Shown here: piece after piece, positions 1 through 64,000 of the stretch
Numbering within the stretch: the stretch's first letter is position 1
Layout: each line of letters starts with the position of its first letter
Source of the DNA: Haliotis rufescens
Lineage: Eukaryota
Length of the DNA stretch: 64,000 nt
Assembly (NCBI RefSeq): GCF_023055435.1
Contig: NW_025964024.1
Span: 3,844,001-3,908,000 of the forward strand
Direction of reading: 5' to 3'
Notes under the pieces: model-generated
The model's input: only the letters and a program-made list of their open reading frames with translations
Databases searched by the model: none
Told to the model about the DNA's origin: nothing
Translations under genes and position numbers: made by a program

Positions 1-589
1 AAGCTGCTGACAGTTCACCTCCCCATCGCTAAGTGGGATGAACTTGGAAAGACAAGATAAAACCAGGGATACAAAAAGGTTGCTACTTCTGGGAACCACT
101 AATGCCTTTCCTGACGTCTCCCATCAATACTTGTAACCTTCTTACACTGATGTCATCCCATGGGGACTGAAGTAGGCCCCAGTGACCTTTATTTGTTGTG
201 TTGCCGATAAGGTTGGCAGCAGGTGGAAAATCTTTACAACTTCTGGAAATATGTATTGTCATACTTATCTTTTCAATTTTTGAATGAGTACTCAAGCATC
301 ATTATTCATCTATTGGTGCATAGCTGATGATGGAAATGGTCCAAAGATATTGTTTCCACTGATATCATCTATATTGCTAATGACATACTGAGGTAGGTGG
401 TCGTGGTCATGTGTAGTGGGCTGGCACATGGCCTTGTTGTACACACTTTCCTGTATAACGTGTTCTGTTTGCCATGGAGTTGCTGCTGCCTCAGGACAGG
501 AACAGGACACTGAATACTGGCACAATGAACATGCATATAATCATCAAGGCATGCACGTGGAACACTGCACACACACACTGGAGGGCCAT

Positions 590-930
590 GACCCATTACA
601 CCCTAGAGTCAACTCAGGTCTAACTCAAGAAAGGCATTCACCCATCTCACCCTATCATAAATTCAGGTCTAACTCCAGAAAAACCATGACCCAAATCACC
701 CTATAGTTAACTGTGGTATAACTCAAGAAAGGCATTGACCCACCTCACTCTGTGATAAAATCAGGTCTAACTACAGAAAAGCCTTGACCCACATCACCCT
801 ATAGTTAACTGTGGTATAACTCCAGAAAGGCCACGATCCATCTTACCCTTTGATAAATTCAGGTATAACTCCATGAGGCATTGACTCACCTCACCCTATA
901 ATGAACTATGGTATGAATCCAGAAAGGTCA
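590..930. repeat. Degenerate ~50-bp tandem repeat with alternating variants
   Basis: Recurring CACCCTAT...GGT(C/A)TAACTC(C/A)AGAAAGGC units. Confidence 0.75.
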
Positions 931-1205
931 TATCAACATAATACATAGTCACATGATTCCACTATCTACCATCTTCACCATTCATCCACATTCTCTCAAT
1001 TCATCCAATATCAAGTGTAACATTTCCATTGGTTTCACATGAATTAAAGACAAAATACAATTCTTTATCGTAAACGCATCTGTGACACCAGGATGGTATA
1101 AGCATCAGTTATAAACACATGAAGCACCAGTGCAGGGAATTACGGACCGAAACACAACACATACCCTGGTTAGTATAACAGTCAATACACAGACCATGAG
1201 CTTAC

Positions 1206-1234
1206 CGTAACCCATGCACTACCAGCTTCTGAGA
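1206..1234 (-). CDS. Possible 29-nt micro-exon (VSEAGSAWVT)
   Basis: TTCTGTTCATATTCACACATAG|TCTCAG...TTACG|GTAAGC, open in phase 1. Supported by splice signals only. Confidence 0.25.
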
Positions 1235-1698
1235 CTATGTGTGAATATGAACAGAACAGGTTTTAGTATTTAGTTAAAATTGTGATGCTTTCTGGATGAG
1301 CTGTTAATATAATCTATTGTTAGATGCCATTACTATCTACTCCAACATTCATAGAAGCTCTGACCCAGACAACAGCTCTTTGTTATTCATTGTCCAACAA
1401 AGCAATGAAGAACTGCAATGAGTACAATGTGTAGAGACTTTTCTGTAAAAGTTCTATTTATTTGAAAAATTATTTGTAGGAGAATAACAATTGAGAAATA
1501 TATATTGTATATAAGTAATGAGAAAGCAACAAAAGTGAAAAAACAACATAAATAGATACAAACATATCCAAATTATCTTGAAATATATAATTTATAATTT
1601 CTGAAAATAACTCAAAATTTGAATTAAAATTAATTAAGCCATAACAAAACCAGCTCGACTAAAGGGAGTTAATGCATAATGTGTGATAATAATTGTAC

Positions 1699-3995
1699 CT
1701 GGTTGACACTCAGGAAGCGGGGATGAAGGTGAGGCAGCAGTTGGTGAGGTCAAGGTCACTGGTAGATCTTGAAGGTGAAGGTCGGGTGGGGAGGAAGTGT
1801 TTGAAATGGGATGAAGGGTTTCAGAAGGTACAGAAGTGGCATCAGGGTCATGCCCAGGCACTAAGGGGATGCTGGGGAAATCAGAATCAGACTGAGGAAC
1901 ATTTGCATTATTAATGTCATTCTCTATGCTAACTTGTTTGAGACAGTTAGAAATGTCTTTCTCATTAACCAATTTGTTTCCCTCCAGTGTTTCTTTGGAG
2001 TCCAAGTTGGTATCAGTTTCAGGAACATGAGGTTCGGGAGTTGTTCTGTCATCATCCACATTAGCAACATCATCCTGTGGAAGATCTTCATCACACAGAG
2101 TCTCAGTGCTAGCAGACATTGATGCATCTTGGGAACTAGAGTTCTTGGCAGTGGGAAGCTCTTTAACCGAATCGACAGACAGGGACATATCAAACCACGC
2201 TGAATCCTGCTCCTCACTGGTTGTATCGCTGCTGTTTGTGTCAGCGTTCCCCACAGCACCATCGTCTACCGAGACCAGGATGCTGCTTGTGGGTGTCTGT
2301 CTGTTGGAATGGTCCACAGAACTCATATCACTAAGGCAGGCAGATATGGTGTCAGAGGTTATAGACACTTTGTCCACCGACTCAGTATCACTCTCTTGTT
2401 CAGATGGTTCCTCTTTTGATTGAACAGGTTTGTCTGTAAACCCCTCCGATATCACCTGAAGTTGAAAGGATGTCGGGCTAGCAAGAACCTCTTCAATGTG
2501 CTTTTTCTGCTGTTCTCTCCTTGCCTTCCGAATGGCTGCAGCGGCAGAGCCAGAACTGAGATTGTCGCTGCTGCAGTAACTCTCAATACTTATGTTTGCT
2601 TGGTATATCTTTTCTATTTCCTTATCCAGGTCCTCATCCTCCATTGTGTCATCTAATGCTTCACTTAACTCCGATAATTCATCTTCTTCTGGTTCAGTCC
2701 TTTCTGTGATGACACTAAGGCAGTCGGATAGCTCATCTACTTCCTGTCGCAGGTAGCGCTGTAGAGCATCACTGATATCAACTGGTCCGGAAGCAAAGGG
2801 GTCACCTTCGTCATTGTCGGGTATGAGTCCAATGGTGGACAGATTAGTAACCGTGGCAGCTGATGAGGCAGCTGTTGAAGTCACAGCTGCAGATGGTGAT
2901 GGTTTAACATGTTCTAGTTCACTGTCATCTTTAGACCTCCTAGTCTGTGAATGTTGTGACGGAGGACAAGTAACTTGAGGACGAGACATGGATACAAGCT
3001 GAAATAAGTGCTCGTCATCTATGGTTTCTTCTAAGTGATTGGGTGTAGATGTGGCATCCGGCACATGACCCTCAGTAATATGCTGACATGGATGTGATGG
3101 TTCTGATTTAGTCTCCATAACATCTTCATAGTCTGTTCCTTCGTTCAGACCATGTGCTCTTTTATCATCAGCCCCTTCAGTCTCCTTCATCCCAAAGTGA
3201 TTCTCAGCCTCATTTAACTCCTCTGCTCCAGGAGATGAGGGCTCGCCAGACAACTGGTTCTCCTCTGTCCCTGACAGCTCCCCCGACAACGGCGCCTCCT
3301 GAGAGTGCCTGGGTGACATGTACAGAGGGAACTCTGCTACTTCCATCACATCACTGTCCGACCCACTGCATATGTCAGACTGAGGGGAGGAAGCTGAAGC
3401 AGAAGCAGCATCTCGGGGTACATTCATGGTGGAATCAAGTTGTGTTGCTTTATATGTCTCAATTGCTGGGGCACCTACACCCTCAGAGCTAACATTGGCT
3501 AAACATTCAGGTGTTAATGGTTCATTTTTATGGGCAAGTATGTCATCACTATCTGAATCTAAAGTCTGGAATGGACTCCAGTTTCTGGCCGATGTAAAGT
3601 TGTCAGAAGAGGAAACTGGACATTTATATTGTGCGTGAGCATCAGAGGCAAGGACAGAGGAAGTGGTGACTGTAGACAGAGGTGATATACTTGGGTCAGA
3701 GCTGTCGGACAACTTGTAGGAGTTAGTCAGATAAGAAACGTTTACATCAGAATCAAGTTGGTTATCAAGTGTGTGAGAAAGGTGCTTCTGTGAAGATGTA
3801 GAGGTTACAACAGTTAAGGTGTCTCTATCAAGGAGGTCAGAGTAACGCTCACTATCAAAACAGGCATTATCTACTGGGTTATTGCTGCTAAGTGTTAAAG
3901 GTCGTGCTTCAGCACCTTGATATCTGGCTGTTTCAATATGTGCACTATTCTCTCTACTGCTGGCTATCGTAGTTGATGGTACATCTACAACCTGG
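1699..3995 (-). CDS. Giant exon, 3' part (acidic Ser/Asp/Glu-rich, two LxxIxE motifs)
   Basis: ORF 1634..4096, protein-like from PQVVDVP to PECQP. Probable donor CCAG|GTACAA at 1699 (phase 1), followed by AT-rich intron sequence. Confidence 0.78.
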
Positions 3996-6751
3996 GGCAC
4001 ACATGCTATGTTGGTGTGCAACCGGGTCAGTGGTACTAGCAGGTGATTCAACACCATGCTGCCTTTGCCCTGAAACAGGTTCTGCAGGGGTATCAAAAAG
4101 TTGGCTGCTTTCCGGAACTCTACTGTCTGAAGGATTTACAAAACCACACTGAAAACTACTAATAGGTGTAGGATCACTTGTATTTAAGACAAATAGGTAT
4201 TGGTTTTCTGACCCTGGAATGGAAAGATCCACAACATGGTGAGAACCATGGCCAGAACCTGCATCAGTGCCAGTGAAGTCAATAAGCTGATTATCAAAAC
4301 CATCCTTCACATCAGAGAAAGGGTCAACCAGAGGACCATCTGTCTGAGTTGATTCATCCAGAGGACCATCTGTCTGAGCTGATTCAACCAGAACACCATC
4401 TGTCTGAGCTGATTCAACCAGAGGACCATCTGTCTGAGCTGATTCAACCAAAGGACCATCTGTCTGAGCTGATTCAACCGGAGGACCATCTGTCTGAGCT
4501 GATTCAACCAGAGGACCATCTGTCTGAGTTGATTCAACCAGAGGACCATCTGTCTGAGCTGATTCAACCAGAACACCATCTGTCTGAGCTGATTCAACCA
4601 GAGGACCATCTGTCTGAGCTGATTCAACCAAAGGACCATCTGTCTGAGCTGATTCAACCAAAGGACCATCTGTCTGAGCTGATTCAACCGGAGGACCATC
4701 TGTCTGAGCTGATTCAACCAGAGGACCATCTGTCTGAGCTAATTCAACCAGAGGACCATCTGTCTGAGCTGATTCAACCAGAAGAACATCTGTTTGAGCT
4801 GATTCAACCAGAGGACCATCTGTTTGAGCTGATTCAACCAGAGGACCATATGTCTGACCTGATTCAACCAGAGGACCATCTGTCTGAGCTGATTCAACCA
4901 GAGGACCATCTGTCTGAGCTGATTCAACCAGAGGACCATCTGTCTGAGCTGATTCAACCAGAGGACCATCTGTCTGAGCTGATTCAACCAGAGGACCATC
5001 TGTCTGAGCTGATTCAACCGGAGGACCATCTGTCTGAGTTGTATCAATACCTGGGCTACAACACTGACTGCTGAAAATGTCATCACTCTGCTGACTTGAC
5101 ACTGTGATACGTTGACAGTTCCCCAGACCAGATAATCTGAAGTCCATGTCTCTCAGATCTTCACCTTCTTCATCTTCAGGACAAGAATCTGATCCCATGG
5201 ACTCCATGCACACCATCACAGCAAGCCGAGGATTAGGTTCCCCTAACACAAGTTCACTGGTTCCTATGTCAACAATCACTGGATCATAACCAGGACTCCC
5301 AGAATCACTTGATCCAGTAAAGGATTCCCAAGTCCTTTCTGAAGGACACACTTCTGAGGATTCAAGGGGATCAAATGAACACCTTGTGTCGACCTCCAGC
5401 TGAACAGCAGGTTGACTTGTTTCAGTCTTAGATCCAGTCTTGTGCACATGTTCCACAGATGTCCCTGAAACAGGCTCAACCAAATCAGAACCCTCTGGGA
5501 TCTCAGAGTGTCCATATTGTTGAGACCTATAACCTACAGATGTCCCTGAAACAGGCTCAATCAAATCAGAACCTTCTTGGATCTCAGGGTGTGCATATTG
5601 TTGAGAACCTACGGATGTCCCTGAGACAGGTTCAATCAAATCAGAACCCTCTTGGATCTCAGAGTGTTGACACTGTTCAGACCAATAATCAGTCTTGTCC
5701 ACATGTTCCACAGATGTCCCTGAAACAGGCTCAACCAAATCAGAACCCTCTTGGATCTCAGAGTGTCCATATTGTTGAGACCTATAACCTACAGATGTCC
5801 CTGAGACAGGTTCAATCAAATCAGAACCCTCTTGGATCTCAGAGTGTTGACACTGTTCAGACCAATAATCAGTCTTGTCCACATGTTCCACAGATGTCCC
5901 TGAAACAGGCTCAACCAAATCAGAACCCTCTGGGATCTCAGAGTGTTGACACTGAGGACCACGATGGTGTGGGTGGTTCTGGGGATCAGCTGCATGTGGA
6001 GTTACTGCAAACATGATCTCGGCATGTCTGGGTGATGAAGCTGCAATGGCAACATGAACATCAGAGTTAGCCTGGCTTACCACTGGACTGGGATGAAACC
6101 CAGTGACAGCAGGAACCATGGCTTCCTCTCGTGTCTTCTGGTCTACAACTGTACCATCACTGGTGTCCATCATGTTTTGTTTCTGTCGAATTGACATAGC
6201 AGCAATAGCACCAGTGGAGTATAAATCAGTAGTAAGGTTATCTGGGTCATGCGGTTCATCATAGGACCTGTCTGATTTATGACCCATGAACCCACTATGA
6301 TTATTACCACTATCATTAACGTTTGAATCAATGCAGTCTGCATCAAGAAGCTTTTTATTACTCTGACTTGTTTGATCAGAAGTAGGACCAACAGTGTGAT
6401 TTGACAATAAATCATCATGCATCAAGTGTTGCGAAAGAGTTATCTCCCTTGTGTTAGACTCAGAATTTGAAATATTAGATGGATTATTTATACCACAGAG
6501 AGAATTATCGTGCTCTGAAAGAGATGAGTAAAGGAGTGCAGGAGTAGCCTCCCTTGATTCAGTGGCGTCGGTGAAGTGATGTGGGCTTTCATGCATGAAA
6601 TGGTGAGTTATTGGTAAAGTATTTGGAGGTAGAGTATGTGATGGTTTGCAAAATTCCTCCGTAGCATCAGCTGTGCACTGGGGCCCTCCACCCCCTGCAT
6701 CTGCCCTCCACTCTACAGCACTACACATAGAAGACCCTTCACCAAACTCAT
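3996..6751 (-). CDS. Giant exon, 5' part (acidic, disordered, with two peptide-repeat tracts)
   Basis: ORF 3954..6773. Acceptor TTTGTTTATTTGTCAG|AT at 6751, phase 1. The protein-like frame runs to about 4000 and then switches frame; the left boundary is approximate. Confidence 0.8.
4325..5040 (-). repeat. Coding 30-bp minisatellite, about 24 x PLVESAQTDG
   Basis: Near-identical tandem units GATTCAACCAGAGGACCATCTGTCTGAGCT inside the giant exon. Confidence 0.97.
5440..5956 (-). repeat. Coding variable-length repeat, 7 x core H(S/P)EI(P/Q)EGSDL(V/I)EPVSGTSV
   Basis: Repeated CAGATGTCCCTGAAACAGGCTCAACCAAATCAGAACC with frame-preserving spacers. Confidence 0.93.
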
Positions 6752-7956
6752 CTGACAAATAAACAAACAGCAACTGAATGATAAATACAATTTGGATGAA
6801 TCAAGATGCAGTGATCAAAACACAAACCAGAAAAACAACAAAGAAAATGACGCTATCATCAACTACAAAAATCCACCATTTATAATTACTCTCATACATA
6901 TTTTATCTTATTTATAGCCTATTTATTCAAAAATTCTTTGAGATATTTCATCAAGACCATGAATAGCTGTAATAACTATGATGAGTCTTAAAGCAATATT
7001 TACTAACTCACTTCGAGATAATATACAAAGCTGATTGCAATGAAAACTCTTTGCAAGCTATTATAAAGCAAACAAGCTCAAATTAAAATAAAATGTTATT
7101 AAACATACGATGCAATAATCTGATGTAAGAAATATCCAAACAAAATATGTGCTTTAATACGTGCAAGTAGAAACTACAAATTGCACAAATGGATCCGATG
7201 ACATTAATGCCAAAGCACCATCACTCAACACAACAGCTTGAGTTTTCCTGAACCCACATATAATGCAAAGGTCAGCTATCAGATAAGGATTGTGCTGCCA
7301 TGACATGACATTCTCATATTTCCTTTCCCTATAGGATGTAACAGATACTTTGAAACAAACAGGAAGTCAGGTTAAGAAGAAAATCTTTCTGAAAGCAAAA
7401 TATTATAAAACAACCTGACTCAGCTTAAAAGCTGAAAATAAATACTGAAGATTCAGCCGCAACTGATCAGACAAATACCTGCATGTCTATTATATGTAAT
7501 CTTAACATCTCACTACCAGAAAATGGTATACATGTATGAAAACAAAAAACTGTGTAGACTGCCATCAGGATCCAGCATGTTAAATGGTATCTTGGGTATT
7601 CAAACAAACAAAATTGTAGACTAAATCAGGGTTCATCTGTTAAATTTTCATACAAAATGTGAAAACATATCTTAAGGTGATAAATATGATAACCACATGG
7701 CATGCATTATCAATCCTTTATTTCATCATGCACAAAGCGAACGGTAATGTTCCACATCAATATTCTCGGAATACGAAAATATACAATCAAAGGAATATTC
7801 TCTCATTGTTTTGAACAGGATATTATTGATATTTCTCATGCATTGCTTGTATTGAATAGTTTATAGATTTTATTCCATAATTCTTGTACACCTTTACTCA
7901 ACACCTGCCAGAAACCCCTCCCCCAGGTCATGTTGTGACTGTGAAAACATGTGTGA

Positions 7957-8285
7957 ACTCATCCTAGAAATATTTCTTGTTGCAAAAATCAAACATATTG
8001 ATGTTAAATAAATGAAAATCCAATGAGGACTTTTTCTCAAGTTGTTACTTTTTAACTCTTTTGAAGTAGAAATGCAATTAAGTTTTTAAGATTTAATTTC
8101 TAAACCTTTTTTGTAGCAAACACTCATCCTAGAAATATTTCTTGTTGCCAAAATCAAACAAATTGATTTTAAATGACTGGAAATCCCATAAAGAATTTTT
8201 TTTTCAAATAGTTATTTTTTAATTCTATTGATGTGGAAAAGCAATTAAGTTCTTTAGTTTTAAGCTCTTAACCATTTTTGTAGTA
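7957..8285. repeat. Diverged 165-bp tandem duplication
   Basis: ACTCATCCTAGAAATATTTCTTGTTGC occurs at 7957 and 8122 with colinear similarity afterwards. Confidence 0.8.
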
Positions 8286-8449
8286 AGAAATGAAAAAAAA
8301 GGTCTCTACTATTAACAAAGCATTCATGGTTGAAGTGTACAATGCAGAGACATAACTGGGATAATCATCACAAAGCAGGAACAACATGGACGTCACACTA
8401 ACAGATCATGCGGCCGGGCTGCCATGCAGAGAGCATACACTGTACTCAC

Positions 8450-9361
8450 GTCTCACTGGTGACGACGATCCACCTGTGGTCCGGCTTGGTTGGAGACGAA
8501 GACGGTTGACACCATTTGAAGGGGTATCCTCTGGTTTGTGTCTTGGGCTATCATGCCCTGACTCCTCCTGGTCGAAACTCTCCCGTTCTAGCGCACGTTT
8601 ACTTGCCATGTCCAGGAGCCTCATTTTGGTGGCTGGGGAAGCTGTGCGGGCAGAGGACATGCTGGAAGTGTCGGACTTCTCAGAGGATGTTCTCCTGACG
8701 ATGCTGGTTTTGTGGTCTGGGGAATGCGACATGTTACAAACTGGAGACACCGGGCTATTGGAAGAAGATGGCTGACTCACCATCAGCTGGTCTTGGGTGC
8801 CTGAGAACCGTTTCGAAAAAATCACAGCCTCTGTCGGGGTCATTTTACGTTTTTCAGGGGACACGGAGTTCCTGGAACGTTCTGTTGAAGCAGACTCTGC
8901 CCCTTCCACTGTCTCTCCACTGTTAGGTTGTGATTCTCCATTAGGCACTTTTCTCTCTGGAGACTCTTTTTGGTCTCGACGCAAGTCAGAGGCACTCTCT
9001 GTCTCAGACAGGTTTTGAGCCAAGATGGCTGCAGAAGTAGACGATACTTGATCCGAGGACTGAGTCTTGGAATCGGCAACATCCATCGGAGTTTCTCCAT
9101 CGGATGATGACCCCGAATCTGAGTCTGAGACATTGTGCCGTCTACATGACACATGTTTTATGTCTTGTTCATCATTATCAGGTACATCTTTACTAGATTT
9201 AAAGGTTTCAAACAAGTTGGACAATCTCTTCTTGTCTGCATTTTTAGGATACCCGACTCGGTCAATGTCCTCTCGACTGGCAGAGTCTTGTCTGGTGACC
9301 CCTCGTTTAGTGTCTGGCACACCATCGCCACTGTCGCCATCACGAGTCTTGGAAACAGTGC
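8450..9361 (-). CDS. Internal exon of the same gene, Ser/Asp/Lys-rich disordered linker
   Basis: Core of ORF 8406..9458. Acceptor TGTTGTTCCAG|GC and donor AGAC|GTGAGT; 912 nt, phase 1-1, compatible with exon 3 and both mini-exons. Confidence 0.85.
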
Positions 9362-9497
9362 CTGGAACAACATAGGTCAAACAATGAATTAAACTAAAAA
9401 AACTATCTCCTTTAAATGTAAAACATACAAAACTCTTTCTTTTAATATTTACATACATCAGACAATACTGAGTTACTGGATGTCTTTAACTTTCATC

Positions 9498-9757
9498 AGA
9501 CAGTGAATTGGTTTATTGCCACTTGGAACATTATTCCAGTCATATCACGGCGTGTCAGCTCAATGTGGGAGGAAAGTCCAAAGACCTTTACCCCATTGGT
9601 GAAACCCACTAGCATGGGCATGGTGCTGTAAAACCTGCAAACACAACCAGGGTGAACCGGGATTGTAAACCCATGGTCATAGGTTTCTGACGCGCCCAAG
9701 GGACGCAACTCTGCCCAGCGAACTGCAGCGCCTTACACGACTGGGCCACTCATGCTC
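9498..9757 (-). mobile_element. SINE family C (diverged)
   Basis: TGGCCCAGTCGTGTAAGGCGCTGCAG head with the family C body. Confidence 0.78.
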
Positions 9758-10222
9758 TCATCCTCTGGCATTGCTGTTTCTCACAACTATATTTATTAAA
9801 AGCAAACTTTAATCATTTTACTGAAGTCAAGAGTTATGATTACATAAAAACCAAGAATAATAAGTTATTTTCAGAATGTACTAGTAATATGATAGGAAGA
9901 ACAAATCAGAATCTAGAATATGTATGTAATCAACACCGAACCAGATAATGCTATAGAGATATTAGGGAATAACACTCAATAATATAAATAATGGCATGAA
10001 TAAAGGGACCAAATGGCATAAAAATAGATGATAAATGTAGAAAAGGTCCAACAACCAGCCTGATGTAATCAAATGCTTACAGCGTCCACTCTTAGTAAAC
10101 AGAGCCATCATGGCTACAGATGAAGGTGAATCATGGTAATTCTATAGGCTGCAGTTTCTACAACCCTTTGTTCTCTGTTCAGAGCAAGTACTGAGAGGCA
10201 AGAAAACTTGTGACACTACTTC

Positions 10223-10700
10223 ATGAAATCTGACAATATTTTATGGGAAAAACAGGATATATTTGATGCAATTTAACGACAATATTCTATGGGAAAAACA
10301 GGATATATTTGATGAAATGTAATGACAATATTTTATGGGGGAAAGGATATATTTGATGAAATGTAATGACAATATTTTATGGGGGAAAATGATATATTTG
10401 ATGCAATGTAATGACAATATTTTATGGGGAAAAATGGATATATTTGATGAAATCTAATGACAATATTTTATGGGAAACAGGATATATTTGATGAAATCTA
10501 ATGACAATATTTTATGGGAAAAAAGCATATATTTGATGCAATGTAATGACAATATTTTATGGGGAAAAATGGATATATTTGATGCAATCTACTGACAATA
10601 TTTTATGGGAAACACAGGATATATTTGATGCAATCTAATGACAATATTTTATGGGGGAAAATGGATATATTTGATGCAGTGTAATGACAATATTTTATGG
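10223..10700. repeat. ~44-bp AT-rich minisatellite, about 11 copies
   Basis: Unit ATGACAATATTTTATGGG(A/G)nGGATATATTTGATG(C/A)AAT(C/G)TA. Confidence 0.92.
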
Positions 10701-12103
10701 GGTGGGTGGGGAAGGGGTATATAGCCTACTGGGGTATTTCATGAAAATGTAATGAAAAAAAGGATATATTTTATATGCATACAATAATCTGGATATACGT
10801 TCTCAGCAGTATATACCAACAAAACAAGCATGTAAGCATATCAGGGCATGAAGTCTTTGGATGAACCCAGATCATCCGAAGCAAAACCCTTGTTCTCCAC
10901 CATGTCCTTGAGGCTCATCTGTCCTTTTGAAGGAGAGACATCAAATATGATGAAAGGGTCTATTAAATATTGATGTCGAATGCTGAAAACTCTGAAACCT
11001 TGATACAAAACTATCTGTTGGTTTAAATCAATATATATATATGGAGACATGATGTCTATTTGTACTTGTTCCAGACTGAAACCTGAGGCTATCACTAAAC
11101 AGATACATTTTGTTGTTTTATAATGATTAAATAACCCTTAGACAAAGGGATGGAAATAAACTCCCAGTGATTTGAAGGATGCCTTTGGCATTTCTTCTTC
11201 ATATTGAAGTTTATTTCATTGTTTATAGCGCCAAATTGTGAATGTTTGTCCAGTATCCTCCAACAAATTGCTGGAAGATGAAGATCACTGATGTTCTGGA
11301 ACCACAGATAACACATGGCCTTGGCAGCATCTCATGACATGGCAGGTATTGTTTAAATTTTTTTTGAAGCGGTATCTTTTTTGTGTACGGGCAAAAAGAA
11401 TTAATTCCATTAATTCAATTTAGTTAACATTTTGAAAAAATGAAATAACAATTTCTTAATTTGAACTGGTACTTTGTTTTTAGATAGGCCAAAAAAAATA
11501 TTTTTTATTTTTTTTATTCAAATGTTTGGGTCTTTGCTGCAGATGGTCAAGCCATAAACTGAAAACATTATAAAAACGTATTGCTTCACATTTGCAGTAT
11601 TTACTATCAGGGTAATATTGGCTGTGGCCAAATCCATAACAGAGTTTATGCTGAGTCTAGACAGTTTCCACACACTGCCATGTGGGGTCATGAGCTCTCA
11701 TGGTCCCATGGCCCTTAGAGCACGGGGCACAGCATGCTGGCAACAGAAGAGCAGCCGGATCAGCATCAAGAGTCTTCACATATGGACATAACAGTGATAC
11801 TTCCAGCGGGACCGTTTCCATTTACGATATCAGGCTGAACATGAGCGATTACTCCCCAGCTCCAATGTTGAGTGTCATGGCAAAGGGTCATCCTACCCCA
11901 GAGACCCGCACGTATACTGTGTCAAACACTGTCTTATTACACAAGGGCATGGATTGAGGCAGGGATAGTCGGCCCATGCTACAGTACAATCTTGGTGCTA
12001 CAGTCATACAATAGAGTCTGAATGGGAGTTCAGAAGTCTAAAAGCTTGGGACTTTCTACATCATGATCACTTGCCACGAACGTGCTCACAGGATGTCAAT
12101 AAG

Positions 12104-12307
12104 TTTTGTTTGTTTGTTAAATGCAGCACTCAGCAATATTCCAGTTGTATGACGGCGGTCTGTAAATAGTAAGGAGGAGACAATCCAGTGATTAATATCA
12201 TGAGCATCGATCCACGCAATTGGGATCGATGACATGCATCAACCAAGTCAGCGAGCCTGACCACCCGATCCCTTTAGTTGCCTTTTACGACAAACAGTCA
12301 CCTTTTG
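12104..12307 (-). mobile_element. SINE family D, 5'-truncated (further fragments at about 31092-31210 and 61775-61820)
   Basis: Tail and body match the other family D copies. Confidence 0.82.
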
Positions 12308-12984
12308 ATTTCTTTACTGATGACAGACTATTTTGTGATCTATTTACAAGTTAATGCTGTGAAACTTCAAATGCAGGTTTGATCCTTTTTCAGTGCAATC
12401 TTTCACACATAACTTGTCTTAAAATGTGTGATGGGTGAGTGAGTGAGTGAGTGAGTGAGTGAGTGAGTGAGTGTGTGTGGTTTTATACCACTTCTAGCAA
12501 TATTCCACCAATATCACGGCAAGGGACATATTTTACATATTGCTTTTATTCATGCATCACTTCATTCATGCGTCACTTCATTCATCCATTTTCCATTCCC
12601 TCAGATATTGATACCTTCCTGCTCGTGTACTGAAGCGATAGCATGTGTAAGACATTCAATACAGCAAGGAATCTGACTCCCTGAATACCGTCTCTCCAGA
12701 CTGCTGTTCATTGAGCGATGACTGAATATCCCTTTGTCTGTATGACATGTATTTCAATGATAAATGTAATTAGTGTGACATATTCAAACAGGTTAAACAA
12801 TTTCCATGAGGAATCAATACTGACAGCCAGATTAAGCCACCCTCCAGCTCACCAACTGTATTAAGTCAAAGTTCTTCCAGTTTATCATCACGCAATCTTG
12901 GCAAGAAGACAAAATATTTTCCACAACATAAATAAGTGTTTTTTCGAGTGATACTATTGGCCTGCTCCAGTGTACGTGAGAGAG

Positions 12985-13345
12985 AGTGAGTGAGTTGGGT
13001 TTAAGCCGCTTTGGAAAGTATTCCGGTTATTTCACGCCGTGTCAGCTTAATGTGGGAAGAGTGAGTGAGTGAGTTTGATTTTACGCCGCTTTTAGCAATA
13101 TTCCAGCAATATCACAGCGGGGGACACCAGAAATGGGCTTCACACATTGTACCCATGTCGGGAATCGAACCCGGGTGTTCGGCGTGACGAGCAAACGCTT
13201 TAACCACTAGGCTACCCGACCGCCCCTAATGTGGGAGGAAAGCCCGAAGTGATACAGGTCTTGGATGTTTACCACTTCGGTGAAACCCACGAGCACGGGT
13301 AATGTGCTGACAAACCTAGAAACATAATCGGGGCGAACCGGTATC
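12985..13345 (-). mobile_element. SINE family C, 5'-truncated and split by a family A insertion
   Basis: The body resumes exactly after the TSD at 13227. Confidence 0.82.
13058..13226 (-). mobile_element. SINE family A nested in a family C element
   Basis: TSD TAATGTGGGA (13048-13057 and 13227-13236) is part of the family C body. Confidence 0.92.
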
Positions 13346-13369
13346 AACAGTGATGTACACCACAGGTGT

Positions 13370-13735
13370 GGCCTGTAAAGGCATGTGGTCCTGTGCATAA
13401 CACACAGGTCACAAATCAGGTCAAGCAAAGGTGGCGGTGGAGAGTAGGTGGATGGGTGACCACGCTCAGCAAGCTTGCCCTCTGAGGGTTTCTAGGGCTG
13501 AAGTTCCGCCCAGCAGTGAAACTTATATTACTTCACCCGTGGTGTGTCATCAGGCAACTGACTCTGTTCGACGCGTTCCTCTGTTCACCAGCCAGGAAAT
13601 GGAAATGTGATAATGTGAATGGAAACACCTTACAGCGCGAAAAAGCAGATCAGACTATACTCCCCAGGGAGCTGAGAATGCACACTGATCCACTGACCAG
13701 GGTAATACAGTGAGCTACTTTGAGCAGACTGTGAA
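13370..13735 (+). mobile_element. Composite SINE family E: 5S rRNA-like head + CORE-like + Deu/Nin-like block
   Basis: GTCAAGC-N22-TGGATGGGTGACC has 5S box A/IE/box C spacing. It is followed by CCTCTGTTCACCAGC..AAATGG and TATACTCCCCAGGGAGCTGAGA. Confidence 0.65.
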
Positions 13736-13990
13736 GTCTTGTGCTCGTCAACATCCAGGTGCTTCCTTTACCACAGGCCACGATCAGGAAATTCTAGACA
13801 TTCCGCCTCCCGACCAACCACTGCGACACGCCCACACAGGAAGAATGGGATACATGTTTCCTTATGTGGCTAGTATCATAGATACAGCTGTCAGACGATT
13901 TCAGAGAAGTACTTCAATGAGTTGCATGTCGATTTAAAGACAATACAGGGCTAAATTCACATATCAATTTCACATACCATAAATAACTTA

Positions 13991-14660
13991 CCGTATTCGA
14001 CGTAATAAGCGCCCCGCTCTAATAAGCGCCCACAGCAATATTTACTAGTATATTGGCTAGTTAACAATCCCAATTAGCAACCCTTCTGATTGATCAATGT
14101 ACACAAGACTTATTTTTGTATATAATACGCACCCTAATTATGAGCAATTAAATTCTCGAAAATATAATACGCACAGATTCTTCTTTTATATCATTTCAGG
14201 TTGTCAGCATAAACCACAAAATTTACAATCTTTCAACTCTGTTTTCAATGAGTTGCATGTCGATTTAAAGACAATACAGGGCTAAATTCACATATCAATT
14301 TCACATACCATAAATAACTTACCGTATTCGACGTAATAAGCGCCCCGCTCTAATAAGCGCCCACAGCAATATTTACTAGTATATTGGCTAGTTAACAATC
14401 CCAATTAGCAACCCTTCTGATTGATCAATGTACACAAGACTTATTTTTGTATATAATACGCACCCTAATTATGAGCAATTAAATTCTCGAAAATATAATA
14501 CGCACAGATTCTTCTTTTATATCATTTCAGGTTGTCAGCATAAACCACAAAATTTACAATCTTTCAACTCTGTTTTTTATCTCACCAAAATTATATTCTA
14601 ATAAGAGACCCCTATTTCTAATTTTGAGAGCACCCTGGGCGCTTATTACGTTGAATACAG
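13991..14660 (+). mobile_element. Tc1/mariner-type MITE, left part tandemly duplicated
   Basis: TA|CCGTATTCGACGTAATAAGCGCCC ... GGGCGCTTATTACGTTGAATACAG|TA. Confidence 0.88.
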
Positions 14661-15776
14661 TACGGATAAATTAGTTTCAACAGTGCTTACTAAACATTTC
14701 CAAATGATATAGAGACATCATATCTGAAACTATTTCTAGAGGGATATCTCTTATCTATTAAACAACATATCTATTGCAGTGAACACAGTTTCTGCACAAC
14801 TTTCTTTCACAGCAAAAAATAAAATTGGCACCAAAACTCTGACAATGAATGAAGTGGTTTTCTTTTCTTCCTTGGCACGAGATACCTCACAGAAGGTGAG
14901 CCTTCAGATTAATACTTCTTATATGTTGTCCTGTCTAACCCTTAAAAGTGTGTGAAACATTTATAAATGAATCTTACTGTGCCATTACAACTCCATGCTT
15001 GAAAAACAACTTCGTTCGCTAAAATAAAATGAATGCACAATTAAATTTCTACTTTATCCCCACTTTCTATAATTTGAGAAGCGGATCTGAGATCCAAGTA
15101 AGAAAAATGTTACTTTTTGAGGTTTGACTTTCTGCTTGGAATCTTTTTTTTTAATAATATGGGAATTTAAGCCAATAAGAATTCTCCTGTTACTCATGAA
15201 TGTTAGGTAAAAAATAGCAGTATTGTATACAACAAAATGTCTCTCAGCGCACATGACAAATGCAAACCTGTATGGTCATAAGGCATACCAACTGATGAGA
15301 CAGGGCTGGAGCATGCACTAGATGGGAAAACAGCTCAACTGAATTAAAGGTTTTCATTAGTCAGGGTGGTTCGATGCAAATATTCCATTCTGGGTGCTGC
15401 AGGACTCCCTTAGAAGCCTTCCTGGTGGAGCACTATGGGTAATATACAGTCCTGGCAATACTTGGAGATGTCCCCCGGGATCAGTCCTGTAGCGTTTGAC
15501 TTAAACGGCCAGTATGTCGTTGATTCTTGTGTGTTTAAATCATACATGAAATAATTTCTGAGTGTGATGTCACACCTTTAGTTCATGCACGATTCAATTC
15601 TCAAACCAAGAAAGATAGCTCCGCACAGCAAAGCCGACAATAACATCGTCACATCTTACACAATCCATTCAAGATATTGTTATTGATCCTAAAACCACTT
15701 TCCATTCCCTAGTACTTATCCTTTGTTTACATTGGTTGCACAGTTGTGGTGTCATGGAAGGCCTACAGATCATTTT

Positions 15777-15928
15777 ATGTGGAAACCTCGGTGGCTGAGT
15801 GGGTTTGTGTGCTGGCGATTAGGTGCCTCACTCTGGCAGTGTGGGTTCATAGGGCACACAACCCCAAAAAGTACTAGAATCTGTACTTTACTAAGAAAGT
15901 GTTATCCCAAATATAACACTTGTTACAT
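15777..15928 (+). mobile_element. Second copy of the same tRNA-like element, without the upstream inverted arm
   Basis: GGTGGCTGAGTGGG...GGCGATTAGGTGCCTCACTCTGGCAGTGTGGGTTC...TTATCCCAAATATAACACTTGTTACAT. Confidence 0.78.
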
Positions 15929-16446
15929 GGTCACTTTGATGTGTAAAGCTATATTGTCTAGTACCTCACTTTGTCACTGTCACTGTCACTGTCACAGTCG
16001 TAGTAGTATGTCTGTATAACTATGCAAAACAATATGCAAAGCACACTGAATGGTTTGCATCAGGTCTGTCGGGACATATTTCAGAATAAGTCTGTTGGTT
16101 TAGAAACAAGAGTAAAGTCCAGTCAAGTGATAAGCCTACACCTGTGGTGTGGTCACTGGAGCAGAAACATCTCTTGTGGCATAATCCGAGCAGAGCAGGG
16201 CAGATTCAGCTCTGAGGGTTGCCGGCTTTTGTTTGTAAACAATGCCCAGAATGGTGGACCTACTGGTCCTTAAAGGCTATAATTTGGGGATGGCTTTCTG
16301 CTTCTGTAGTGTGGTTTTGGGGGCATATCAGGTGTCAATAGGAATCACAGTTTTCTGGTAATATGATTTACAAATATAATGACTTGAGGAGGGAAGCAGC
16401 TCGCAATGCTTCCAAAGGTAGATTTGGTGACCTGGCTCAAGAAGGT

Positions 16447-16791
16447 GAGGTGAGGTGAAACGGGGTTTAACGTCGCGTCCAAGATTATTGCACTTATATA
16501 GCGACGTGCATGCACGTGTGTGTGGCTGCTTGTACTAGACCGGACTGATGCCGATTTAGAGTGCTAGCTCACTGAGATACCATGCCGCAGTTTAACATTA
16601 ATACCCCACTCAGACACAGTATACTGACTCCGAGTCGACCAGTCCTTGTTTTAGCCCCTTAATGCCGCGCGCGAGACAGGGTAACAACAAGTACCATCTT
16701 TTAACGTCTTTTGGTATGACGCAGCCGGGGATCGAACCCAGACCTTCCGCTCTCCGGGCGGACGCTCTACCACTAGACCACGGAGGCGGTC
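16447..16791 (-). mobile_element. tRNA-headed V-domain-type SINE, family B, full length
   Basis: A box TGGTCTAGTGG, B box GGTTCGATCCC, body GACTGGTCGACTCGGAGTCAG...TCAGTGAGCTAGCAC, 13-bp TSD GGCTCAAGAAGGT. Confidence 0.9.
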
Positions 16792-17509
16792 GGCTCAAGA
16801 AGGTTTACCTTACAGTCATGGCAGTGTTTGCGTTAGTGATTAGCTGGTATGTGTAGGAATCAGTTGGGTAGATCCATCATTCATGTTCTACACATACAAC
16901 AAGACTGGATGCTTACACTCGATAAAGAAGCAAAAAACAATGGCACAGACATGCAAGCCATATCATAGCAGAACTTCTATAAAAACAGACTCTCAGTTCA
17001 AGTGTTCAAACAACAGTATAAAACTTGTAGTCAACAATCAAATACTGGTATACAACAATCAAATACGAAAATGTGTATAAAACAGGCTCGTATCTGCATA
17101 CACCAGTATCTGCCACCATTCACATGTTTTATACAACAATGTGGTACTTGTACACAACAGTCAAGTGATTGTACACAACAAATAAGCCTGCACAACACAT
17201 TTGTTTCTAACTGACTATCATACAACATGACACATAGAGGAAGCAAGGGGTGTACGGCGGTGCATGGGAGCCAGGTTAGGTGCAGTGTTTTCAACTGTGC
17301 ATCTACAGATTGCAAGGAGACAGAGGGAGAGAGTCTCCTAGGCTACAGATGTCTACACTACACGCAATCATCTACCACCATACAAGCACATAGTGTATAA
17401 CGATGGATATCTACTGCCATGCATGGGCCTATACATATATTTCACACAGAGTGTAACATAAAATCTATCTAGCATAAATAAAACCTTCTACTACTACTTA
17501 TGTGTAAAA

Positions 17510-17720
17510 TGATATATCTACTACTACATGTATATAGATAAATATCTACTACATTGTACGACTATATATATATACAAATATCTACTACTACATGTATATA
17601 GACAAATATCTACTACTACAGTACATGTAGAGACAAATATCTACTACTACATGTATATAGACAAATATCTACTACTACATGTATATATACAAACATCTAC
17701 TACTACATATATAGAGACAA
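17510..17720. repeat. ~28-bp minisatellite
   Basis: CTACTACTACATGTATATAGACAAATAT repeated with variation. Confidence 0.85.
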
Positions 17721-18290
17721 AAGAAATTAGTTCAAGAGAAATTCATATAAAAAATGGAAAAGAACAAATTACAACATCAAAATATATTCATAAAAAAATT
17801 GTAAAATATCGTCAACCTTCCCAATACCATTTGATATTGAAGTAAACAACAATTGGAGAATAAATGGCTTGAACCAACCTGTGATTGTGTGGTGATGTAA
17901 GTCCTTCGTGTACACATCGGGAGCTGTCTGTATGTAATCGCGGCCTGTACACGGCAGCAAAATCCACACCATGTGTGAACAGTTTTCAAATGTGACTTTT
18001 CCATATTACCAATAAGTTTATGAATTTTAGATGAAGAAGTTTAACTATGTAACCTTTTTAAGTCTCATTAAGGCATTATATATTATGAAGGATTAACATG
18101 AAATATTCCAGTTTTCTTAAATGGATTTGTAAATTTTGCTCACATTTAAAAGACTACAAAAAAATTACAATAACATATCTTATATTCACCCAAAAGATGA
18201 GAAAATGTAAATTTTTTACCCCAAAAATGTTTTGGTAATAGATTTAAGTTAAGATTTAAGAAAATTAAGTTAAAACAATATCTGGCTTAC

Positions 18291-18318
18291 CGGCACAGCA
18301 GAGTAAAGAGGCAAACAT
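18291..18318 (-). CDS. Putative alternative first coding mini-exon A (MFASLLCCA + G)
   Basis: ATG TTT GCC TCT TTA CTC TGC TGT GCC G|GTAAGC; phase 1. Five nucleotide differences from copy B, none changing the peptide. Confidence 0.75.
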
Positions 18319-19056
18319 ACTGCAGCCGTGAGACAGAACCCACTGGGTCAGTGAATGAATGCTGACTGTTGACTGCTATGCATCACTGCTATTCTAGAGG
18401 TCAAGGCCTGAGTGAGAGTACTGTAAAAAACCTCCCATTCAAACATTGTCCAGATCTTCACACTTCCAACAGTTTCATTGTAGTACGTGGGATCACAAAT
18501 ACCCAGGGGGCAGGTTTGTAGTAATCCTACAGGTCCAGCCAGTTACTGATGATACCTGGCTTGAGGGGATTTAAGCTTTTTCAATTGTTTTATCCCCAGA
18601 CATGCTGTTTGTACAAGCATTTATAGAACAATGGCTTGATTGTTAGAAGTATGCCAGCTTTATCACATCGGCCACTCATTGATTTAATTAAGGCCAGACC
18701 AATTAAATGCTATTGTTTTTATCAGGTCTAAGGAAGCAGCAGCCAAGCTGACTACTTGTCAGATGTTTTAGAATTCACATAGTATTACTCCCTACATCCA
18801 AACCCTGACATTTAACCACACGGTCATGTTTTACTATTATCAGGTAAAAAGTAATTAAACAAACTCATTAACAGGTATGCTTAAATGTTCTTGTCAAGAG
18901 GCTTTTCTACTTTGTATTCAATATGTCATTTAATAATGAGATCCTAATGTCATTATTTACTTTAGCTGATTATTAAAAGTTTTTTTAAAATTCTTATGAA
19001 CACTATAAACACAGTAATACCTCCTGATCAATAAATTTTGTACAAGAAAAATAGTG

Positions 19057-19336
19057 GGTGAGTGAGTTAATTTTAACACCGCTTTTAACAGTATTACAGC
19101 TATATTGCGGCGTGTCAGCTTAATGTTGGAGGAAAGCCCTAAGTGATGCAGGTTTCAGACGTTTACCACTTCGGTGAAACCCATGAGCACGGGTATGGTG
19201 CTAGAAACATAATCAGGGCGACTCGGGATTGAACCCACAATTATAGGTTTCTGGAGTGCCCAAGGGATGCAACTCTGCACAGCGAACAATGCAACAAGGA
19301 TGCAACTCCTTAGACGACTGGGCCACCCGTGCCCCC
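19057..19336 (-). mobile_element. SINE family C (tRNA-Leu-like head with long A-B spacing; tail shared with family A)
   Basis: GGGGCACGGGTGGCCCAGTCGTCTAAGG...GTGGGTTCAATCCCG. Body shared with the copies at about 9500, 12985, 23300 and 29827. Confidence 0.82.
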
Positions 19337-19847
19337 ACAAGAAAAATAAATAGGCCTTGTCTAACTATTAAATATCATAATTCCAAGGTCATAATGATAG
19401 TAATTATAATTAGTAACGGAATATGTTCCTCATTTGTGTATTTGGTTTAACATGCTATTGAAAAAGAATCAAATGATATTTACATTCAATTCTCTGACAA
19501 AATAATTGACTGGTCTGAAAGAACGCAACTGCAGTCATGTTGACATAATGTCTCACTTCAGTCAATAAGAACACACCAGTAAGTGTCACATATTGACTTT
19601 AGTTTGTTCACACGGTACATGCTGCATGCGTAGAGTATGTGGAATGACAATACAAACAAGGGACATGTGTTTGTAGCTGTTCACCAGAGTTAATGTTAAC
19701 ATAGACACATGGTGCAGTGCATCAATCAATAACCGAAGAAAACAACCAAAAAATAACAAAAACTGTGATGCATAATGTACATGCAATAGATGGCTTAGCA
19801 ATACATGCGACATGACATTGTTACAACACAAACAATCAGACAGCCAG

Positions 19848-20112
19848 AACACTGTTATCTATCAGGAACAATGAGGCAGCAATAACACTGTATTATATCA
19901 GGAACAATGAGGAAGCTATAACACTGTTACACACCAGGAACAGTGAGACAGCTGTAACACTGTTATATATCAAGAACAACGAGGCAGATATAACTATTAC
20001 ACACCACAAACAACGAAGCAGCTATAACACTGTTATATATCAGGAACAATGAGGCAGTTATAACACTGTTATATATCAGGAACAATGAGGAAGCTTTAAC
20101 ACTGTTACACAC
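19848..20112. repeat. ~36-bp minisatellite
   Basis: AACACTGTTATATATCAGGAACAATGAGGCAGCTAT repeated about 7 times. Confidence 0.85.
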
Positions 20113-21765
20113 CTGTTGTGTGTGTGTGGCTAGTATCCGATATCACAGTTACACCACATAGATTCATGTTGTGTTTGTGGCTAGCTGTCACAGGAGTCGA
20201 GGCGGGTGCGGAGGCCTGACATATTGGTTCCAGGCCGGTAGGTTTTACCTGCTATCACTCACCAGCTACACATCTTTACACACACACGGTACTAATTAGT
20301 GTACCTACAGGGCAGGGACATTTTCATTTCTGTATTCAATAACTAGGATGTATCTCCATCATCTCAAAACCTTATGGTAAACAGATACAGCAGCGGTCCT
20401 TCATACCTGGTGTGCCTTTATCAGGTTCCTAACCATCAGATAGCCTAAAACAACTCTGGAATGTAAATAGGCTGCAATACATTTGTTTGTTCCAACCACT
20501 ACATTTATTTTGTGTTATGATTAATGACAAAATGCCATTGCCAACATTCCTAACACAAGGGTTCTATGTAACCTTGGATCAGCTTGAAAACTGCTGATTC
20601 AGCATAAAGCAATATTCACTCATTCACCTACACTAACAGTTATTCTCAGAAGCAAAGTTATCTTGTTTAAAAAAGTTTTCTTATCTAAAAATAAATATCT
20701 ACAAAATATAAAATTAGATCCAATGGCGTAAAGAACAATGCTTAATTTCAGGCTAGACTTGAAGTGGATACTTTTTTTAAAGTTTATTTTCTAGGTTCTG
20801 GGAGACCATCATTCACCTACAGCACTTCAAAATTCCAAGCATGGGATGACTTAATTCGAGAATAAAATTTATAAAATTTTAATCTAAAGACACTGCAATA
20901 ACCCAGCTACAAAGCAATGGGCTGTAAAGACTGAAATGATAATTATTGTTAGACATCATGTTATTAAGACCTGACCTATCCAACGTGATGTCCGTTGAAA
21001 GCTGTCAGCCCTAACATGAAGGCAATGAGACCAGATAGCAAGTTGGGTCCAGGGGCGCTAGGGTACCTAGGGATATGGGGTTATCCTAACAACTCTTTCC
21101 GCTCTTTCTGACAATATGTTAGACCCCAGGTGACATTTTTCAAATCATAAATGTTCAGATTGGAGTTAGGTCCTGAAAATCTTTTTGTACAAATTTGTTT
21201 TAAGGAGGCAAGATTTTATATCTGGAGCGTGGGAGCGTGTCTTCAAAAGAAACATGTCTCTCATGTCAAAAGCATGCGAGTGGGCAGGTGACGAACCTGT
21301 GGAGAGCTGGGTACCATATTCCTTCTGTCTGTGATAGCTGTCCCCTGCTGGGTCCGGATAATCAGATGCTACCTTGCCTGTTGACAAACAGCCACAGCCG
21401 CTAATCACCATTTCAATCCAATAATGTGCTTTCCTTGAGCAAACATGCAATTCCTTCTTAAATTCTGTTAATCAAGATAATTAACTTTCATCTTTCAGTT
21501 CTACATTTTAAAAAAATAAAATGATTTGAAATTAATTTCAATATACAAAATCAGTGTTATGGATGATTTATTATAGAGTGTGGTGTTTAAACAGAATTAG
21601 TTATCAGGCAAGTCCCATGTGGACACTCCAACATGATGATAATGGACTCGCAATTTAATCTGTCACATCAATTAGAATTGGGATTAAATTATAGATGCAG
21701 ATATTTGTATTTTTGTTTACTTCAAACAACACAATTTCTTACTTCATAAAGAAAGCCCTACTTAC

Positions 21766-21793
21766 CAGCACAGCACAACAGAGAGGCAAACAT
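21766..21793 (-). CDS. Putative alternative first coding mini-exon B (MFASLLCCA + G)
   Basis: ATG TTT GCC TCT CTG TTG TGC TGT GCT G|GTAAGT. Consensus donor, phase 1, compatible with the acceptor at 9361. Same peptide as the 18291-18318 copy. Confidence 0.75.
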
Positions 21794-22009
21794 GATCACC
21801 CACGACACAAGTATCCAAATATATTGAAATTCAATAAATCACAGCTGACGAAGAACATTCCACGTACATCCAGAGACTATGTTATTTGCAATTTTATTTC
21901 CTATGAGAACGGAGAGGCCATTTGATCTTCTACAGAGCAGGAACTGTCAACGTAGAGGCATGAGGTGAAGCAACAAGTCAAGGCAGGACTACTCTCACTA
22001 ATTGCGTTG

Positions 22010-22095
22010 GCTCTCATGACGTGAGGACTTGTACCACACAGGTGTGTTTGTCATCCTGCAGTTTCCACAGGTCATGTGACTGTGACAGCTGGCCA
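22010..22095. promoter_or_regulatory. Candidate promoter motifs upstream of mini-exon B (CRE-like, E-boxes, M-box)
   Basis: ATGACGTG (about 22016), CAGGTG, GTCATGTGAC (22071-22080) and CAGCTG are clustered 220-300 bp upstream of the ATG. Motif evidence only. Confidence 0.3.
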
Positions 22096-22228
22096 CATCG
22101 CCCACCGACCAACGTAAAATGATTGACATGATTGATTTTAACACAGTACTTGCAGTATCTATGTCTTCATTAATTTGGGATCAGAATGAATATCAATCAT
22201 AACCTAATCACAAGTTGGTATTGGGTGT

Positions 22229-22777
22229 GGAGTCAGTCACACTCACTAAAACGGACATCATGTTCTCCTAACCATTGGTTTCAATGGAGAGTCAGTCACG
22301 CTTACTAAAATGGACATCATGTTCTCCTAACAACCGGTTTCAATAAAGATTCTGTCACACTCACTAAAACAGACATCATGTTCTCCCAACAACTGGTTTC
22401 AATAAAGAGTCAGTCACACTCACTATAATGGACATTATGTTCTCCTAACAACTGGTTTCAATGAAGAGTCAGTCACACTCACTATAATGGACATTATGTT
22501 CTCCTGATAACTGGTTTCAGTGAAGAGTAAGTCACATTCACTATTATCGACATCATGTTCTCCCAACAACTGGTTTCAATGAAGAGTCAGTCACACTCAC
22601 TATAATGGACATCATGTTCTCCTAACAACTGGTTTCAATGAAGAGTCAGTCACACTCACTATAATGGACATTATGTTCTCCTGATAACTGGTTTCAGTGA
22701 AGAGTAAGTCACATTCACTATTATCGACATCATGTTCTCCTAACAACTGGTTTCAGTGAAGAGTCAGTCACACTCAA
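22229..22777. repeat. 59-bp minisatellite, about 9 copies
   Basis: GAGTCAGTCACACTCACTATAATGGACATCATGTTCTCCTAACAACTGGTTTCAATGAA units. Confidence 0.93.
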
Positions 22778-23299
22778 TAGGCCTGCATGTAGTGGGAGGG
22801 AGGCCCTAATACTGAGTCCGAAGCATCTCTTGCTTGAAGTTTCTCCATGGAACTGATAAATTCATGAAGAGCGACGACTTGAAATCAAGACATGCTGCAT
22901 AAATCTGCATCTCTTGTTGCAGTCATCAAACGGCCATCCATCAACAGATGACAGTTCGATGCTTTCATGTTTTCCACTATAAAAACATCATCCTGTTCTT
23001 TAGGCTAAATATCACCATGACAACAAGTATCCCATGTGCACAACAACCGCAGCACTTGTCATAGCCTGTAGTAGCATGCAGAGACAATGACCATCAGCAC
23101 CACCAAGCCTATGTATGGCAGTATACTGCGGACACGGCAAGTTGACAGCACATACTGCAGTCTTCACAACCAATAACTTCATTATTGATTCACTGAACTT
23201 ATTGCTACGAAACCAAAAAGAAGGTTTGTCAACACAGCACACCATATCTCTGAACTTCAGATTCATGTCGAGGCTTATGGTTGCAGAGGCATGCCTGTG

Positions 23300-23712
23300 G
23301 AGAGTGAGTGAGTGAGTGAGTGAGTGAGTGAGTGAGTTTGATTTAATGGTTATATTACAGCATGTCAGCTTGATCTGGAAGGGAAGGCCTGAAGGGATGC
23401 AGGTTTTAGATGTTTATTATAACCAGGGTTTTTGGAAAAAGTTTTTTAAATATTAACTTAAAATGTAGTTTATTAAATCAGGCTTTAGGTTAAAATACAG
23501 ATGGATATGAGAGAAGTGACTGTGCAGGGTGAGGGCATCACCCACAGGGCATGTAACACCCACCCACATGTAACCTTATCACTAGGAACTGTACCCACCA
23601 GCATGTGTACGGTTCTGACACACCTAGAAACATAACCAGGGCAAATCTGAGATTGCTGTCCATGTTCCGGTTCCTGGCACCCATAAGGGATGTTACTCTG
23701 CACAGCAAATTC
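23300..23712 (-). mobile_element. SINE family C, decayed and split by about 170 bp of unrelated sequence
   Basis: Tail and body at 23300-23420; remainder at 23590-23712. Confidence 0.65.
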
Positions 23713-24553
23713 TGACAAACCTAGAACCATAATAAGTCAATAATGCAAAATTATGTGTGATCTTCAACAATCTATTTTTAGCCAATAACAAGGTGGGGAG
23801 TGTCATTATCTTAGTACATTGAAAAGAATCAACTACATCATTAGTCAGTTATATACAGTCGGCTTTAGTCAGGTCGAGTTTCGGTTCGACCACAGAAGCT
23901 GTTGGGTCCTCGAGTCCCTGTCAAGAGTAATTTTTGGTTTTGTTCTACTGGAATTCACCTTAAATGTTATGAAGCCCTCAAACTGTAATCTGTTTCATTA
24001 CAGTAACATGTGAACCGTCAAACGTTACTACCAGACGCCATCTTGTTTCCAGCAGAAAAGAGTCAATATTCATCACCTGACATGGCAATACTGATCATGT
24101 GACGAGTCAATATTCAAAGTTGAAGTGTCAGTCACATGATTTGAGGGTCTACATTGGACTGCACTTTTCATGACATGATACGGATTATACCACGGAAATG
24201 CAAGATTCTTAATTGTGGGAAAAAAATGACACATGAGACTCATCAAGCATGAGACTCATCAAGCAACATTATATCTCTGAATATCTCCAATAATGTCAGT
24301 CATATTCAATGCAATTGAGCAAAAAAATTAATCACCCTAGAAAAAGACATCCGAGGTGATCGCCACAACTAAATATCATGCCATACACGTGATGAATTCC
24401 ATTGCTGTGCACACTGATCGATCCGTCTGCCCCAGGCTATCATCAATACAGGATCATCTGTACATAATCAACGGATGTTACAGCTCACTCGTCCAAACCC
24501 ATAAGCTGTCTTTGTCAATGTTCCATTAACTATTCATCTAATTCTCCTGGATT

Positions 24554-24756
24554 ATGTAACAAATGTTATATTTGGGATAACACTTTCTTAGTAAAGTACA
24601 GATTTTAGTACTTTTTTTGGGCCGAGTCCCATCTGGGATTCGAACCCACACTGCCAGAGTGAGGCACCTAATCGCCTGCACACAAAGTCAGTGATCCAAC
24701 CCACTCAGCCCCTGAGGCTTCCATGCATATTATCCCAAATATAACATTTGTTACAT
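24554..24756 (-). mobile_element. tRNA-like element enclosed by a perfect 27-bp inverted repeat
   Basis: ATGTAACAAATGTTATATTTGGGATAA at 24554-24580 and its reverse complement at 24730-24756. Inside are GGCTGAGTGG and GGTTCGAATCC boxes. Confidence 0.8.
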
Positions 24757-24941
24757 CTGACCACTTTCTAAATGGCATTGTGTGTTCACACCTGGATTAC
24801 GATGACATAACGTCCGTCTTAAGAGTCGTTTGTGAGTCACTAAACACACAAAAGACAGCAGTAGTGAGGTAAATATGACCCAGCACAGTCCTCAGGCTTC
24901 ACGACTCCTGCTTAGGAGACTCAGGAGACTCAGGAGACTCA

Positions 24942-25134
24942 GAGTGAGTGAGTGAGTGAGTGAGTGAGTGAGTGAGTGAGTATGGTTTTATGCCGCTTTT
25001 AGCAATATTACAGCAATATCATGGCAGGGGACACCAGAAATGGGCTTTACACATTCTACCCATGTCGGGAATTGAACCCTGGTCTTTGGCATGACGAGCA
25101 AGTGCTTTAATCACTAGGCTACCCGACCGCCCCC
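24942..25134 (-). mobile_element. SINE family A with expanded (GTGA)n tail
   Basis: TSD CAGGAGACT, itself locally triplicated on the left. Confidence 0.9.
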
Positions 25135-25149
25135 CAGGAGACTTGGAAG

Positions 25150-25461
25150 ACAGTGGTCTAGTGGATAGAGCGATTGCCCGGAGAGCAAAGGCCAGTGTTT
25201 CAATCCCCTTCCACATCACACCAAAAGGCCTCAAAGCTGGCACTTGTTGTAACCCTACATGACTCTCAGCAATAAAGGGATAAAAGGACTGGTCAGCTAG
25301 GAGTCAGTTCACCATGCCTAAGTCGGGTATCCATATTAAACTGCGACATGGTATCTCAATGGGCTAGCATAATAAAACTAAGACTAGTACAAGCAGCCAT
25401 ACACTCATGCATGCCTTTGCAATACAAGTGTCATAATCTTGAACGCAACATTAAACCTCAC
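25150..25461 (+). mobile_element. SINE family B, old diverged copy
   Basis: GTGGTCTAGTGG...GGACTGGTCAGCTAGGAGTCAG...CTAGTACAAGCAGCC. Confidence 0.8.
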
Positions 25462-26093
25462 AGGAGTACTGTGGACCTCTTCTACCCAGGTCTCCCCATG
25501 AGGTGTCGACAGTATGTAGAAAAGAATGTGTGAAGCTGAGAAAACAGACTAGCATGGCCAGTGAAGGATAACAATGTTCAGCCTCGGAGTAGCAGTGAAC
25601 ATGTTCAGGCGTAAAGTATTTCAATTAATGCTTTACAAAACAAATCAATAAGACCAGCGTTGCACCTGAGGTATGAAAAATACACAGTGTGAGAAAACAA
25701 GATCTGATATTGATATTATTTGTATGATCTGATGAAATATTGATCTCAACACCCCGGGCTCGGGCAATACACAGTCTTCCTCTTTTCAGGTGTAGTGCTG
25801 AAGAAGCCACTTTAATTTCATCGTTAATTGCTTCCTGCATTTTACAGTGTTGCTGAATATTGCATATATATATTGAATAAATTGAATATATTGAATAAAG
25901 AAACTTTCTTACAAAAACTATTTCTGTCTTGCCAACAAATTAAGCTGTTTTGGCGCACACATACACTAGACATATGAGAAACTGAATTAACATGCAAAGA
26001 AACTGAAATCTCAACATCAGAGTAACATAGAGAGAGCATATACCTGGTAAAGTTGGTTATTTACCACTAAGGATAATATCTGTATACAAAATG

Positions 26094-27810
26094 TAGGCAA
26101 CAAATTCAGTATGTGTTGTACATGTTGACAACAGATTCAGTCTAAGTTAAACATGTTGGCAACAGATTCAGTCTGTGTTTTACATGTTGGCAACAGATTC
26201 AGTCTGTGTTTTACATGTTGGCAACAGATTCAGTCTGTGTTAGACATGTTGGCAACAGATTCAGTCTGTGTTTTACATGTTGGCAACAGATTCAGTCTGA
26301 GTTTTACATGTTGGCAACAGATTCAGTCTGTGTTTTACATGTTGGCAACAGATTCAGTCTGTGTTTTACATGTTGGCAACAGATTCAGTCTGTGTTTTAC
26401 ATGTTGGCAACAGATTCAGTCTGTGTTAGACATGTTGGCAACAGATTCAGTCTGAGTTGTACATGTTGGCAACAGATTCAGTCCAGGTTAAACATGTTGG
26501 CAACAGATTCAGTCTGTGTTTTACATGTTGGCAACAGATTCAGTCTGTGTTTTACATGTTGACAACAGATTCAGTCTGTGTTTTACATGTTGGCAACAGA
26601 TTCAGTCTGTGTTTTACATGTTGGCAACAGATTCAGTCTGTGTTTTACATGTTGGCAACAGATTCAGTCTGAGTTGTACATGTTGGCAACAGATTCAGTC
26701 TGAGTTGTACATGTTGGCAACAAATTCAGTCTGTGTTGTACATGTTGACAACAGATTCAGTCTTAGTTAAACATGTTGGCAACAGATTCAGTCTGTGTTT
26801 TACATGTTGGCAACAGATTCAGTCTGAGTTGTACATGTTGGCAACAGATTCAGTCCAGGTTAAACATGTTGGCAACAATTTCAGTCTGTGTTTTACATGT
26901 TGGCAACAGATTCAGTCTGTGTTGTACATGTTGGCAACAGATTCAGTTCATGTTGTACACGAAGGCAACATATTCAGTCCATGTTGTACATGTTGGCAAC
27001 AGATTCAGTCTGTGTTGTACATGTTGGTAACAGATTTGGTCTATGTTGTACATGTTGGCAACAGATTCAGTCTGTGTTGTACATGTTGGCAACAGATTCA
27101 GTCTGTGTTGTACATGTTGGCAACAGATTCAGTCTAAGTTAAACATGTTGGCAACAGATTCAGTCTAAGTTAAACATGTTGGCAACAGATTCAGTCCATG
27201 TTGTACATGTTGGTAACAGATTCAGTCTGTGTTGTACATGTTGGCAACAGATTCAGTCTGTGTTGTACATGTTGGTAACAGATTTGGTCTATGTTGTACA
27301 TGTTGGCAACAGATTCAGTCTGTGTTGTACAATGTTGGCAACAGATTCAGTCCATGTTGTACATGTTGGCAACAGATTCAGTCTAAGTTAAACATGTTGG
27401 CAACAGATTCAGTCTAAGTTAAACATGTTGGCAACAGATTCAGTCCATGTTGTACATGTTGGTAACAGATTCAGTCTGTGTTGTACATGTTGGCAACAGA
27501 TTCAGTCTGTGTTGTACATGTTGGCAACAGATTCAGTCCATGTTGTACATGTTGGCAACAGATTCAGTCTAAGTTAAACATGTTGGCAACAGATTCAGTC
27601 CATGTTGTGCATGTTGGCAACAGATTCAGTCTGTGTTGTACATGTTGGCAACAGAGTCAATCTGTGTTTAATGTTGGCAACAGATTCAGTCAATGTTATA
27701 CATGTTGGCAACAGATTCAGTCCATGTTGTACATGTTGGCAACAGATTTGGTCCATGTTGTACATGTTGGAAGTAGATTCAGTTCATGTTGTACATGTTG
27801 GCAACAGATA
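26094..27810. repeat. 31-bp minisatellite, about 55 copies
   Basis: CATGTTGGCAACAGATTCAGTCTGTGTT(T/G)TA; period 31 (26152, 26183). Confidence 0.97.
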
Positions 27811-28294
27811 TAACATATTCATGCTAAACATGTCGCTAACAGATTCATGTTATATGTCGATAACAGAGTTATGCATTACATACTCCTATTTGATATATTT
27901 CGTATCCCCCAGACACCAGTAACCCATGACCTCCAGCAGTCAATGTCATGCTGCATGTCATGATGGCCTGACTTGGCCGAGTCATCATTCACACACGTTC
28001 CAGACAGTAGTTAGGGTGTTTTAATCAATACAGCACAATTAGTCAATAGATGAAGATGCAGGCAGGACATGGCTGGATGCAAGAAGCTCATGTAACAGTA
28101 GAATAGGCACCACGAAATGAATAAATAGTTCTCTTTGTCTCTGTATTCTCTCTAAAAACTAGAGCGAAACACTGTTATGAAAATTCCTCTCAAGGAGGGT
28201 AGGGTATATCATTCATCATACGTTTCACCAGTCTGTTCTTTGCATCTGGACATCACTGTTTAACTGTAAACATCAAACAATAGATCATATGCAG

Positions 28295-28399
28295 CACTGG
28301 CAGATCCAGGGGGGTGCTACCGGTGCGTCCTCCATCTTTTTTCAGACGCCTTACATGTTCACTGCACCCTCGGCAACCAAAATCGTGGATCCGCCTCTG
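28295..28399. mobile_element. Small hAT-like MITE
   Basis: CACTGGCAGATCCAG ... GTGGATCCGCCTCTG imperfect TIRs. Confidence 0.55.
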
Positions 28400-29480
28400 C
28401 GCAGCATGATGCAGCTGTTCATGTCAATCCTACCACCATCAGGTCTGAAGAGTTGCCATATTACGACAAGACAGACGAATGCCAAGCATCTCAATGAGAG
28501 GAATCAAACTCGACTGGTCAGCACAAAGAACAAAAGCAGCTACCAAGGGACTATCGGTCTGTCCTTAATTTAAACAAAACTTAACCATTTCAACAGAAAA
28601 TGCCCTGCAGGGGAAGTAATCAATATGTTGACATCTATTGAAATAAAACACCTCAGCATCAGCAGAGAAGACACATGATTCTGTCTAACATGAAAGCCAA
28701 TCAGAGTCAATTTCCAACAGCTTTTTTACAGCAAGCTCTGAAACAAAGCCAGCGTGATGAATCTGTAGGCAGTGTTGACAGAAACCTATATTCTGTGTGT
28801 CACATATTGATACACAAACAAAGATTTATCCGCCAACTTTCCAGGATGGTCAACTTCACCCTGCACAGAGTAACAGAAACACATCGCTCTGTCTCTCAAG
28901 TAATCAAATATTGATCTCAAAGTACCCATCAGGTAATAAATATGGAGAAACATCTCATTGAGAGACCCAGGCTCACACATCCTTTCACAAAAGGGGAAGA
29001 TATGTGATCTTTGGAAATCCATTTCTCTGCGGTGAACAATTTGTTCTTTTCTCTTCAAAGCCTTCAATGGATTCAAACTAAGATACTTGGGAGTTAATGT
29101 GTTCCTGTGTTTAACCGTTCCACACAAATCAAACCCAGCTGGGAACGCATTTCCTGGGTTCCCTTGTCACTAAGAAATGACTTCCGATGCAGTTGACACT
29201 GTAGTAGCAGGCCATTCTGGTGGCGTTCCGTATCAGCGGGATACTTTCCTCGTCTATCCTTTTCAGCATGTGTCCTGTGTGTTGTGGCAGTGTCTACCAA
29301 AGGTCACTCTTAACATGAAAACAATCTCAATAGATGTGAATAAAGCTGGCTTGAGTAGTTATTATACACTACTCAACTAATGATAGGGATATTATAACAA
29401 TAAGTGACATTTATAATGCAGCAAATTCCATATTCCGACTTTATGTCCATGGTGCTACAATATTATTACTTTCTTTCAAA

Positions 29481-29744
29481 CCTGTGAAGATCCGGGTTAG
29501 AAGAGGTCTTCAGCAACATATATTTCCTGTAAAAGGCGACTATGCTTGTTGTAAGAGGTGACCAACGGGATCGGGTGGTCAGGCTCGCTGACATGGTTGA
29601 TGCATAGCATTGTATCCCAATTTCGTGGATCGATGCTCATGATGTCAATCACTGGATTGTCTGGTCCAAGCTCGATTATCTATCAAAAAGCTGGAATAAT
29701 GCTGAGTGCAGCGTTAAACAACATGAAACAAACAAACAAACAAA
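29481..29744 (+). mobile_element. Headless Meta-domain-like SINE, family D
   Basis: Starts CCTGTGAAGATCCGGGTTAGAA, contains TAAGAGG(C/T)GAC, and ends GCTGGAAT..TGCTGAGTGC.GCGTTAAAC(AAAC)n. Confidence 0.88.
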
Positions 29745-29756
29745 CTTTCAATGGAA

Positions 29757-30274
29757 CAGTGTGCACTCAATTTCTTTCTCAGCTCCCTGGGGAGTATACA
29801 ACCGAAGGTAGCTGTGAGGTGCTAGAGTGAGTGAGTGAGTTGGGTTTAATGCCGCTTTTAACAGTATTCCAGTTATATCACGGGGTGTCAGCTTAATGTG
29901 GGAGGAAAGCCCGAAGTGATGCAGGTCTCAGACGTTTACCACTTCGGTGAAACCCACGAGCACAGGTATGGTGATGACAAACCTAGAAACATAATCGGGG
30001 CCAACCGGGAGTGAGGTGCTGGAAGGTTAACAGTCACATGACCATCTCATCCTACTGGGTACCCATTCACTGCTGGGTGAACGGAGGCAAGTTATGAACA
30101 AAGTCACTTGCCTGAGGAGATGCACCGCCGTGGGTATCAGTGTGGGGCAGGACCAAAGCCTTAGAAACTCTCAGGAATCAAGCATCCTAACACGGTCATC
30201 CATCTAGAGATTCCCCACAACATGTGCTTAACTTCACCCGATCTGGGACCTGTGCCACCACCAATATTCAGGCC
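29757..30274 (-). mobile_element. SINE family E, interrupted by family C
   Basis: Reverse strand reads GATCGGGTGAAGTTAAGCAC...TAGATGGATGACCG, then GCCTCCGTTCACCCAGCAGTGAATGGGTACC, then TATACTCCCCAGGGAGCTGAGA. Confidence 0.7.
29827..30010 (-). mobile_element. SINE family C, 5'-truncated, nested in a family E element
   Basis: TSD GTGAGGTGCT(A/G)GA at 29814-29826 and 30011-30023. Confidence 0.88.
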
Positions 30275-31476
30275 GGGACTGAAAGTGACTGATCACTGGG
30301 AGAAGTTGTCATACATTTAACATTGCCCTGGACCTCATTTGCCGGAGTAGTGAAACAAATCAGCAACTTATTTAACATTCCCTAAACTTTTGTAACTGTC
30401 TGTAATATCTTCATATCCCTAGAAAAAGTTGAGTAGTACATATTAAAGAATATATAAATTTTGTCATATCGTAAAATTTCACTGGTATCTCTAGAGGGTA
30501 ACTTACTTTCCATTTAAACAATATGATAAATATCTACTAATATTTATACTCGGATGACGTAATTGTTACAGTACAAAATATTCTTCTTGTTTAGCATAAA
30601 TATGTGTTATCAGGATCAAAAGCAAGTTCTACTGCAAAACCACTTTTTCACTGCACACAAAGACTGACATAAGCCAAACATTTACACTGTTTACAGTGCA
30701 GCCTTTCTGATCATGTGTTTCATGGAGCAGTAATTCCCAAGCAGGGAATAAAACTAAATGTTCGGAGAATTCAAAGAACTCTACACAGTATGTTTCCTTC
30801 ATCTTTAAAATCGTTATTTCCTCCTTCAAAGCAGATTGTTTTAGACCACTTAAAGATATTAAAAATAAGTCTTACAACTTTGTTTGAATTCCCTTTCAAC
30901 CCTGGTCTATAGTTCTTCTGTAAACCAAACAAGAAAAAATATCTGATTTTCTTCTTCTCTGAGAGGCCGTTTAGGAATTGACAAGAATACAGCAGGATAA
31001 GCATGTACATGTACATTTGTACAGCACTACAGCCTTGGAGGGGATAGGTCTGGGTTCACACTGTCATGTAAACCAGAATTAATATGTCAATGTTTTGTTT
31101 ATTTGTTTGTTTGTGTTTAATGCCACACTGGGCAACATTCATAAATTGTAAATAATCGAGTCTGGACCAGACAATCCAGTGATTGACATCGTGAGCATCA
31201 ATCTTGGGTACTTTAGCACATGGTATCCTATGTAAGCACATCATGGCTCCTGTTGACATTCAGTACAAGGTGGTTTCACTAGATTAGTGTTATCCACTTG
31301 TGACAGTACACTAACTACAGCACTAAACACCACTAAATACAAAACAGACATAAACACAGCACTTAATAGAACACTGCAACATCATTAAATACATAACGAA
31401 ACACAGTACAGATTTAAATCCAGCCCTAGACACTAAACACAGTACAAGACATCACCAAACACCTGACACTGACTAC

Positions 31477-32499
31477 TAGTGGTGTAAAGATACATCGAAC
31501 TATCGATTGATTGCGATTGCTTGTCTCATGATAGTACACTATCGATTGCAACTTGAAACAATCGATACTACTGGTGATAGTTTGTCTTACTATCGAGGTT
31601 TCGATAGTTAATTTGTTTGGTACATTTACTTTCTTAAAAAACATAGAAACAACTCCTATGATCATCTAATCTCTGTCGTGCTTTCGTTTGGATTGCACTA
31701 CTTTGTCTGCTTGATTTAGAGTTACGTCCCTTAGCTACTCGTTGCTAGGCAACATTGACAAGATGGCAGACGCCACATGTCAGTTTGAAATTGTCGCCAA
31801 TAAGGCAGGCAAATCATGGGTATGGGACCATTTTGGCAAAACGAGACAGACAAGCAAAAAGTAAGTTGTAGAATCTGTCGGATAATTCTAAAGTATTCAG
31901 GAAATACTACTAATCTGACCGACCACTTGACAAGACGGCACCCAGATATTCGTGCACGTGAAAAAGGGGGATCCCGGTCTTCAGTCAGTGGTAGTGCCAG
32001 TACCTTGACGCCTATGATGAGTCTGTCTACTTTTATGCAACTTTTGTCAACTTTGTTTCCTAATTGATATGTTGAATCGCATTTAGTCATTCAGTGAATG
32101 CCAATGTGACAATTAAAGAGTTTGACAGTTTGTATAGTCAAATACTAGTCATTCAATCACATTCATTCACATTGGTGCTAAAATACTGCAGTAACCTAAG
32201 ACTTTACCAGTTACATGAAGTGAAATTTTGTATTAAAATGTTTTTGATAGGGTCAATTTGAACTTGTTTTCTTTTCATTTCTTGTTTTCCTTACAAATAG
32301 TATCAGAAAGTTATAATTATTTTGATGGTGTCAGTCAAAATGCTGAAATATATGCTGCTAAAGCCTGCTATAATTGCAAGTGAAAACTATTGCAATACTA
32401 TCGCAATAGTAGGGCCACTATCACAATAGTATCGCAATAGTTGTTTTAACTATCGCAATAGTATTGCAATAGTCAAAAATGCCTCAATAGTCACCCCTA
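31477..32499 (+). mobile_element. Internally deleted hAT transposon
   Basis: TIRs TAGTGGTG / CACCCCTA, perfect 8-bp TSD CTGACTAC (31469-31476, 32500-32507), and subterminal TATCG(A/C) repeats at both ends. Confidence 0.9.
31763..31945 (+). pseudogene. Frameshifted BED zinc-finger N-terminus of a hAT transposase
   Basis: MADATCQFEIVANKAGKSWVWDHFGK, then a frameshift near 31850, then KVSCRICRIILKYSGNTTNLTDHLTRRHP. This fits the zf-BED pattern W..F...CxxC...YSGNT.NL..HL...H. Confidence 0.88.
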
Positions 32500-33021
32500 C
32501 TGACTACATCATAGGTTGTCAATTCACTTGTTGAAAATGCCTCACATAATTCTCTGTAAAAGGTATCTGGGTCAAGAGACAATTCAGGAGACCATCCTAA
32601 TGCATTTACTTAAATTCCACAAACCATATCCGTCACACTACGCTCCAATAAGCACTCACTGGCCAACATCTAGACCGGTCCATAAGTAATCTTTATAATC
32701 GCCTCTACAAAGACCTTAAATGTCCATGACATTTCTTGTCTACATAACAGATTTGTTTACAAAACTCCAGAGCAGAAGGGGTGTATAATTGCCATGTAAC
32801 TATTATCGTAACGTCATGGTCTCGTCTGTTTGAACTAAGTGACTCGGTGTTAATGACTATAATAAGTACCCCCTTTGTCAATTGTACCAAAGTACAGAAT
32901 GGTATATATAGGCCTAATAAGAATAATTCTGTTTTTAAAATAATGGTAATTACTGTCATTTTGAGAGTAAAGTAAAGAATGATCTCTCCTATTTTACATC
33001 AGATTCATATTCACAATAAGG

Positions 33022-33340
33022 TGAGGTGAAATTGGGTTTAACGTCGCGTCCAAGATTATTGCACTTAAATAGGGACGTGCATGCACGTGTGTGTGTGGGG
33101 GGGCTGCTTGTACTAGTCCGGACTGATGCCGATTTATAGTGCTAGCTCACTGAGATACATGAACATGAATACCCCACTCAGACACAGTACACTGACTCCG
33201 AGCCGACCAGTCCTCGTTTTAGCCCCTTAATGCCGAGCGCCAGACAGGGTAACAACAAGTACCATCTTTAAACGTCTTTTGGTATGACGCGGCCAAGGAT
33301 CGAGCCTGGGACCTTCCCCTCTTTGGGCAGACGCTCTACC
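33022..33340 (-). mobile_element. SINE family B, slightly 5'-truncated
   Basis: Colinear with 16447-16791; TSD TCACAATAAGG. Confidence 0.9.
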
Positions 33341-34150
33341 TCACAATAAGGGAAATGGACTCTGTCAATACTGATTTACAATTAAACTTTCCTCTGTACC
33401 TCAGAAATATATCCATCAATGGCCTAAACCTTATCCAGAAACATCCATGGCAATGTGCTCCATACAAAACTAATATCTTTATACAATCCGTCTGATTTGC
33501 TGTACACCTAATCTGACCCGAATGCCCTTCTTCATGACTGAGTCCTGTCACTCGTATTAGGTCAATAACATTTAAGCTATTGAGCCGAGTCACTGGGTGG
33601 ACCAAAACCAGAAATCTTCCACCATTCTGGCAGTAATGGCCATGACCTTGGTACTATGGCAGAAATAATGAAGAAATCTCAAACAACAAAACTGTCATTG
33701 GTTCAGCCTGCCCGCTCTCCAACATCATTACAATCCCCTACAACTGATCACACAAACAAGCGAACAATTCAATTGCACTCTCTGGTCCAATAGAGACTTG
33801 CATCCGAAAACCATTACGGTCGAGAGAAGGAAAACGGTTGTTTCAGCTGACACGTAAAGTAGCTGTTTGCAGAGGGAGCCTTTAACTCATCTCAGGTTGG
33901 GTTTGTGGTAGTGTATTCTTTATTTCACAAAACAACTGCTCCTATTCCAGACTAATGAAATTATACTGATTAACTTGTTGAGGTTTTTAGGTTCTTTTTC
34001 AAATGTTTATTCAAATAAATTGGCAACGTTTCAAGAAAGACGAGCACATTCTCCCATTGATCCTTGGTATGATGTGGAATAACAACCAGACAGAATTTCA
34101 ATCAGTCTGAAATGCTAGTCTGTCGTTTTGGTGAACACTCTTCTGCTCTA

Positions 34151-34295
34151 GTGAGAGTATGGTTTTACGCCGCTTTTAGCAATATTCCAGCAATATCACG
34201 GCAGGGGACACACATTGTACCCATGTCAGGAATTAAACCCGGGTCTTCGGCGTGACATGCGAACGCTTTAACCACAAGGCTACCCGACCGCCCCT
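34151..34295 (-). mobile_element. SINE family A (short internal deletion)
   Basis: TSD CTCTTCTGCTCTA. Confidence 0.9.
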
Positions 34296-34493
34296 CTCTT
34301 CTGCTCTAAGACGATCTATGACTTCATCTATAAAATCATAGATATACAATATTTAATTCAGCTTTTTAAATCAACATATCTGGAGCTTGGAGATATGGTT
34401 AATTATATTCATTATTTTAGGGTCAACAAAATGTTTCCAACTTAGCACCGATCTGATTCCAGCTTGTTCAAGTACTCTTCCTTCTCATTCATG

Positions 34494-34647
34494 GGTGAGT
34501 ATGGTTTTACACCGCTTCTAGCAATATTCTAGCAATATCCCAGTTCGGGGACTCCAGAAATGGGCTTCACACATTGTAATTATGTGGGGAATCAGTCCCG
34601 GGTCCTCGCCATGATGAGCAAATACATTAACCACTAGGCTACCCTCT
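34494..34647 (-). mobile_element. SINE family A (diverged)
   Basis: TSD TCATTCATG. Confidence 0.85.
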
Positions 34648-34985
34648 TCATTCATGAAAACATTTGTTCAAATGGATTGCAATATGAAAGATAGCAATGC
34701 TGAAAAACATATAAACAATGGAGTGATGTGATGCAAGAGAAATTTAGTTGACATTTATATTCATCGGTTTTATTTGAACTGGAAGCTAGTTTGATGGACC
34801 AGACACTGGGAATGCCGAGTAGTCCACTATTGGGCATCCACTAATCCTTGCAGGTTCATGGAAAAATAAACGCCAAAACAAACTGCTTGGTTAGCCCTTG
34901 AATCACTTGCAATTTACTTTTTCACAAATAAACTCATTTTACATTCTGTCATGAATGGTGTTACCAACATCCAATAAACAAACTA

Positions 34986-35338
34986 CCGTATTCGACGTAA
35001 TAAGCGCCCACAGCGATACTTGCTAATATATTGGCTAGTGAACACTCCCAATAAGCACCCCTTCCGATTGATCAATGTACACAAGACTTATCTATTCATG
35101 TATAATACGCATTCTTGTATTATATGCACCCTTACTTTTGGCAATTAGATTCTGGGAAATATATCTGTCATGTATAATATGCACATACTTTTCTTTTGTA
35201 TCGTTTCAGTCTGTCAGCATAAACCACGAAATTTACGATGTTTCAACTCTGTTTTTTTCTCACCAAAATTATATTCTAATAAGAGCCCCCTATTCCCAAT
35301 TTTGAGAGCGCCCCAGGTGCTTATTACCTCGAATACAG
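34986..35338 (+). mobile_element. Tc1/mariner-type MITE, same family
   Basis: Same TIRs, TA TSD and homologous interior. Confidence 0.88.
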
Positions 35339-36787
35339 TAAACTACTTGAAAAGGATGTGGCCTTATTTCATAAACTTATTATAACGTGGGATATTCTTC
35401 TTGGTGCATTATCAACTTTCCAACTGCTGAAAGTCAATTTATAAAAATTATCAAAACATATTTTATATCCTCATTGAAATGAATACAAATGTCATAAACC
35501 TTCAGTCAAATTAATTTTACCGAACTCTTACGATAAATAATTTCTTTGTTATAAAAACTATTCCCTTCTATCAAAATCCTTTCAAATAAAAATAAATTAA
35601 TAAATAAATTAAAGTAAATGTTCTATGTTATTGTTGAATAAATACGTAATCAAGGTAATATCCAGAAAGATAGCTGTCATTATTTATCAGGTACGTACAT
35701 AGCATTAAGGACATTACAGAGATCATAAAGACATCACATGCCTCCTCCATGACAGGACAAAACACAACAGTGTCATAGATCAATACCGCTTCATAAAACT
35801 GAAATATCGTTAAACAAGACTATAATATCAACCGAGGCAGAATAAGTTGTCCTGAATCACCAATGCTTGATTTGACGTCAACTGAAGACACACGGTGATG
35901 ATGTCAACTGCGGCAACAGGTGGCCGCCATCCCATCATCTCGCCACGTCTGTACGTCTACGTCAGTATGTACGCCTATGCTGATGTCATGTCAACTATAG
36001 CAATCAATTTTGCAAAATGACTGACCATAAATAGTCCTGTCAAGGCTTGAGTGATGGGTCGACTTTGTGATGTACATCAAGGAGACCCACAAAGGGGGAA
36101 ATCTATATACAAGTGTGTTATCAATTGAACCAACCCCAAGCCAACAGGACGTAAAAATTCATAATTGATCACGGTTAATATCAGTCTTGATTAGTGATAA
36201 ATTGTGTGTATATTTAACCATTAAAAAATTGAAATTGTTAATAAAAAGCTCCTGTGGTTAGATATTTTACATGACACTTATGACAAATCATGACTTTGTT
36301 ATTGCCGATTAATCATTGAGCACAATGAGAAAATCACTACGAGGTGGTGTTCTAACAATCCATCAACCATTTATCACAAGACGTCAACACATTAGGGAAA
36401 TGAAATCAGTTCAAACAAACCCCAGCTGGTTGTGTGCGCATTCAGCTGTAATAACAATGTTTCTGCTCATCTATCAATATGTTCCGCTTCCTGCAACTTG
36501 CCAATTTGGTCTTGAAATTCCATTCAGATCAAAACTACTCTTTCTTAAAGAAAAACCCCATAAAAACTGAATCAAAGTAGGAAACAGAAAAAGGAGACAT
36601 GGTATTAACTTAGGTCAAATTAATCTGTCAGGTATTGAAATAAGAATTCATTTGAGAGATTTCAAAGATATCAATACTTCTATCAGCTGAAAGGCTTTCC
36701 TTTCCACACAAGTCAAAATGGTCAAAATGATAAGTAAAGTTCATTCACAATTACAATGTCAATGACACGTGTCTAAACAGTTATTAA

Positions 36788-36905
36788 GGGACTGGAAATT
36801 TATTATTGGGGTTGTGGGGAGATTATGGGGGGGGGTAGTCAGCAAAATATAATATTGTCCTCATCTCACCCCATCAGCCACCCACTCTAATAAATGACCA
36901 GTCCC
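36788..36905. mobile_element. Small PIF/Harbinger-type MITE
   Basis: TAA|GGGACTGG ... CCAGTCCC|TAA. Confidence 0.65.
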
Positions 36906-36976
36906 TAAAACAAAAAATATTCATAATCTAACTAAAGCTAGATGAATCATCGTTACCATTGAATTAGCCCTTGCAA

Positions 36977-37519
36977 AGGGCCCTCCATCTTCCCGAGGCA
37001 CAGGAGTTAACTGACTTTAAAAGTCCAGTTTCCACCCTTGCCGAACTAGGCTGGAATTACTGGGCTTGATCGTAGCGCCACCAGTGGCTATTACCAGTTA
37101 TGTCCCTTCTAAGCCTCTCCTATGGACCAATCAGATTCCACTTCTTGTATCGCTTGTGTCTGCTTCACACAAAATGGCGGAGCCAAGTCAGGACGATCTG
37201 ATCTATAATCGACGGGTCTTACAACGCGAAATGCATCAAATCGCGTGAGCACCTTGATTAAAAACATGAAAATAATAGGAAAATATCTGTTGACAACGAG
37301 TTGGCCGTGCACATGCTTTGCAAATCTGGCAATTGACCGAAATCAGCACGACAGTTTCCTAACCGGATTTCGATTTCGGTGCACAATTTTGATTGGACTA
37401 TACATAGACTCATTAGTCCAGCCAAAATGTAACTCCATAATACCAGCCTAGTTCGGCAAGGATGGAAACTGGACTTTTATAGTCAGTTAACTCTCTTGCC
37501 TCGGGAAGCTGAGGGCCCT
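36977..37519. mobile_element. Non-autonomous TIR element with ~80-bp inverted repeats, superfamily unassigned
   Basis: AGGGCCCTC...TTCCCGAGGCA...GAGTTAACTGACT.TAAAAGTCCAGTTTCCA.CCTTGCCGAACTAGGCTGG is mirrored at the right end. Confidence 0.85.
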
Positions 37520-37965
37520 CTAATCATACATGTTATTTCCAAGATATTTGTGGTATGGGTCGTCCTTGCCGTGATGAAGCCTGCCTCAAAAAATACCCCT
37601 TGATGATGAGGGAATCAATAAACTAACCTCATCAACTAACATTTTACTATCCTTCCAACCAATTCATTTTTTGATCTAACACAAAAATAATCAGTCATAT
37701 AGTTTCACGGACAATCTAACTGTCATTACGACTGTGTTCTGTTTGATATACGTTTTCGTGAATGTACACCATTAGCGAGGAAGCTTCCCCGATCAATGCA
37801 GCAGATTATTAGGATCTTCAGTTGGCTTGGTCCTGTGATGGACAGACTATTGATGAGGAGGCCATTGGTGTGCTTTTGATTAGAAAAATCTATTTCACCT
37901 TCAAAACAAATCATGAACTTCAGATAACCAAATAATATCTGACATAAACATGGAACCAGCACACA

Positions 37966-37998
<33 letters not shown>

Positions 37999-38100
37999 GG
38001 TGACGATGATGATGATGGTGGTGACAACGATGATGACAATGACGACGATGATGATGATGGTGGTGATGGTTGTTATGATAACGATGACAACGACAATGAT
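37966..38100. repeat. Imperfect (GAT/GAC/GGT)n microsatellite
   Basis: Direct reading. Confidence 0.9.
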
Positions 38101-38149
38101 TGTATTGATTCAGATTCAGTGATGCTGTTGTCTGACAACTGTCAGTCTC

Positions 38150-38410
38150 AGTAATACTGTTTCTAGCCAGCCAGTTCAAGGAAAACTTTGCCCGACAACC
38201 GTCTCAATTATACTGTTTTCTGACAACTTTAACAATGATACTGTTTTCTGACAACTGTCTCAATGATACTGTTTCCTGACAACTGTTTCAATGATACTGT
38301 TATCTGACAACTTTAACAAAGACACTCAATGATACTGTTTTCTGACAACTGTCTCCATGATACTGTTTTCTGACAACTGTCTCAATGATACTGTTATCTG
38401 ACAACTGTCA
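38150..38410. repeat. 28-bp minisatellite
   Basis: CAATGATACTGTTTTCTGACAACTGTCT units. Confidence 0.85.
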
Positions 38411-39532
38411 ACTATCACATATACAAACTAAGTGAGACATCAGTGTGCCACTAATAATGTTATCTGGCATACAAAAACGTAATAACAGGGCTCCAGAAAC
38501 ATCTTCTGGCGAGATTACACGTCAATAGCTACAGTTTGTTTTCATTCCAAAGCTATTCATTACTTTTTCAGTACATAACACCATTTCAATTCCTCTTGTG
38601 TAAGTGATAGTGCTAAAAGAACGACTGATGTGATTTCAAGGCTACAGTGACGTCACTAGCGTATTGTCTCCTGCCAGAGTGCTTCATACGATGTCTGGCG
38701 CATTGCCAATGTGTGTAAAATTCTGTCTTGCATCATGTCTGATCCAGTCTCCTGCAGCAGGAGGCTGTATCAATGATTCAGAACACCAGTAAGACATGCG
38801 TCGCCTTCCATGTTAACTCCTTCAAGCGTAAACAAATGATGTCACACTTGACTCAGTGTTGTGAAACAGGTTGTTGCATAATGTACTTCTCAGTAGATGC
38901 ATGTGTATACAACAGAAAAAAGAAAATATATATTTGATTAGTTAAATGAGGATCATATGGATGATTGATGGCTGAATGTGGATAATTTAAAAAAAATCTA
39001 TTAAGTTATGACTGGATGATTTAACATGTCATACCATCTGTGTGATTGGGATCAATACTCATACAACTGGTAACCATTTCATGGTTACTGGTTGCTCGCT
39101 CATTCACTCACTCACTCACTGCTGTATTCAATCACTCACTCTCACTGTCTCGAATATCTCTCTCTCTCTCTGCCTACATGTATTGGTAACGATCAGCAAA
39201 ACTAAACACACAAAGCATTATTTTAACCTGATATTGATTTTCCCACAAACACCTGTGTCACTCGTCTAAGTGTGTGAAAAAACACTTAAACAACCTCAAA
39301 ATATCCCCAAAGCCTTTGCTCCCCTACTGTACGATGTTCTTGATGTAATGTTAGAACACAGACTGACATTCGGGAACCTCGCACCGAGTCGCACACATAT
39401 GATATCGTGAGTTATGCATCAATACTCATACAACTGGTAACCGTTTCATTTGCTATTGGTTGCTCACTCACTCACTCACTCACTCACACACTCATTCTCA
39501 CTTACTATGTCTCTTTGTTTCCTCACACAGTT

Positions 39533-39586
<54 letters not shown>
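39533..39586. repeat. (TC)n microsatellite
   Basis: Direct reading. Confidence 0.97.
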
Positions 39587-39587
<1 letters not shown>

Positions 39588-40040
39588 GCACACACACAAT
39601 ATAAATTGTGTGAAAACACGGAAAACTGACACAAACCCATAACAGGAACAAATATACCTAACCCAAACAAAATCCTTTGACAAATTTTCCACAAAATCCC
39701 CACACAGTACACTGACTCCGAGCTGACCAGTCCTTATTTTATCCCTTTAATGTCGAGCGATGCAGCGTAACAACAAGTTAGTTAAATATAAGACTATTGT
39801 AGGTTTATTTTAAAGTATGGGAGTTGTGACAGTCGTAATGCTACGATCATTTTGATCATGATTGTTGAGTGCACACTGATCCAGTGACCGGGGTAATAAT
39901 AGCACTTTGAGCATGCCCCTGAGTGGTGTGGAAATTTGCGCAATATATATATGACCTATTATTATCATTATTATTTGGGGAATAGGGCCCAGGGTCATTG
40001 GGCTTGGAATTAACAATTCCATTTGCAAAGGCCCTGAAGT

Positions 40041-40155
40041 CCAGGGCCCACTTGCACAAAGCGATCTTAGCGCTAAGTTGATTGTAACTCCCATACTTTA
40101 GCATAGGCTTACAATAGTCTTAGCGCTAAGATCGCTTTGTGCAAGTGGGCCCTGG
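40041..40155. mobile_element. 115-bp hairpin MITE (decayed relatives at about 61453-61563, 61892-62002 and 39785-39850)
   Basis: Perfect inverted arms CCAGGGCCCACTTGCACAAAGCGATCTTAGCGCTAAG around a short spacer containing CTCCCATACTTTA. Confidence 0.85.
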
Positions 40156-41176
40156 TGTTGGTGCGGAGTAAGTCTTGGCCGGCGCACACCATATTGCTCA
40201 ATGACAATCCCTGCAACTTGATGATAAAACAAGAGTGCAGTGTACACACACAGAGAGACTACAAATACGTCATCACTCAAACCATGACTTGAAATCAATA
40301 TGGTGCTTTATAGTCACTGAAACATGCATTACGTCTTCAGTATTACTTTCAATAGACTGCCCCCTTGATACAACCTGGCCTACTGATCATTGTCACTAGA
40401 CAATACAGTGTATTGAGAAACATCATTGCCTGCCAGCACTCATTCTGGCCTACATTATACAAAATACCCAATAAAACATGTCCGACCTAAGTGCTTAACA
40501 AGACATCACCTCAATGAGTTGCAAAATGTACTGGTATATTTGCTTGCTTTTTTTCTGCCACATTCCATTTTTCCTATGTTTCAAAGTGTAGCAACAAATC
40601 TGTGTAGAAATGATATTCATTATAGATGATGCTTCCGACAAAAGCAAGAACATTGGTCTTTCCTGTTGGTTTCACAATAGGATGAACAATCCTTTTTATT
40701 CTAATGGACTGTTGTCATCTTGATGTCATATTTCATTTTATGAATCTGGTAATATTGTGCACGGTGACCTATCATCCCACAGATTCGAACATTAAGATTT
40801 GTTGCCAGACAGGACCAAAGGCACAGTAACGTACTGCGCCTGTGGTAATCTAGTGGAATTTACCAAGAGACGGAAATACTGATTCAACTCTCCCAGACTG
40901 TATACAACACTATTAAACTTCCAGTCAACTGCATGAGTTTCTCAATCACAACGCATCAAGACAATCAAACCTGTGATGGAAAAGTTAGCTGTGTCGCTGC
41001 CTGCATGAACTAATTCATCCTTAAATATAATAGTCGAGGATAGATCCAGGTCTTCATTGCCAGACGCAATAATTTTGCCAACTAACAGTATTCCAGCCGT
41101 ATCATGGTGTGTCAGCTTATATAGGTGGAGAGTCAGTCATGCAGAAGATTAGTGACACCGACAAGTAAAAGGTATT

Positions 41177-43673
41177 TGGAGCCTACATATCTCCTGTACA
41201 TGGAGCCAGTTCTGCCTACATATCTCCAGTACATGGAGCCGGTTCTGCCTACATATCTCCTGTATTTGGAGCCTGTTCTGTCTACATATCTCCTGTACAT
41301 GGAGCTAGTTCTGTCTACATATCTCCTGTATGTGGAACCGGTTCTGCCTACATATCTCCTGTATTTGGAGCCTGTTCTGTCTACACATCTCCAGTACATG
41401 GAGCCGGTTCTGCCTACATATCTCCTGTATTTGGAGCCTGTTCTGTCTACATATCTTCTGTACATGGAGCTAGTTCTGTCTACATATCTCCTGTATGTGG
41501 AACCGGTTCTGCCTACATATCTCCTGTATTTGGAGCCAGTTCTGTCTACATATCTCCTCCTGTACATGGAGCCAGTTCTTTCTACATATCTCCAGTACAT
41601 GGAGCCAGTTCTGTCTACATATCTCCTCCTGTACATGGAGCCAGTTCTGTCTACATATCTCTTCCTATACATGGAGCCTGTTCTGTCTACATATCTCCCC
41701 CTGTACATGGAGCCTGTTCTGTCTACATATCTCCTGTACATGGAGCCAGTTCTTTCTACATATCTCCTGTACATGGAGCCAGTTCTGTCTACATATCTCC
41801 TCCTGTACATGGAGCCAGTTCTGTCTACATATCTCCTCCTATACATGGAGCCAGTTCTGTCTACATATCTCCTCCTATACATGGAGCCAGTTCTGTCTAC
41901 ATATCTCCTCCTATACATGGAGCCAGTTCCGTCTACATATCTCCTCCTATACATGGAGCCTGTTCTGTCTACATATCTCCTCCTATACATGGAGCCTGTT
42001 CTGTCTACATATCTCCTGTACATGGAGCCAGTTCTGTCTACATATCTCCTCCTGTACATGCAGCCAGTTCTGTCTACATATCTCCTCCTATACATGGAGC
42101 CTGTTCTGTCTACATATCTCCTCCTATACATGGAGCCAGTTCTGTCTACATATCTCCTCCTATACATGGAGCCAGTTCTGTCTACATATCTCCTCCTGTA
42201 CATGGAGCCAGTTCTTTCTACATATCTCCTCCTGTACATGCAGCCAGTTCTGTCTACATATCTCCTCCTGTACATGGAGCCTGTTCTGTCTACATATCTC
42301 CTCCTATACATGGAGCCAGTTCTGTCTACATATCTCCTCCTGTACAGGGAGCCTGTTCTGTCTACATATCTCCTCCTATACATGGAGCCTGTTCTGTCTA
42401 CATATCTCCTCCTGTACAGGGAGCCTGTTCTGTCTACATATCTCCTGTACATGGAGCCAGTTCTTTCTACATATCTCCTCCTGTACATGCAGCCAGTTCT
42501 GTCCTTATATCTCCTCCTGTACATGGAGCCTGTTCTGTCTACATATCTCCTCCTGTACATGGAGCCTGTTCTGTCTACATATCTCCTCCTATACATGGAG
42601 CCAGTTCTGTCTACATATCTCCTGTACAGGGAGCCTGTTCTGTCTACATATCTCCTGTACATGGAGCCAGTTCTGTCTACACATCTCCTCCTGTACAGGG
42701 AGCCTGTTCTGTCTACATATCTCCTGTACATGGAGCCTGTTCTGTCTACATATCTTCTGTACATGGAGCCAGTTCTGTCTACATATCTCCTCCTATACAT
42801 GGAGCCAGTTCTGTCTACATATCTCCTCCTATGCCTACATATTTCCTGTACATGGAGCCAGTTCTGCCTACATATCTCCTGTACATGGAGCCTGTTCTGT
42901 CTACATATCTCCTGTACATGAAGCCAGTTCTGTCTACATATCTCCTCCTATGCCTACATATTTCCTGTACATGGAGCCAGTTCTGCCTACATATTTCCTG
43001 TACATGGAGCCAGTTCTGTCTACATATCTTCTGTACATGGAGCCAGTTCTGTCTACATATCTTCTGTACATGGAGCCTGTTCTGTCTACACATCTCCTGT
43101 ACATGGAGCCAGCTCTGTCTACGTATCTCCTCCTGTACATGGAGCCAGTTCTGTCTACATATCTCCTGTACATGGAGCCAGTTCTGTCTACATATCTCCT
43201 CCTATACATGGAACTTATTCTGTCTACACATCTCCTCCTATACATGGAGCCTATTCTTTCTACACATCTCCTGTACATGAAGCCAGTTCTGTCTACATAT
43301 TTCCTGTACATGGAGCCAGTTCTGTCTACATATCTCCTGTACATGGAGCCAGTTCTGTCTACATATCTCCTCCTATACATGGAGCCAGTTCTGTCTACAT
43401 ATCTCCTCCTGTACATGGAGCCTATTCTTTCTACACATCTCCTCCTATACATGGAGCCAGTTCTGTCTACATATCTCCTGTACATGGAGCCAGTTCTGTC
43501 TACATATCTCCTGTACATGGAGCCAGTTCTGTCTACATATCTCCTGTACATGGAGCCAGTTCTTTCTACATATCTCCTGTACATGGAGCCAGTTCTTTCT
43601 ACATATCTCCTATGTGTTGAGCCTGTTCTCCTTACATATCTCCACCGGTACATGGAGCCAGTTCTGCCTACAT
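41177..43673. repeat. 30/33-bp minisatellite, about 80 copies
   Basis: TACATGGAGCC(A/T)GTTCTGTCTACATATCTC(CTC)CT(G/A). Both unit lengths are multiples of 3, which produces the spurious long ORFs. Confidence 0.97.
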
Positions 43674-45709
43674 AACTATTCCTGTTAATATGGTCAAATA
43701 TTGTTTTTAGTGTTTGTCATTAATAAAAAGCCATCAGAAATTCAAGGTTAAAGATGCAATTGTCCCATATCTGATGAAAAGTAAACAATCATAATGGTTG
43801 CTATCCACTAAACATTTTTTAGCTGATCTGAATAAATACACACATCTTCATTCAATTCACAACCAGTTTGCCATTACTATTTCCCATGTGGCCATGGGTT
43901 TTTACGCTCCCCCTCCAAGCCTGCCCCTGCTAGAGCCTGTTGTAACTCTATATACCGGTACATTGCCTGGTCCCTACCTGTGGCTGTGGCAGCCTCAACA
44001 ATCAGCATCCGGAAACGCTCAAGCATCATGGCAGCCGATCTGCCCCTTTGGAACTGCCATGAATTCACTGGTCCATCTTGTCACAAGTACTCACACATGG
44101 CGTACAGTTTGTTGTCACTGAGAACACCGACCACTTGCCATCACAGAGGAAGCAGGCCTGACCATAACCTAGATACATCCACACACCTGATTGGCTGATT
44201 GGTCTGTAAGGAAGCAGAAACTGTCGTCTGCTGGCTGCCCAACACTGAACATGGAATCAGGCTGTCCGCCCTGAGGGATGGACATCGGTTACATAACAAA
44301 CAACAAGTCTTTGCCAGTGAGAAGAGAAACAGTAATCAATTAATCAGGACTACAATGGCTGATCCTCCGAGACACTCTCTGGCAGAGATGGAGCCAATGT
44401 CCTAGGATTCCGTCCTACTCTCCCCAAATCAATCAATATCGTTTTGTCAAATCAACACACAGGCACACGCACATGCGTCTGCTTCAGAAGGTGCCCACCG
44501 TCATATCTCGTTAGCTGATACCAGACGCCACTATTCATATATTCTTCCACTAATCTGATCAGGTCATATCCGACATGGTGGCCACTTGACTACATGTCAA
44601 AGGGCAGTCTTATCCATGTATGCAGGCGGCTTGGTAATTAATATCTTAATACCAATAAGAGGAAAAAACATAACATTAAGCTGAACATTACGCTTGTATA
44701 TTCATGAAAGTAACTAGCTTAAGGATCAAGGTAATCAATAAACTGGCATTAAAACAGGATCTTAAAGAAATTATCAAGGATGTCTACGGAGGCCAGTCAA
44801 TTATCGTTTGGCATTCCGTGAATTAAGACATTTGGAACTAATTCCATCAGGCATTTATCACGCTCTGGAGAATCAGTGTAATTTCATTATTACCCGAACA
44901 GGATGCTTTGATGGTATAGTTGTGAGAAAGTGCATGTTTGACTACAGTCAATCTGATCGATACAACTCGTAACACCGGAAACAGGCTTGAAGAATTGTCC
45001 ACCTTGATTACAGAAATAAAAGGTCATCATTGTTTTTGTTCAGAGCTGCTGTTTATGAAAGTTCTATTTGTCATGTGTCACCAAGTCCCAGGCTGCAAAA
45101 CTCTCTCTCACATGAGCAAACTCCATAAATAACAATCATCTTCAAACAGACGTCTATCTTGTCCCATATTGCTGATGAACAATTCTATGGCACAACGAGA
45201 TATTAAACTTTAACAAGCTCCCAAGTGCTTAATAAGCCTACTGCATTGACAAATGTCTTCTTTCACAATGACCTGACTGAGTCATTCAAATAGAAAGTTG
45301 GTCGTTCTTCTCAACAAAAAAGGTTTTCTTCCCTTTAAGGAGCTTACTAATGGTAGGTGGATTCAGCTCAGTGAAGACATTAATAAGCTGTATTGACATG
45401 GGAATGTCTGCGTGATACACAGCGTATTCCATACTAACAAGCTGTATGTTTGACACCGTGGTGGAAAGTCCTATACATGGACCATAAAAACTTAGAAATA
45501 TATATTGATCTTAATTAGTATTGAAAGGAAAACATTCTCTTTCTGTATCATGGTTCAATAATTGTAACTAATGTTGCCATGGAACACTGCTTTCCTCATC
45601 GATTATTACAATAATGTTATAGAAATCATTGTCAAATAATTGATACTTGTGAAATTATAATGGTAATTGTGTTAAATGTGTCAATACTGAGGTATACATT
45701 CATATAGTG

Positions 45710-45953
45710 TTTGTCTGTTTGTTGTTTAACGCTTCACTTAGCAATATTCTAGTTATATGACGGCGGTCTGTAAATAATCCAGTCTGGACCAGACAATCCA
45801 GTGACTGACATCATGAGCATCGATCCATGCATCAACCAAGCCAGTGAGCCTGACCACCCGATCCTGATAGTCACCTCTTACAAAAAGCATAGCTGCCTTT
45901 TACGGCAAGCATGGGTTGCTGAAGAACAATTCTACCCCGGATCTTCAGGGGTC
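45710..45953 (-). mobile_element. SINE family D
   Basis: TSD TCATATAGTG; 5' end GACCCCTGAAGATCCGGGGTAGAA. Confidence 0.9.
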
Positions 45954-47181
45954 TCATATAGTGAGTATAGTGAGGAATACATGCATGTGCACACCTCTAA
46001 CTCTGGTCACTTGTGTCCACTGGTCACAGTGCACTCCACTATCGGCACATGAAATGCATAGGGTATAAATCTTTTCTAAATACATTAAAAAGTGTTCTAT
46101 GAAATTACAATAAAAGAATAATCAGTTCATTGTGACCCTAATAAATAAATCGTAAGCGACTCCAAGCATTTGATTGGCAAACCATCAATTTCCTTTTTTG
46201 CGTTTGTTTCCATAAAAGAAAAAATATGAGGTCATGCAATAAACACACACACAAAAAAAGTCTATTCTTAATTGTCTTATTTCTATAAGTGCTTACTCAT
46301 CAGCTTTACTCACAGCATTGACACACATCCTATGTCTTTCTTATGTCCCTTTGATTAATTGATAAAATCAACTAATTGCACAATGTAACTAGAAGTTAAT
46401 GAATCATTAACAGTAACGCCTAAGATTGAAACCTGCTGCATCAGGGGAACCAACTGAGCACACAGGGAACAACTAATGTATCACACACACACAGCATCTG
46501 TCAGAGGGGGATAAATGATTCATGCAGTGACTGTCCGAGGCGATACGCTGCCATAATGTCGCGTCTATGCTTGTGTATCATGTATTATTACCTCATGGCA
46601 TTAAGAGGAAGGTGATGATAAAAGTCATTTGAGGACTGAAAAAATATGATAAATGAATTTCAGAGAACAAAACATTCAGCAGGCCAGACCAACTGCATTG
46701 TTTTTTCCTGAATTTGTTTTAATTCTTTTTTATTTTGGTTAAACTGTTATCTGAAGATTTTCTTTAATAGAATCTGAATGTTTTGTATTTTGCCTTCTAT
46801 CTCTTTCCATATTGACTAAAAAGGTAATAAAGTCTCATTATAAAAAGAAACATCATAAATGAAGATAATGTTCATGACTTTAAATATTTAGAAAACAGGA
46901 TTTGTGTAGAAATTTGAGTTGATTTTTGGAAACAGTTACAATGATTATCTTACTGTGGATGATCCAGTGATTTGAGGTTGTTGATAACAATCATAATATG
47001 AGTTGGTACCCATCCTATAAGACAGTGTAGACACAGGCCAATTTGAAGTTTTAGGAAATTTCCTTCAAGTCATTTTAACCCATTTTGCTTGTTTACATAC
47101 TCAAATAATAATGTACATAAATCTAACAGTTAAAGAGCATCCTACAGACTCAGAAACATCTCCGTTTCACACACATGTAAT

Positions 47182-47553
47182 CAGTGTTCGAAAAACCTGC
47201 CTGCCCGACCGTCCGAGACGGGTTGATTTCAACTCGGGCTGCCAGTTTTTCCAATCCCCCTGCCCGACGGTCGGGTTATATTTCATATGTAAAAAGATTC
47301 TAAATATTTCCCGATGATAAGCATTATTTACGTGATGTATTCTAGGATATTAAATACAAATCTGACCTAAAAAGTGTTTGCTATTTCTTTTCTTGCATTA
47401 CTTCATGTTCAATGAATTTGATTTAAAGTTTTAATTAAATTATCCTGAGAAACATGACTATAGTGGGCAGGCAGGTTTTGGTCAGGGCTGGCAAGTATTC
47501 AGCAAGCCAGTCCTGTGGTCTGGCTGAATTTTTTTATAGAGTTTCATACCCTG
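47182..47553. mobile_element. MITE with imperfect 12-bp TIRs
   Basis: CAGTGTTCGAAA / TTTCATACCCTG flanked by the direct repeat ATGTAAT; GC-rich subterminal repeats. Confidence 0.6.
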
Positions 47554-47635
47554 ATGTAATTACAACACCTCAACCCAAAATGGGCGCCGGACCAGTGATG
47601 ACACCCAGCATAAGAGAAAGAAAGAAACAAGAAAA

Positions 47636-48062
47636 TAGGGTTGGGATGGGTAACTCGGGTACTCATACTGAGGTCGGATGGGTACTGAGTAGGACCCAGG
47701 TTCCCACAGAGCTACCCGGACCCGTGTTTAGTCACATTATATATTGTTTAATAAAATTATCTAAAACTCCCCGGCTACACCACATTGACACTATTGTTCA
47801 CATATCTTTCTGACTATTAACGCATTCCTTCTGACTTTTATATGTTTGAATAAAGATAAAGCTTCAGTCAACTTCTTCAGTGGATGCATGGCCAGATCGT
47901 TTTATATGTGTATCTAAAAACATTTTGCCAAGGTTACTGTCAAACTATTCCCAATCAGATATTTTGTACCCATCTCTTGAGACCTACTGTGGATATCCGG
48001 GTAGGGTCAGGAAATAGGGGGTTGGGTACCCGGGTAGTAAATCTGGAGTCATCCCAGCATGA
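47636..48062. mobile_element. Decayed hAT-like MITE
   Basis: TAGGGTTGGGATG / CATCCCAGCATGA ends, ACCCG/CGGGT subterminal repeats, and a degenerate 8-bp flank CAAGA(A/C)A(A/C). Confidence 0.5.
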
Positions 48063-48449
48063 CAAGACACCATGCAATGCAGAAATTCTGCTAATGGTGG
48101 CACCTACTACTGTTCTAGGTGCATCATAAATTGATCATTTTAAGACACTTCAGTAAAGTATTGATTGATCATGATGCTTCATATGTGATGTACTGTAAAC
48201 ACAGACGACTTGAAAGCAGGGAGGAGGCTGAGGGTAAGAATGCAAGATTTATCTCCCTTAGACAGGATAAATAACCTATTTCCCTGTGCCATGGGCGCTG
48301 ACTTGATGTGAAATGGCATTTTCACTTATAGAGCCACACGCATGCACATGAATGTAGCTGCCTGTAAAAGCCCACACTATTGCAGGTTTTATAGTTCTAG
48401 CCCACTAAGATACCATGCTATAGTTTAACATGGATACCTCCTTGGCCGA

Positions 48450-50417
48450 ACTTATCCATGTTACGCTCCTAGACCAGACGCATCCATGTTACGCTCCCAG
48501 ACCAGACCTATCCATGTTACGCTCCCAGACCAGACCTATCCATGTTACGCTCCTAGACCAGACCTATCCATGTTATGCTCCCAGACCAGACCTATCCATG
48601 TTATGCTCCTAGACCAGACCTATCCATGTTACACTCCTAGACCAAACCTATCCATGTTACGCTCCTAGACCAAACCTATCCATGCTACGCTCCCAGACCA
48701 GACCTATCCATGCTACGCTCCTAGACCACACCTATCCATGTTACACTCCCAGACCAAACCTATCCATGTTACTCTCCCAGACCAAACCTATCCATGTTAC
48801 GCTCCCAGACCAGACCTATCCATGTTACACTCCTAGACCAGACGTATCCATGTTACGCTTCTAGACCAGACCTATCCATGTTACACTCCTAGACCAGACC
48901 TATCCATGTTACACTCCTAGACCAGACCTATCCATGTTACGCTCCTAGACCAGACCTATCCATGTTACGCTCCTAGACCACACCTATCCATGTTACGCTC
49001 CTAGACCACACCTATCCATGTTATGCTCCTAGACCAGACATATCCATGTTACGCTCCTAGACCAAACCTATCCATGTTATGCTCCTAGACCAGACCTATC
49101 CATGTTACGCTCCTAGACCAGACCTATCCATGTTACGCTCCTAGACCAGACCTATCCATGTTACGCTCCTAGACCACACCTATCCATGTTACGCTCCTAG
49201 ACCAGACCTATCCATGTTATGCTCCTAGACCAGACATATCCATGTTACGCTCCTAGACCAGACCTATCCATGTTACGCTCCTAGACCAAACCTATCCATG
49301 TTACGCTCCTAGACCAAACCTATCCATGTTACGCTCCTAGACCAGACCTATCCATGTTACGCTCCCAGACCAGACCTATCCATGTTACGCTCCTAGACCA
49401 GATCTATCCATGTTATGCTCCTAGACCAGACCAGACCTATCCATGTTACATTCCTAGACCAGACCTATCCATGTTACACTCTTAGACCAGAAGAATCCAT
49501 GTTACGCACCTAGACCAGACCTATCCATGTTACACTCCGAGCCCAAACCTATCCATGTTGCGCTCCTAGACCAGACCTATCCATGTTACGCTCCTAGACC
49601 AAACCTATCCATGTTACACTCCTAGACCAGACCTATCCATGTTACGCTCCTAGACCAGACCTATCCATGTTACGCTCCTAGACCACACCTATCCATGTTA
49701 CCCTCCTAGACCAGACCTATCCATGTTATGCTCCTAGACCAGACATATCCATGTTACGCTCCTAGACCAGACCTATCCATGTTACGCTCCTAGACCAAAC
49801 CTATCCATGTTACGCTCCTAGACCAAACCTATCCATGTTATGCTCCTAGACCAGACCTATCCATGTTACGCTCCTAGACCAGACCTATCCATGTTACGCT
49901 CCTAGACCAGACCTATCCATGTTACGCTCCTAGACCACACCTATCCATGTTACGCTCCTAGACCAGACCTATCCATGTTATGCTCCTAGACCAGACCTAT
50001 CCATGTTACGCTCCTAGACCAAACCTATCCATGTTACGCTCCTAGACCAAACCTATCCATGTTACGCTCCTAGACCAGACCTATCCATGTTACGCTCCCA
50101 GACCAGACCTATCCATGTTACGCTCCTAGACCAGATCTATCCATGTTATGCTCCTAGACCAGACCAGACCTATCCATGTTACATTCCTAGACCAAACCTG
50201 TCCATGTTACACTCTTAGACCAGACGAATCCATGTTACGCACCTAGACCAGACCTATCCATGTTACACTCTGAGCCCAAACCTATCCATGTTGCGCTCCT
50301 AGACCAGACCTATCCATGTTACGCTTCTAGACCAAACCTATCCATGTTACACTCCTAGACCAAACCTACCCATGTTACGCTCCTAGACCAGACCTATCCA
50401 TGTTACGCTCCTAGCCC
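48450..50417. repeat. 28-bp minisatellite, about 70 copies, with a higher-order block duplication
   Basis: CTATCCATGTTACGCTCCTAGACCAGAC units. Confidence 0.97.
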
Positions 50418-50800
50418 AAGGCTGGCAGTGTTTATCAGGGGTGACTTCTACCCTTTGATGCGATGAATGACCTTCAGAGACAAATGGTCACATGACTATT
50501 TCAGCTGTCATCTATTGACGCAGCTTCTTTGTCGACTTCATTATCTAATGAATTTTTTAATGAATCTTTCGGATGAACCTACTTTCGGATGAACCTACTT
50601 TGTTTAATGGGCAGACACCGAGACTTAATTGACGAAGATGAGCTCTTACAGTTTACTGTTAGAATCTTCAGTCAACTGTGAATGATTGCTGAGTCATGAC
50701 TTTGGATGAAGATTAAATTTACAGGTGGTGTATTGACTTAGATGAAGTTTACACAGCAGATAGCTTGAAGTACTTGGTTACCTAAGTGATGAATTCACAC

Positions 50801-50977
50801 GTGAGTGAGTGAGTGGGTGAGAGTGGGTGAGAGTGGGTGAGAGTGGGTGAGGTTTCACAACTTTTAGCAATATTCCAGCCATATCTGGGCAGGGGAAACA
50901 CAAAAGACTTCACACACTGAACTCATGTGGGACATTGAACCCAGCCTTCGGTGTGACTACTAGGCTGCCACGCCCCC
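50801..50977 (-). mobile_element. SINE family A (decayed)
   Basis: GTGA tail, TTTTAGCAATATTCCAGC and a degraded head. Confidence 0.75.
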
Positions 50978-51089
50978 ATTGTTTGTTTAAATGCATTCAT
51001 TATGCAATAGTGCAAGTGCATAATAGGACGAGATAATCCAATATAATCCAGTAAGTACACATGACCTCCATACACAGTACATGGGTAGA

Positions 51090-51255
51090 GTGAGTGAGTG
51101 AGTGAGGTTTTACGCCGCTTTTAGCAATATTCCAGCAATATCACGGCGGGGGACACCAGAAATGGGCTTCACACATTGTACCCATGTCGGGAATCGAACC
51201 CGGGTCTTTGGTGTGACGAGCGAACGCTTTAACCACTAGGCCAACCGACCGCCCC
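51090..51255 (-). mobile_element. SINE family A
   Basis: TSD TACATGGGTAGA. Confidence 0.93.
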
Positions 51256-52369
51256 ATTACATGGGTAGAAGACACAGTACATTGATGTGTGTTTGTCAAG
51301 CAGTTGACCTGCAAATACTGATATCCTGTACGCCTCATGATGACCGACATTCCTAATGATAATTAGTCAGCTGATCACCATGTGATAAGTTCAAATATAA
51401 GTGGACTAATTAAGATAATTTGTGACATTGCCAGAAAAGGAAAAACATAATTCTGATAACTTATTAACTGAATTTACTGACAAACAGTATTCCAGAAGGC
51501 AGTTATTTCATTGTGGATGATACAATATACATTTCTTTTTCCTGAAAAGTCCCCTCAGCGTGACAAGCAGGTCCGGTAATCATAAGGCAACCCAAACACC
51601 TCTCATCTGAAGGAAGACAAGGCTATAGAACATTTCCACACTTGTCGAAAATGAATTCTAAATTATATGAACTGCATTGAAAACTCTATTCCAGTTAGGA
51701 ATTCGAGAATATCATTGACTGTAATTATTAATAGTTCACACCAACATATGTTAATATCTTCATTGTGAAAGCTTTATTAGTAACTATTTCCTTTCCAAAA
51801 GATCTAATCAGCTGTGACATATACAGATTACATTGTAATAATATGCATTCAGATAAGTGCACCAGAAAGGCAATAATGTCACTACTCACACAATACAAAC
51901 ACTATCTTATTACACACACAGTCTAAATTCTGGAAATCATTACCGTACTTACATTATATAAAAAAAATATCTAGTTAAAAAATGAAATATAATGCACACT
52001 AAAAAAGAATTTGTTAAAAAATATTCACTTCCAAAATAATGAAAAGATTAATTTCAAGTGAATCAATACATGCTGAAACTGGTTTGTGGCAATACATAAT
52101 GGCATATTCCATATCATGAGTATCTGCCAATCTGTTTCCAACCAACAAGTGCACACCCTGCCACGATTCCCTACATTGTATTTACATAAAAAAGCAAAGA
52201 TTTAATAAATAATATGTACATAGATATTATTTCAAAGTTTGAATGCAACTCCTTATCCAATACAGTGAAACCTTGTTAATCCAGATAATCAGCTTCCTGT
52301 GAAACGGTCCAGATTAACAAGTGTCATGTGCTTCCAACTTCTAAGTGCCTTTCAAAGACTTTAACAAGT

Positions 52370-52610
52370 TGGTTGGTTGGTGAGTTTGTTGTTTTACGCC
52401 ACACTCAGCATTATTCCACTATATAACGTAAATAATCGAGTCTGGACTAGACAATCCAGTGATTGACATCATGAGCATCGATCCATGCATCAACCAAGTC
52501 AGCGAGCCTGACCACCCGATCCCGTTTGTCGCCTTTTACGACAAGCATAATTACCTTTTACGGCAAGCATGGGTTGCTGAAGACCTATTCTACCCCGATC
52601 TTCACGGGCC
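52370..52610 (-). mobile_element. SINE family D
   Basis: TSD ACT(T/A)TAACAAGT; 5' end GGCCCGTGAAGATCGGGGTAGAATAGGTCTTCAG. Confidence 0.9.
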
Positions 52611-53469
52611 ACTATAACAAGTGTTCAGATTAACATGTGTCTAGATTTACCAATCCAGTGTCGGTAGAAATGTCCCATTAATTGGTGTAGATGTTCCCTG
52701 CTGTATTTGTTCAAGAAACAGGACTTATGGACGAACATGATCGCTAATAACCGGTCTTCACTACAATGGTCATTATAACTATATATAATAGAAGTTTACG
52801 CAGATGCCTGTTTATTCTCACAAAGGTTTTCGCACAGGCGGCTGGAAAGATGTGATGGCCACTTGGAAGGTGTGTTTTACTGCCAATACAGTAAACCACG
52901 TTTATAATGAACTGATGGATGTAACACACTGTTTTTTGGTCCTGACCATTTACTGTATATATGCCGTATATATGCTTATGACGAACTACGATTATTAAGA
53001 ACTAAACTAAGTGGTCCTTTGAGTTTGTTATAACCGTAGTTTACTGTATCTTATTATTGAAGAATTAGGGAACAGTTATTGAGGAGAGCTGCTGGTTGGG
53101 ATGTCTCCACTACGAACGATAGGTTGCCATCCCCTTCAATAATATCGGTACTCTAGGTAACGTGTTCAGGAACAGCTGTGCAGGACGAGCATCACCGAGC
53201 ACGATATGCACATCCCTGTATCCAGGTTCAGTTGTGGTTAAAAACATTGAATCACAGTTGTAGTTGATGATATCATTTTAATAAACCTGGGGTGTTCTAT
53301 GATAGCCCTGAAGTGATTCGGATATATATACCGGTAAGTATGTCCTGGAGTCGCATCTACTAACAACTAGTTGACAGGGCGTCAGTTTGTTGTGCAAAGG
53401 GTTAAACCTCGTTCAACAATAATTCAGTTATGTGGCTTATCAGCCTGTTATGTGAGATAGATAAAACAC

Positions 53470-53655
53470 TAATAATAATGATAATAATGATGATGATGAT
53501 GACGATGACAACAACAACAACAACAACAACATAAAGTGCCAAATTCCATTGACTAAATGGATACTCAAAGCGTTACATTATTATTACCCCGCTCAATGGA
53601 TCAGTGTGCAATTGATTTTCATTCTCAGCTCCCTGGGGAGTATACAATGCCAGAG
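53470..53655 (-). mobile_element. 3' part of family E with (ATT/ATC/GTT)n tail (a similar 3' piece lies at 39865-39975 on +)
   Basis: CTCAGCTCCCTGGGGAGTATACA and GGATCAGTGTGCA blocks next to a trinucleotide tail. Confidence 0.65.
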
Positions 53656-56600
53656 AATAACCACTCTTGATTATGAACCAAGAACAGACTCCATTGGGTG
53701 TAAAAGGCAAAATAGTGGTGAAAATTAAGAATAGATCTCTGAAAATCAGTGATAACACCAGGGGTTTGCAAAAAGGGCAAGCATGCTCTGCCCTGCTGGT
53801 AGGACACAGGTTGTAGCGATTTGTGGCTCCAACAAAAATTACAGATTACAAAACCAAATACAACATTAATTTTATGTGTCCGAGCTGTAAAATGTCCAAG
53901 AAACCGGAATAAAAACGTATCCACTGAGTTGAGTTGAAACAACCAAATCCCTGTTGACACTGTGTATACACACCAGCAGATGAACCAACGTTGCTTGTTC
54001 TGAGCTGGCTGGTATACTGTACACAGGGTTCACATGGATTTCACCCTTCATTCTTCCTTTGCACTGTTTGGTACAGTGCTAACACCTTTATCACTTGCTT
54101 GATAAAGCTATGTACAAGCACCTGTTTCAAAATGCTGCACTGGAGGAATAAAAAAGGTGACATCCCTATCTCATAAGATCTGATTATAATGAGATTGTTT
54201 TGGTACAGTGCTAGTACATTTATCACTTGCTTGAAAAAGGGACAAGCACCTTTATCAAACCTCCATGTCAGAAAGATGAGATCTGATTGGTCCTCGTGAT
54301 CCTGATAAAATAATAGGTATCCCGCCTAGGGAGGGAATAAATTTTTCAGCGGGTGAATAAATGTCTCATACCCCGCCACGAGCAATACAGGCTCCATATA
54401 TCTGGATATCTGGACAGAATAATTCCCTTACACCTCCCTTCAAAGCAAAAAAAGCTGTTTTCTATTAATTTTGAATTTGTTTTAATTCATTTACAATGTC
54501 AAATTAAAACATGTTGGTTAGATAAATTTGTTGTAGCAGGATCACTCGGGGTACATGGGGTTTTATGGTGAAACCCTGGAGCACTCCGCGTTAAACGCAC
54601 ATCATGTCACCGAGTACATGTTGTAGTGCCCAGTATAGGGTAATCAATGTATACTGTCATTTATGAAAATATTGGTTCACGCCGAAGTCTACAACAGGTG
54701 GTCGTCATGTCATACATATTTCATTGTGAAGCATGTGATCCTGTCTAGCCTCAGACATGAACATGTATCAATGACAGAAACTGCAACTAGACACCACATG
54801 ACCACCATAACCATTATCAATTTCCATTTTCCCAGTCAAAAACATATGCATCCCAGTCAAAAACATATGCATCCTGTTAAAAAACATCTGTCAGCTTAAT
54901 ATATGTCTGTGAAAAAAATGCCTCCTACTCTATAACTGCCTGTTGGAACAATGCCTCCATTTGACATACACATTTCATTTAGACCAATGACTACAATTCG
55001 TAATATGGTTTTAGGTAATATATAGATGAAATAAATTATCAAAAAGCAAATCATTAAAGTGCAAGTAAACTCAACATAGCAACTTTGCAGATTTAATACT
55101 TCAGGGCATGCTCAATCACAAATACTTGACCAAAATCACAAATTTGCAAAACAGAAATAGTGTAAAACAGACAACAAATAATAATAACCTAAATCGTCAT
55201 GCAAATGAAAAAAATCTGCCACTGGGGTCCAAACTGCTTCCCTGTGTTTGTCGCGCTGCGCAAATTCAATTATCCCGTCGGCACCCTGTCTGCTCACTTC
55301 CGCCTCAGATTTGCAAATATTAGCAGGCTAGGCACCGCTTCACCGGCAGCTGTGGACCACACCCCCATATAGGTTTGTTTGGGGAAGCTGATTACAGAGT
55401 GTGTGATTTCAGCACTTTCACATTTAAATACTTTATAAAAATTATAATTAAGAATGATATCAATTTTCACTCTCTCGGAAAATCAACAAAATCACAATCA
55501 ATTTTTTCAGATTACAGTAGAACATGAATATAACGAACACGGATAGAGCGAATAAACGGATACAACAAACTGTTAAAAAATTCCCGATTTATCTCCTATA
55601 TATTATCATATAAAATTTACGTACATAAACTCTCTACAGCGAACTAACGGATATAGCGAACTGATATCTGATCACCAACAAGCCCATCTACCACTAAATA
55701 GTGACGTGTATAGTGAACTCAGAAATCTCACTCAGTGTCAAGTGTCACTGACATTTGGCTGTATGAAATCAGAGGCGAATCAATACAATCGTGGCAAATC
55801 AACACAATCACTGGTGACAATTCAACATGTAGCGCGGGAAGTCCCTACGGTGACGGGTAAAATTGTTCCTTACGTACAAATATCCGGCAATAGCTATCAC
55901 CTGTACCAAAGAGCTACGCTTATGGTTCTTATAATCTTAAATATATATATAGTGAAAGCTGTAACTAAAATAGCACGATATTGGAATATATTATTCTGAC
56001 AAAATAATAATTTCAGATACAATTTCTTCCAACCATTGCATCAAAATGTTTTGAAATGTTTGGGGTACTTTTTAACTGAATCACTGGTAGATGCGGGAGG
56101 AAATGTGTATAAACATGTACGTGTATTGTGGACGTCGTCAATGATGCTTATCGAGGACGACAGAAATCTTAGTTAGATGCAATAATCAACAATTACTAAT
56201 TGTAAATATTGTGAAAAACAATAACACTTGCCATTGTTGAATTGTCTTTATTTAAATACAACAACTGAAAACAGAAGTACTGCAAAAATTAGAGTCAGTC
56301 AGGCAACATGTATATTTATCTAAACCCAAGCTTAAAGATCACAACATCTCGGCTGATCACTAAATGATATCTGTCTAATAAGCTTTGGTATGAAATGTTA
56401 CCAGAAGAACCGCTTCTTTATCTACAGCAATAGCTGTGTGATGAGTGATGAGCGATTGGCAGTGTATCAGGCGGGCTGAAAAACGAAGCATGTGTGCACA
56501 GGTGTATGCTGTAATGAAGCCATGTTGCATTGATGCCGCTATCATGCAGTGTGAGAAAGATGCAGTATGTGCAAGCTTGTGAGGTCCAGGGTACATGGTC

Positions 56601-56736
56601 CAGGGTACATGGTCCAGGGAACATGGTCCAGACAAAATATTCCAGTTAGTTTGTTCAGCTATCATGGTTAAGCTGCAATGGACTGTTAATGTGACCAAGC
56701 TTGTTCCTACACTAACTGCTAGGAGGCGCCACTTAC

Positions 56737-56855
56737 CATTGGAGAGACTATGTCTGAGTGATGCCTTCACCAAGTCGATGCCACTCTGCGATTGTCTTCG
56801 CTTTTCATTATTGACGTTGTCTTGAATCCACTCCCCTGTTAAACCCTTGAGTTGC
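56737..56855 (-). CDS. SYTL4/SYTL5-like: Synaptotagmin-like Rab effector, exon 3 (SHD2: QLKGLTGEWIQDNVNNEKRRQSQSGIDLVKASLRHSLSN)
   Basis: Acceptor TTCTTCCAG|G and donor AATG|GTAAGT; 119 nt, phase 2-1. TGEW and GxDLVxxSL motifs follow the Zn finger as in Slp4/5. Confidence 0.9.
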
Positions 56856-57187
56856 CTGGAAGAATATTTCATACCAAAATCATTTAATATATAGAGGTCA
56901 TATTAAAAATAATTCCACAATTATTCCGAAGGGCGATATTGGATCCATGGTATATGAAATAGATACGACCCAAGTGATGTATCTGTGTTTTCCAAAGGGA
57001 CGTTATATGGAATCGAATTTAGGCAATGTGTCATAAAATAGAAATTTTTTGTTGATGATTTCCCACAAGTAAAGCTATTTGGCGAATGAAAACAAAATGT
57101 CCCAATTTCAATATACTGAAAAAAAAAAGCTAAATTAAAGTATTGAATTTTGTAAAGAAAATTCAGCAGATGAGGACCATATCTCTC

Positions 57188-57920
57188 TTCGTCTCCAAAT
57201 GGGGATTCCAGATCTGAATAGGTCCCCAGTACCCCAAGCTTGGCACCAAAGGATATTCTGGTTCAGAATTAGTCCCCAATCCCCTTATGCTTGTCTCCCA
57301 GGGGGAATTCTGGACCAGAATAGGTCCCCAGTACCCCATGCTTGTCTCCCAGTGGGGATTGAGGATCAGAATTAGTCCCCAGTCCCCTTATGCTTGTCTC
57401 CCAGGGGGAATTCTGGGACAGAATAGGTCCCCAGTACCTCATGCTTGTCTCCCAGTGGGGATTTAGGATCAGAATTGGTCCCCACTGTCCGGACAGAAAA
57501 ATTTAAATGTCCGGTAAGCAATATTTTAAACCGGACATTTGAGATTCCCAATCGGACATGTCCGGCGCATATGACGGATTCAGGACCCCTGGTCCCCAGT
57601 ACCCCATGCGTGTCTCCCAAAGGGGATTTAGGATCAGAATAGGTCTCCAGCACCCCATGCATGTCTCCCAAAGGGGATTTAGGATCAGAATAGGTCTCCA
57701 GCACCCCATGCATGTCTCCCAAAGGGGATTTAGGATCAGAATAGGTCTCCAGCACCCCATGCGTGTCTCCCAAAGGGGATTTAGGATCAGAATAGGTCTC
57801 CAGCACCCCATGCATGTCTCCCAAAGGGGATTTAGGATCAGAATAGGTCTCCAGCACCCCATGCATGTCTCCCAAAGGGGATTCTCGCTCAAAATTGGTC
57901 CCCAGTAACCATGCTTGTCA
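57188..57920 (+). repeat. 51-bp tandem array derived from the 5' end of the headless SINE-like element, interrupted at about 57485-57591
   Basis: Unit GGGGATTTAGGATCAGAATAGGTC(C/T)CCAG(C/T)ACCCCATGC(A/T/G)TGTCTCCCA; period 51 (57631, 57682). Confidence 0.9.
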
Positions 57921-58421
57921 TAAGAACTGAATAAACAGGATCAGGTGGTATGTGACTGCACCTAGAGTTTGCACAATGTCATCTTCATATCTCTGAGTGG
58001 GCGGTCAGGCTGTGACTTCGCTGACAGTGTATCATCATGCCCAACTTTATATTACACTTTCCCTAAATAAGCTGTGGACTATAGCTGTATTGAACTTTTG
58101 GTGTGTATCCCAGACATGTAAATTGCACACTCGTCACAGAATTAGCCATGTTCTACCATCATAGAGTACGACAGCTGTTAATCACTGCTAATTTATATAC
58201 CCTGTCAATAAAGCAATCTGGAATGAAGAACATCACCAGCCCATACACAATCCCTACATCTGCAATAAAAATGTGTTTGTCTTCCGTTGCTTTTTAAACA
58301 CTGTTTTTTTGGTATTTACTCTAGCACAGGCCGCCATTTTGTATGTTGACATGGTGCCAAATTATGATCACCAAATTGGTGGTCATAAACTGAATTCATT
58401 TCTGAAGTCAAAAAGTAAGTA

Positions 58422-58726
58422 CCGTATTTGATGTAAAAAAATTAGAAATAGGGGGCTCTTATTGGAATATTATTTTGGTGAAAAAAACAGAGTTGAAAGT
58501 TCGTAAATTTCGTGGTTCATGCTGACAACCTGAAATGTTTATATACAACATATATTTTTCCAGGATTTAATTGCCCATAATTAAGGGTGCATATAACACA
58601 CAAGTGCGTATTATACACGAATAAATAAGTCTTGTGTACATTGATCGGAATGGGTGCTAATTGAGATTGTTCACTAGCCAATATATTAGCAAATATCGGC
58701 ATGGGCGCTTATTACGTCGAATATGG
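58422..58726 (-). mobile_element. Tc1/mariner-type MITE, same family, inverted
   Basis: TA|CCGTATTTGATGTAA ... GGGCGCTTATTACGTCGAATATGG|TA. Confidence 0.85.
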
Positions 58727-59003
58727 TAAGACAATGGGAATTTATTTCCTGTAATTTAATCACTAATTAACTATGTTTTAATTCACTAGGTTTAGTTTTG
58801 TTCAATTTCAGTGTGTTGATTCAACAATCTCTAATGCATGCCTTCTGACACCCTTGCTATCAACTGTAGAAACAAAGGGAAATTTAGTGTTGACTCAACT
58901 TTTCCAGTGATGAAATATTGTGAGCACCTAGAAACATTGTTTGCCACTTCCGTATGACAACAGTAACTGTCAGTTTACGTATTACATCCTGACTGGTACT
59001 TAC

Positions 59004-59216
59004 ACTTGCTTATAGCAGAGAGTGCAGAGCCATTTCCCTGTCAACAGACTCTCACGGCAGACGCCACACACTCGGAACTTGCACTGGGAGCAGACGTCAC
59101 CTGTGTTGAAGATGAACCCGAATGGTTTGTGACATCGTGCACAGATCTTGTTGAGGTCATCGCCGTCACGGATCACACTCTGAAGTCTCAGGTTGTGTAT
59201 CTCACTCCGTAGCTGA
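59004..59216 (-). CDS. SYTL4/SYTL5-like: Synaptotagmin-like Rab effector, exon 2 (FYVE-like Zn finger of the SHD)
   Basis: Acceptor TTTTGCTTCCACAG|T and donor CAAGT|GTAAGT; 213 nt, phase 2-2, in frame with exon 1. It contains CARC...CSQC...CGVC...WLCTLC (four CxxC pairs), as in the Slp4/Slp5/rabphilin Rab-binding domain. Confidence 0.93.
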
Positions 59217-59241
59217 CTGTGGAAGCAAAACATATTTCAAG

Positions 59242-59410
59242 TGAATAAGTGAGTGAGTTTGGTTTTACGCCGCTTTTAGCAATATTCCAGCAATATCACG
59301 GCGGGGGACACCAGAAATGGGCTTCACACATTGTACCCATGTCGGGAATCGAACCCGGGTCTTCGGCGTGACGAGCGAACGCTTTAACTACTAGGCTACC
59401 CGACCGCCCC
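59242..59410 (-). mobile_element. tRNA(Asp)-like SINE, family A (~165 bp)
   Basis: Head GGGGCGGTCGGGTAGCCTAG...CGTCACGCCGAAGACCCGGGTTCGATTCCCG (A/B boxes), (TCAC)n tail, TSD ACATATTTCAAG. Confidence 0.93.
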
Positions 59411-60130
59411 ACATATTTCAAGAGTATCTTATCAAGATAATGAATATGGCAAACTACAAATTACTCCAACAATTTTGCTGTAGTTCTGAAAAGAAAACAT
59501 GGATTCAAAAATTAATGTTTGGCTGGTTGACAAATTTCTTTATGAATACTGGTATATTACCACCAATCATATACTGGTATATTACCACCAATCATATACA
59601 ACTAGAGCCCCTGTATTACCTTACCCAAATAACAGCAACACAACCCTTTCCTTAGTCATCAGAAATCTCTGCTAAAAGAAGCATCCATTTTTAAATTCCG
59701 ACTATATGTTGATCATGAGCATGTGTTTATGAATTGCTATCAAATTGTGATGATACCAGGTGTTCTCCAAAAGGTGAGCATATCCTGCACCACCTGTGGC
59801 ACCCATCACAAACACATGCAAAGGCAACTACAAAAACATGGGGACATATGGTACAAGTCAAAATGTGGAATTGCATTTGCCATTCTTGTCACTGTTGTAA
59901 CCCTGATCATGCAAGTTTTGAGTAATAAGTTGTCTGATGCTCTTTGAAATATTTTTGAGAAAGAGCATGCTCAATTGAACCTAGAACCTGTGAAATGTAG
60001 ACACCAGAGGCTGGGACTGCTCTACATAAGGGGAAAGTTGACAATTGGATAGTTGAAGTCATATTTCTTGTTACATTCTTGTAGATATTTTTTTGTCAAT
60101 CGGAATCTTCATGCATTGATCTGGATATGA

Positions 60131-60296
60131 GTGAGTGAGTGAGTATGGTTTTACGCCGCTTTTAGCAATATTCCAGCAATATCACGGCGGGGGACACCAG
60201 AAATGGGCTTCACACATTGTACCCATGTCGGGAATCGAACCCGTGTCTTCGGCGTGACGAGCGAACGCTTTAACCACTAGGCTACCCGACCGCCCC
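60131..60296 (-). mobile_element. SINE family A
   Basis: Near-identical to the other copies; 13-bp TSD GATCTGGATATGA. Confidence 0.93.
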
Positions 60297-60395
60297 GATC
60301 TGGATATGAAACAAATGAGGCAGTTTCACTGGTCTCTTTTATTTCTAGTTCTGGTGGGTAAATAAGTCAAAAGGAATTGTCTAATTCACCATTAT

Positions 60396-60667
60396 CATCA
60401 TGTTTTGGGTGTTGTTTTTTTGTTTAACATCGCACTCAGCAATATTCCAGCTATATGACGGCCTATAAATAATCGAGTCTGGACCAGACAGTCCAGTGAT
60501 TGATATCATGAGCATCAATCCACGCAATTGGGATCGATGACATGCATCAACCAAGTCAGCAAGCCTGACCACCCGATCCCGTTAGTCGCCTCTTACGACA
60601 AGCATAGTCGCCTTTTACGACAAGCATGGGTTGCTGAAGACCTATTCTACCCCAGAATGTTCATGGG
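60396..60667 (-). mobile_element. SINE family D
   Basis: TSD TTCACCATTAT; 5' end CCCATGAAC. Confidence 0.88.
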
Positions 60668-61045
60668 TTCACCATTATTAGATGATATCAGATCACTGGT
60701 AGTATTGATACTTGGTTTGGGCAGATATTCTCTTCAGTTAACATACTGGCCTTATATGTAGCATTATTTGATATGTAACATATTACCAAGATCAAACAAT
60801 TAATGTAGTCATGTTTACATAAAATAGTCATGTTATTTAAGGCCTTCACAGTGGGAATTAACAACTACGAACATTAAATGTAGGCCAGCCTGGTTTTGGA
60901 CGACAGCTGGCTCAGACAGAATGGGTTTAATCCAATTCTGTTTCCTCGATCCTTTTCAGTGTGTGCATTCTACCAATGACATCATCACGCACTGACTTAA
61001 CCCACTCTGAAGGACAACCAACATGTTCATCTTCTCTTCTGGTCC

Positions 61046-61206
61046 GGGGCGGTCAGGTAGCCTAGTGGTTAAAGCGTTCGCTCGTCACGCCGAAGACCCG
61101 GGTTCGATTCCCGACATGGGTACAATGTGTGAAGCCCATTTCTGGTGTCCCCCGCCGTGATGTTGCAGGAATATTGCTAAAAACGGCGTAAAACCATACT
61201 CACTCA
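61046..61206 (+). mobile_element. SINE family A
   Basis: 15-bp TSD CTTCTCTTCTGGTCC. Confidence 0.93.
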
Positions 61207-61579
61207 CTTCTCTTCTGGTCCATTTTTTGACATATGCATAGACAGCATCCACATTCTCAACAATATTTTTGTCCATCTCAGCATTAAACCAAAGAGATAA
61301 TACACTTACAAGCAAGCTTTAAATATATTGAATGACTCTCACGGACTGTCATGTATAACATGGATGCAGATTTAATTACCTGGGATCAGTTGTGTTGGCT
61401 GATTATTGTGAAGAGTACCTACATGAATAGGAGGCCAACAGGAAGGAATGCATGGGCCCCGTTCCACAAAGCGATCGTAACGCTAAGACGATCGTATCTC
61501 CCATACTTTAACATAGACTCATGGCAGTCATGGCGTCAGATTGCTTTGTGGAATGGGTCTCTGGCTGATGGTGTTTGAT

Positions 61580-61743
61580 GGGGGCGGTGGGGTAGCCTTG
61601 TGGTTAAAGTGTTCGCTCATCACACTGAAGACCCGGGTTCGATTCCCCACATGGGCACAATGTGTGAAGCCCTTTTCTGATTCCCCTCCCGTGATACTGC
61701 TGGAATCGTGCTAAAAGCGGCTTTAAACCATACTCACTCACAC
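61580..61743 (+). mobile_element. SINE family A (diverged)
   Basis: Same head, body and tail with substitutions. Confidence 0.85.
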
Positions 61744-62209
61744 TAGTGATCAGTGCATTTCTTAATAATCTGAAATTTGTTTGTTTGTTGTTTAATGCCG
61801 CACTCAGCAATATCTCAGCTTCATGATGGTATTTTGAAATGTTTTCTCCTTCCAAGAATACAATACTATGGGTGAAATTGTTTTCAGTAAGCAGGGTCCT
61901 ATTCCACAAAGTAAACTTGGTGCTACATCTGCGGTAAGTCTATGTTAACGTATCAGTTACAATTGTCCTAGTGCTAGGATCGCTTTGTAGAACTGGAATC
62001 TGGTTCACGGACACCTGGTCTGGCTGGGCTATGTCCTCTTTAACACATGTATCTTAACACTGAGGTTATCATGACTCCCAGCCTTGAATATTGATTACGA
62101 TAGTTGTAGCATTTTGCTAATGGAACCCAGGTTGAAGCGTAACTCAGATATTGCTGATTCAAGCATAAGCACCTACTAACTCCTTCACTCGAAACCCTGT
62201 TTCACCATT

Positions 62210-63563
62210 TCACTCACCACTCACTCACACAACAAACCCCACCCCCACCAACTTGACACACCCATCACTCACTCAACCCCCCATCCATTCTCCCACCCAC
62301 CCACTCACCTATCAATTCTCCGGCTCACTCACCCACAAAACCATCCATTCTCCCCCCACACACACACCCATCCATTCTCCCACCCACCCACTCACTTATC
62401 CATTCTCAAACTCACTCACCCACCCACCCATCCATTCTCCCACCCACACAACCCCCCATCCATTGTCCAACTCACTCACCGACCCCCCCATCCATTTTCC
62501 CACCCACACAACCCCCAATCCATTCTCCCACCCACCCACTCACCCATCCAGTCTCCCACCCACCCACTCACCTATCCATTCTCCAACTCACTCACCCACC
62601 CACCCATCCATTCTCCCACCCACACAACCCCCCATCCATTCTCCCACCCACCCACTCACCTATCCATTCTCCCACTCATCCACTCACTCCATCACCCATC
62701 CATTCTCCCACCCACCCACTCACCTATCCATTCTCCCACTCACCCACTCACTCCATCACCCACACATTCTCCCACTCATCCACTCACTCCATCACCCATC
62801 CATTCTCCCACTCACTCCATCACCTATCCATTATCCCACTCACTCACCCATCCACCCACCCATCCATTCTCCCACTCACTCGATCACCCATCAATTCTCC
62901 AACTCACCCCATCACCCATCCATTCTCCTACTCACTCCATCACCCATCCATTCTCCTACTCACTCCATCACCCATCCATTCTCCCATTTACTCCATCACC
63001 CATCCATTCTCCCACTCACTCCATCACCCATCCATTCTCCTACTCACTCCATCACCCATCCACTCTCCACTCACTCCATCACCCATCCATTCTCCTACTC
63101 ACTCCATCACCCATCCATTCTCCCATTTACTCCATCACCCATCCATTCTCCCACTCACTCCATCCATTCTCCCATTTACTCCATCACCCATCCATTCTCC
63201 TACTCACTCCACCACCCATCCATTCACCTACTCACTCCATCACCCATCCATTCTCCTACTCACTCCATCACCCATCAATTCTCCCACTCACTCCATCACC
63301 CATCCATTCTCCAACTCACTCCATCACCCATCCATTCTTCCACTCACTCCATCACCCATCCATTCTCCCACTCACTCCATCACCCATCCATTCTCCCACT
63401 CACTCCATCACCTATCCATTCTCCCACTCACTCCATCACCCATCCATTCTCCCACTCACTCCATCACCCATCCATTCTTCCACTCACTCCATCACCCATC
63501 CATTCTTACACTCACTCCATCACCCATCCATTCTTCCACTCACTCACTCACTCACTCACTCAC
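62210..63563. repeat. C/A/T-rich degenerate repeat (CCATCCATTCTCCCACTCACT-like), G-rich on the transcribed strand
   Basis: About 1.35 kb almost devoid of G on the + strand, ending about 10 nt from the exon 1 donor. Confidence 0.95.
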
Positions 63564-63573
63564 TGCCTCCTAC

Positions 63574-63683
63574 CTGGCTCTCGTGTCCTGTTCTTTCCGT
63601 AGTTCCTCATCCCGTCGTATCACACTCAGTATGAGCGTCTTCTCCTCCTCCGTCAAACCCTCCATATCAATCATCTCCTCCAT
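63574..63683 (-). CDS. SYTL4/SYTL5-like: Synaptotagmin-like Rab effector, first coding exon (SHD1 helix: MEEMIDMEGLTEEEKTLILSVIRRDEELRKEQDTRA)
   Basis: Manual translation from ATG at 63683. It matches the Slp-homology-domain pattern L(S/T)xxExxxILxVLxRDxxLRxxE and ends AG|GTAGGA (phase 2). Too short for the ORF track. Confidence 0.9.
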
Positions 63684-64000
63684 TGCTGTCTAACAGTGTG
63701 GAGGATATCCTGTATATTCCACTTCTACACACAAAATTCCTTTGTAGTAGTTCTGTTCACAACCATTGCTATCTGTCTACTCACAAAAAAAATCCATTTT
63801 GAAAAAGACAGCTGTCACACAAAAGGTCTTCTATCTTCGCTATCCAATTCCACAGATACAAACAAATCATATAATGTTGTTTTTTTCATATGGTAATTTT
63901 CACAATATACACAAAATGGAAGACTTCTAAAACAGGTACATTAACACAAAACAAAAACTGGCTTATTGCGTGCTGTAACTTGTAAATGTTTTAAAGATGT

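What the first reader, a model, noticed from the sequence alone, without database searches (positions are those of the whole stretch)
18291..21793. Twin hidden 28-nt exons encoding an identical di-cysteine N-terminus (MFASLLCCA): a Rab-binding versus lipid-anchor switch
Seen: two minus-strand ATG...G|GTAAG units 3.5 kb apart in the 47-kb intron (21793-21766 and 18318-18291). They differ at 5 of 28 nt (CTG/TTA, TTG/CTC, GCT/GCC) yet encode the same peptide. Their flanks show no evident similarity, and both end in phase 1, matching the acceptor at 9361 to give MFASLLCCAGTVSK... Established: Slp proteins reach membranes through the Rab27-binding SHD, SHD-less isoforms exist, and an N-terminal hydrophobic CC motif is a typical S-palmitoylation signal. 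Inference: a duplicated alternative first exon kept under purifying selection lets two independent promoters make the same Rab-independent, acylated isoform. Both exons are invisible to the ORF track.
Basis: partly seen in the sequence, partly recalled or inferred. Interest (0 to 1): 0.9.

Follow-up and report, generated by a model that had tools for sequence, protein, structure and literature searches.

The report
Twin Cys-Cys first exons of abalone Slp
The two 28-base exons are real alternative first exons of the red abalone synaptotagmin-like protein 2 gene, giving forms that lack the Rab-binding domain and start with a probable fat-anchoring Cys-Cys peptide, but the public RefSeq annotation already lists them.

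Summary
Two minus-strand ATG...G|GTAAG units lie at 21793-21766 and 18318-18291. They differ at 5 of 28 bases and both encode MFASLLCCA. They are the only two copies in the 1.33-Gb genome, and their flanks do not align.

The window is Haliotis rufescens, and the gene is synaptotagmin-like protein 2. It has FYVE_2/SHD exons at 59 and 56.8 kb, a 47-kb intron, and tandem C2 exons downstream of the window.

The exons are not hidden.
- A1 plus an 81-nt cassette at 21377-21297, annotated as X6.
- B1 plus a 66-nt cassette at 17944-17879, annotated as X7.

So the two starts mostly make different N-termini, not one isoform. A third alternative first exon lies at 44029-43978 (X8).

H. cracherodii and H. 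rubra carry the same modules. Batillaria and Nucella Slp models start MLASLLCCDG and MLSSLLCCNG.

Synonymous sites are near saturation with no amino-acid change, which points to strong selection on the peptide. Palmitoylation is plausible, with Syt-17 as precedent, but it is untested. Direct RNA evidence here is thin.

The parts
21766..21793 (-). A1: upstream twin first coding exon (coding part). Encodes MFASLLCCA plus the first base of a Gly codon; donor GTAAGT.
   Evidence: Sequence. Unique pattern hits. Matches residues 1-10 of RefSeq X9/X6.
21297..21377 (-). A2: 81-nt phase-1/phase-1 cassette exon specific to module A. Encodes 26 residues, KVASDY...QLST. Acceptor is ...CAACAG, donor GTTCGT.
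   Evidence: Sequence, translation. Present in H. rufescens X6, H. cracherodii X5 and H. rubra X1. The 98-nt contig of run X1 lies on 21296-21371, and 22 further letters leave the genome at the donor (table 8, record 8).
18291..18318 (-). B1: downstream twin first coding exon. Same peptide, 5 synonymous differences, donor GTAAGC.
   Evidence: The bin depths of run X1 fit a contig ending at the donor, which is an inference (table 2).
17879..17944 (-). B2: 66-nt phase-1/phase-1 cassette exon specific to module B. Encodes RDYIQTAPDVYTKDLHHHTIT. Acceptor is ...GTACAG, donor GTTGGT.
   Evidence: Sequence, translation. Present in H. rufescens X7, H. cracherodii X6 and H. rubra X2.
43978..44029 (-). 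C1: third alternative first coding exon in the same intron. Encodes MMLERFRMLIVEAATAT plus G, phase 1, donor GTAGGG. It contains no Cys.
   Evidence: Sequence. Matches RefSeq X8 (H. rufescens), X7 (H. cracherodii) and X3 (H. rubra).
8450..9361 (-). Common exon 2 (912 nt, enters and leaves in phase 1). It is the shared acceptor for the SHD2, A1, A2, B1, B2 and C1 donors.
   Evidence: Residues 11-313 of X9 map exactly to 9359-8451.
56737..56855 (-). SHD2 exon, the last exon of the Rab-binding domain. It ends AAT G|GTAAGT in phase 1.
   Evidence: The junction ...SLSN-G-TVSK is seen in SHD isoforms X3, X4 and X5.
59004..59216 (-). FYVE_2 zinc-finger exon of the SHD.
   Evidence: Pfam PF02318, E = 3.2e-9 on the exon alone and 9.9e-20 on full isoform X3.
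1700..3391 (-). Linker exon used by X6-X9 after exon 2, through an internal acceptor inside the large 1634-4096 ORF.
   Evidence: Residues 315-878 of X9 map exactly here.

Best explanation
The two 28-nt units are the coding parts of two tandemly duplicated alternative first exons (A1, B1) of the Haliotis rufescens synaptotagmin-like protein 2 gene. They sit inside the 47-kb intron that separates the Rab27-binding SHD exons from the rest of the gene.

Each unit belongs to a two-exon module. The module is a first exon (5' UTR plus MFASLLCCA-G), an intron of about 350-390 nt, and a module-specific cassette exon in phase 1/1 (A2 or B2). All donors are phase 1 and feed the common acceptor at 9361.

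Transcripts that start at A1 or B1 cannot contain the SHD. They encode proteins of about 1,320-1,350 aa that keep the linker and both C2 domains. These proteins begin MFASLLCCAG, with or without a 21- or 26-residue insert carrying a DY...D.Y motif.

Shown here: the exon anatomy; the uniqueness of the units; their synonymous-only divergence; exact matches to RefSeq isoforms X6, X7 and X9; conservation in two other Haliotis species; and conservation of the M-[FL]-[AS]-S-L-L-C-C-x-G start in two caenogastropods.

Inferred:
- Each module has its own promoter.
- The hydrophobic stretch plus Cys-Cys is S-palmitoylated, replacing Rab27-dependent vesicle recruitment by a lipid anchor, as the N-terminal Cys cluster does in Syt-17. 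I put this at about 0.55.
- The duplication persists because the two copies divided up promoter use and cassette sequence between them.
For: Uniqueness: there are 2 hits in the window against 0.00 expected, and 2 hits in the 1.33-Gb genome.

The duplication is old and the peptide is constrained. Only 33 nt align between the modules. Of about 5.8 synonymous sites, 4-5 differ (pS 0.69-0.86), and none of the 9 residues differs.

Gene identity: FYVE_2 on the 59-kb exon, C2A and C2B exons downstream, and 'synaptotagmin-like protein 2 [Haliotis rufescens]' on a contig of exactly the length of C246.

Annotated isoforms: X6 is A1+A2, X7 is B1+B2, and X9 is the direct join. X9 maps exactly onto the window. 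X6-X9 carry two C2 domains and no FYVE_2, while X3 carries both.

Both first exons are used. In H. rubra, X1 starts MIM-FASLLCCAG and continues with A2, while X2 starts M-FASLLCCAG and continues with B2.

Deep conservation: Batillaria KAG5711102 starts MLASLLCCDG-RFSSDYTDY, and a Nucella model starts MLSSLLCCNG-RISSDYTDY.

RNA: the contig of run X1 covers A2 and leaves the genome exactly at its donor. The X1 bin depths fit one contig of depth about 6.2 lying on about 18354-18290 and 17944-17878.

Precedent for a tandem-C2 protein anchored by acylated N-terminal cysteines: Syt-17 (PMC6684635).
Against: The RefSeq isoforms are Gnomon models, and their RNA support could not be inspected here. Annotations of sister species may borrow evidence from one another.

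My single read-laying run was swamped by a high-copy SINE at 19079-19340. As a result no junction A1->A2, B1->B2 or mini-exon->9361 was displayed. The runs are only guessed to be RNA, and low-level intronic coverage is common across the stretch.

No start-site data exist, and B1 is preceded by a possible acceptor (...CTGCAG|T ATG). An upstream non-coding exon is therefore not excluded.

Palmitoylation is untested. With only two cysteines and a 9-residue hydrophobic stretch, other roles are possible.
Confidence: 0.8

Rival explanations
1. The exons are real and the peptide is conserved, but its role is not lipid anchoring. MFASLLCCAG could instead act as a short hydrophobic membrane-insertion or amphipathic tag. 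It could also be a protein-protein docking or degradation (N-terminal) signal, or a redox or metal-binding Cys pair.
For: Selection acts on the peptide rather than the nucleotides, which fits any peptide-level function. The neighbouring conserved DY...D.Y motif in A2, B2, Batillaria and Nucella suggests a larger N-terminal interaction module.
Against: A hydrophobic stretch immediately before Cys-Cys, close to the N-terminus of a cytosolic membrane-trafficking protein, is the classic context for DHHC-type S-acylation. Syt-17 shows this solution within the tandem-C2 superfamily. The Cys-Cys pair is invariant from Haliotis to Nucella, while residues 2, 3 and 9 vary.
Confidence: 0.25
2. The N-terminus is a very short cleavable signal peptide or signal anchor that sends these isoforms into the secretory pathway.
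For: FASLLCCAG is a 9-residue uncharged stretch, and C-A-G resembles a small-residue -3/-1 cleavage site. This is from inspection.
Against: Only 10 residues precede a polar, charged sequence, and there is no positively charged n-region. The rest of the protein (linker plus two C2 domains) is typical of cytosolic peripheral membrane proteins and is shared with the SHD isoforms, which bind a cytosolic Rab. No signal-peptide predictor was available.
Confidence: 0.04
3. One or both mini-exons are annotation artefacts. On this view they are gene-model starts proposed by Gnomon from weak evidence and propagated between species, and are rarely or never transcribed.
For: No junction read was seen directly here. 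Coverage near the units is low and comparable to intronic background.
Against: Unexpressed DNA would not keep 9 of 9 residues with saturated synonymous sites while every flanking base has diverged. The same start occurs in independently annotated Batillaria and Nucella proteins. The X1 contig covers A2 alone and leaves the genome at its donor.
Confidence: 0.05

Closest known systems
SHD-less isoforms of Slp genes (mammalian Slp2-b/c/d and Slp3-b; Drosophila bitesize isoforms)
   Same: One Slp gene produces forms both with and without the N-terminal Rab27-binding SHD, while keeping the C-terminal tandem C2 domains. The reference is Fukuda, Saegusa & Mikoshiba 2001, listed in PMC2329822. That these isoforms lack the SHD is from my own knowledge. 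Multiple Btsz isoforms are described in PMC10153138.
   Different: Here the SHD-less forms start with a conserved Cys-Cys peptide. The first exon also exists in two tandem copies, each with its own cassette exon. I found no report of an acylated Slp N-terminus.
Synaptotagmin-17 (B/K protein)
   Same: It is a tandem-C2 protein without a transmembrane domain. It attaches to membranes through fatty-acylated cysteines near its N-terminus (PMC6684635, citing Fukuda & Mikoshiba 2001).
   Different: Syt-17 has a patch of seven cysteines and is a separate gene, not an alternative-promoter isoform. No sequence homology of the N-termini was shown, and acylation of the abalone peptide is untested.
GAP-43-type N-terminal dual-cysteine palmitoylation motifs
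   Same: A Cys-Cys pair lies within the first 10 residues, next to hydrophobic residues, and the motif is encoded by a small first exon (own knowledge).
   Different: GAP-43 has Cys3-Cys4 followed by basic residues. Here it is Cys7-Cys8, preceded by FASLL and followed by acidic, Tyr-rich or polar sequence.
Tandem arrays of alternative first exons with their own promoters (e.g. clustered protocadherins, UGT1A)
   Same: Duplicated first exons, each with an ATG and a donor, join a common downstream acceptor in the same phase.
   Different: In those arrays the first exons are large and diversified. Here the first exon is 28 coding bases and kept identical in protein, and the diversification sits in a second small cassette exon.

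Membership tests
Synaptotagmin-like protein (Slp/SYTL) family | N-terminal Slp homology domain with a FYVE_2-type zinc finger (Rab27-binding) | tested here: met
   PF02318 scores E = 3.2e-9 on exon 59216-59004 and 9.9e-20 on RefSeq isoform X3. The feature is absent by construction from the isoforms that start at A1, B1 or C1.
Synaptotagmin-like protein (Slp/SYTL) family | C-terminal tandem C2A-C2B domains, no transmembrane domain | tested here: met
   Two PF00168 stretches, E about 5e-50, in X3, X6, X7, X8 and X9. The C2 exons are seen downstream of the window in L003 and L006.
Synaptotagmin-like protein (Slp/SYTL) family | Binding of Rab27 by the SHD | not testable with these tools
   Inferred only from the domain match.
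Alternative first exons (alternative promoters) | Own start codon and donor, same phase as the common acceptor, mutually exclusive with upstream coding exons | tested here: met
   A1, B1 and C1 each begin with ATG and end in phase 1, as does the SHD2 exon. RefSeq models use each of them as the first coding exon.
Alternative first exons (alternative promoters) | Independent transcription start sites upstream of each exon | tested here: inconclusive
   The contigs of runs X12 and X14 lie on 21796-22061, upstream of A1. The X1 bin depths suggest a contig starting near 18354, upstream of B1. These are contigs of runs only guessed to be RNA, and there are no CAGE or 5'RACE data.
Alternative first exons (alternative promoters) | Spliced reads joining the exon to the downstream exon | tested here: inconclusive
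   Only the A2 donor is seen directly, through record 8 of run X1. The joints table was filled by SINE-derived joints, so no junction from A1 or B1 was displayed.
N-terminally S-palmitoylated peripheral membrane proteins (Syt-17 / GAP-43 type) | Cysteine(s) near the N-terminus in a hydrophobic context, no transmembrane segment | tested here: met
   Cys7-Cys8 follow F-A-S-L-L. The pair is invariant in Haliotis, Batillaria and Nucella.
N-terminally S-palmitoylated peripheral membrane proteins (Syt-17 / GAP-43 type) | Thioester-linked fatty acid on those cysteines, and Cys-dependent membrane localisation | not testable with these tools
   Needs acyl-biotin exchange or metabolic labelling, and CC->SS mutants.
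Cleavable signal peptide | Positively charged n-region, h-region of 7-15 residues, total length usually 16-30 residues | tested here: not met
   By inspection only. There is no basic residue, 10 residues in total precede polar sequence, and the protein is otherwise of a cytosolic domain type.

The most novel reading that the evidence does not exclude
The M-[FL]-[AS]-S-L-L-C-C-x-G first exon plus the DY...D.Y second exon is an ancient, gastropod-wide (possibly wider) module. It turns Slp from a Rab27 effector into a constitutively lipid-anchored tandem-C2 tether. In abalone the module was duplicated, and the two copies were kept for tens of millions of years because their promoters and cassette exons took on different roles. 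That would make it a natural, testable case of a 'Rab-dependent versus acyl-dependent' recruitment switch within one gene.
Probability: 0.4. Interest if true: 0.45.

Novelty: new member of a known kind. Interest (0 to 1): 0.3.

Why it matters
If the Cys-Cys start is acylated, one invertebrate Slp gene would offer two ways of reaching membranes: by Rab27 through the SHD, or by a lipid anchor. Promoter choice would select between them. This mirrors what vertebrates do with separate genes, Slp versus Syt-17.

The twin exons are also a clean small example of purifying selection that is visible only at the peptide level. Synonymous sites are saturated and the flanks are randomised.

For the scan, the main lesson is that the feature is already in the RefSeq annotation. 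What is new is limited to the module structure, the selection argument and the functional hypothesis.

Tried and rejected
(1), read laying on 17300-23299 with four runs. The output tables were dominated by a high-copy SINE at about 19079-19340, with depths up to 5e5. The joints and loose-end tables therefore showed none of the junctions of interest. Only scattered pieces and bin depths could be used.

(2), the search for homologous proteins with exon 2. It gave one distant hit only, because the length window (175-556 aa) excludes the full-length isoforms.

(3), the look-up of encoding contigs for the H. rubra protein. Exon duplication in the caenogastropods and nucleotide-level conservation across species are therefore untested.

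(4) Dispersed-repeat explanation. Rejected, because the genome has only two copies.

(5) Recent duplication or gene conversion. Rejected, because pS is 0.69-0.86 and the flanks do not align.

Comparisons used database protein ids and single exons by reference.

(8) Literature search for an acylated Slp. It found nothing that links the synaptotagmin-like protein family with palmitoylation.
Full report
**Observation.**
On the minus strand, 21793-21766 and 18318-18291 each read ATG plus 25 nt and are followed by GTAAG. They differ at five positions (CTG/TTA, TTG/CTC, GCT/GCC), and both translate to MFASLLCCA plus the first base of a Gly codon. The acceptor before 9361 completes GGC and continues TVSK. 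A degenerate back-translation of the peptide plus GGT hits only these two sites in the window, against 0.00 expected from 100 shuffles. It also hits only these two sites in the whole 1.33-Gb assembly. The flanks do not align. A sensitive local comparison of 2.2 kb around each unit recovers only the 33-nt block, which is the exon plus GTAAG.

**The gene.**
The exon at 59216-59004 carries a FYVE_2 zinc finger (PF02318). The exon at 56855-56737 ends AAT G|GTAAGT in phase 1. The next common exon is 9361-8450, so the intron is 47.4 kb. C2A and C2B exons lie downstream of the window. A profile-free HMMER search with exon 2 and a word-based search led to 'synaptotagmin-like protein 2 [Haliotis rufescens]'. 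That protein is encoded on a contig of 6,146,994 bp, exactly the length of the window's contig C246. The window is therefore red abalone, and the gene is its annotated SYTL2-like gene.

**The exons are already annotated, and they are two-exon modules.**
The 90%-identity cluster of that protein contains these H. rufescens isoforms:
- X9 (XP_046334037.2) starts MFASLLCCAG and joins directly to TVSK.
- X6 (XP_046334034.2) starts MFASLLCCAG, adds 26 residues (KVASDY...QLST), then joins G-TVSK.
- X7 (XP_046334035.2) starts MFASLLCCAG, adds 21 residues (RDYIQT...HTIT), then joins G-TVSK.
- X8 (XP_046334036.2) starts MMLERFRMLIVEAATAT and joins G-TVSK.
- X3, X4 and X5 start with the SHD.

X9 maps residue for residue to 21793-21764 (equally to unit B), 9359-8451 and 3391-1700. 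The inserts are encoded in the window. A2 is 21377-21297 (81 nt), 388 nt downstream of A1's donor. B2 is 17944-17879 (66 nt), 346 nt downstream of B1's donor. Both enter and leave in phase 1. The X8 start is an exon at 44029-43978. What was duplicated is thus a first exon plus a cassette exon. The two starts mostly yield different N-termini, with the direct join as a third, annotated option. X6-X9 have two C2 domains and no FYVE_2, while X3 has both. The SHD-less reading therefore holds at the level of the models.

**Conservation.**
H. cracherodii isoforms X5, X6 and X7 repeat the A, B and C starts. In H. rubra, X1 is MIM-FASLLCCAG plus the A2 homologue, X2 is M-FASLLCCAG plus the B2 homologue, and X3 has the C start. 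The extra MI on only the A form implies that the two H. rubra models start at different first exons. In the window the corresponding codon is GTG. The duplication therefore predates the split of these abalone lineages.

Outside the genus, Batillaria attramentaria KAG5711102 starts MLASLLCCDG-RFSSDYTDY, and a Nucella lapillus model starts MLSSLLCCNG-RISSDYTDY. Both models carry C2 domains. The consensus is M-[FL]-[AS]-S-L-L-C-C-x-G, followed by a basic residue and a DY...D.Y motif that A2 and B2 also contain. The Lottia model has a different N-terminus. Taxa beyond gastropods could not be tested.

**Selection.**
Over the eight codons after ATG there are about 5.8 synonymous and 18.2 non-synonymous sites. 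All five differences can be placed on synonymous paths. Nei-Gojobori path averaging gives 4 synonymous and 1 non-synonymous step, with pS 0.69, and the parsimonious path gives 0.86. Synonymous sites are thus near saturation, in line with the unalignable introns and flanks, yet 9 of 9 residues are identical. A2 and B2, by contrast, keep only a sparse motif. The constraint is on the peptide, not on the DNA, and it is much stronger on the first exon than on the cassette.

**RNA evidence (weak).**
Twenty public runs hold exon 2. Fourteen of them have transcriptome-like sizes but are only guessed to be RNA. I laid four of these on 17300-23299. The tables were flooded by a high-copy SINE at about 19079-19340. 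Three pieces were usable.
- Run X1 record 8 is 98 nt. It lies on 21296-21371, inside A2, with no mismatch. Its remaining 22 letters leave the genome at the A2 donor. The one-base overhang is the G shared by the intron and by the next exon.
- The bin depths of X1 (0.32 and 1.70 around 18300; 0.69 and 1.39 around 17900) fit one contig of depth about 6.2 on roughly 18354-18290 and 17944-17878. That would be B1 with about 36 nt of 5' UTR, spliced to B2. This is my inference from the bins, not a displayed joint.
- Contigs of X12 and X14 lie on 21796-22061, upstream of A1. Similar low coverage occurs elsewhere in the intron, so this is not specific.

No start-site data exist. B1 is preceded by ...CTGCAG|T, a possible acceptor, so an upstream non-coding exon is not excluded.

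**Mechanism.**
By gene structure, a transcript that starts at A1 or B1 cannot include the SHD, and its product keeps the phosphoinositide-binding C2 pair. A hydrophobic FASLL stretch followed by an invariant Cys-Cys, a few residues from the N-terminus of a cytosolic trafficking protein, is the usual context for S-acylation. Within the tandem-C2 superfamily, Syt-17 lacks a transmembrane domain and depends on fatty-acylated N-terminal cysteines for membrane association and function (PMC6684635). I therefore rate palmitoyl anchoring as the most likely role, at about 0.55. Another peptide-level function comes second, at about 0.25. A signal peptide is unlikely: only 10 residues, no basic n-region, and cytosolic domains. 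The idea that the two copies persist through divided promoter use and cassette divergence is inference.

**Comparison with the known.**
SHD-less Slp isoforms are established in mammals (Fukuda et al. 2001, listed in PMC2329822; the content is from my own knowledge). Multiple Btsz isoforms are known in Drosophila (PMC10153138). Acylated N-terminal Cys anchors on C2 proteins are also known, in Syt-17. A search for papers linking Slp proteins to palmitoylation found none. The exons themselves are in RefSeq. I file it as a new member of known kinds, of modest interest.

**Limits.**
- Gnomon support levels could not be seen.

Noticed in passing
window 43978-44029 (-): A third alternative first coding exon lies in the same 47-kb intron. 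It encodes MMLERFRMLIVEAATAT plus G, ends in phase 1 and has donor GTAGGG. It is annotated as isoform X8 in H. rufescens, X7 in H. cracherodii and X3 in H. rubra. It has no cysteine, so the gene has at least four alternative N-termini.
   Followed up: partly
window ~19079-19340: A high-copy SINE-like element lies between the two modules. Contigs of all four runs pile up on it to summed depths of 1e5-5e5, with many internal 'joints'. It swamped the read-laying tables.
   Followed up: no
window 3954-6773 (-) and 1634-4096 (-): Two very large open frames of 939 and 820 aa overlap in different frames at 3954-4096. The first holds about 35 tandem copies of a 10-residue SAQTDGPLVE-like unit and several copies of a unit of about 35 residues. 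Isoforms X6-X9 skip all of 6773-3392 and enter at an internal acceptor near 3391. The H. rubra model reads through a homologous stretch and stops inside it.
   Followed up: partly
window 21797-21799 (-) versus H. rubra X1: The H. rubra A-type isoform begins MIM-FASLLCCAG. In the window the codon two positions upstream of the ATG is GTG. The start codon of module A has therefore shifted by two residues between species.
   Followed up: no
window 18319-18340 (-): B1's ATG is directly preceded by a pyrimidine-rich tract and CAG (...TTCTGTCTCACGGCTGCAG|T ATG), which is a possible 3' splice site. A1 has nothing comparable. An Inr-like TCATTC sits at about 18353-18358, near the start of the inferred X1 contig.
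   Followed up: no
window 41125-43675, 26153-27920, 57372-57908, 62253-63602: There are several long minisatellite or low-complexity arrays inside the 47-kb intron and upstream of the SHD exons. They produce long spurious ORFs on both strands.
   Followed up: no
H. rubra LOC124290579 (P0002, P0010, P0011): The H. rubra models are named 'uncharacterized protein'. They end at ...THKK inside the linker exon and have no precomputed Pfam domain on record. The gene is probably split or truncated in that annotation.
   Followed up: no

What the first reader, a model, noticed from the sequence alone, without database searches (positions are those of the whole stretch)
57188..57950. 51-bp satellite built from the structured 5' end of family D, with compensatory stem changes
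Seen: the unit (GGGGATTTAGGATCAGAATAGGTCCCCAGTACCCCATGCTTGTC) aligns to the family D 5' end (GAAGATCCGGGGTAGAATAGGTCTTCAGCAACCCATGCTTGTC). After the last unit the sequence continues into family D-like body (CCATGCTTGTCATAAG...AACAGGATCAGGTGGT). The stem TGAAGA/TCTTCA becomes TGGGGA/TCCCCA, a double compensatory change, and GGGGA/TCTCC (G-U) in the homogeneous units. Inference: this is in-window support for the RNA stem and shows a SINE-to-satellite transition. It could come from repeated template jumps at the structured 5' end, reminiscent of ribozyme-bearing tandem repeats.
Basis: partly seen in the sequence, partly recalled or inferred. Interest (0 to 1): 0.7.

Follow-up and report, generated by a model that had tools for sequence, protein, structure and literature searches.

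The report
SINE-head minisatellite with a contagious joint
This is a real, old, decaying tandem array made from the first 50 letters of a very common jumping element; such arrays sit inside many separate copies across this genome and share a short foreign joint with neighbouring arrays, so the joint is likely copied from one element into nearby ones during DNA repair, rather than the array being a self-cutting RNA repeat.

Summary
Family D resembles the mollusc LP-SINE. The double stem change was inherited from an older GGGGA/TCCCC subfamily that exists as single copies; inside the satellites the stem decays. The array is one of a genome-wide class: 1,516 head-to-head joints versus 3 for a matched body control, inside single insertions of several subfamilies. 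Repeated template jumps are not supported: joints are clonal within an array (23 of 31, 17% expected) and copy number differs between two versions of one insertion. The joint is C/T-rich, comes from neither host nor flank, and matches the nearest unrelated array's joint (6 of 10 pairs within 1 Mb, 1.4 expected, p=0.0009). Best reading: a joint copied between neighbouring SINEs seeds a head duplication that then grows as a VNTR. The intact head is a covarying pseudoknot-plus-hairpin also found in four RNA-virus 3' ends; the unit holds only its first two-thirds and no known ribozyme. New variant of SINE-derived satellites.

The parts
57190..57484 (+). Left, diverged block of the head array (5 units and most of a 6th; alternating A/B units, 103-bp period)
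57486..57591 (-). Truncated terminal 106 bp of a young non-autonomous DNA-transposon-like repeat (CAGGGG terminus; hAT-like label is recalled, not tested); 7 of 8 bases of a probable target duplication survive on the deleted side
57592..57614 (+). Remainder of the unit split by the insert
57615..57869 (+). Five 98-100% identical 51-bp units: recent local expansion of one derived unit with G-U pair and lost loop CGGG
57870..57949 (+). Last unit continuing into the body of an old GGGGA/TCCCC-type SINE
   Evidence: E 8e-13; nhmmer 1.6e-10
57999..58042 (+). Second, weak piece of SINE body after about 49 unassigned bases; no tail or target duplication recognised
   Evidence: E 3e-4 local, 0.03 window-wide
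29481..29745 (+). Young family D (LP-SINE-like) monomer, 7-bp target duplication
45710..45953 (-). Young family D monomer, 10-bp target duplication
52370..52608 (-). Young family D monomer, 8-bp target duplication
60400..60667 (-). Young family D monomer, 11-bp target duplication

Best explanation
The locus is an old, decaying minisatellite of the first 50 bases of a SINE head, one of many such arrays that lie inside separate SINE insertions, and it was likely seeded when a short head-to-head joint was copied in from another array during DNA repair or replication. Shown: arrays start at the element's normal 5' end, end in its body, share one joint per array, change copy number after insertion, and share joints with unrelated neighbours. 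Inferred: a strand ending near base 48 of a single copy switches by homology to a nearby array, copies the joint and a few bases, and returns to base 3 of its own template, giving a dimer of mostly its own head; unequal exchange then expands and homogenises it. Inferred: founding joints are rare and come from SINE-into-SINE insertions (a hot spot lies at bases 50-60) or from short microhomologies, which is why units begin at the element's 5' end. The C/T-rich joint of this window is the commonest and oldest. The array itself has no likely function.
For: Head-specific: 1,516 joint matches (at least 26 loci in the first 100 rows, on two contigs) versus 3 for a same-design body pattern. 51 independent young arrays parsed: 38 reach a tail, 13 have a target duplication by a strict script. 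First joints: 210 of 226 linker letters are C/T and do not match the flank (the first T was forced by the pattern, but in the unforced all 16 loci of this class also have T). Units end TC although the host's last unit reads CC in 29 of 49 TC-joint arrays. First two joints identical in 23 of 31 arrays, same length in 30 of 31; chance 17% and 22%. One insertion has 11 units on one contig and 3 on another (L085, L240). First and last units differ at 67 sites versus 155 expected from body age; 18 of 46 first-unit variants are shared with the last unit (38 arrays). Nearest neighbours within 1 Mb share the joint in 6 of 10 pairs, 1.4 expected, p=0.0009; 7 of 20 versus 1.75 stratified; 5 of 15 versus 1.4 without the 45-bp class, p=0.007. 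These neighbours share no flanks (longest match 436 bp), bodies are no closer than random pairs (0.868 vs 0.879) and some are different subfamilies. Array hosts are scattered among monomers (19 label changes, 20.5 shuffled). Nested insertions with duplications starting at the same motif: L131, L260, L261, L267; arrays with that joint type: L126, L167, L262.
Against: Neighbour test rests on 10-20 pairs. Sharing spans 0.01-1 Mb, far beyond the roughly 10 kb quoted for Alu conversion (PMC8230782, passages). No donor tract beyond the joint was seen; units mostly carry host variants. No allelic monomer/array pair or outgroup polarity was obtained. 3 of 31 arrays mix joint types, including joins to the exact 5' end, which fits reverse-transcriptase jumps. 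The four young monomers 2.5-28 kb from this array are unconverted. The tree does not reject one clade of array hosts (AU p=0.105, poorly resolved). Divergence counts are biased by the exact-match search pattern and by alignment error in two bodies. For this old window locus itself no 5' end, tail or target duplication survives, so its seeding is inferred from the young class.
Confidence: 0.58

Rival explanations
1. One reverse-transcriptase re-priming event at insertion: on reaching the RNA 5' end the enzyme adds a biased few bases and resumes just downstream of the pseudoknot; DNA-level expansion follows.
For: Units start at base 1-3 and exclude flank; body control is nearly empty; mixed and exact-5'-end joints in L259, L674, L696; R2 enzymes add non-templated bases at template ends (PMC3774820, passages).
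Against: Does not explain neighbour sharing of joints across subfamilies or the fixed T in CC hosts; extra bases at monomer 5' junctions are not C/T-biased (16 junctions); units are younger than their bodies; no such joint after the second copy of the internal repeat (0 of 12).
Confidence: 0.22
2. Array-bearing source copies retrotranspose as units, like rodent L1 5' monomers (recalled), and pass the joint on by descent.
For: Arrays lie within target duplications; AU test does not reject one clade; same modal joint everywhere.
Against: Hosts span the same haplotypes as monomers; a 97%-supported subfamily holds 7 monomers and 3 arrays; three age classes of head share the joint; same-joint neighbours have unrelated bodies.
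Confidence: 0.1
3. Generic slippage or microhomology duplication at a hairpin, with no donor and no RNA step.
For: Explains the 45-bp class (4-5 bp microhomology) and L197, whose unit includes flank.
Against: The main joint has no microhomology and foreign bases; even the 45-bp class clusters (four loci in 140 kb).
Confidence: 0.07
4. One reading: repeated jumps or a circular, ribozyme-processed 51-nt RNA built the array, which keeps a functional stem.
For: Clonal joints would also result from rolling on one RNA circle; the intact head is a conserved RNA structure.
Against: Stem and loop decay in satellites; unit lacks the conserved 3' hairpin; no Rfam ribozyme; post-insertion copy-number change.
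Confidence: 0.03

Closest known systems
SINE-derived satellites (sSat) of squamates, Vassetzky et al. 2023, PMC10702118 (outline, part 3 of the text and Discussion read)
   Same: Tandem repeats of part of a SINE, with a terminal unit that runs on to the SINE end; many loci; copy-number variation; unequal recombination proposed.
   Different: Units are 115-145 nt in the parts read; no foreign joint, no neighbour sharing and no re-seeding across subfamilies in the parts read.
Alu-derived minisatellites, Ahmed and Liang-type survey PMC3389668 (passages; cites Jurka and Gentles 2006, not read; author names of the survey recalled)
   Same: 136 cases of a repeated partial Alu beside a full Alu at the 5' end; DNA-level origin proposed.
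   Different: Explained by flanking short direct repeats or an endonuclease site next to the 5' end; here the joint matches neither flank nor host.
LP-SINEs (Hdi_LP, Hmi_LP) and the 70-bp head shared with Nimb-17_LMi, I-3_DR, RTE-9_CPB; Matetovici et al. 2016, PMC4758252 (section 10, passages, supplements 3 and part 1 of 4 read)
   Same: About 255 bp, no tRNA head, target duplications, tandem-repeat tail; the scallop head in Suppl. Fig. S2 shares the invariant motifs by eye, with a differently paired stem.
   Different: Authors proposed a promoter and noted the L1Tc ribozyme parallel; no structure, no virus link, no head arrays ('satellite' occurs 0 times in the main text).
Bivalve tandem SINE arrays TSD-(SINE)n-TSD, PMC11481361 (passages)
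   Same: Array inside one target duplication, complete head first and complete tail last.
   Different: Repeats are large truncated tRNA-SINEs in one species; no shared joint described in the passages seen.
Non-allelic gene conversion between neighbouring Alus, PMC8230782 (passages)
   Same: Distance-dependent sequence transfer between SINE copies.
   Different: Homogenises sequence within about 10 kb; here the transfer would create a duplication and reach hundreds of kb.
Viral xrRNAs such as coremin, PMC10520033 (part 1 of 6) and PMC10321173 (abstract)
   Same: For the intact head only: compact structure just after the last stop codon of (+)RNA viruses, duplicated in one.
   Different: No sequence likeness to coremin as printed; ordinary frameshift pseudoknots do not stall Xrn1, so the fold alone is no evidence.

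Membership tests
SINE-derived satellite (sSat) | Tandem unit significantly similar to part of a SINE | tested here: met
   0 of 1,000 shuffles in 9 of 9 comparisons
SINE-derived satellite (sSat) | Terminal unit continues to SINE sequence | tested here: met
   window; 38 of 51 young arrays reach the tail; most old 51-bp arrays do not
SINE-derived satellite (sSat) | Subtelomeric preference | tested here: inconclusive
   21 of 34 young arrays lie in the outer quarter of large contigs, but heads themselves are 12 versus 3 per 200 kb there; old arrays 4 of 22
LP-SINE (family D) | Non-tRNA head homologous to the Nimb-17-type 70-bp domain | tested here: met
   by-eye match to the scallop head in Suppl. 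Fig. S2; no tRNA hit at heads
LP-SINE (family D) | About 255 bp, variable target duplications, tandem-repeat tail | tested here: met
   4 of 4 full window copies have 7-11-bp duplications; majority length 246 plus 5' end and tail
LP-SINE (family D) | Sequence identity to the Hdi_LP consensus | not testable with these tools
   consensus is in a figure; not found in the supplements searched, file 1 not searchable
Ribozyme-bearing tandem repeats (newt satellite 2, retrozymes; names recalled) | Complete known catalytic core in each unit | tested here: not met
   no ribozyme family in Rfam at gathering or E up to 10, nor in 11 related loci at E up to 5
Ribozyme-bearing tandem repeats (newt satellite 2, retrozymes; names recalled) | Structure conserved among satellite units | tested here: not met
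Ribozyme-bearing tandem repeats (newt satellite 2, retrozymes; names recalled) | Self-cleavage and monomer or circular RNAs | not testable with these tools
   needs assays; small-RNA runs available were too shallow on the head
xrRNA (intact head) | Position at the start of viral 3' UTRs | tested here: met
   four distinct RNA viruses, about 10-100 nt after the last long frame and near the contig 3' end
xrRNA (intact head) | Stalls Xrn1 in vitro | not testable with these tools
   bench assay

The most novel reading that the evidence does not exclude
A few-base junction behaves as a selfish, protein-free and RNA-free replicator riding on a SINE family: it converts nearby single copies into minisatellites, has passed from the oldest to the youngest subfamilies, occurs in related species, and always repeats the pseudoknot half of an RNA structure that the SINE shares with RNA-virus 3' ends.
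Probability: 0.5. Interest if true: 0.75.

Novelty: new variant of a known kind. Interest (0 to 1): 0.58.

Why it matters
How minisatellites are born is usually untraceable. Here many independent births occur in the same 50 bases, each dated by its host SINE and tagged by a joint sequence. If the joint spreads between neighbours, the tags give a natural assay for range and rate of ectopic template switching in an animal germ line, and explain how dispersed loci come to share one satellite unit without the satellite transposing. Separately, the head once called a LINE promoter has RNA-level structure shared with viruses that have no DNA stage.

Tried and rejected
Compensatory evolution inside satellites: rejected. 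Chromosome-end enrichment as evidence for recombination: looked strong (21 of 34) but vanished against SINE density. Joint templated by the head's own loop: predicted A nearly always absent and loop variants not tracked (by eye). Joint copied from flank: rejected. Nested insertion as the direct cause of each array: no remainder after the tail in duplication-bounded arrays. Endonuclease-primed duplication at the second internal repeat: 0 of 12. HDV-like, twister, pistol, hammerhead folds: cores not matched by eye (recalled consensuses) and no Rfam hit. An early pseudoknot guess (loop with downstream CCC) was replaced by loop with 5' end; that helix is conserved but shows no double change in alignment A1, only by eye in two viruses. 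RNA evidence: no RNA holder on record was listed; three small-RNA runs of a related organism gave 10, 116 and 14 reads, one antisense start in the body, none marking base 50: too shallow to count. One search was laid partly off target. One search found 0 matches (pattern too strict). Loose viral patterns added no new virus (100 of 120 loci searched; the 120 loci were not examined). Script crashed after 15 of 17 rows and misplaced one. Literature: no relevant paper with the motif or with neighbour-shared joints in ten searches; subscription journals and Repbase are not covered.

Full report
OBSERVATION. The array is real: 12 units between about 57194 and 57919, a diverged left block with an A/B alternation and five 98-100% identical units on the right. 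It aligns to the heads of three window copies of family D better than all 1,000 shuffles in 9 of 9 tests, and the last unit runs into body sequence. One unit is split by a 106-bp fragment, the truncated end of a young repeat family.

FAMILY D. Four full copies in the window have 7-11-bp target duplications and a short-repeat tail; a 20-base head word occurs 47,634 times in the genome. The 5' end is fixed: the same five bases in 34 of 57 single heads. It matches the description of mollusc LP-SINEs (PMC4758252, section 10) and, by eye, the scallop head printed in its supplement; the published abalone consensus could not be seen. That the genome is an abalone's comes from this likeness and from earlier scan notes, not from a test of mine.

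THE COMPENSATORY CHANGE. A pattern for the GGGGA/TCCCC stem joined to the body gave 56 matches; 27 of the 30 loci inspected are single, diverged heads and 3 lie in two arrays. The double change therefore belongs to an older subfamily. In 25 locus consensuses of the 51-bp class, 127 of 150 stem cells are unchanged, 12 broken, 10 wobble, 1 compensated, and the loop bases needed for the pseudoknot diverge at 40-48%. The homogeneous window unit folds like its shuffles (z -0.05); one left unit still folds well (z -2.9). The satellite is decaying.

A GENOME-WIDE CLASS. The window array matched about 32 other loci among the 150 of 206 rows listed (39 of 434 candidates scored), a 53-bp class appeared next, and arrays reach over 200 units. 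The young subfamily does the same: 1,516 exact head-to-head joints versus 3 for a same-design body pattern (these count units, not loci). One further array turned up in 400 kb sampled blind. Of 73 first-unit matches, 51 independent elements were parsed; 38 reach the tail and 13 show a target duplication by a strict script, more by eye. Structure: flank, normal 5' end, repeated heads, body, tail. Most old 51-bp arrays have lost the body and end at random phase; most 53-bp arrays keep it.

THE JOINT. The commonest joint, TC-TC-CCC after base 48, is the same in young arrays (17 of 51), in both old classes, in this window, and in contigs of another organism. Linkers are 93% C/T and unrelated to the flank. 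Units read TC where most hosts read CC (29 of 49); this is not a pattern artefact, since 16 of 16 such loci in the unforced search also have T (read from the first 100 rows). Minor classes: a 45-bp unit with microhomology, joints keeping the full 5' end, 58-62-bp units whose joint equals a nested-insertion junction, and one unit that includes flank. Four nested insertions have duplications starting at the same motif.

GROWTH IS DNA-LEVEL (shown). Joints are clonal within arrays (23 of 31 identical, chance 17%). One insertion has 11 and 3 units on two contigs, another 3 and 8 in paralogous copies. First and last units differ at 67 sites against 155 expected (biased by the search pattern). Repeated independent jumps are thus not how arrays grow; 3 of 31 arrays do mix joint types.

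SEEDING (inferred). Array hosts are spread over monomer haplotypes and the tree (19 changes, 20.5 shuffled; one-clade test not rejecting, p=0.105). The informative result is spatial: nearest-neighbour arrays within 1 Mb share the identical joint in 6 of 10 pairs among the uniformly sampled loci (1.4 expected, p=0.0009), 7 of 20 with stratified permutation (p=0.0008), 5 of 15 without the 45-bp class (p=0.007) (L197 gave no parsed joint and was dropped). These neighbours have different flanks, bodies no closer than random (0.868 vs 0.879, 12 chosen pairs, two poorly aligned) and in several cases different subfamilies, while their units carry host-private variants. A short switch to a nearby array and back explains the foreign T, the shared joint, the host-like units and their youth. 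I hold this at about 0.6; a single reverse-transcriptase re-priming at insertion is the main rival (0.2). The apparent chromosome-end bias does not help: the SINE is itself denser there.

THE INTACT HEAD. A 17-base invariant word found at least 120 metagenome loci, many SINE-like with target duplications, and 5 viral contigs. In 14 non-viral heads the first stem shows double changes at 3 of 5 pairs (15 cells, 4.5 in shuffles, 0 of 500; slid controls much lower); the helix between the 5' end and the loop, which makes an H-type pseudoknot, is 87.5% paired without double change; the 3' hairpin is nearly invariant. A model from these 14 scored the five viral contigs at 32-63 bits over its full length, and 26 decoys carrying the same 15-mer at 21 bits or less. 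They are four distinct (+)RNA viruses by polymerase or capsid domains, with the motif just after the last long frame, duplicated in one. The function is therefore likely at RNA level; an exonuclease roadblock is my lead guess (about 0.4), weakened by the report that frameshift pseudoknots do not stall Xrn1 (PMC10321173, abstract). An earlier scan note reached the same idea (e1-10133478); it is not independent support. The satellite unit covers the pseudoknot and stops inside the conserved hairpin.

COMPARISON AND VERDICT. It is a SINE-derived satellite in the sense of PMC10702118 and resembles Alu 5' minisatellites (PMC3389668) and bivalve arrays (PMC11481361). I found no description of a joint shared between neighbouring unrelated insertions in ten searches of the open library; an unreviewed scan note on another genome proposes the same spread (e1-10320770). 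It is not a ribozyme satellite. The locus is an ordinary old member; the class is a new variant worth a full census. Supplements of bioRxiv papers, file 1 of PMC4758252 and all figures were unseen and could bear on novelty.

Noticed in passing
L400, L406/L419, L416, L421 (viral contigs, 3' ends): The SINE head motif lies in the 3' ends of four distinct (+)RNA viruses with tombus-, noda- or tetra-like domains; tandemly duplicated in L400.
   Followed up: partly
L131, L260, L261, L267: Family D inserts repeatedly into older family D copies at the same site, just before the conserved hairpin loop: an apparent target preference of the partner endonuclease.
   Followed up: partly
window 52540-52570 and 60575-60620 (minus strand): Most young family D copies carry a 22-bp internal duplication of the conserved hairpin (34 of 50 monomers).
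   Followed up: partly
window 57486-57591; L700-L706: Young, abundant non-autonomous DNA-transposon-like family with internal TGTCCGG repeats; 714 candidates.
   Followed up: partly
L707-L746: Family D heads are denser near large-contig ends (12 vs 3 per 200 kb; bodies 19 vs 9); small sample.
   Followed up: partly
L290: A metagenome locus has the entire head motif duplicated in tandem at the start of a longer element.
   Followed up: no
L320, L337, L383: In other animals' SINEs the pseudoknot loop tolerates insertions of 15 to over 100 nt while both stems are kept.
   Followed up: no
L128:1156-1186: One antisense small RNA of about 30 nt from the SINE body dominates the few small-RNA reads (63 molecules share a 5' end in run X20); piRNA-like.
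   Followed up: no
window 16717-16787, 59334-59405, 60220-60291, 61051-61122: tRNA-headed SINEs share the family D tail; the window is also rich in unrelated minisatellites (periods 28-59 bp).
   Followed up: no
L696 (G000:C605, 46.259-46.260 Mb): Two arrays in inverted orientation about 0.6 kb apart share the same rare joint; counted as one locus in the neighbour test.
   Followed up: no
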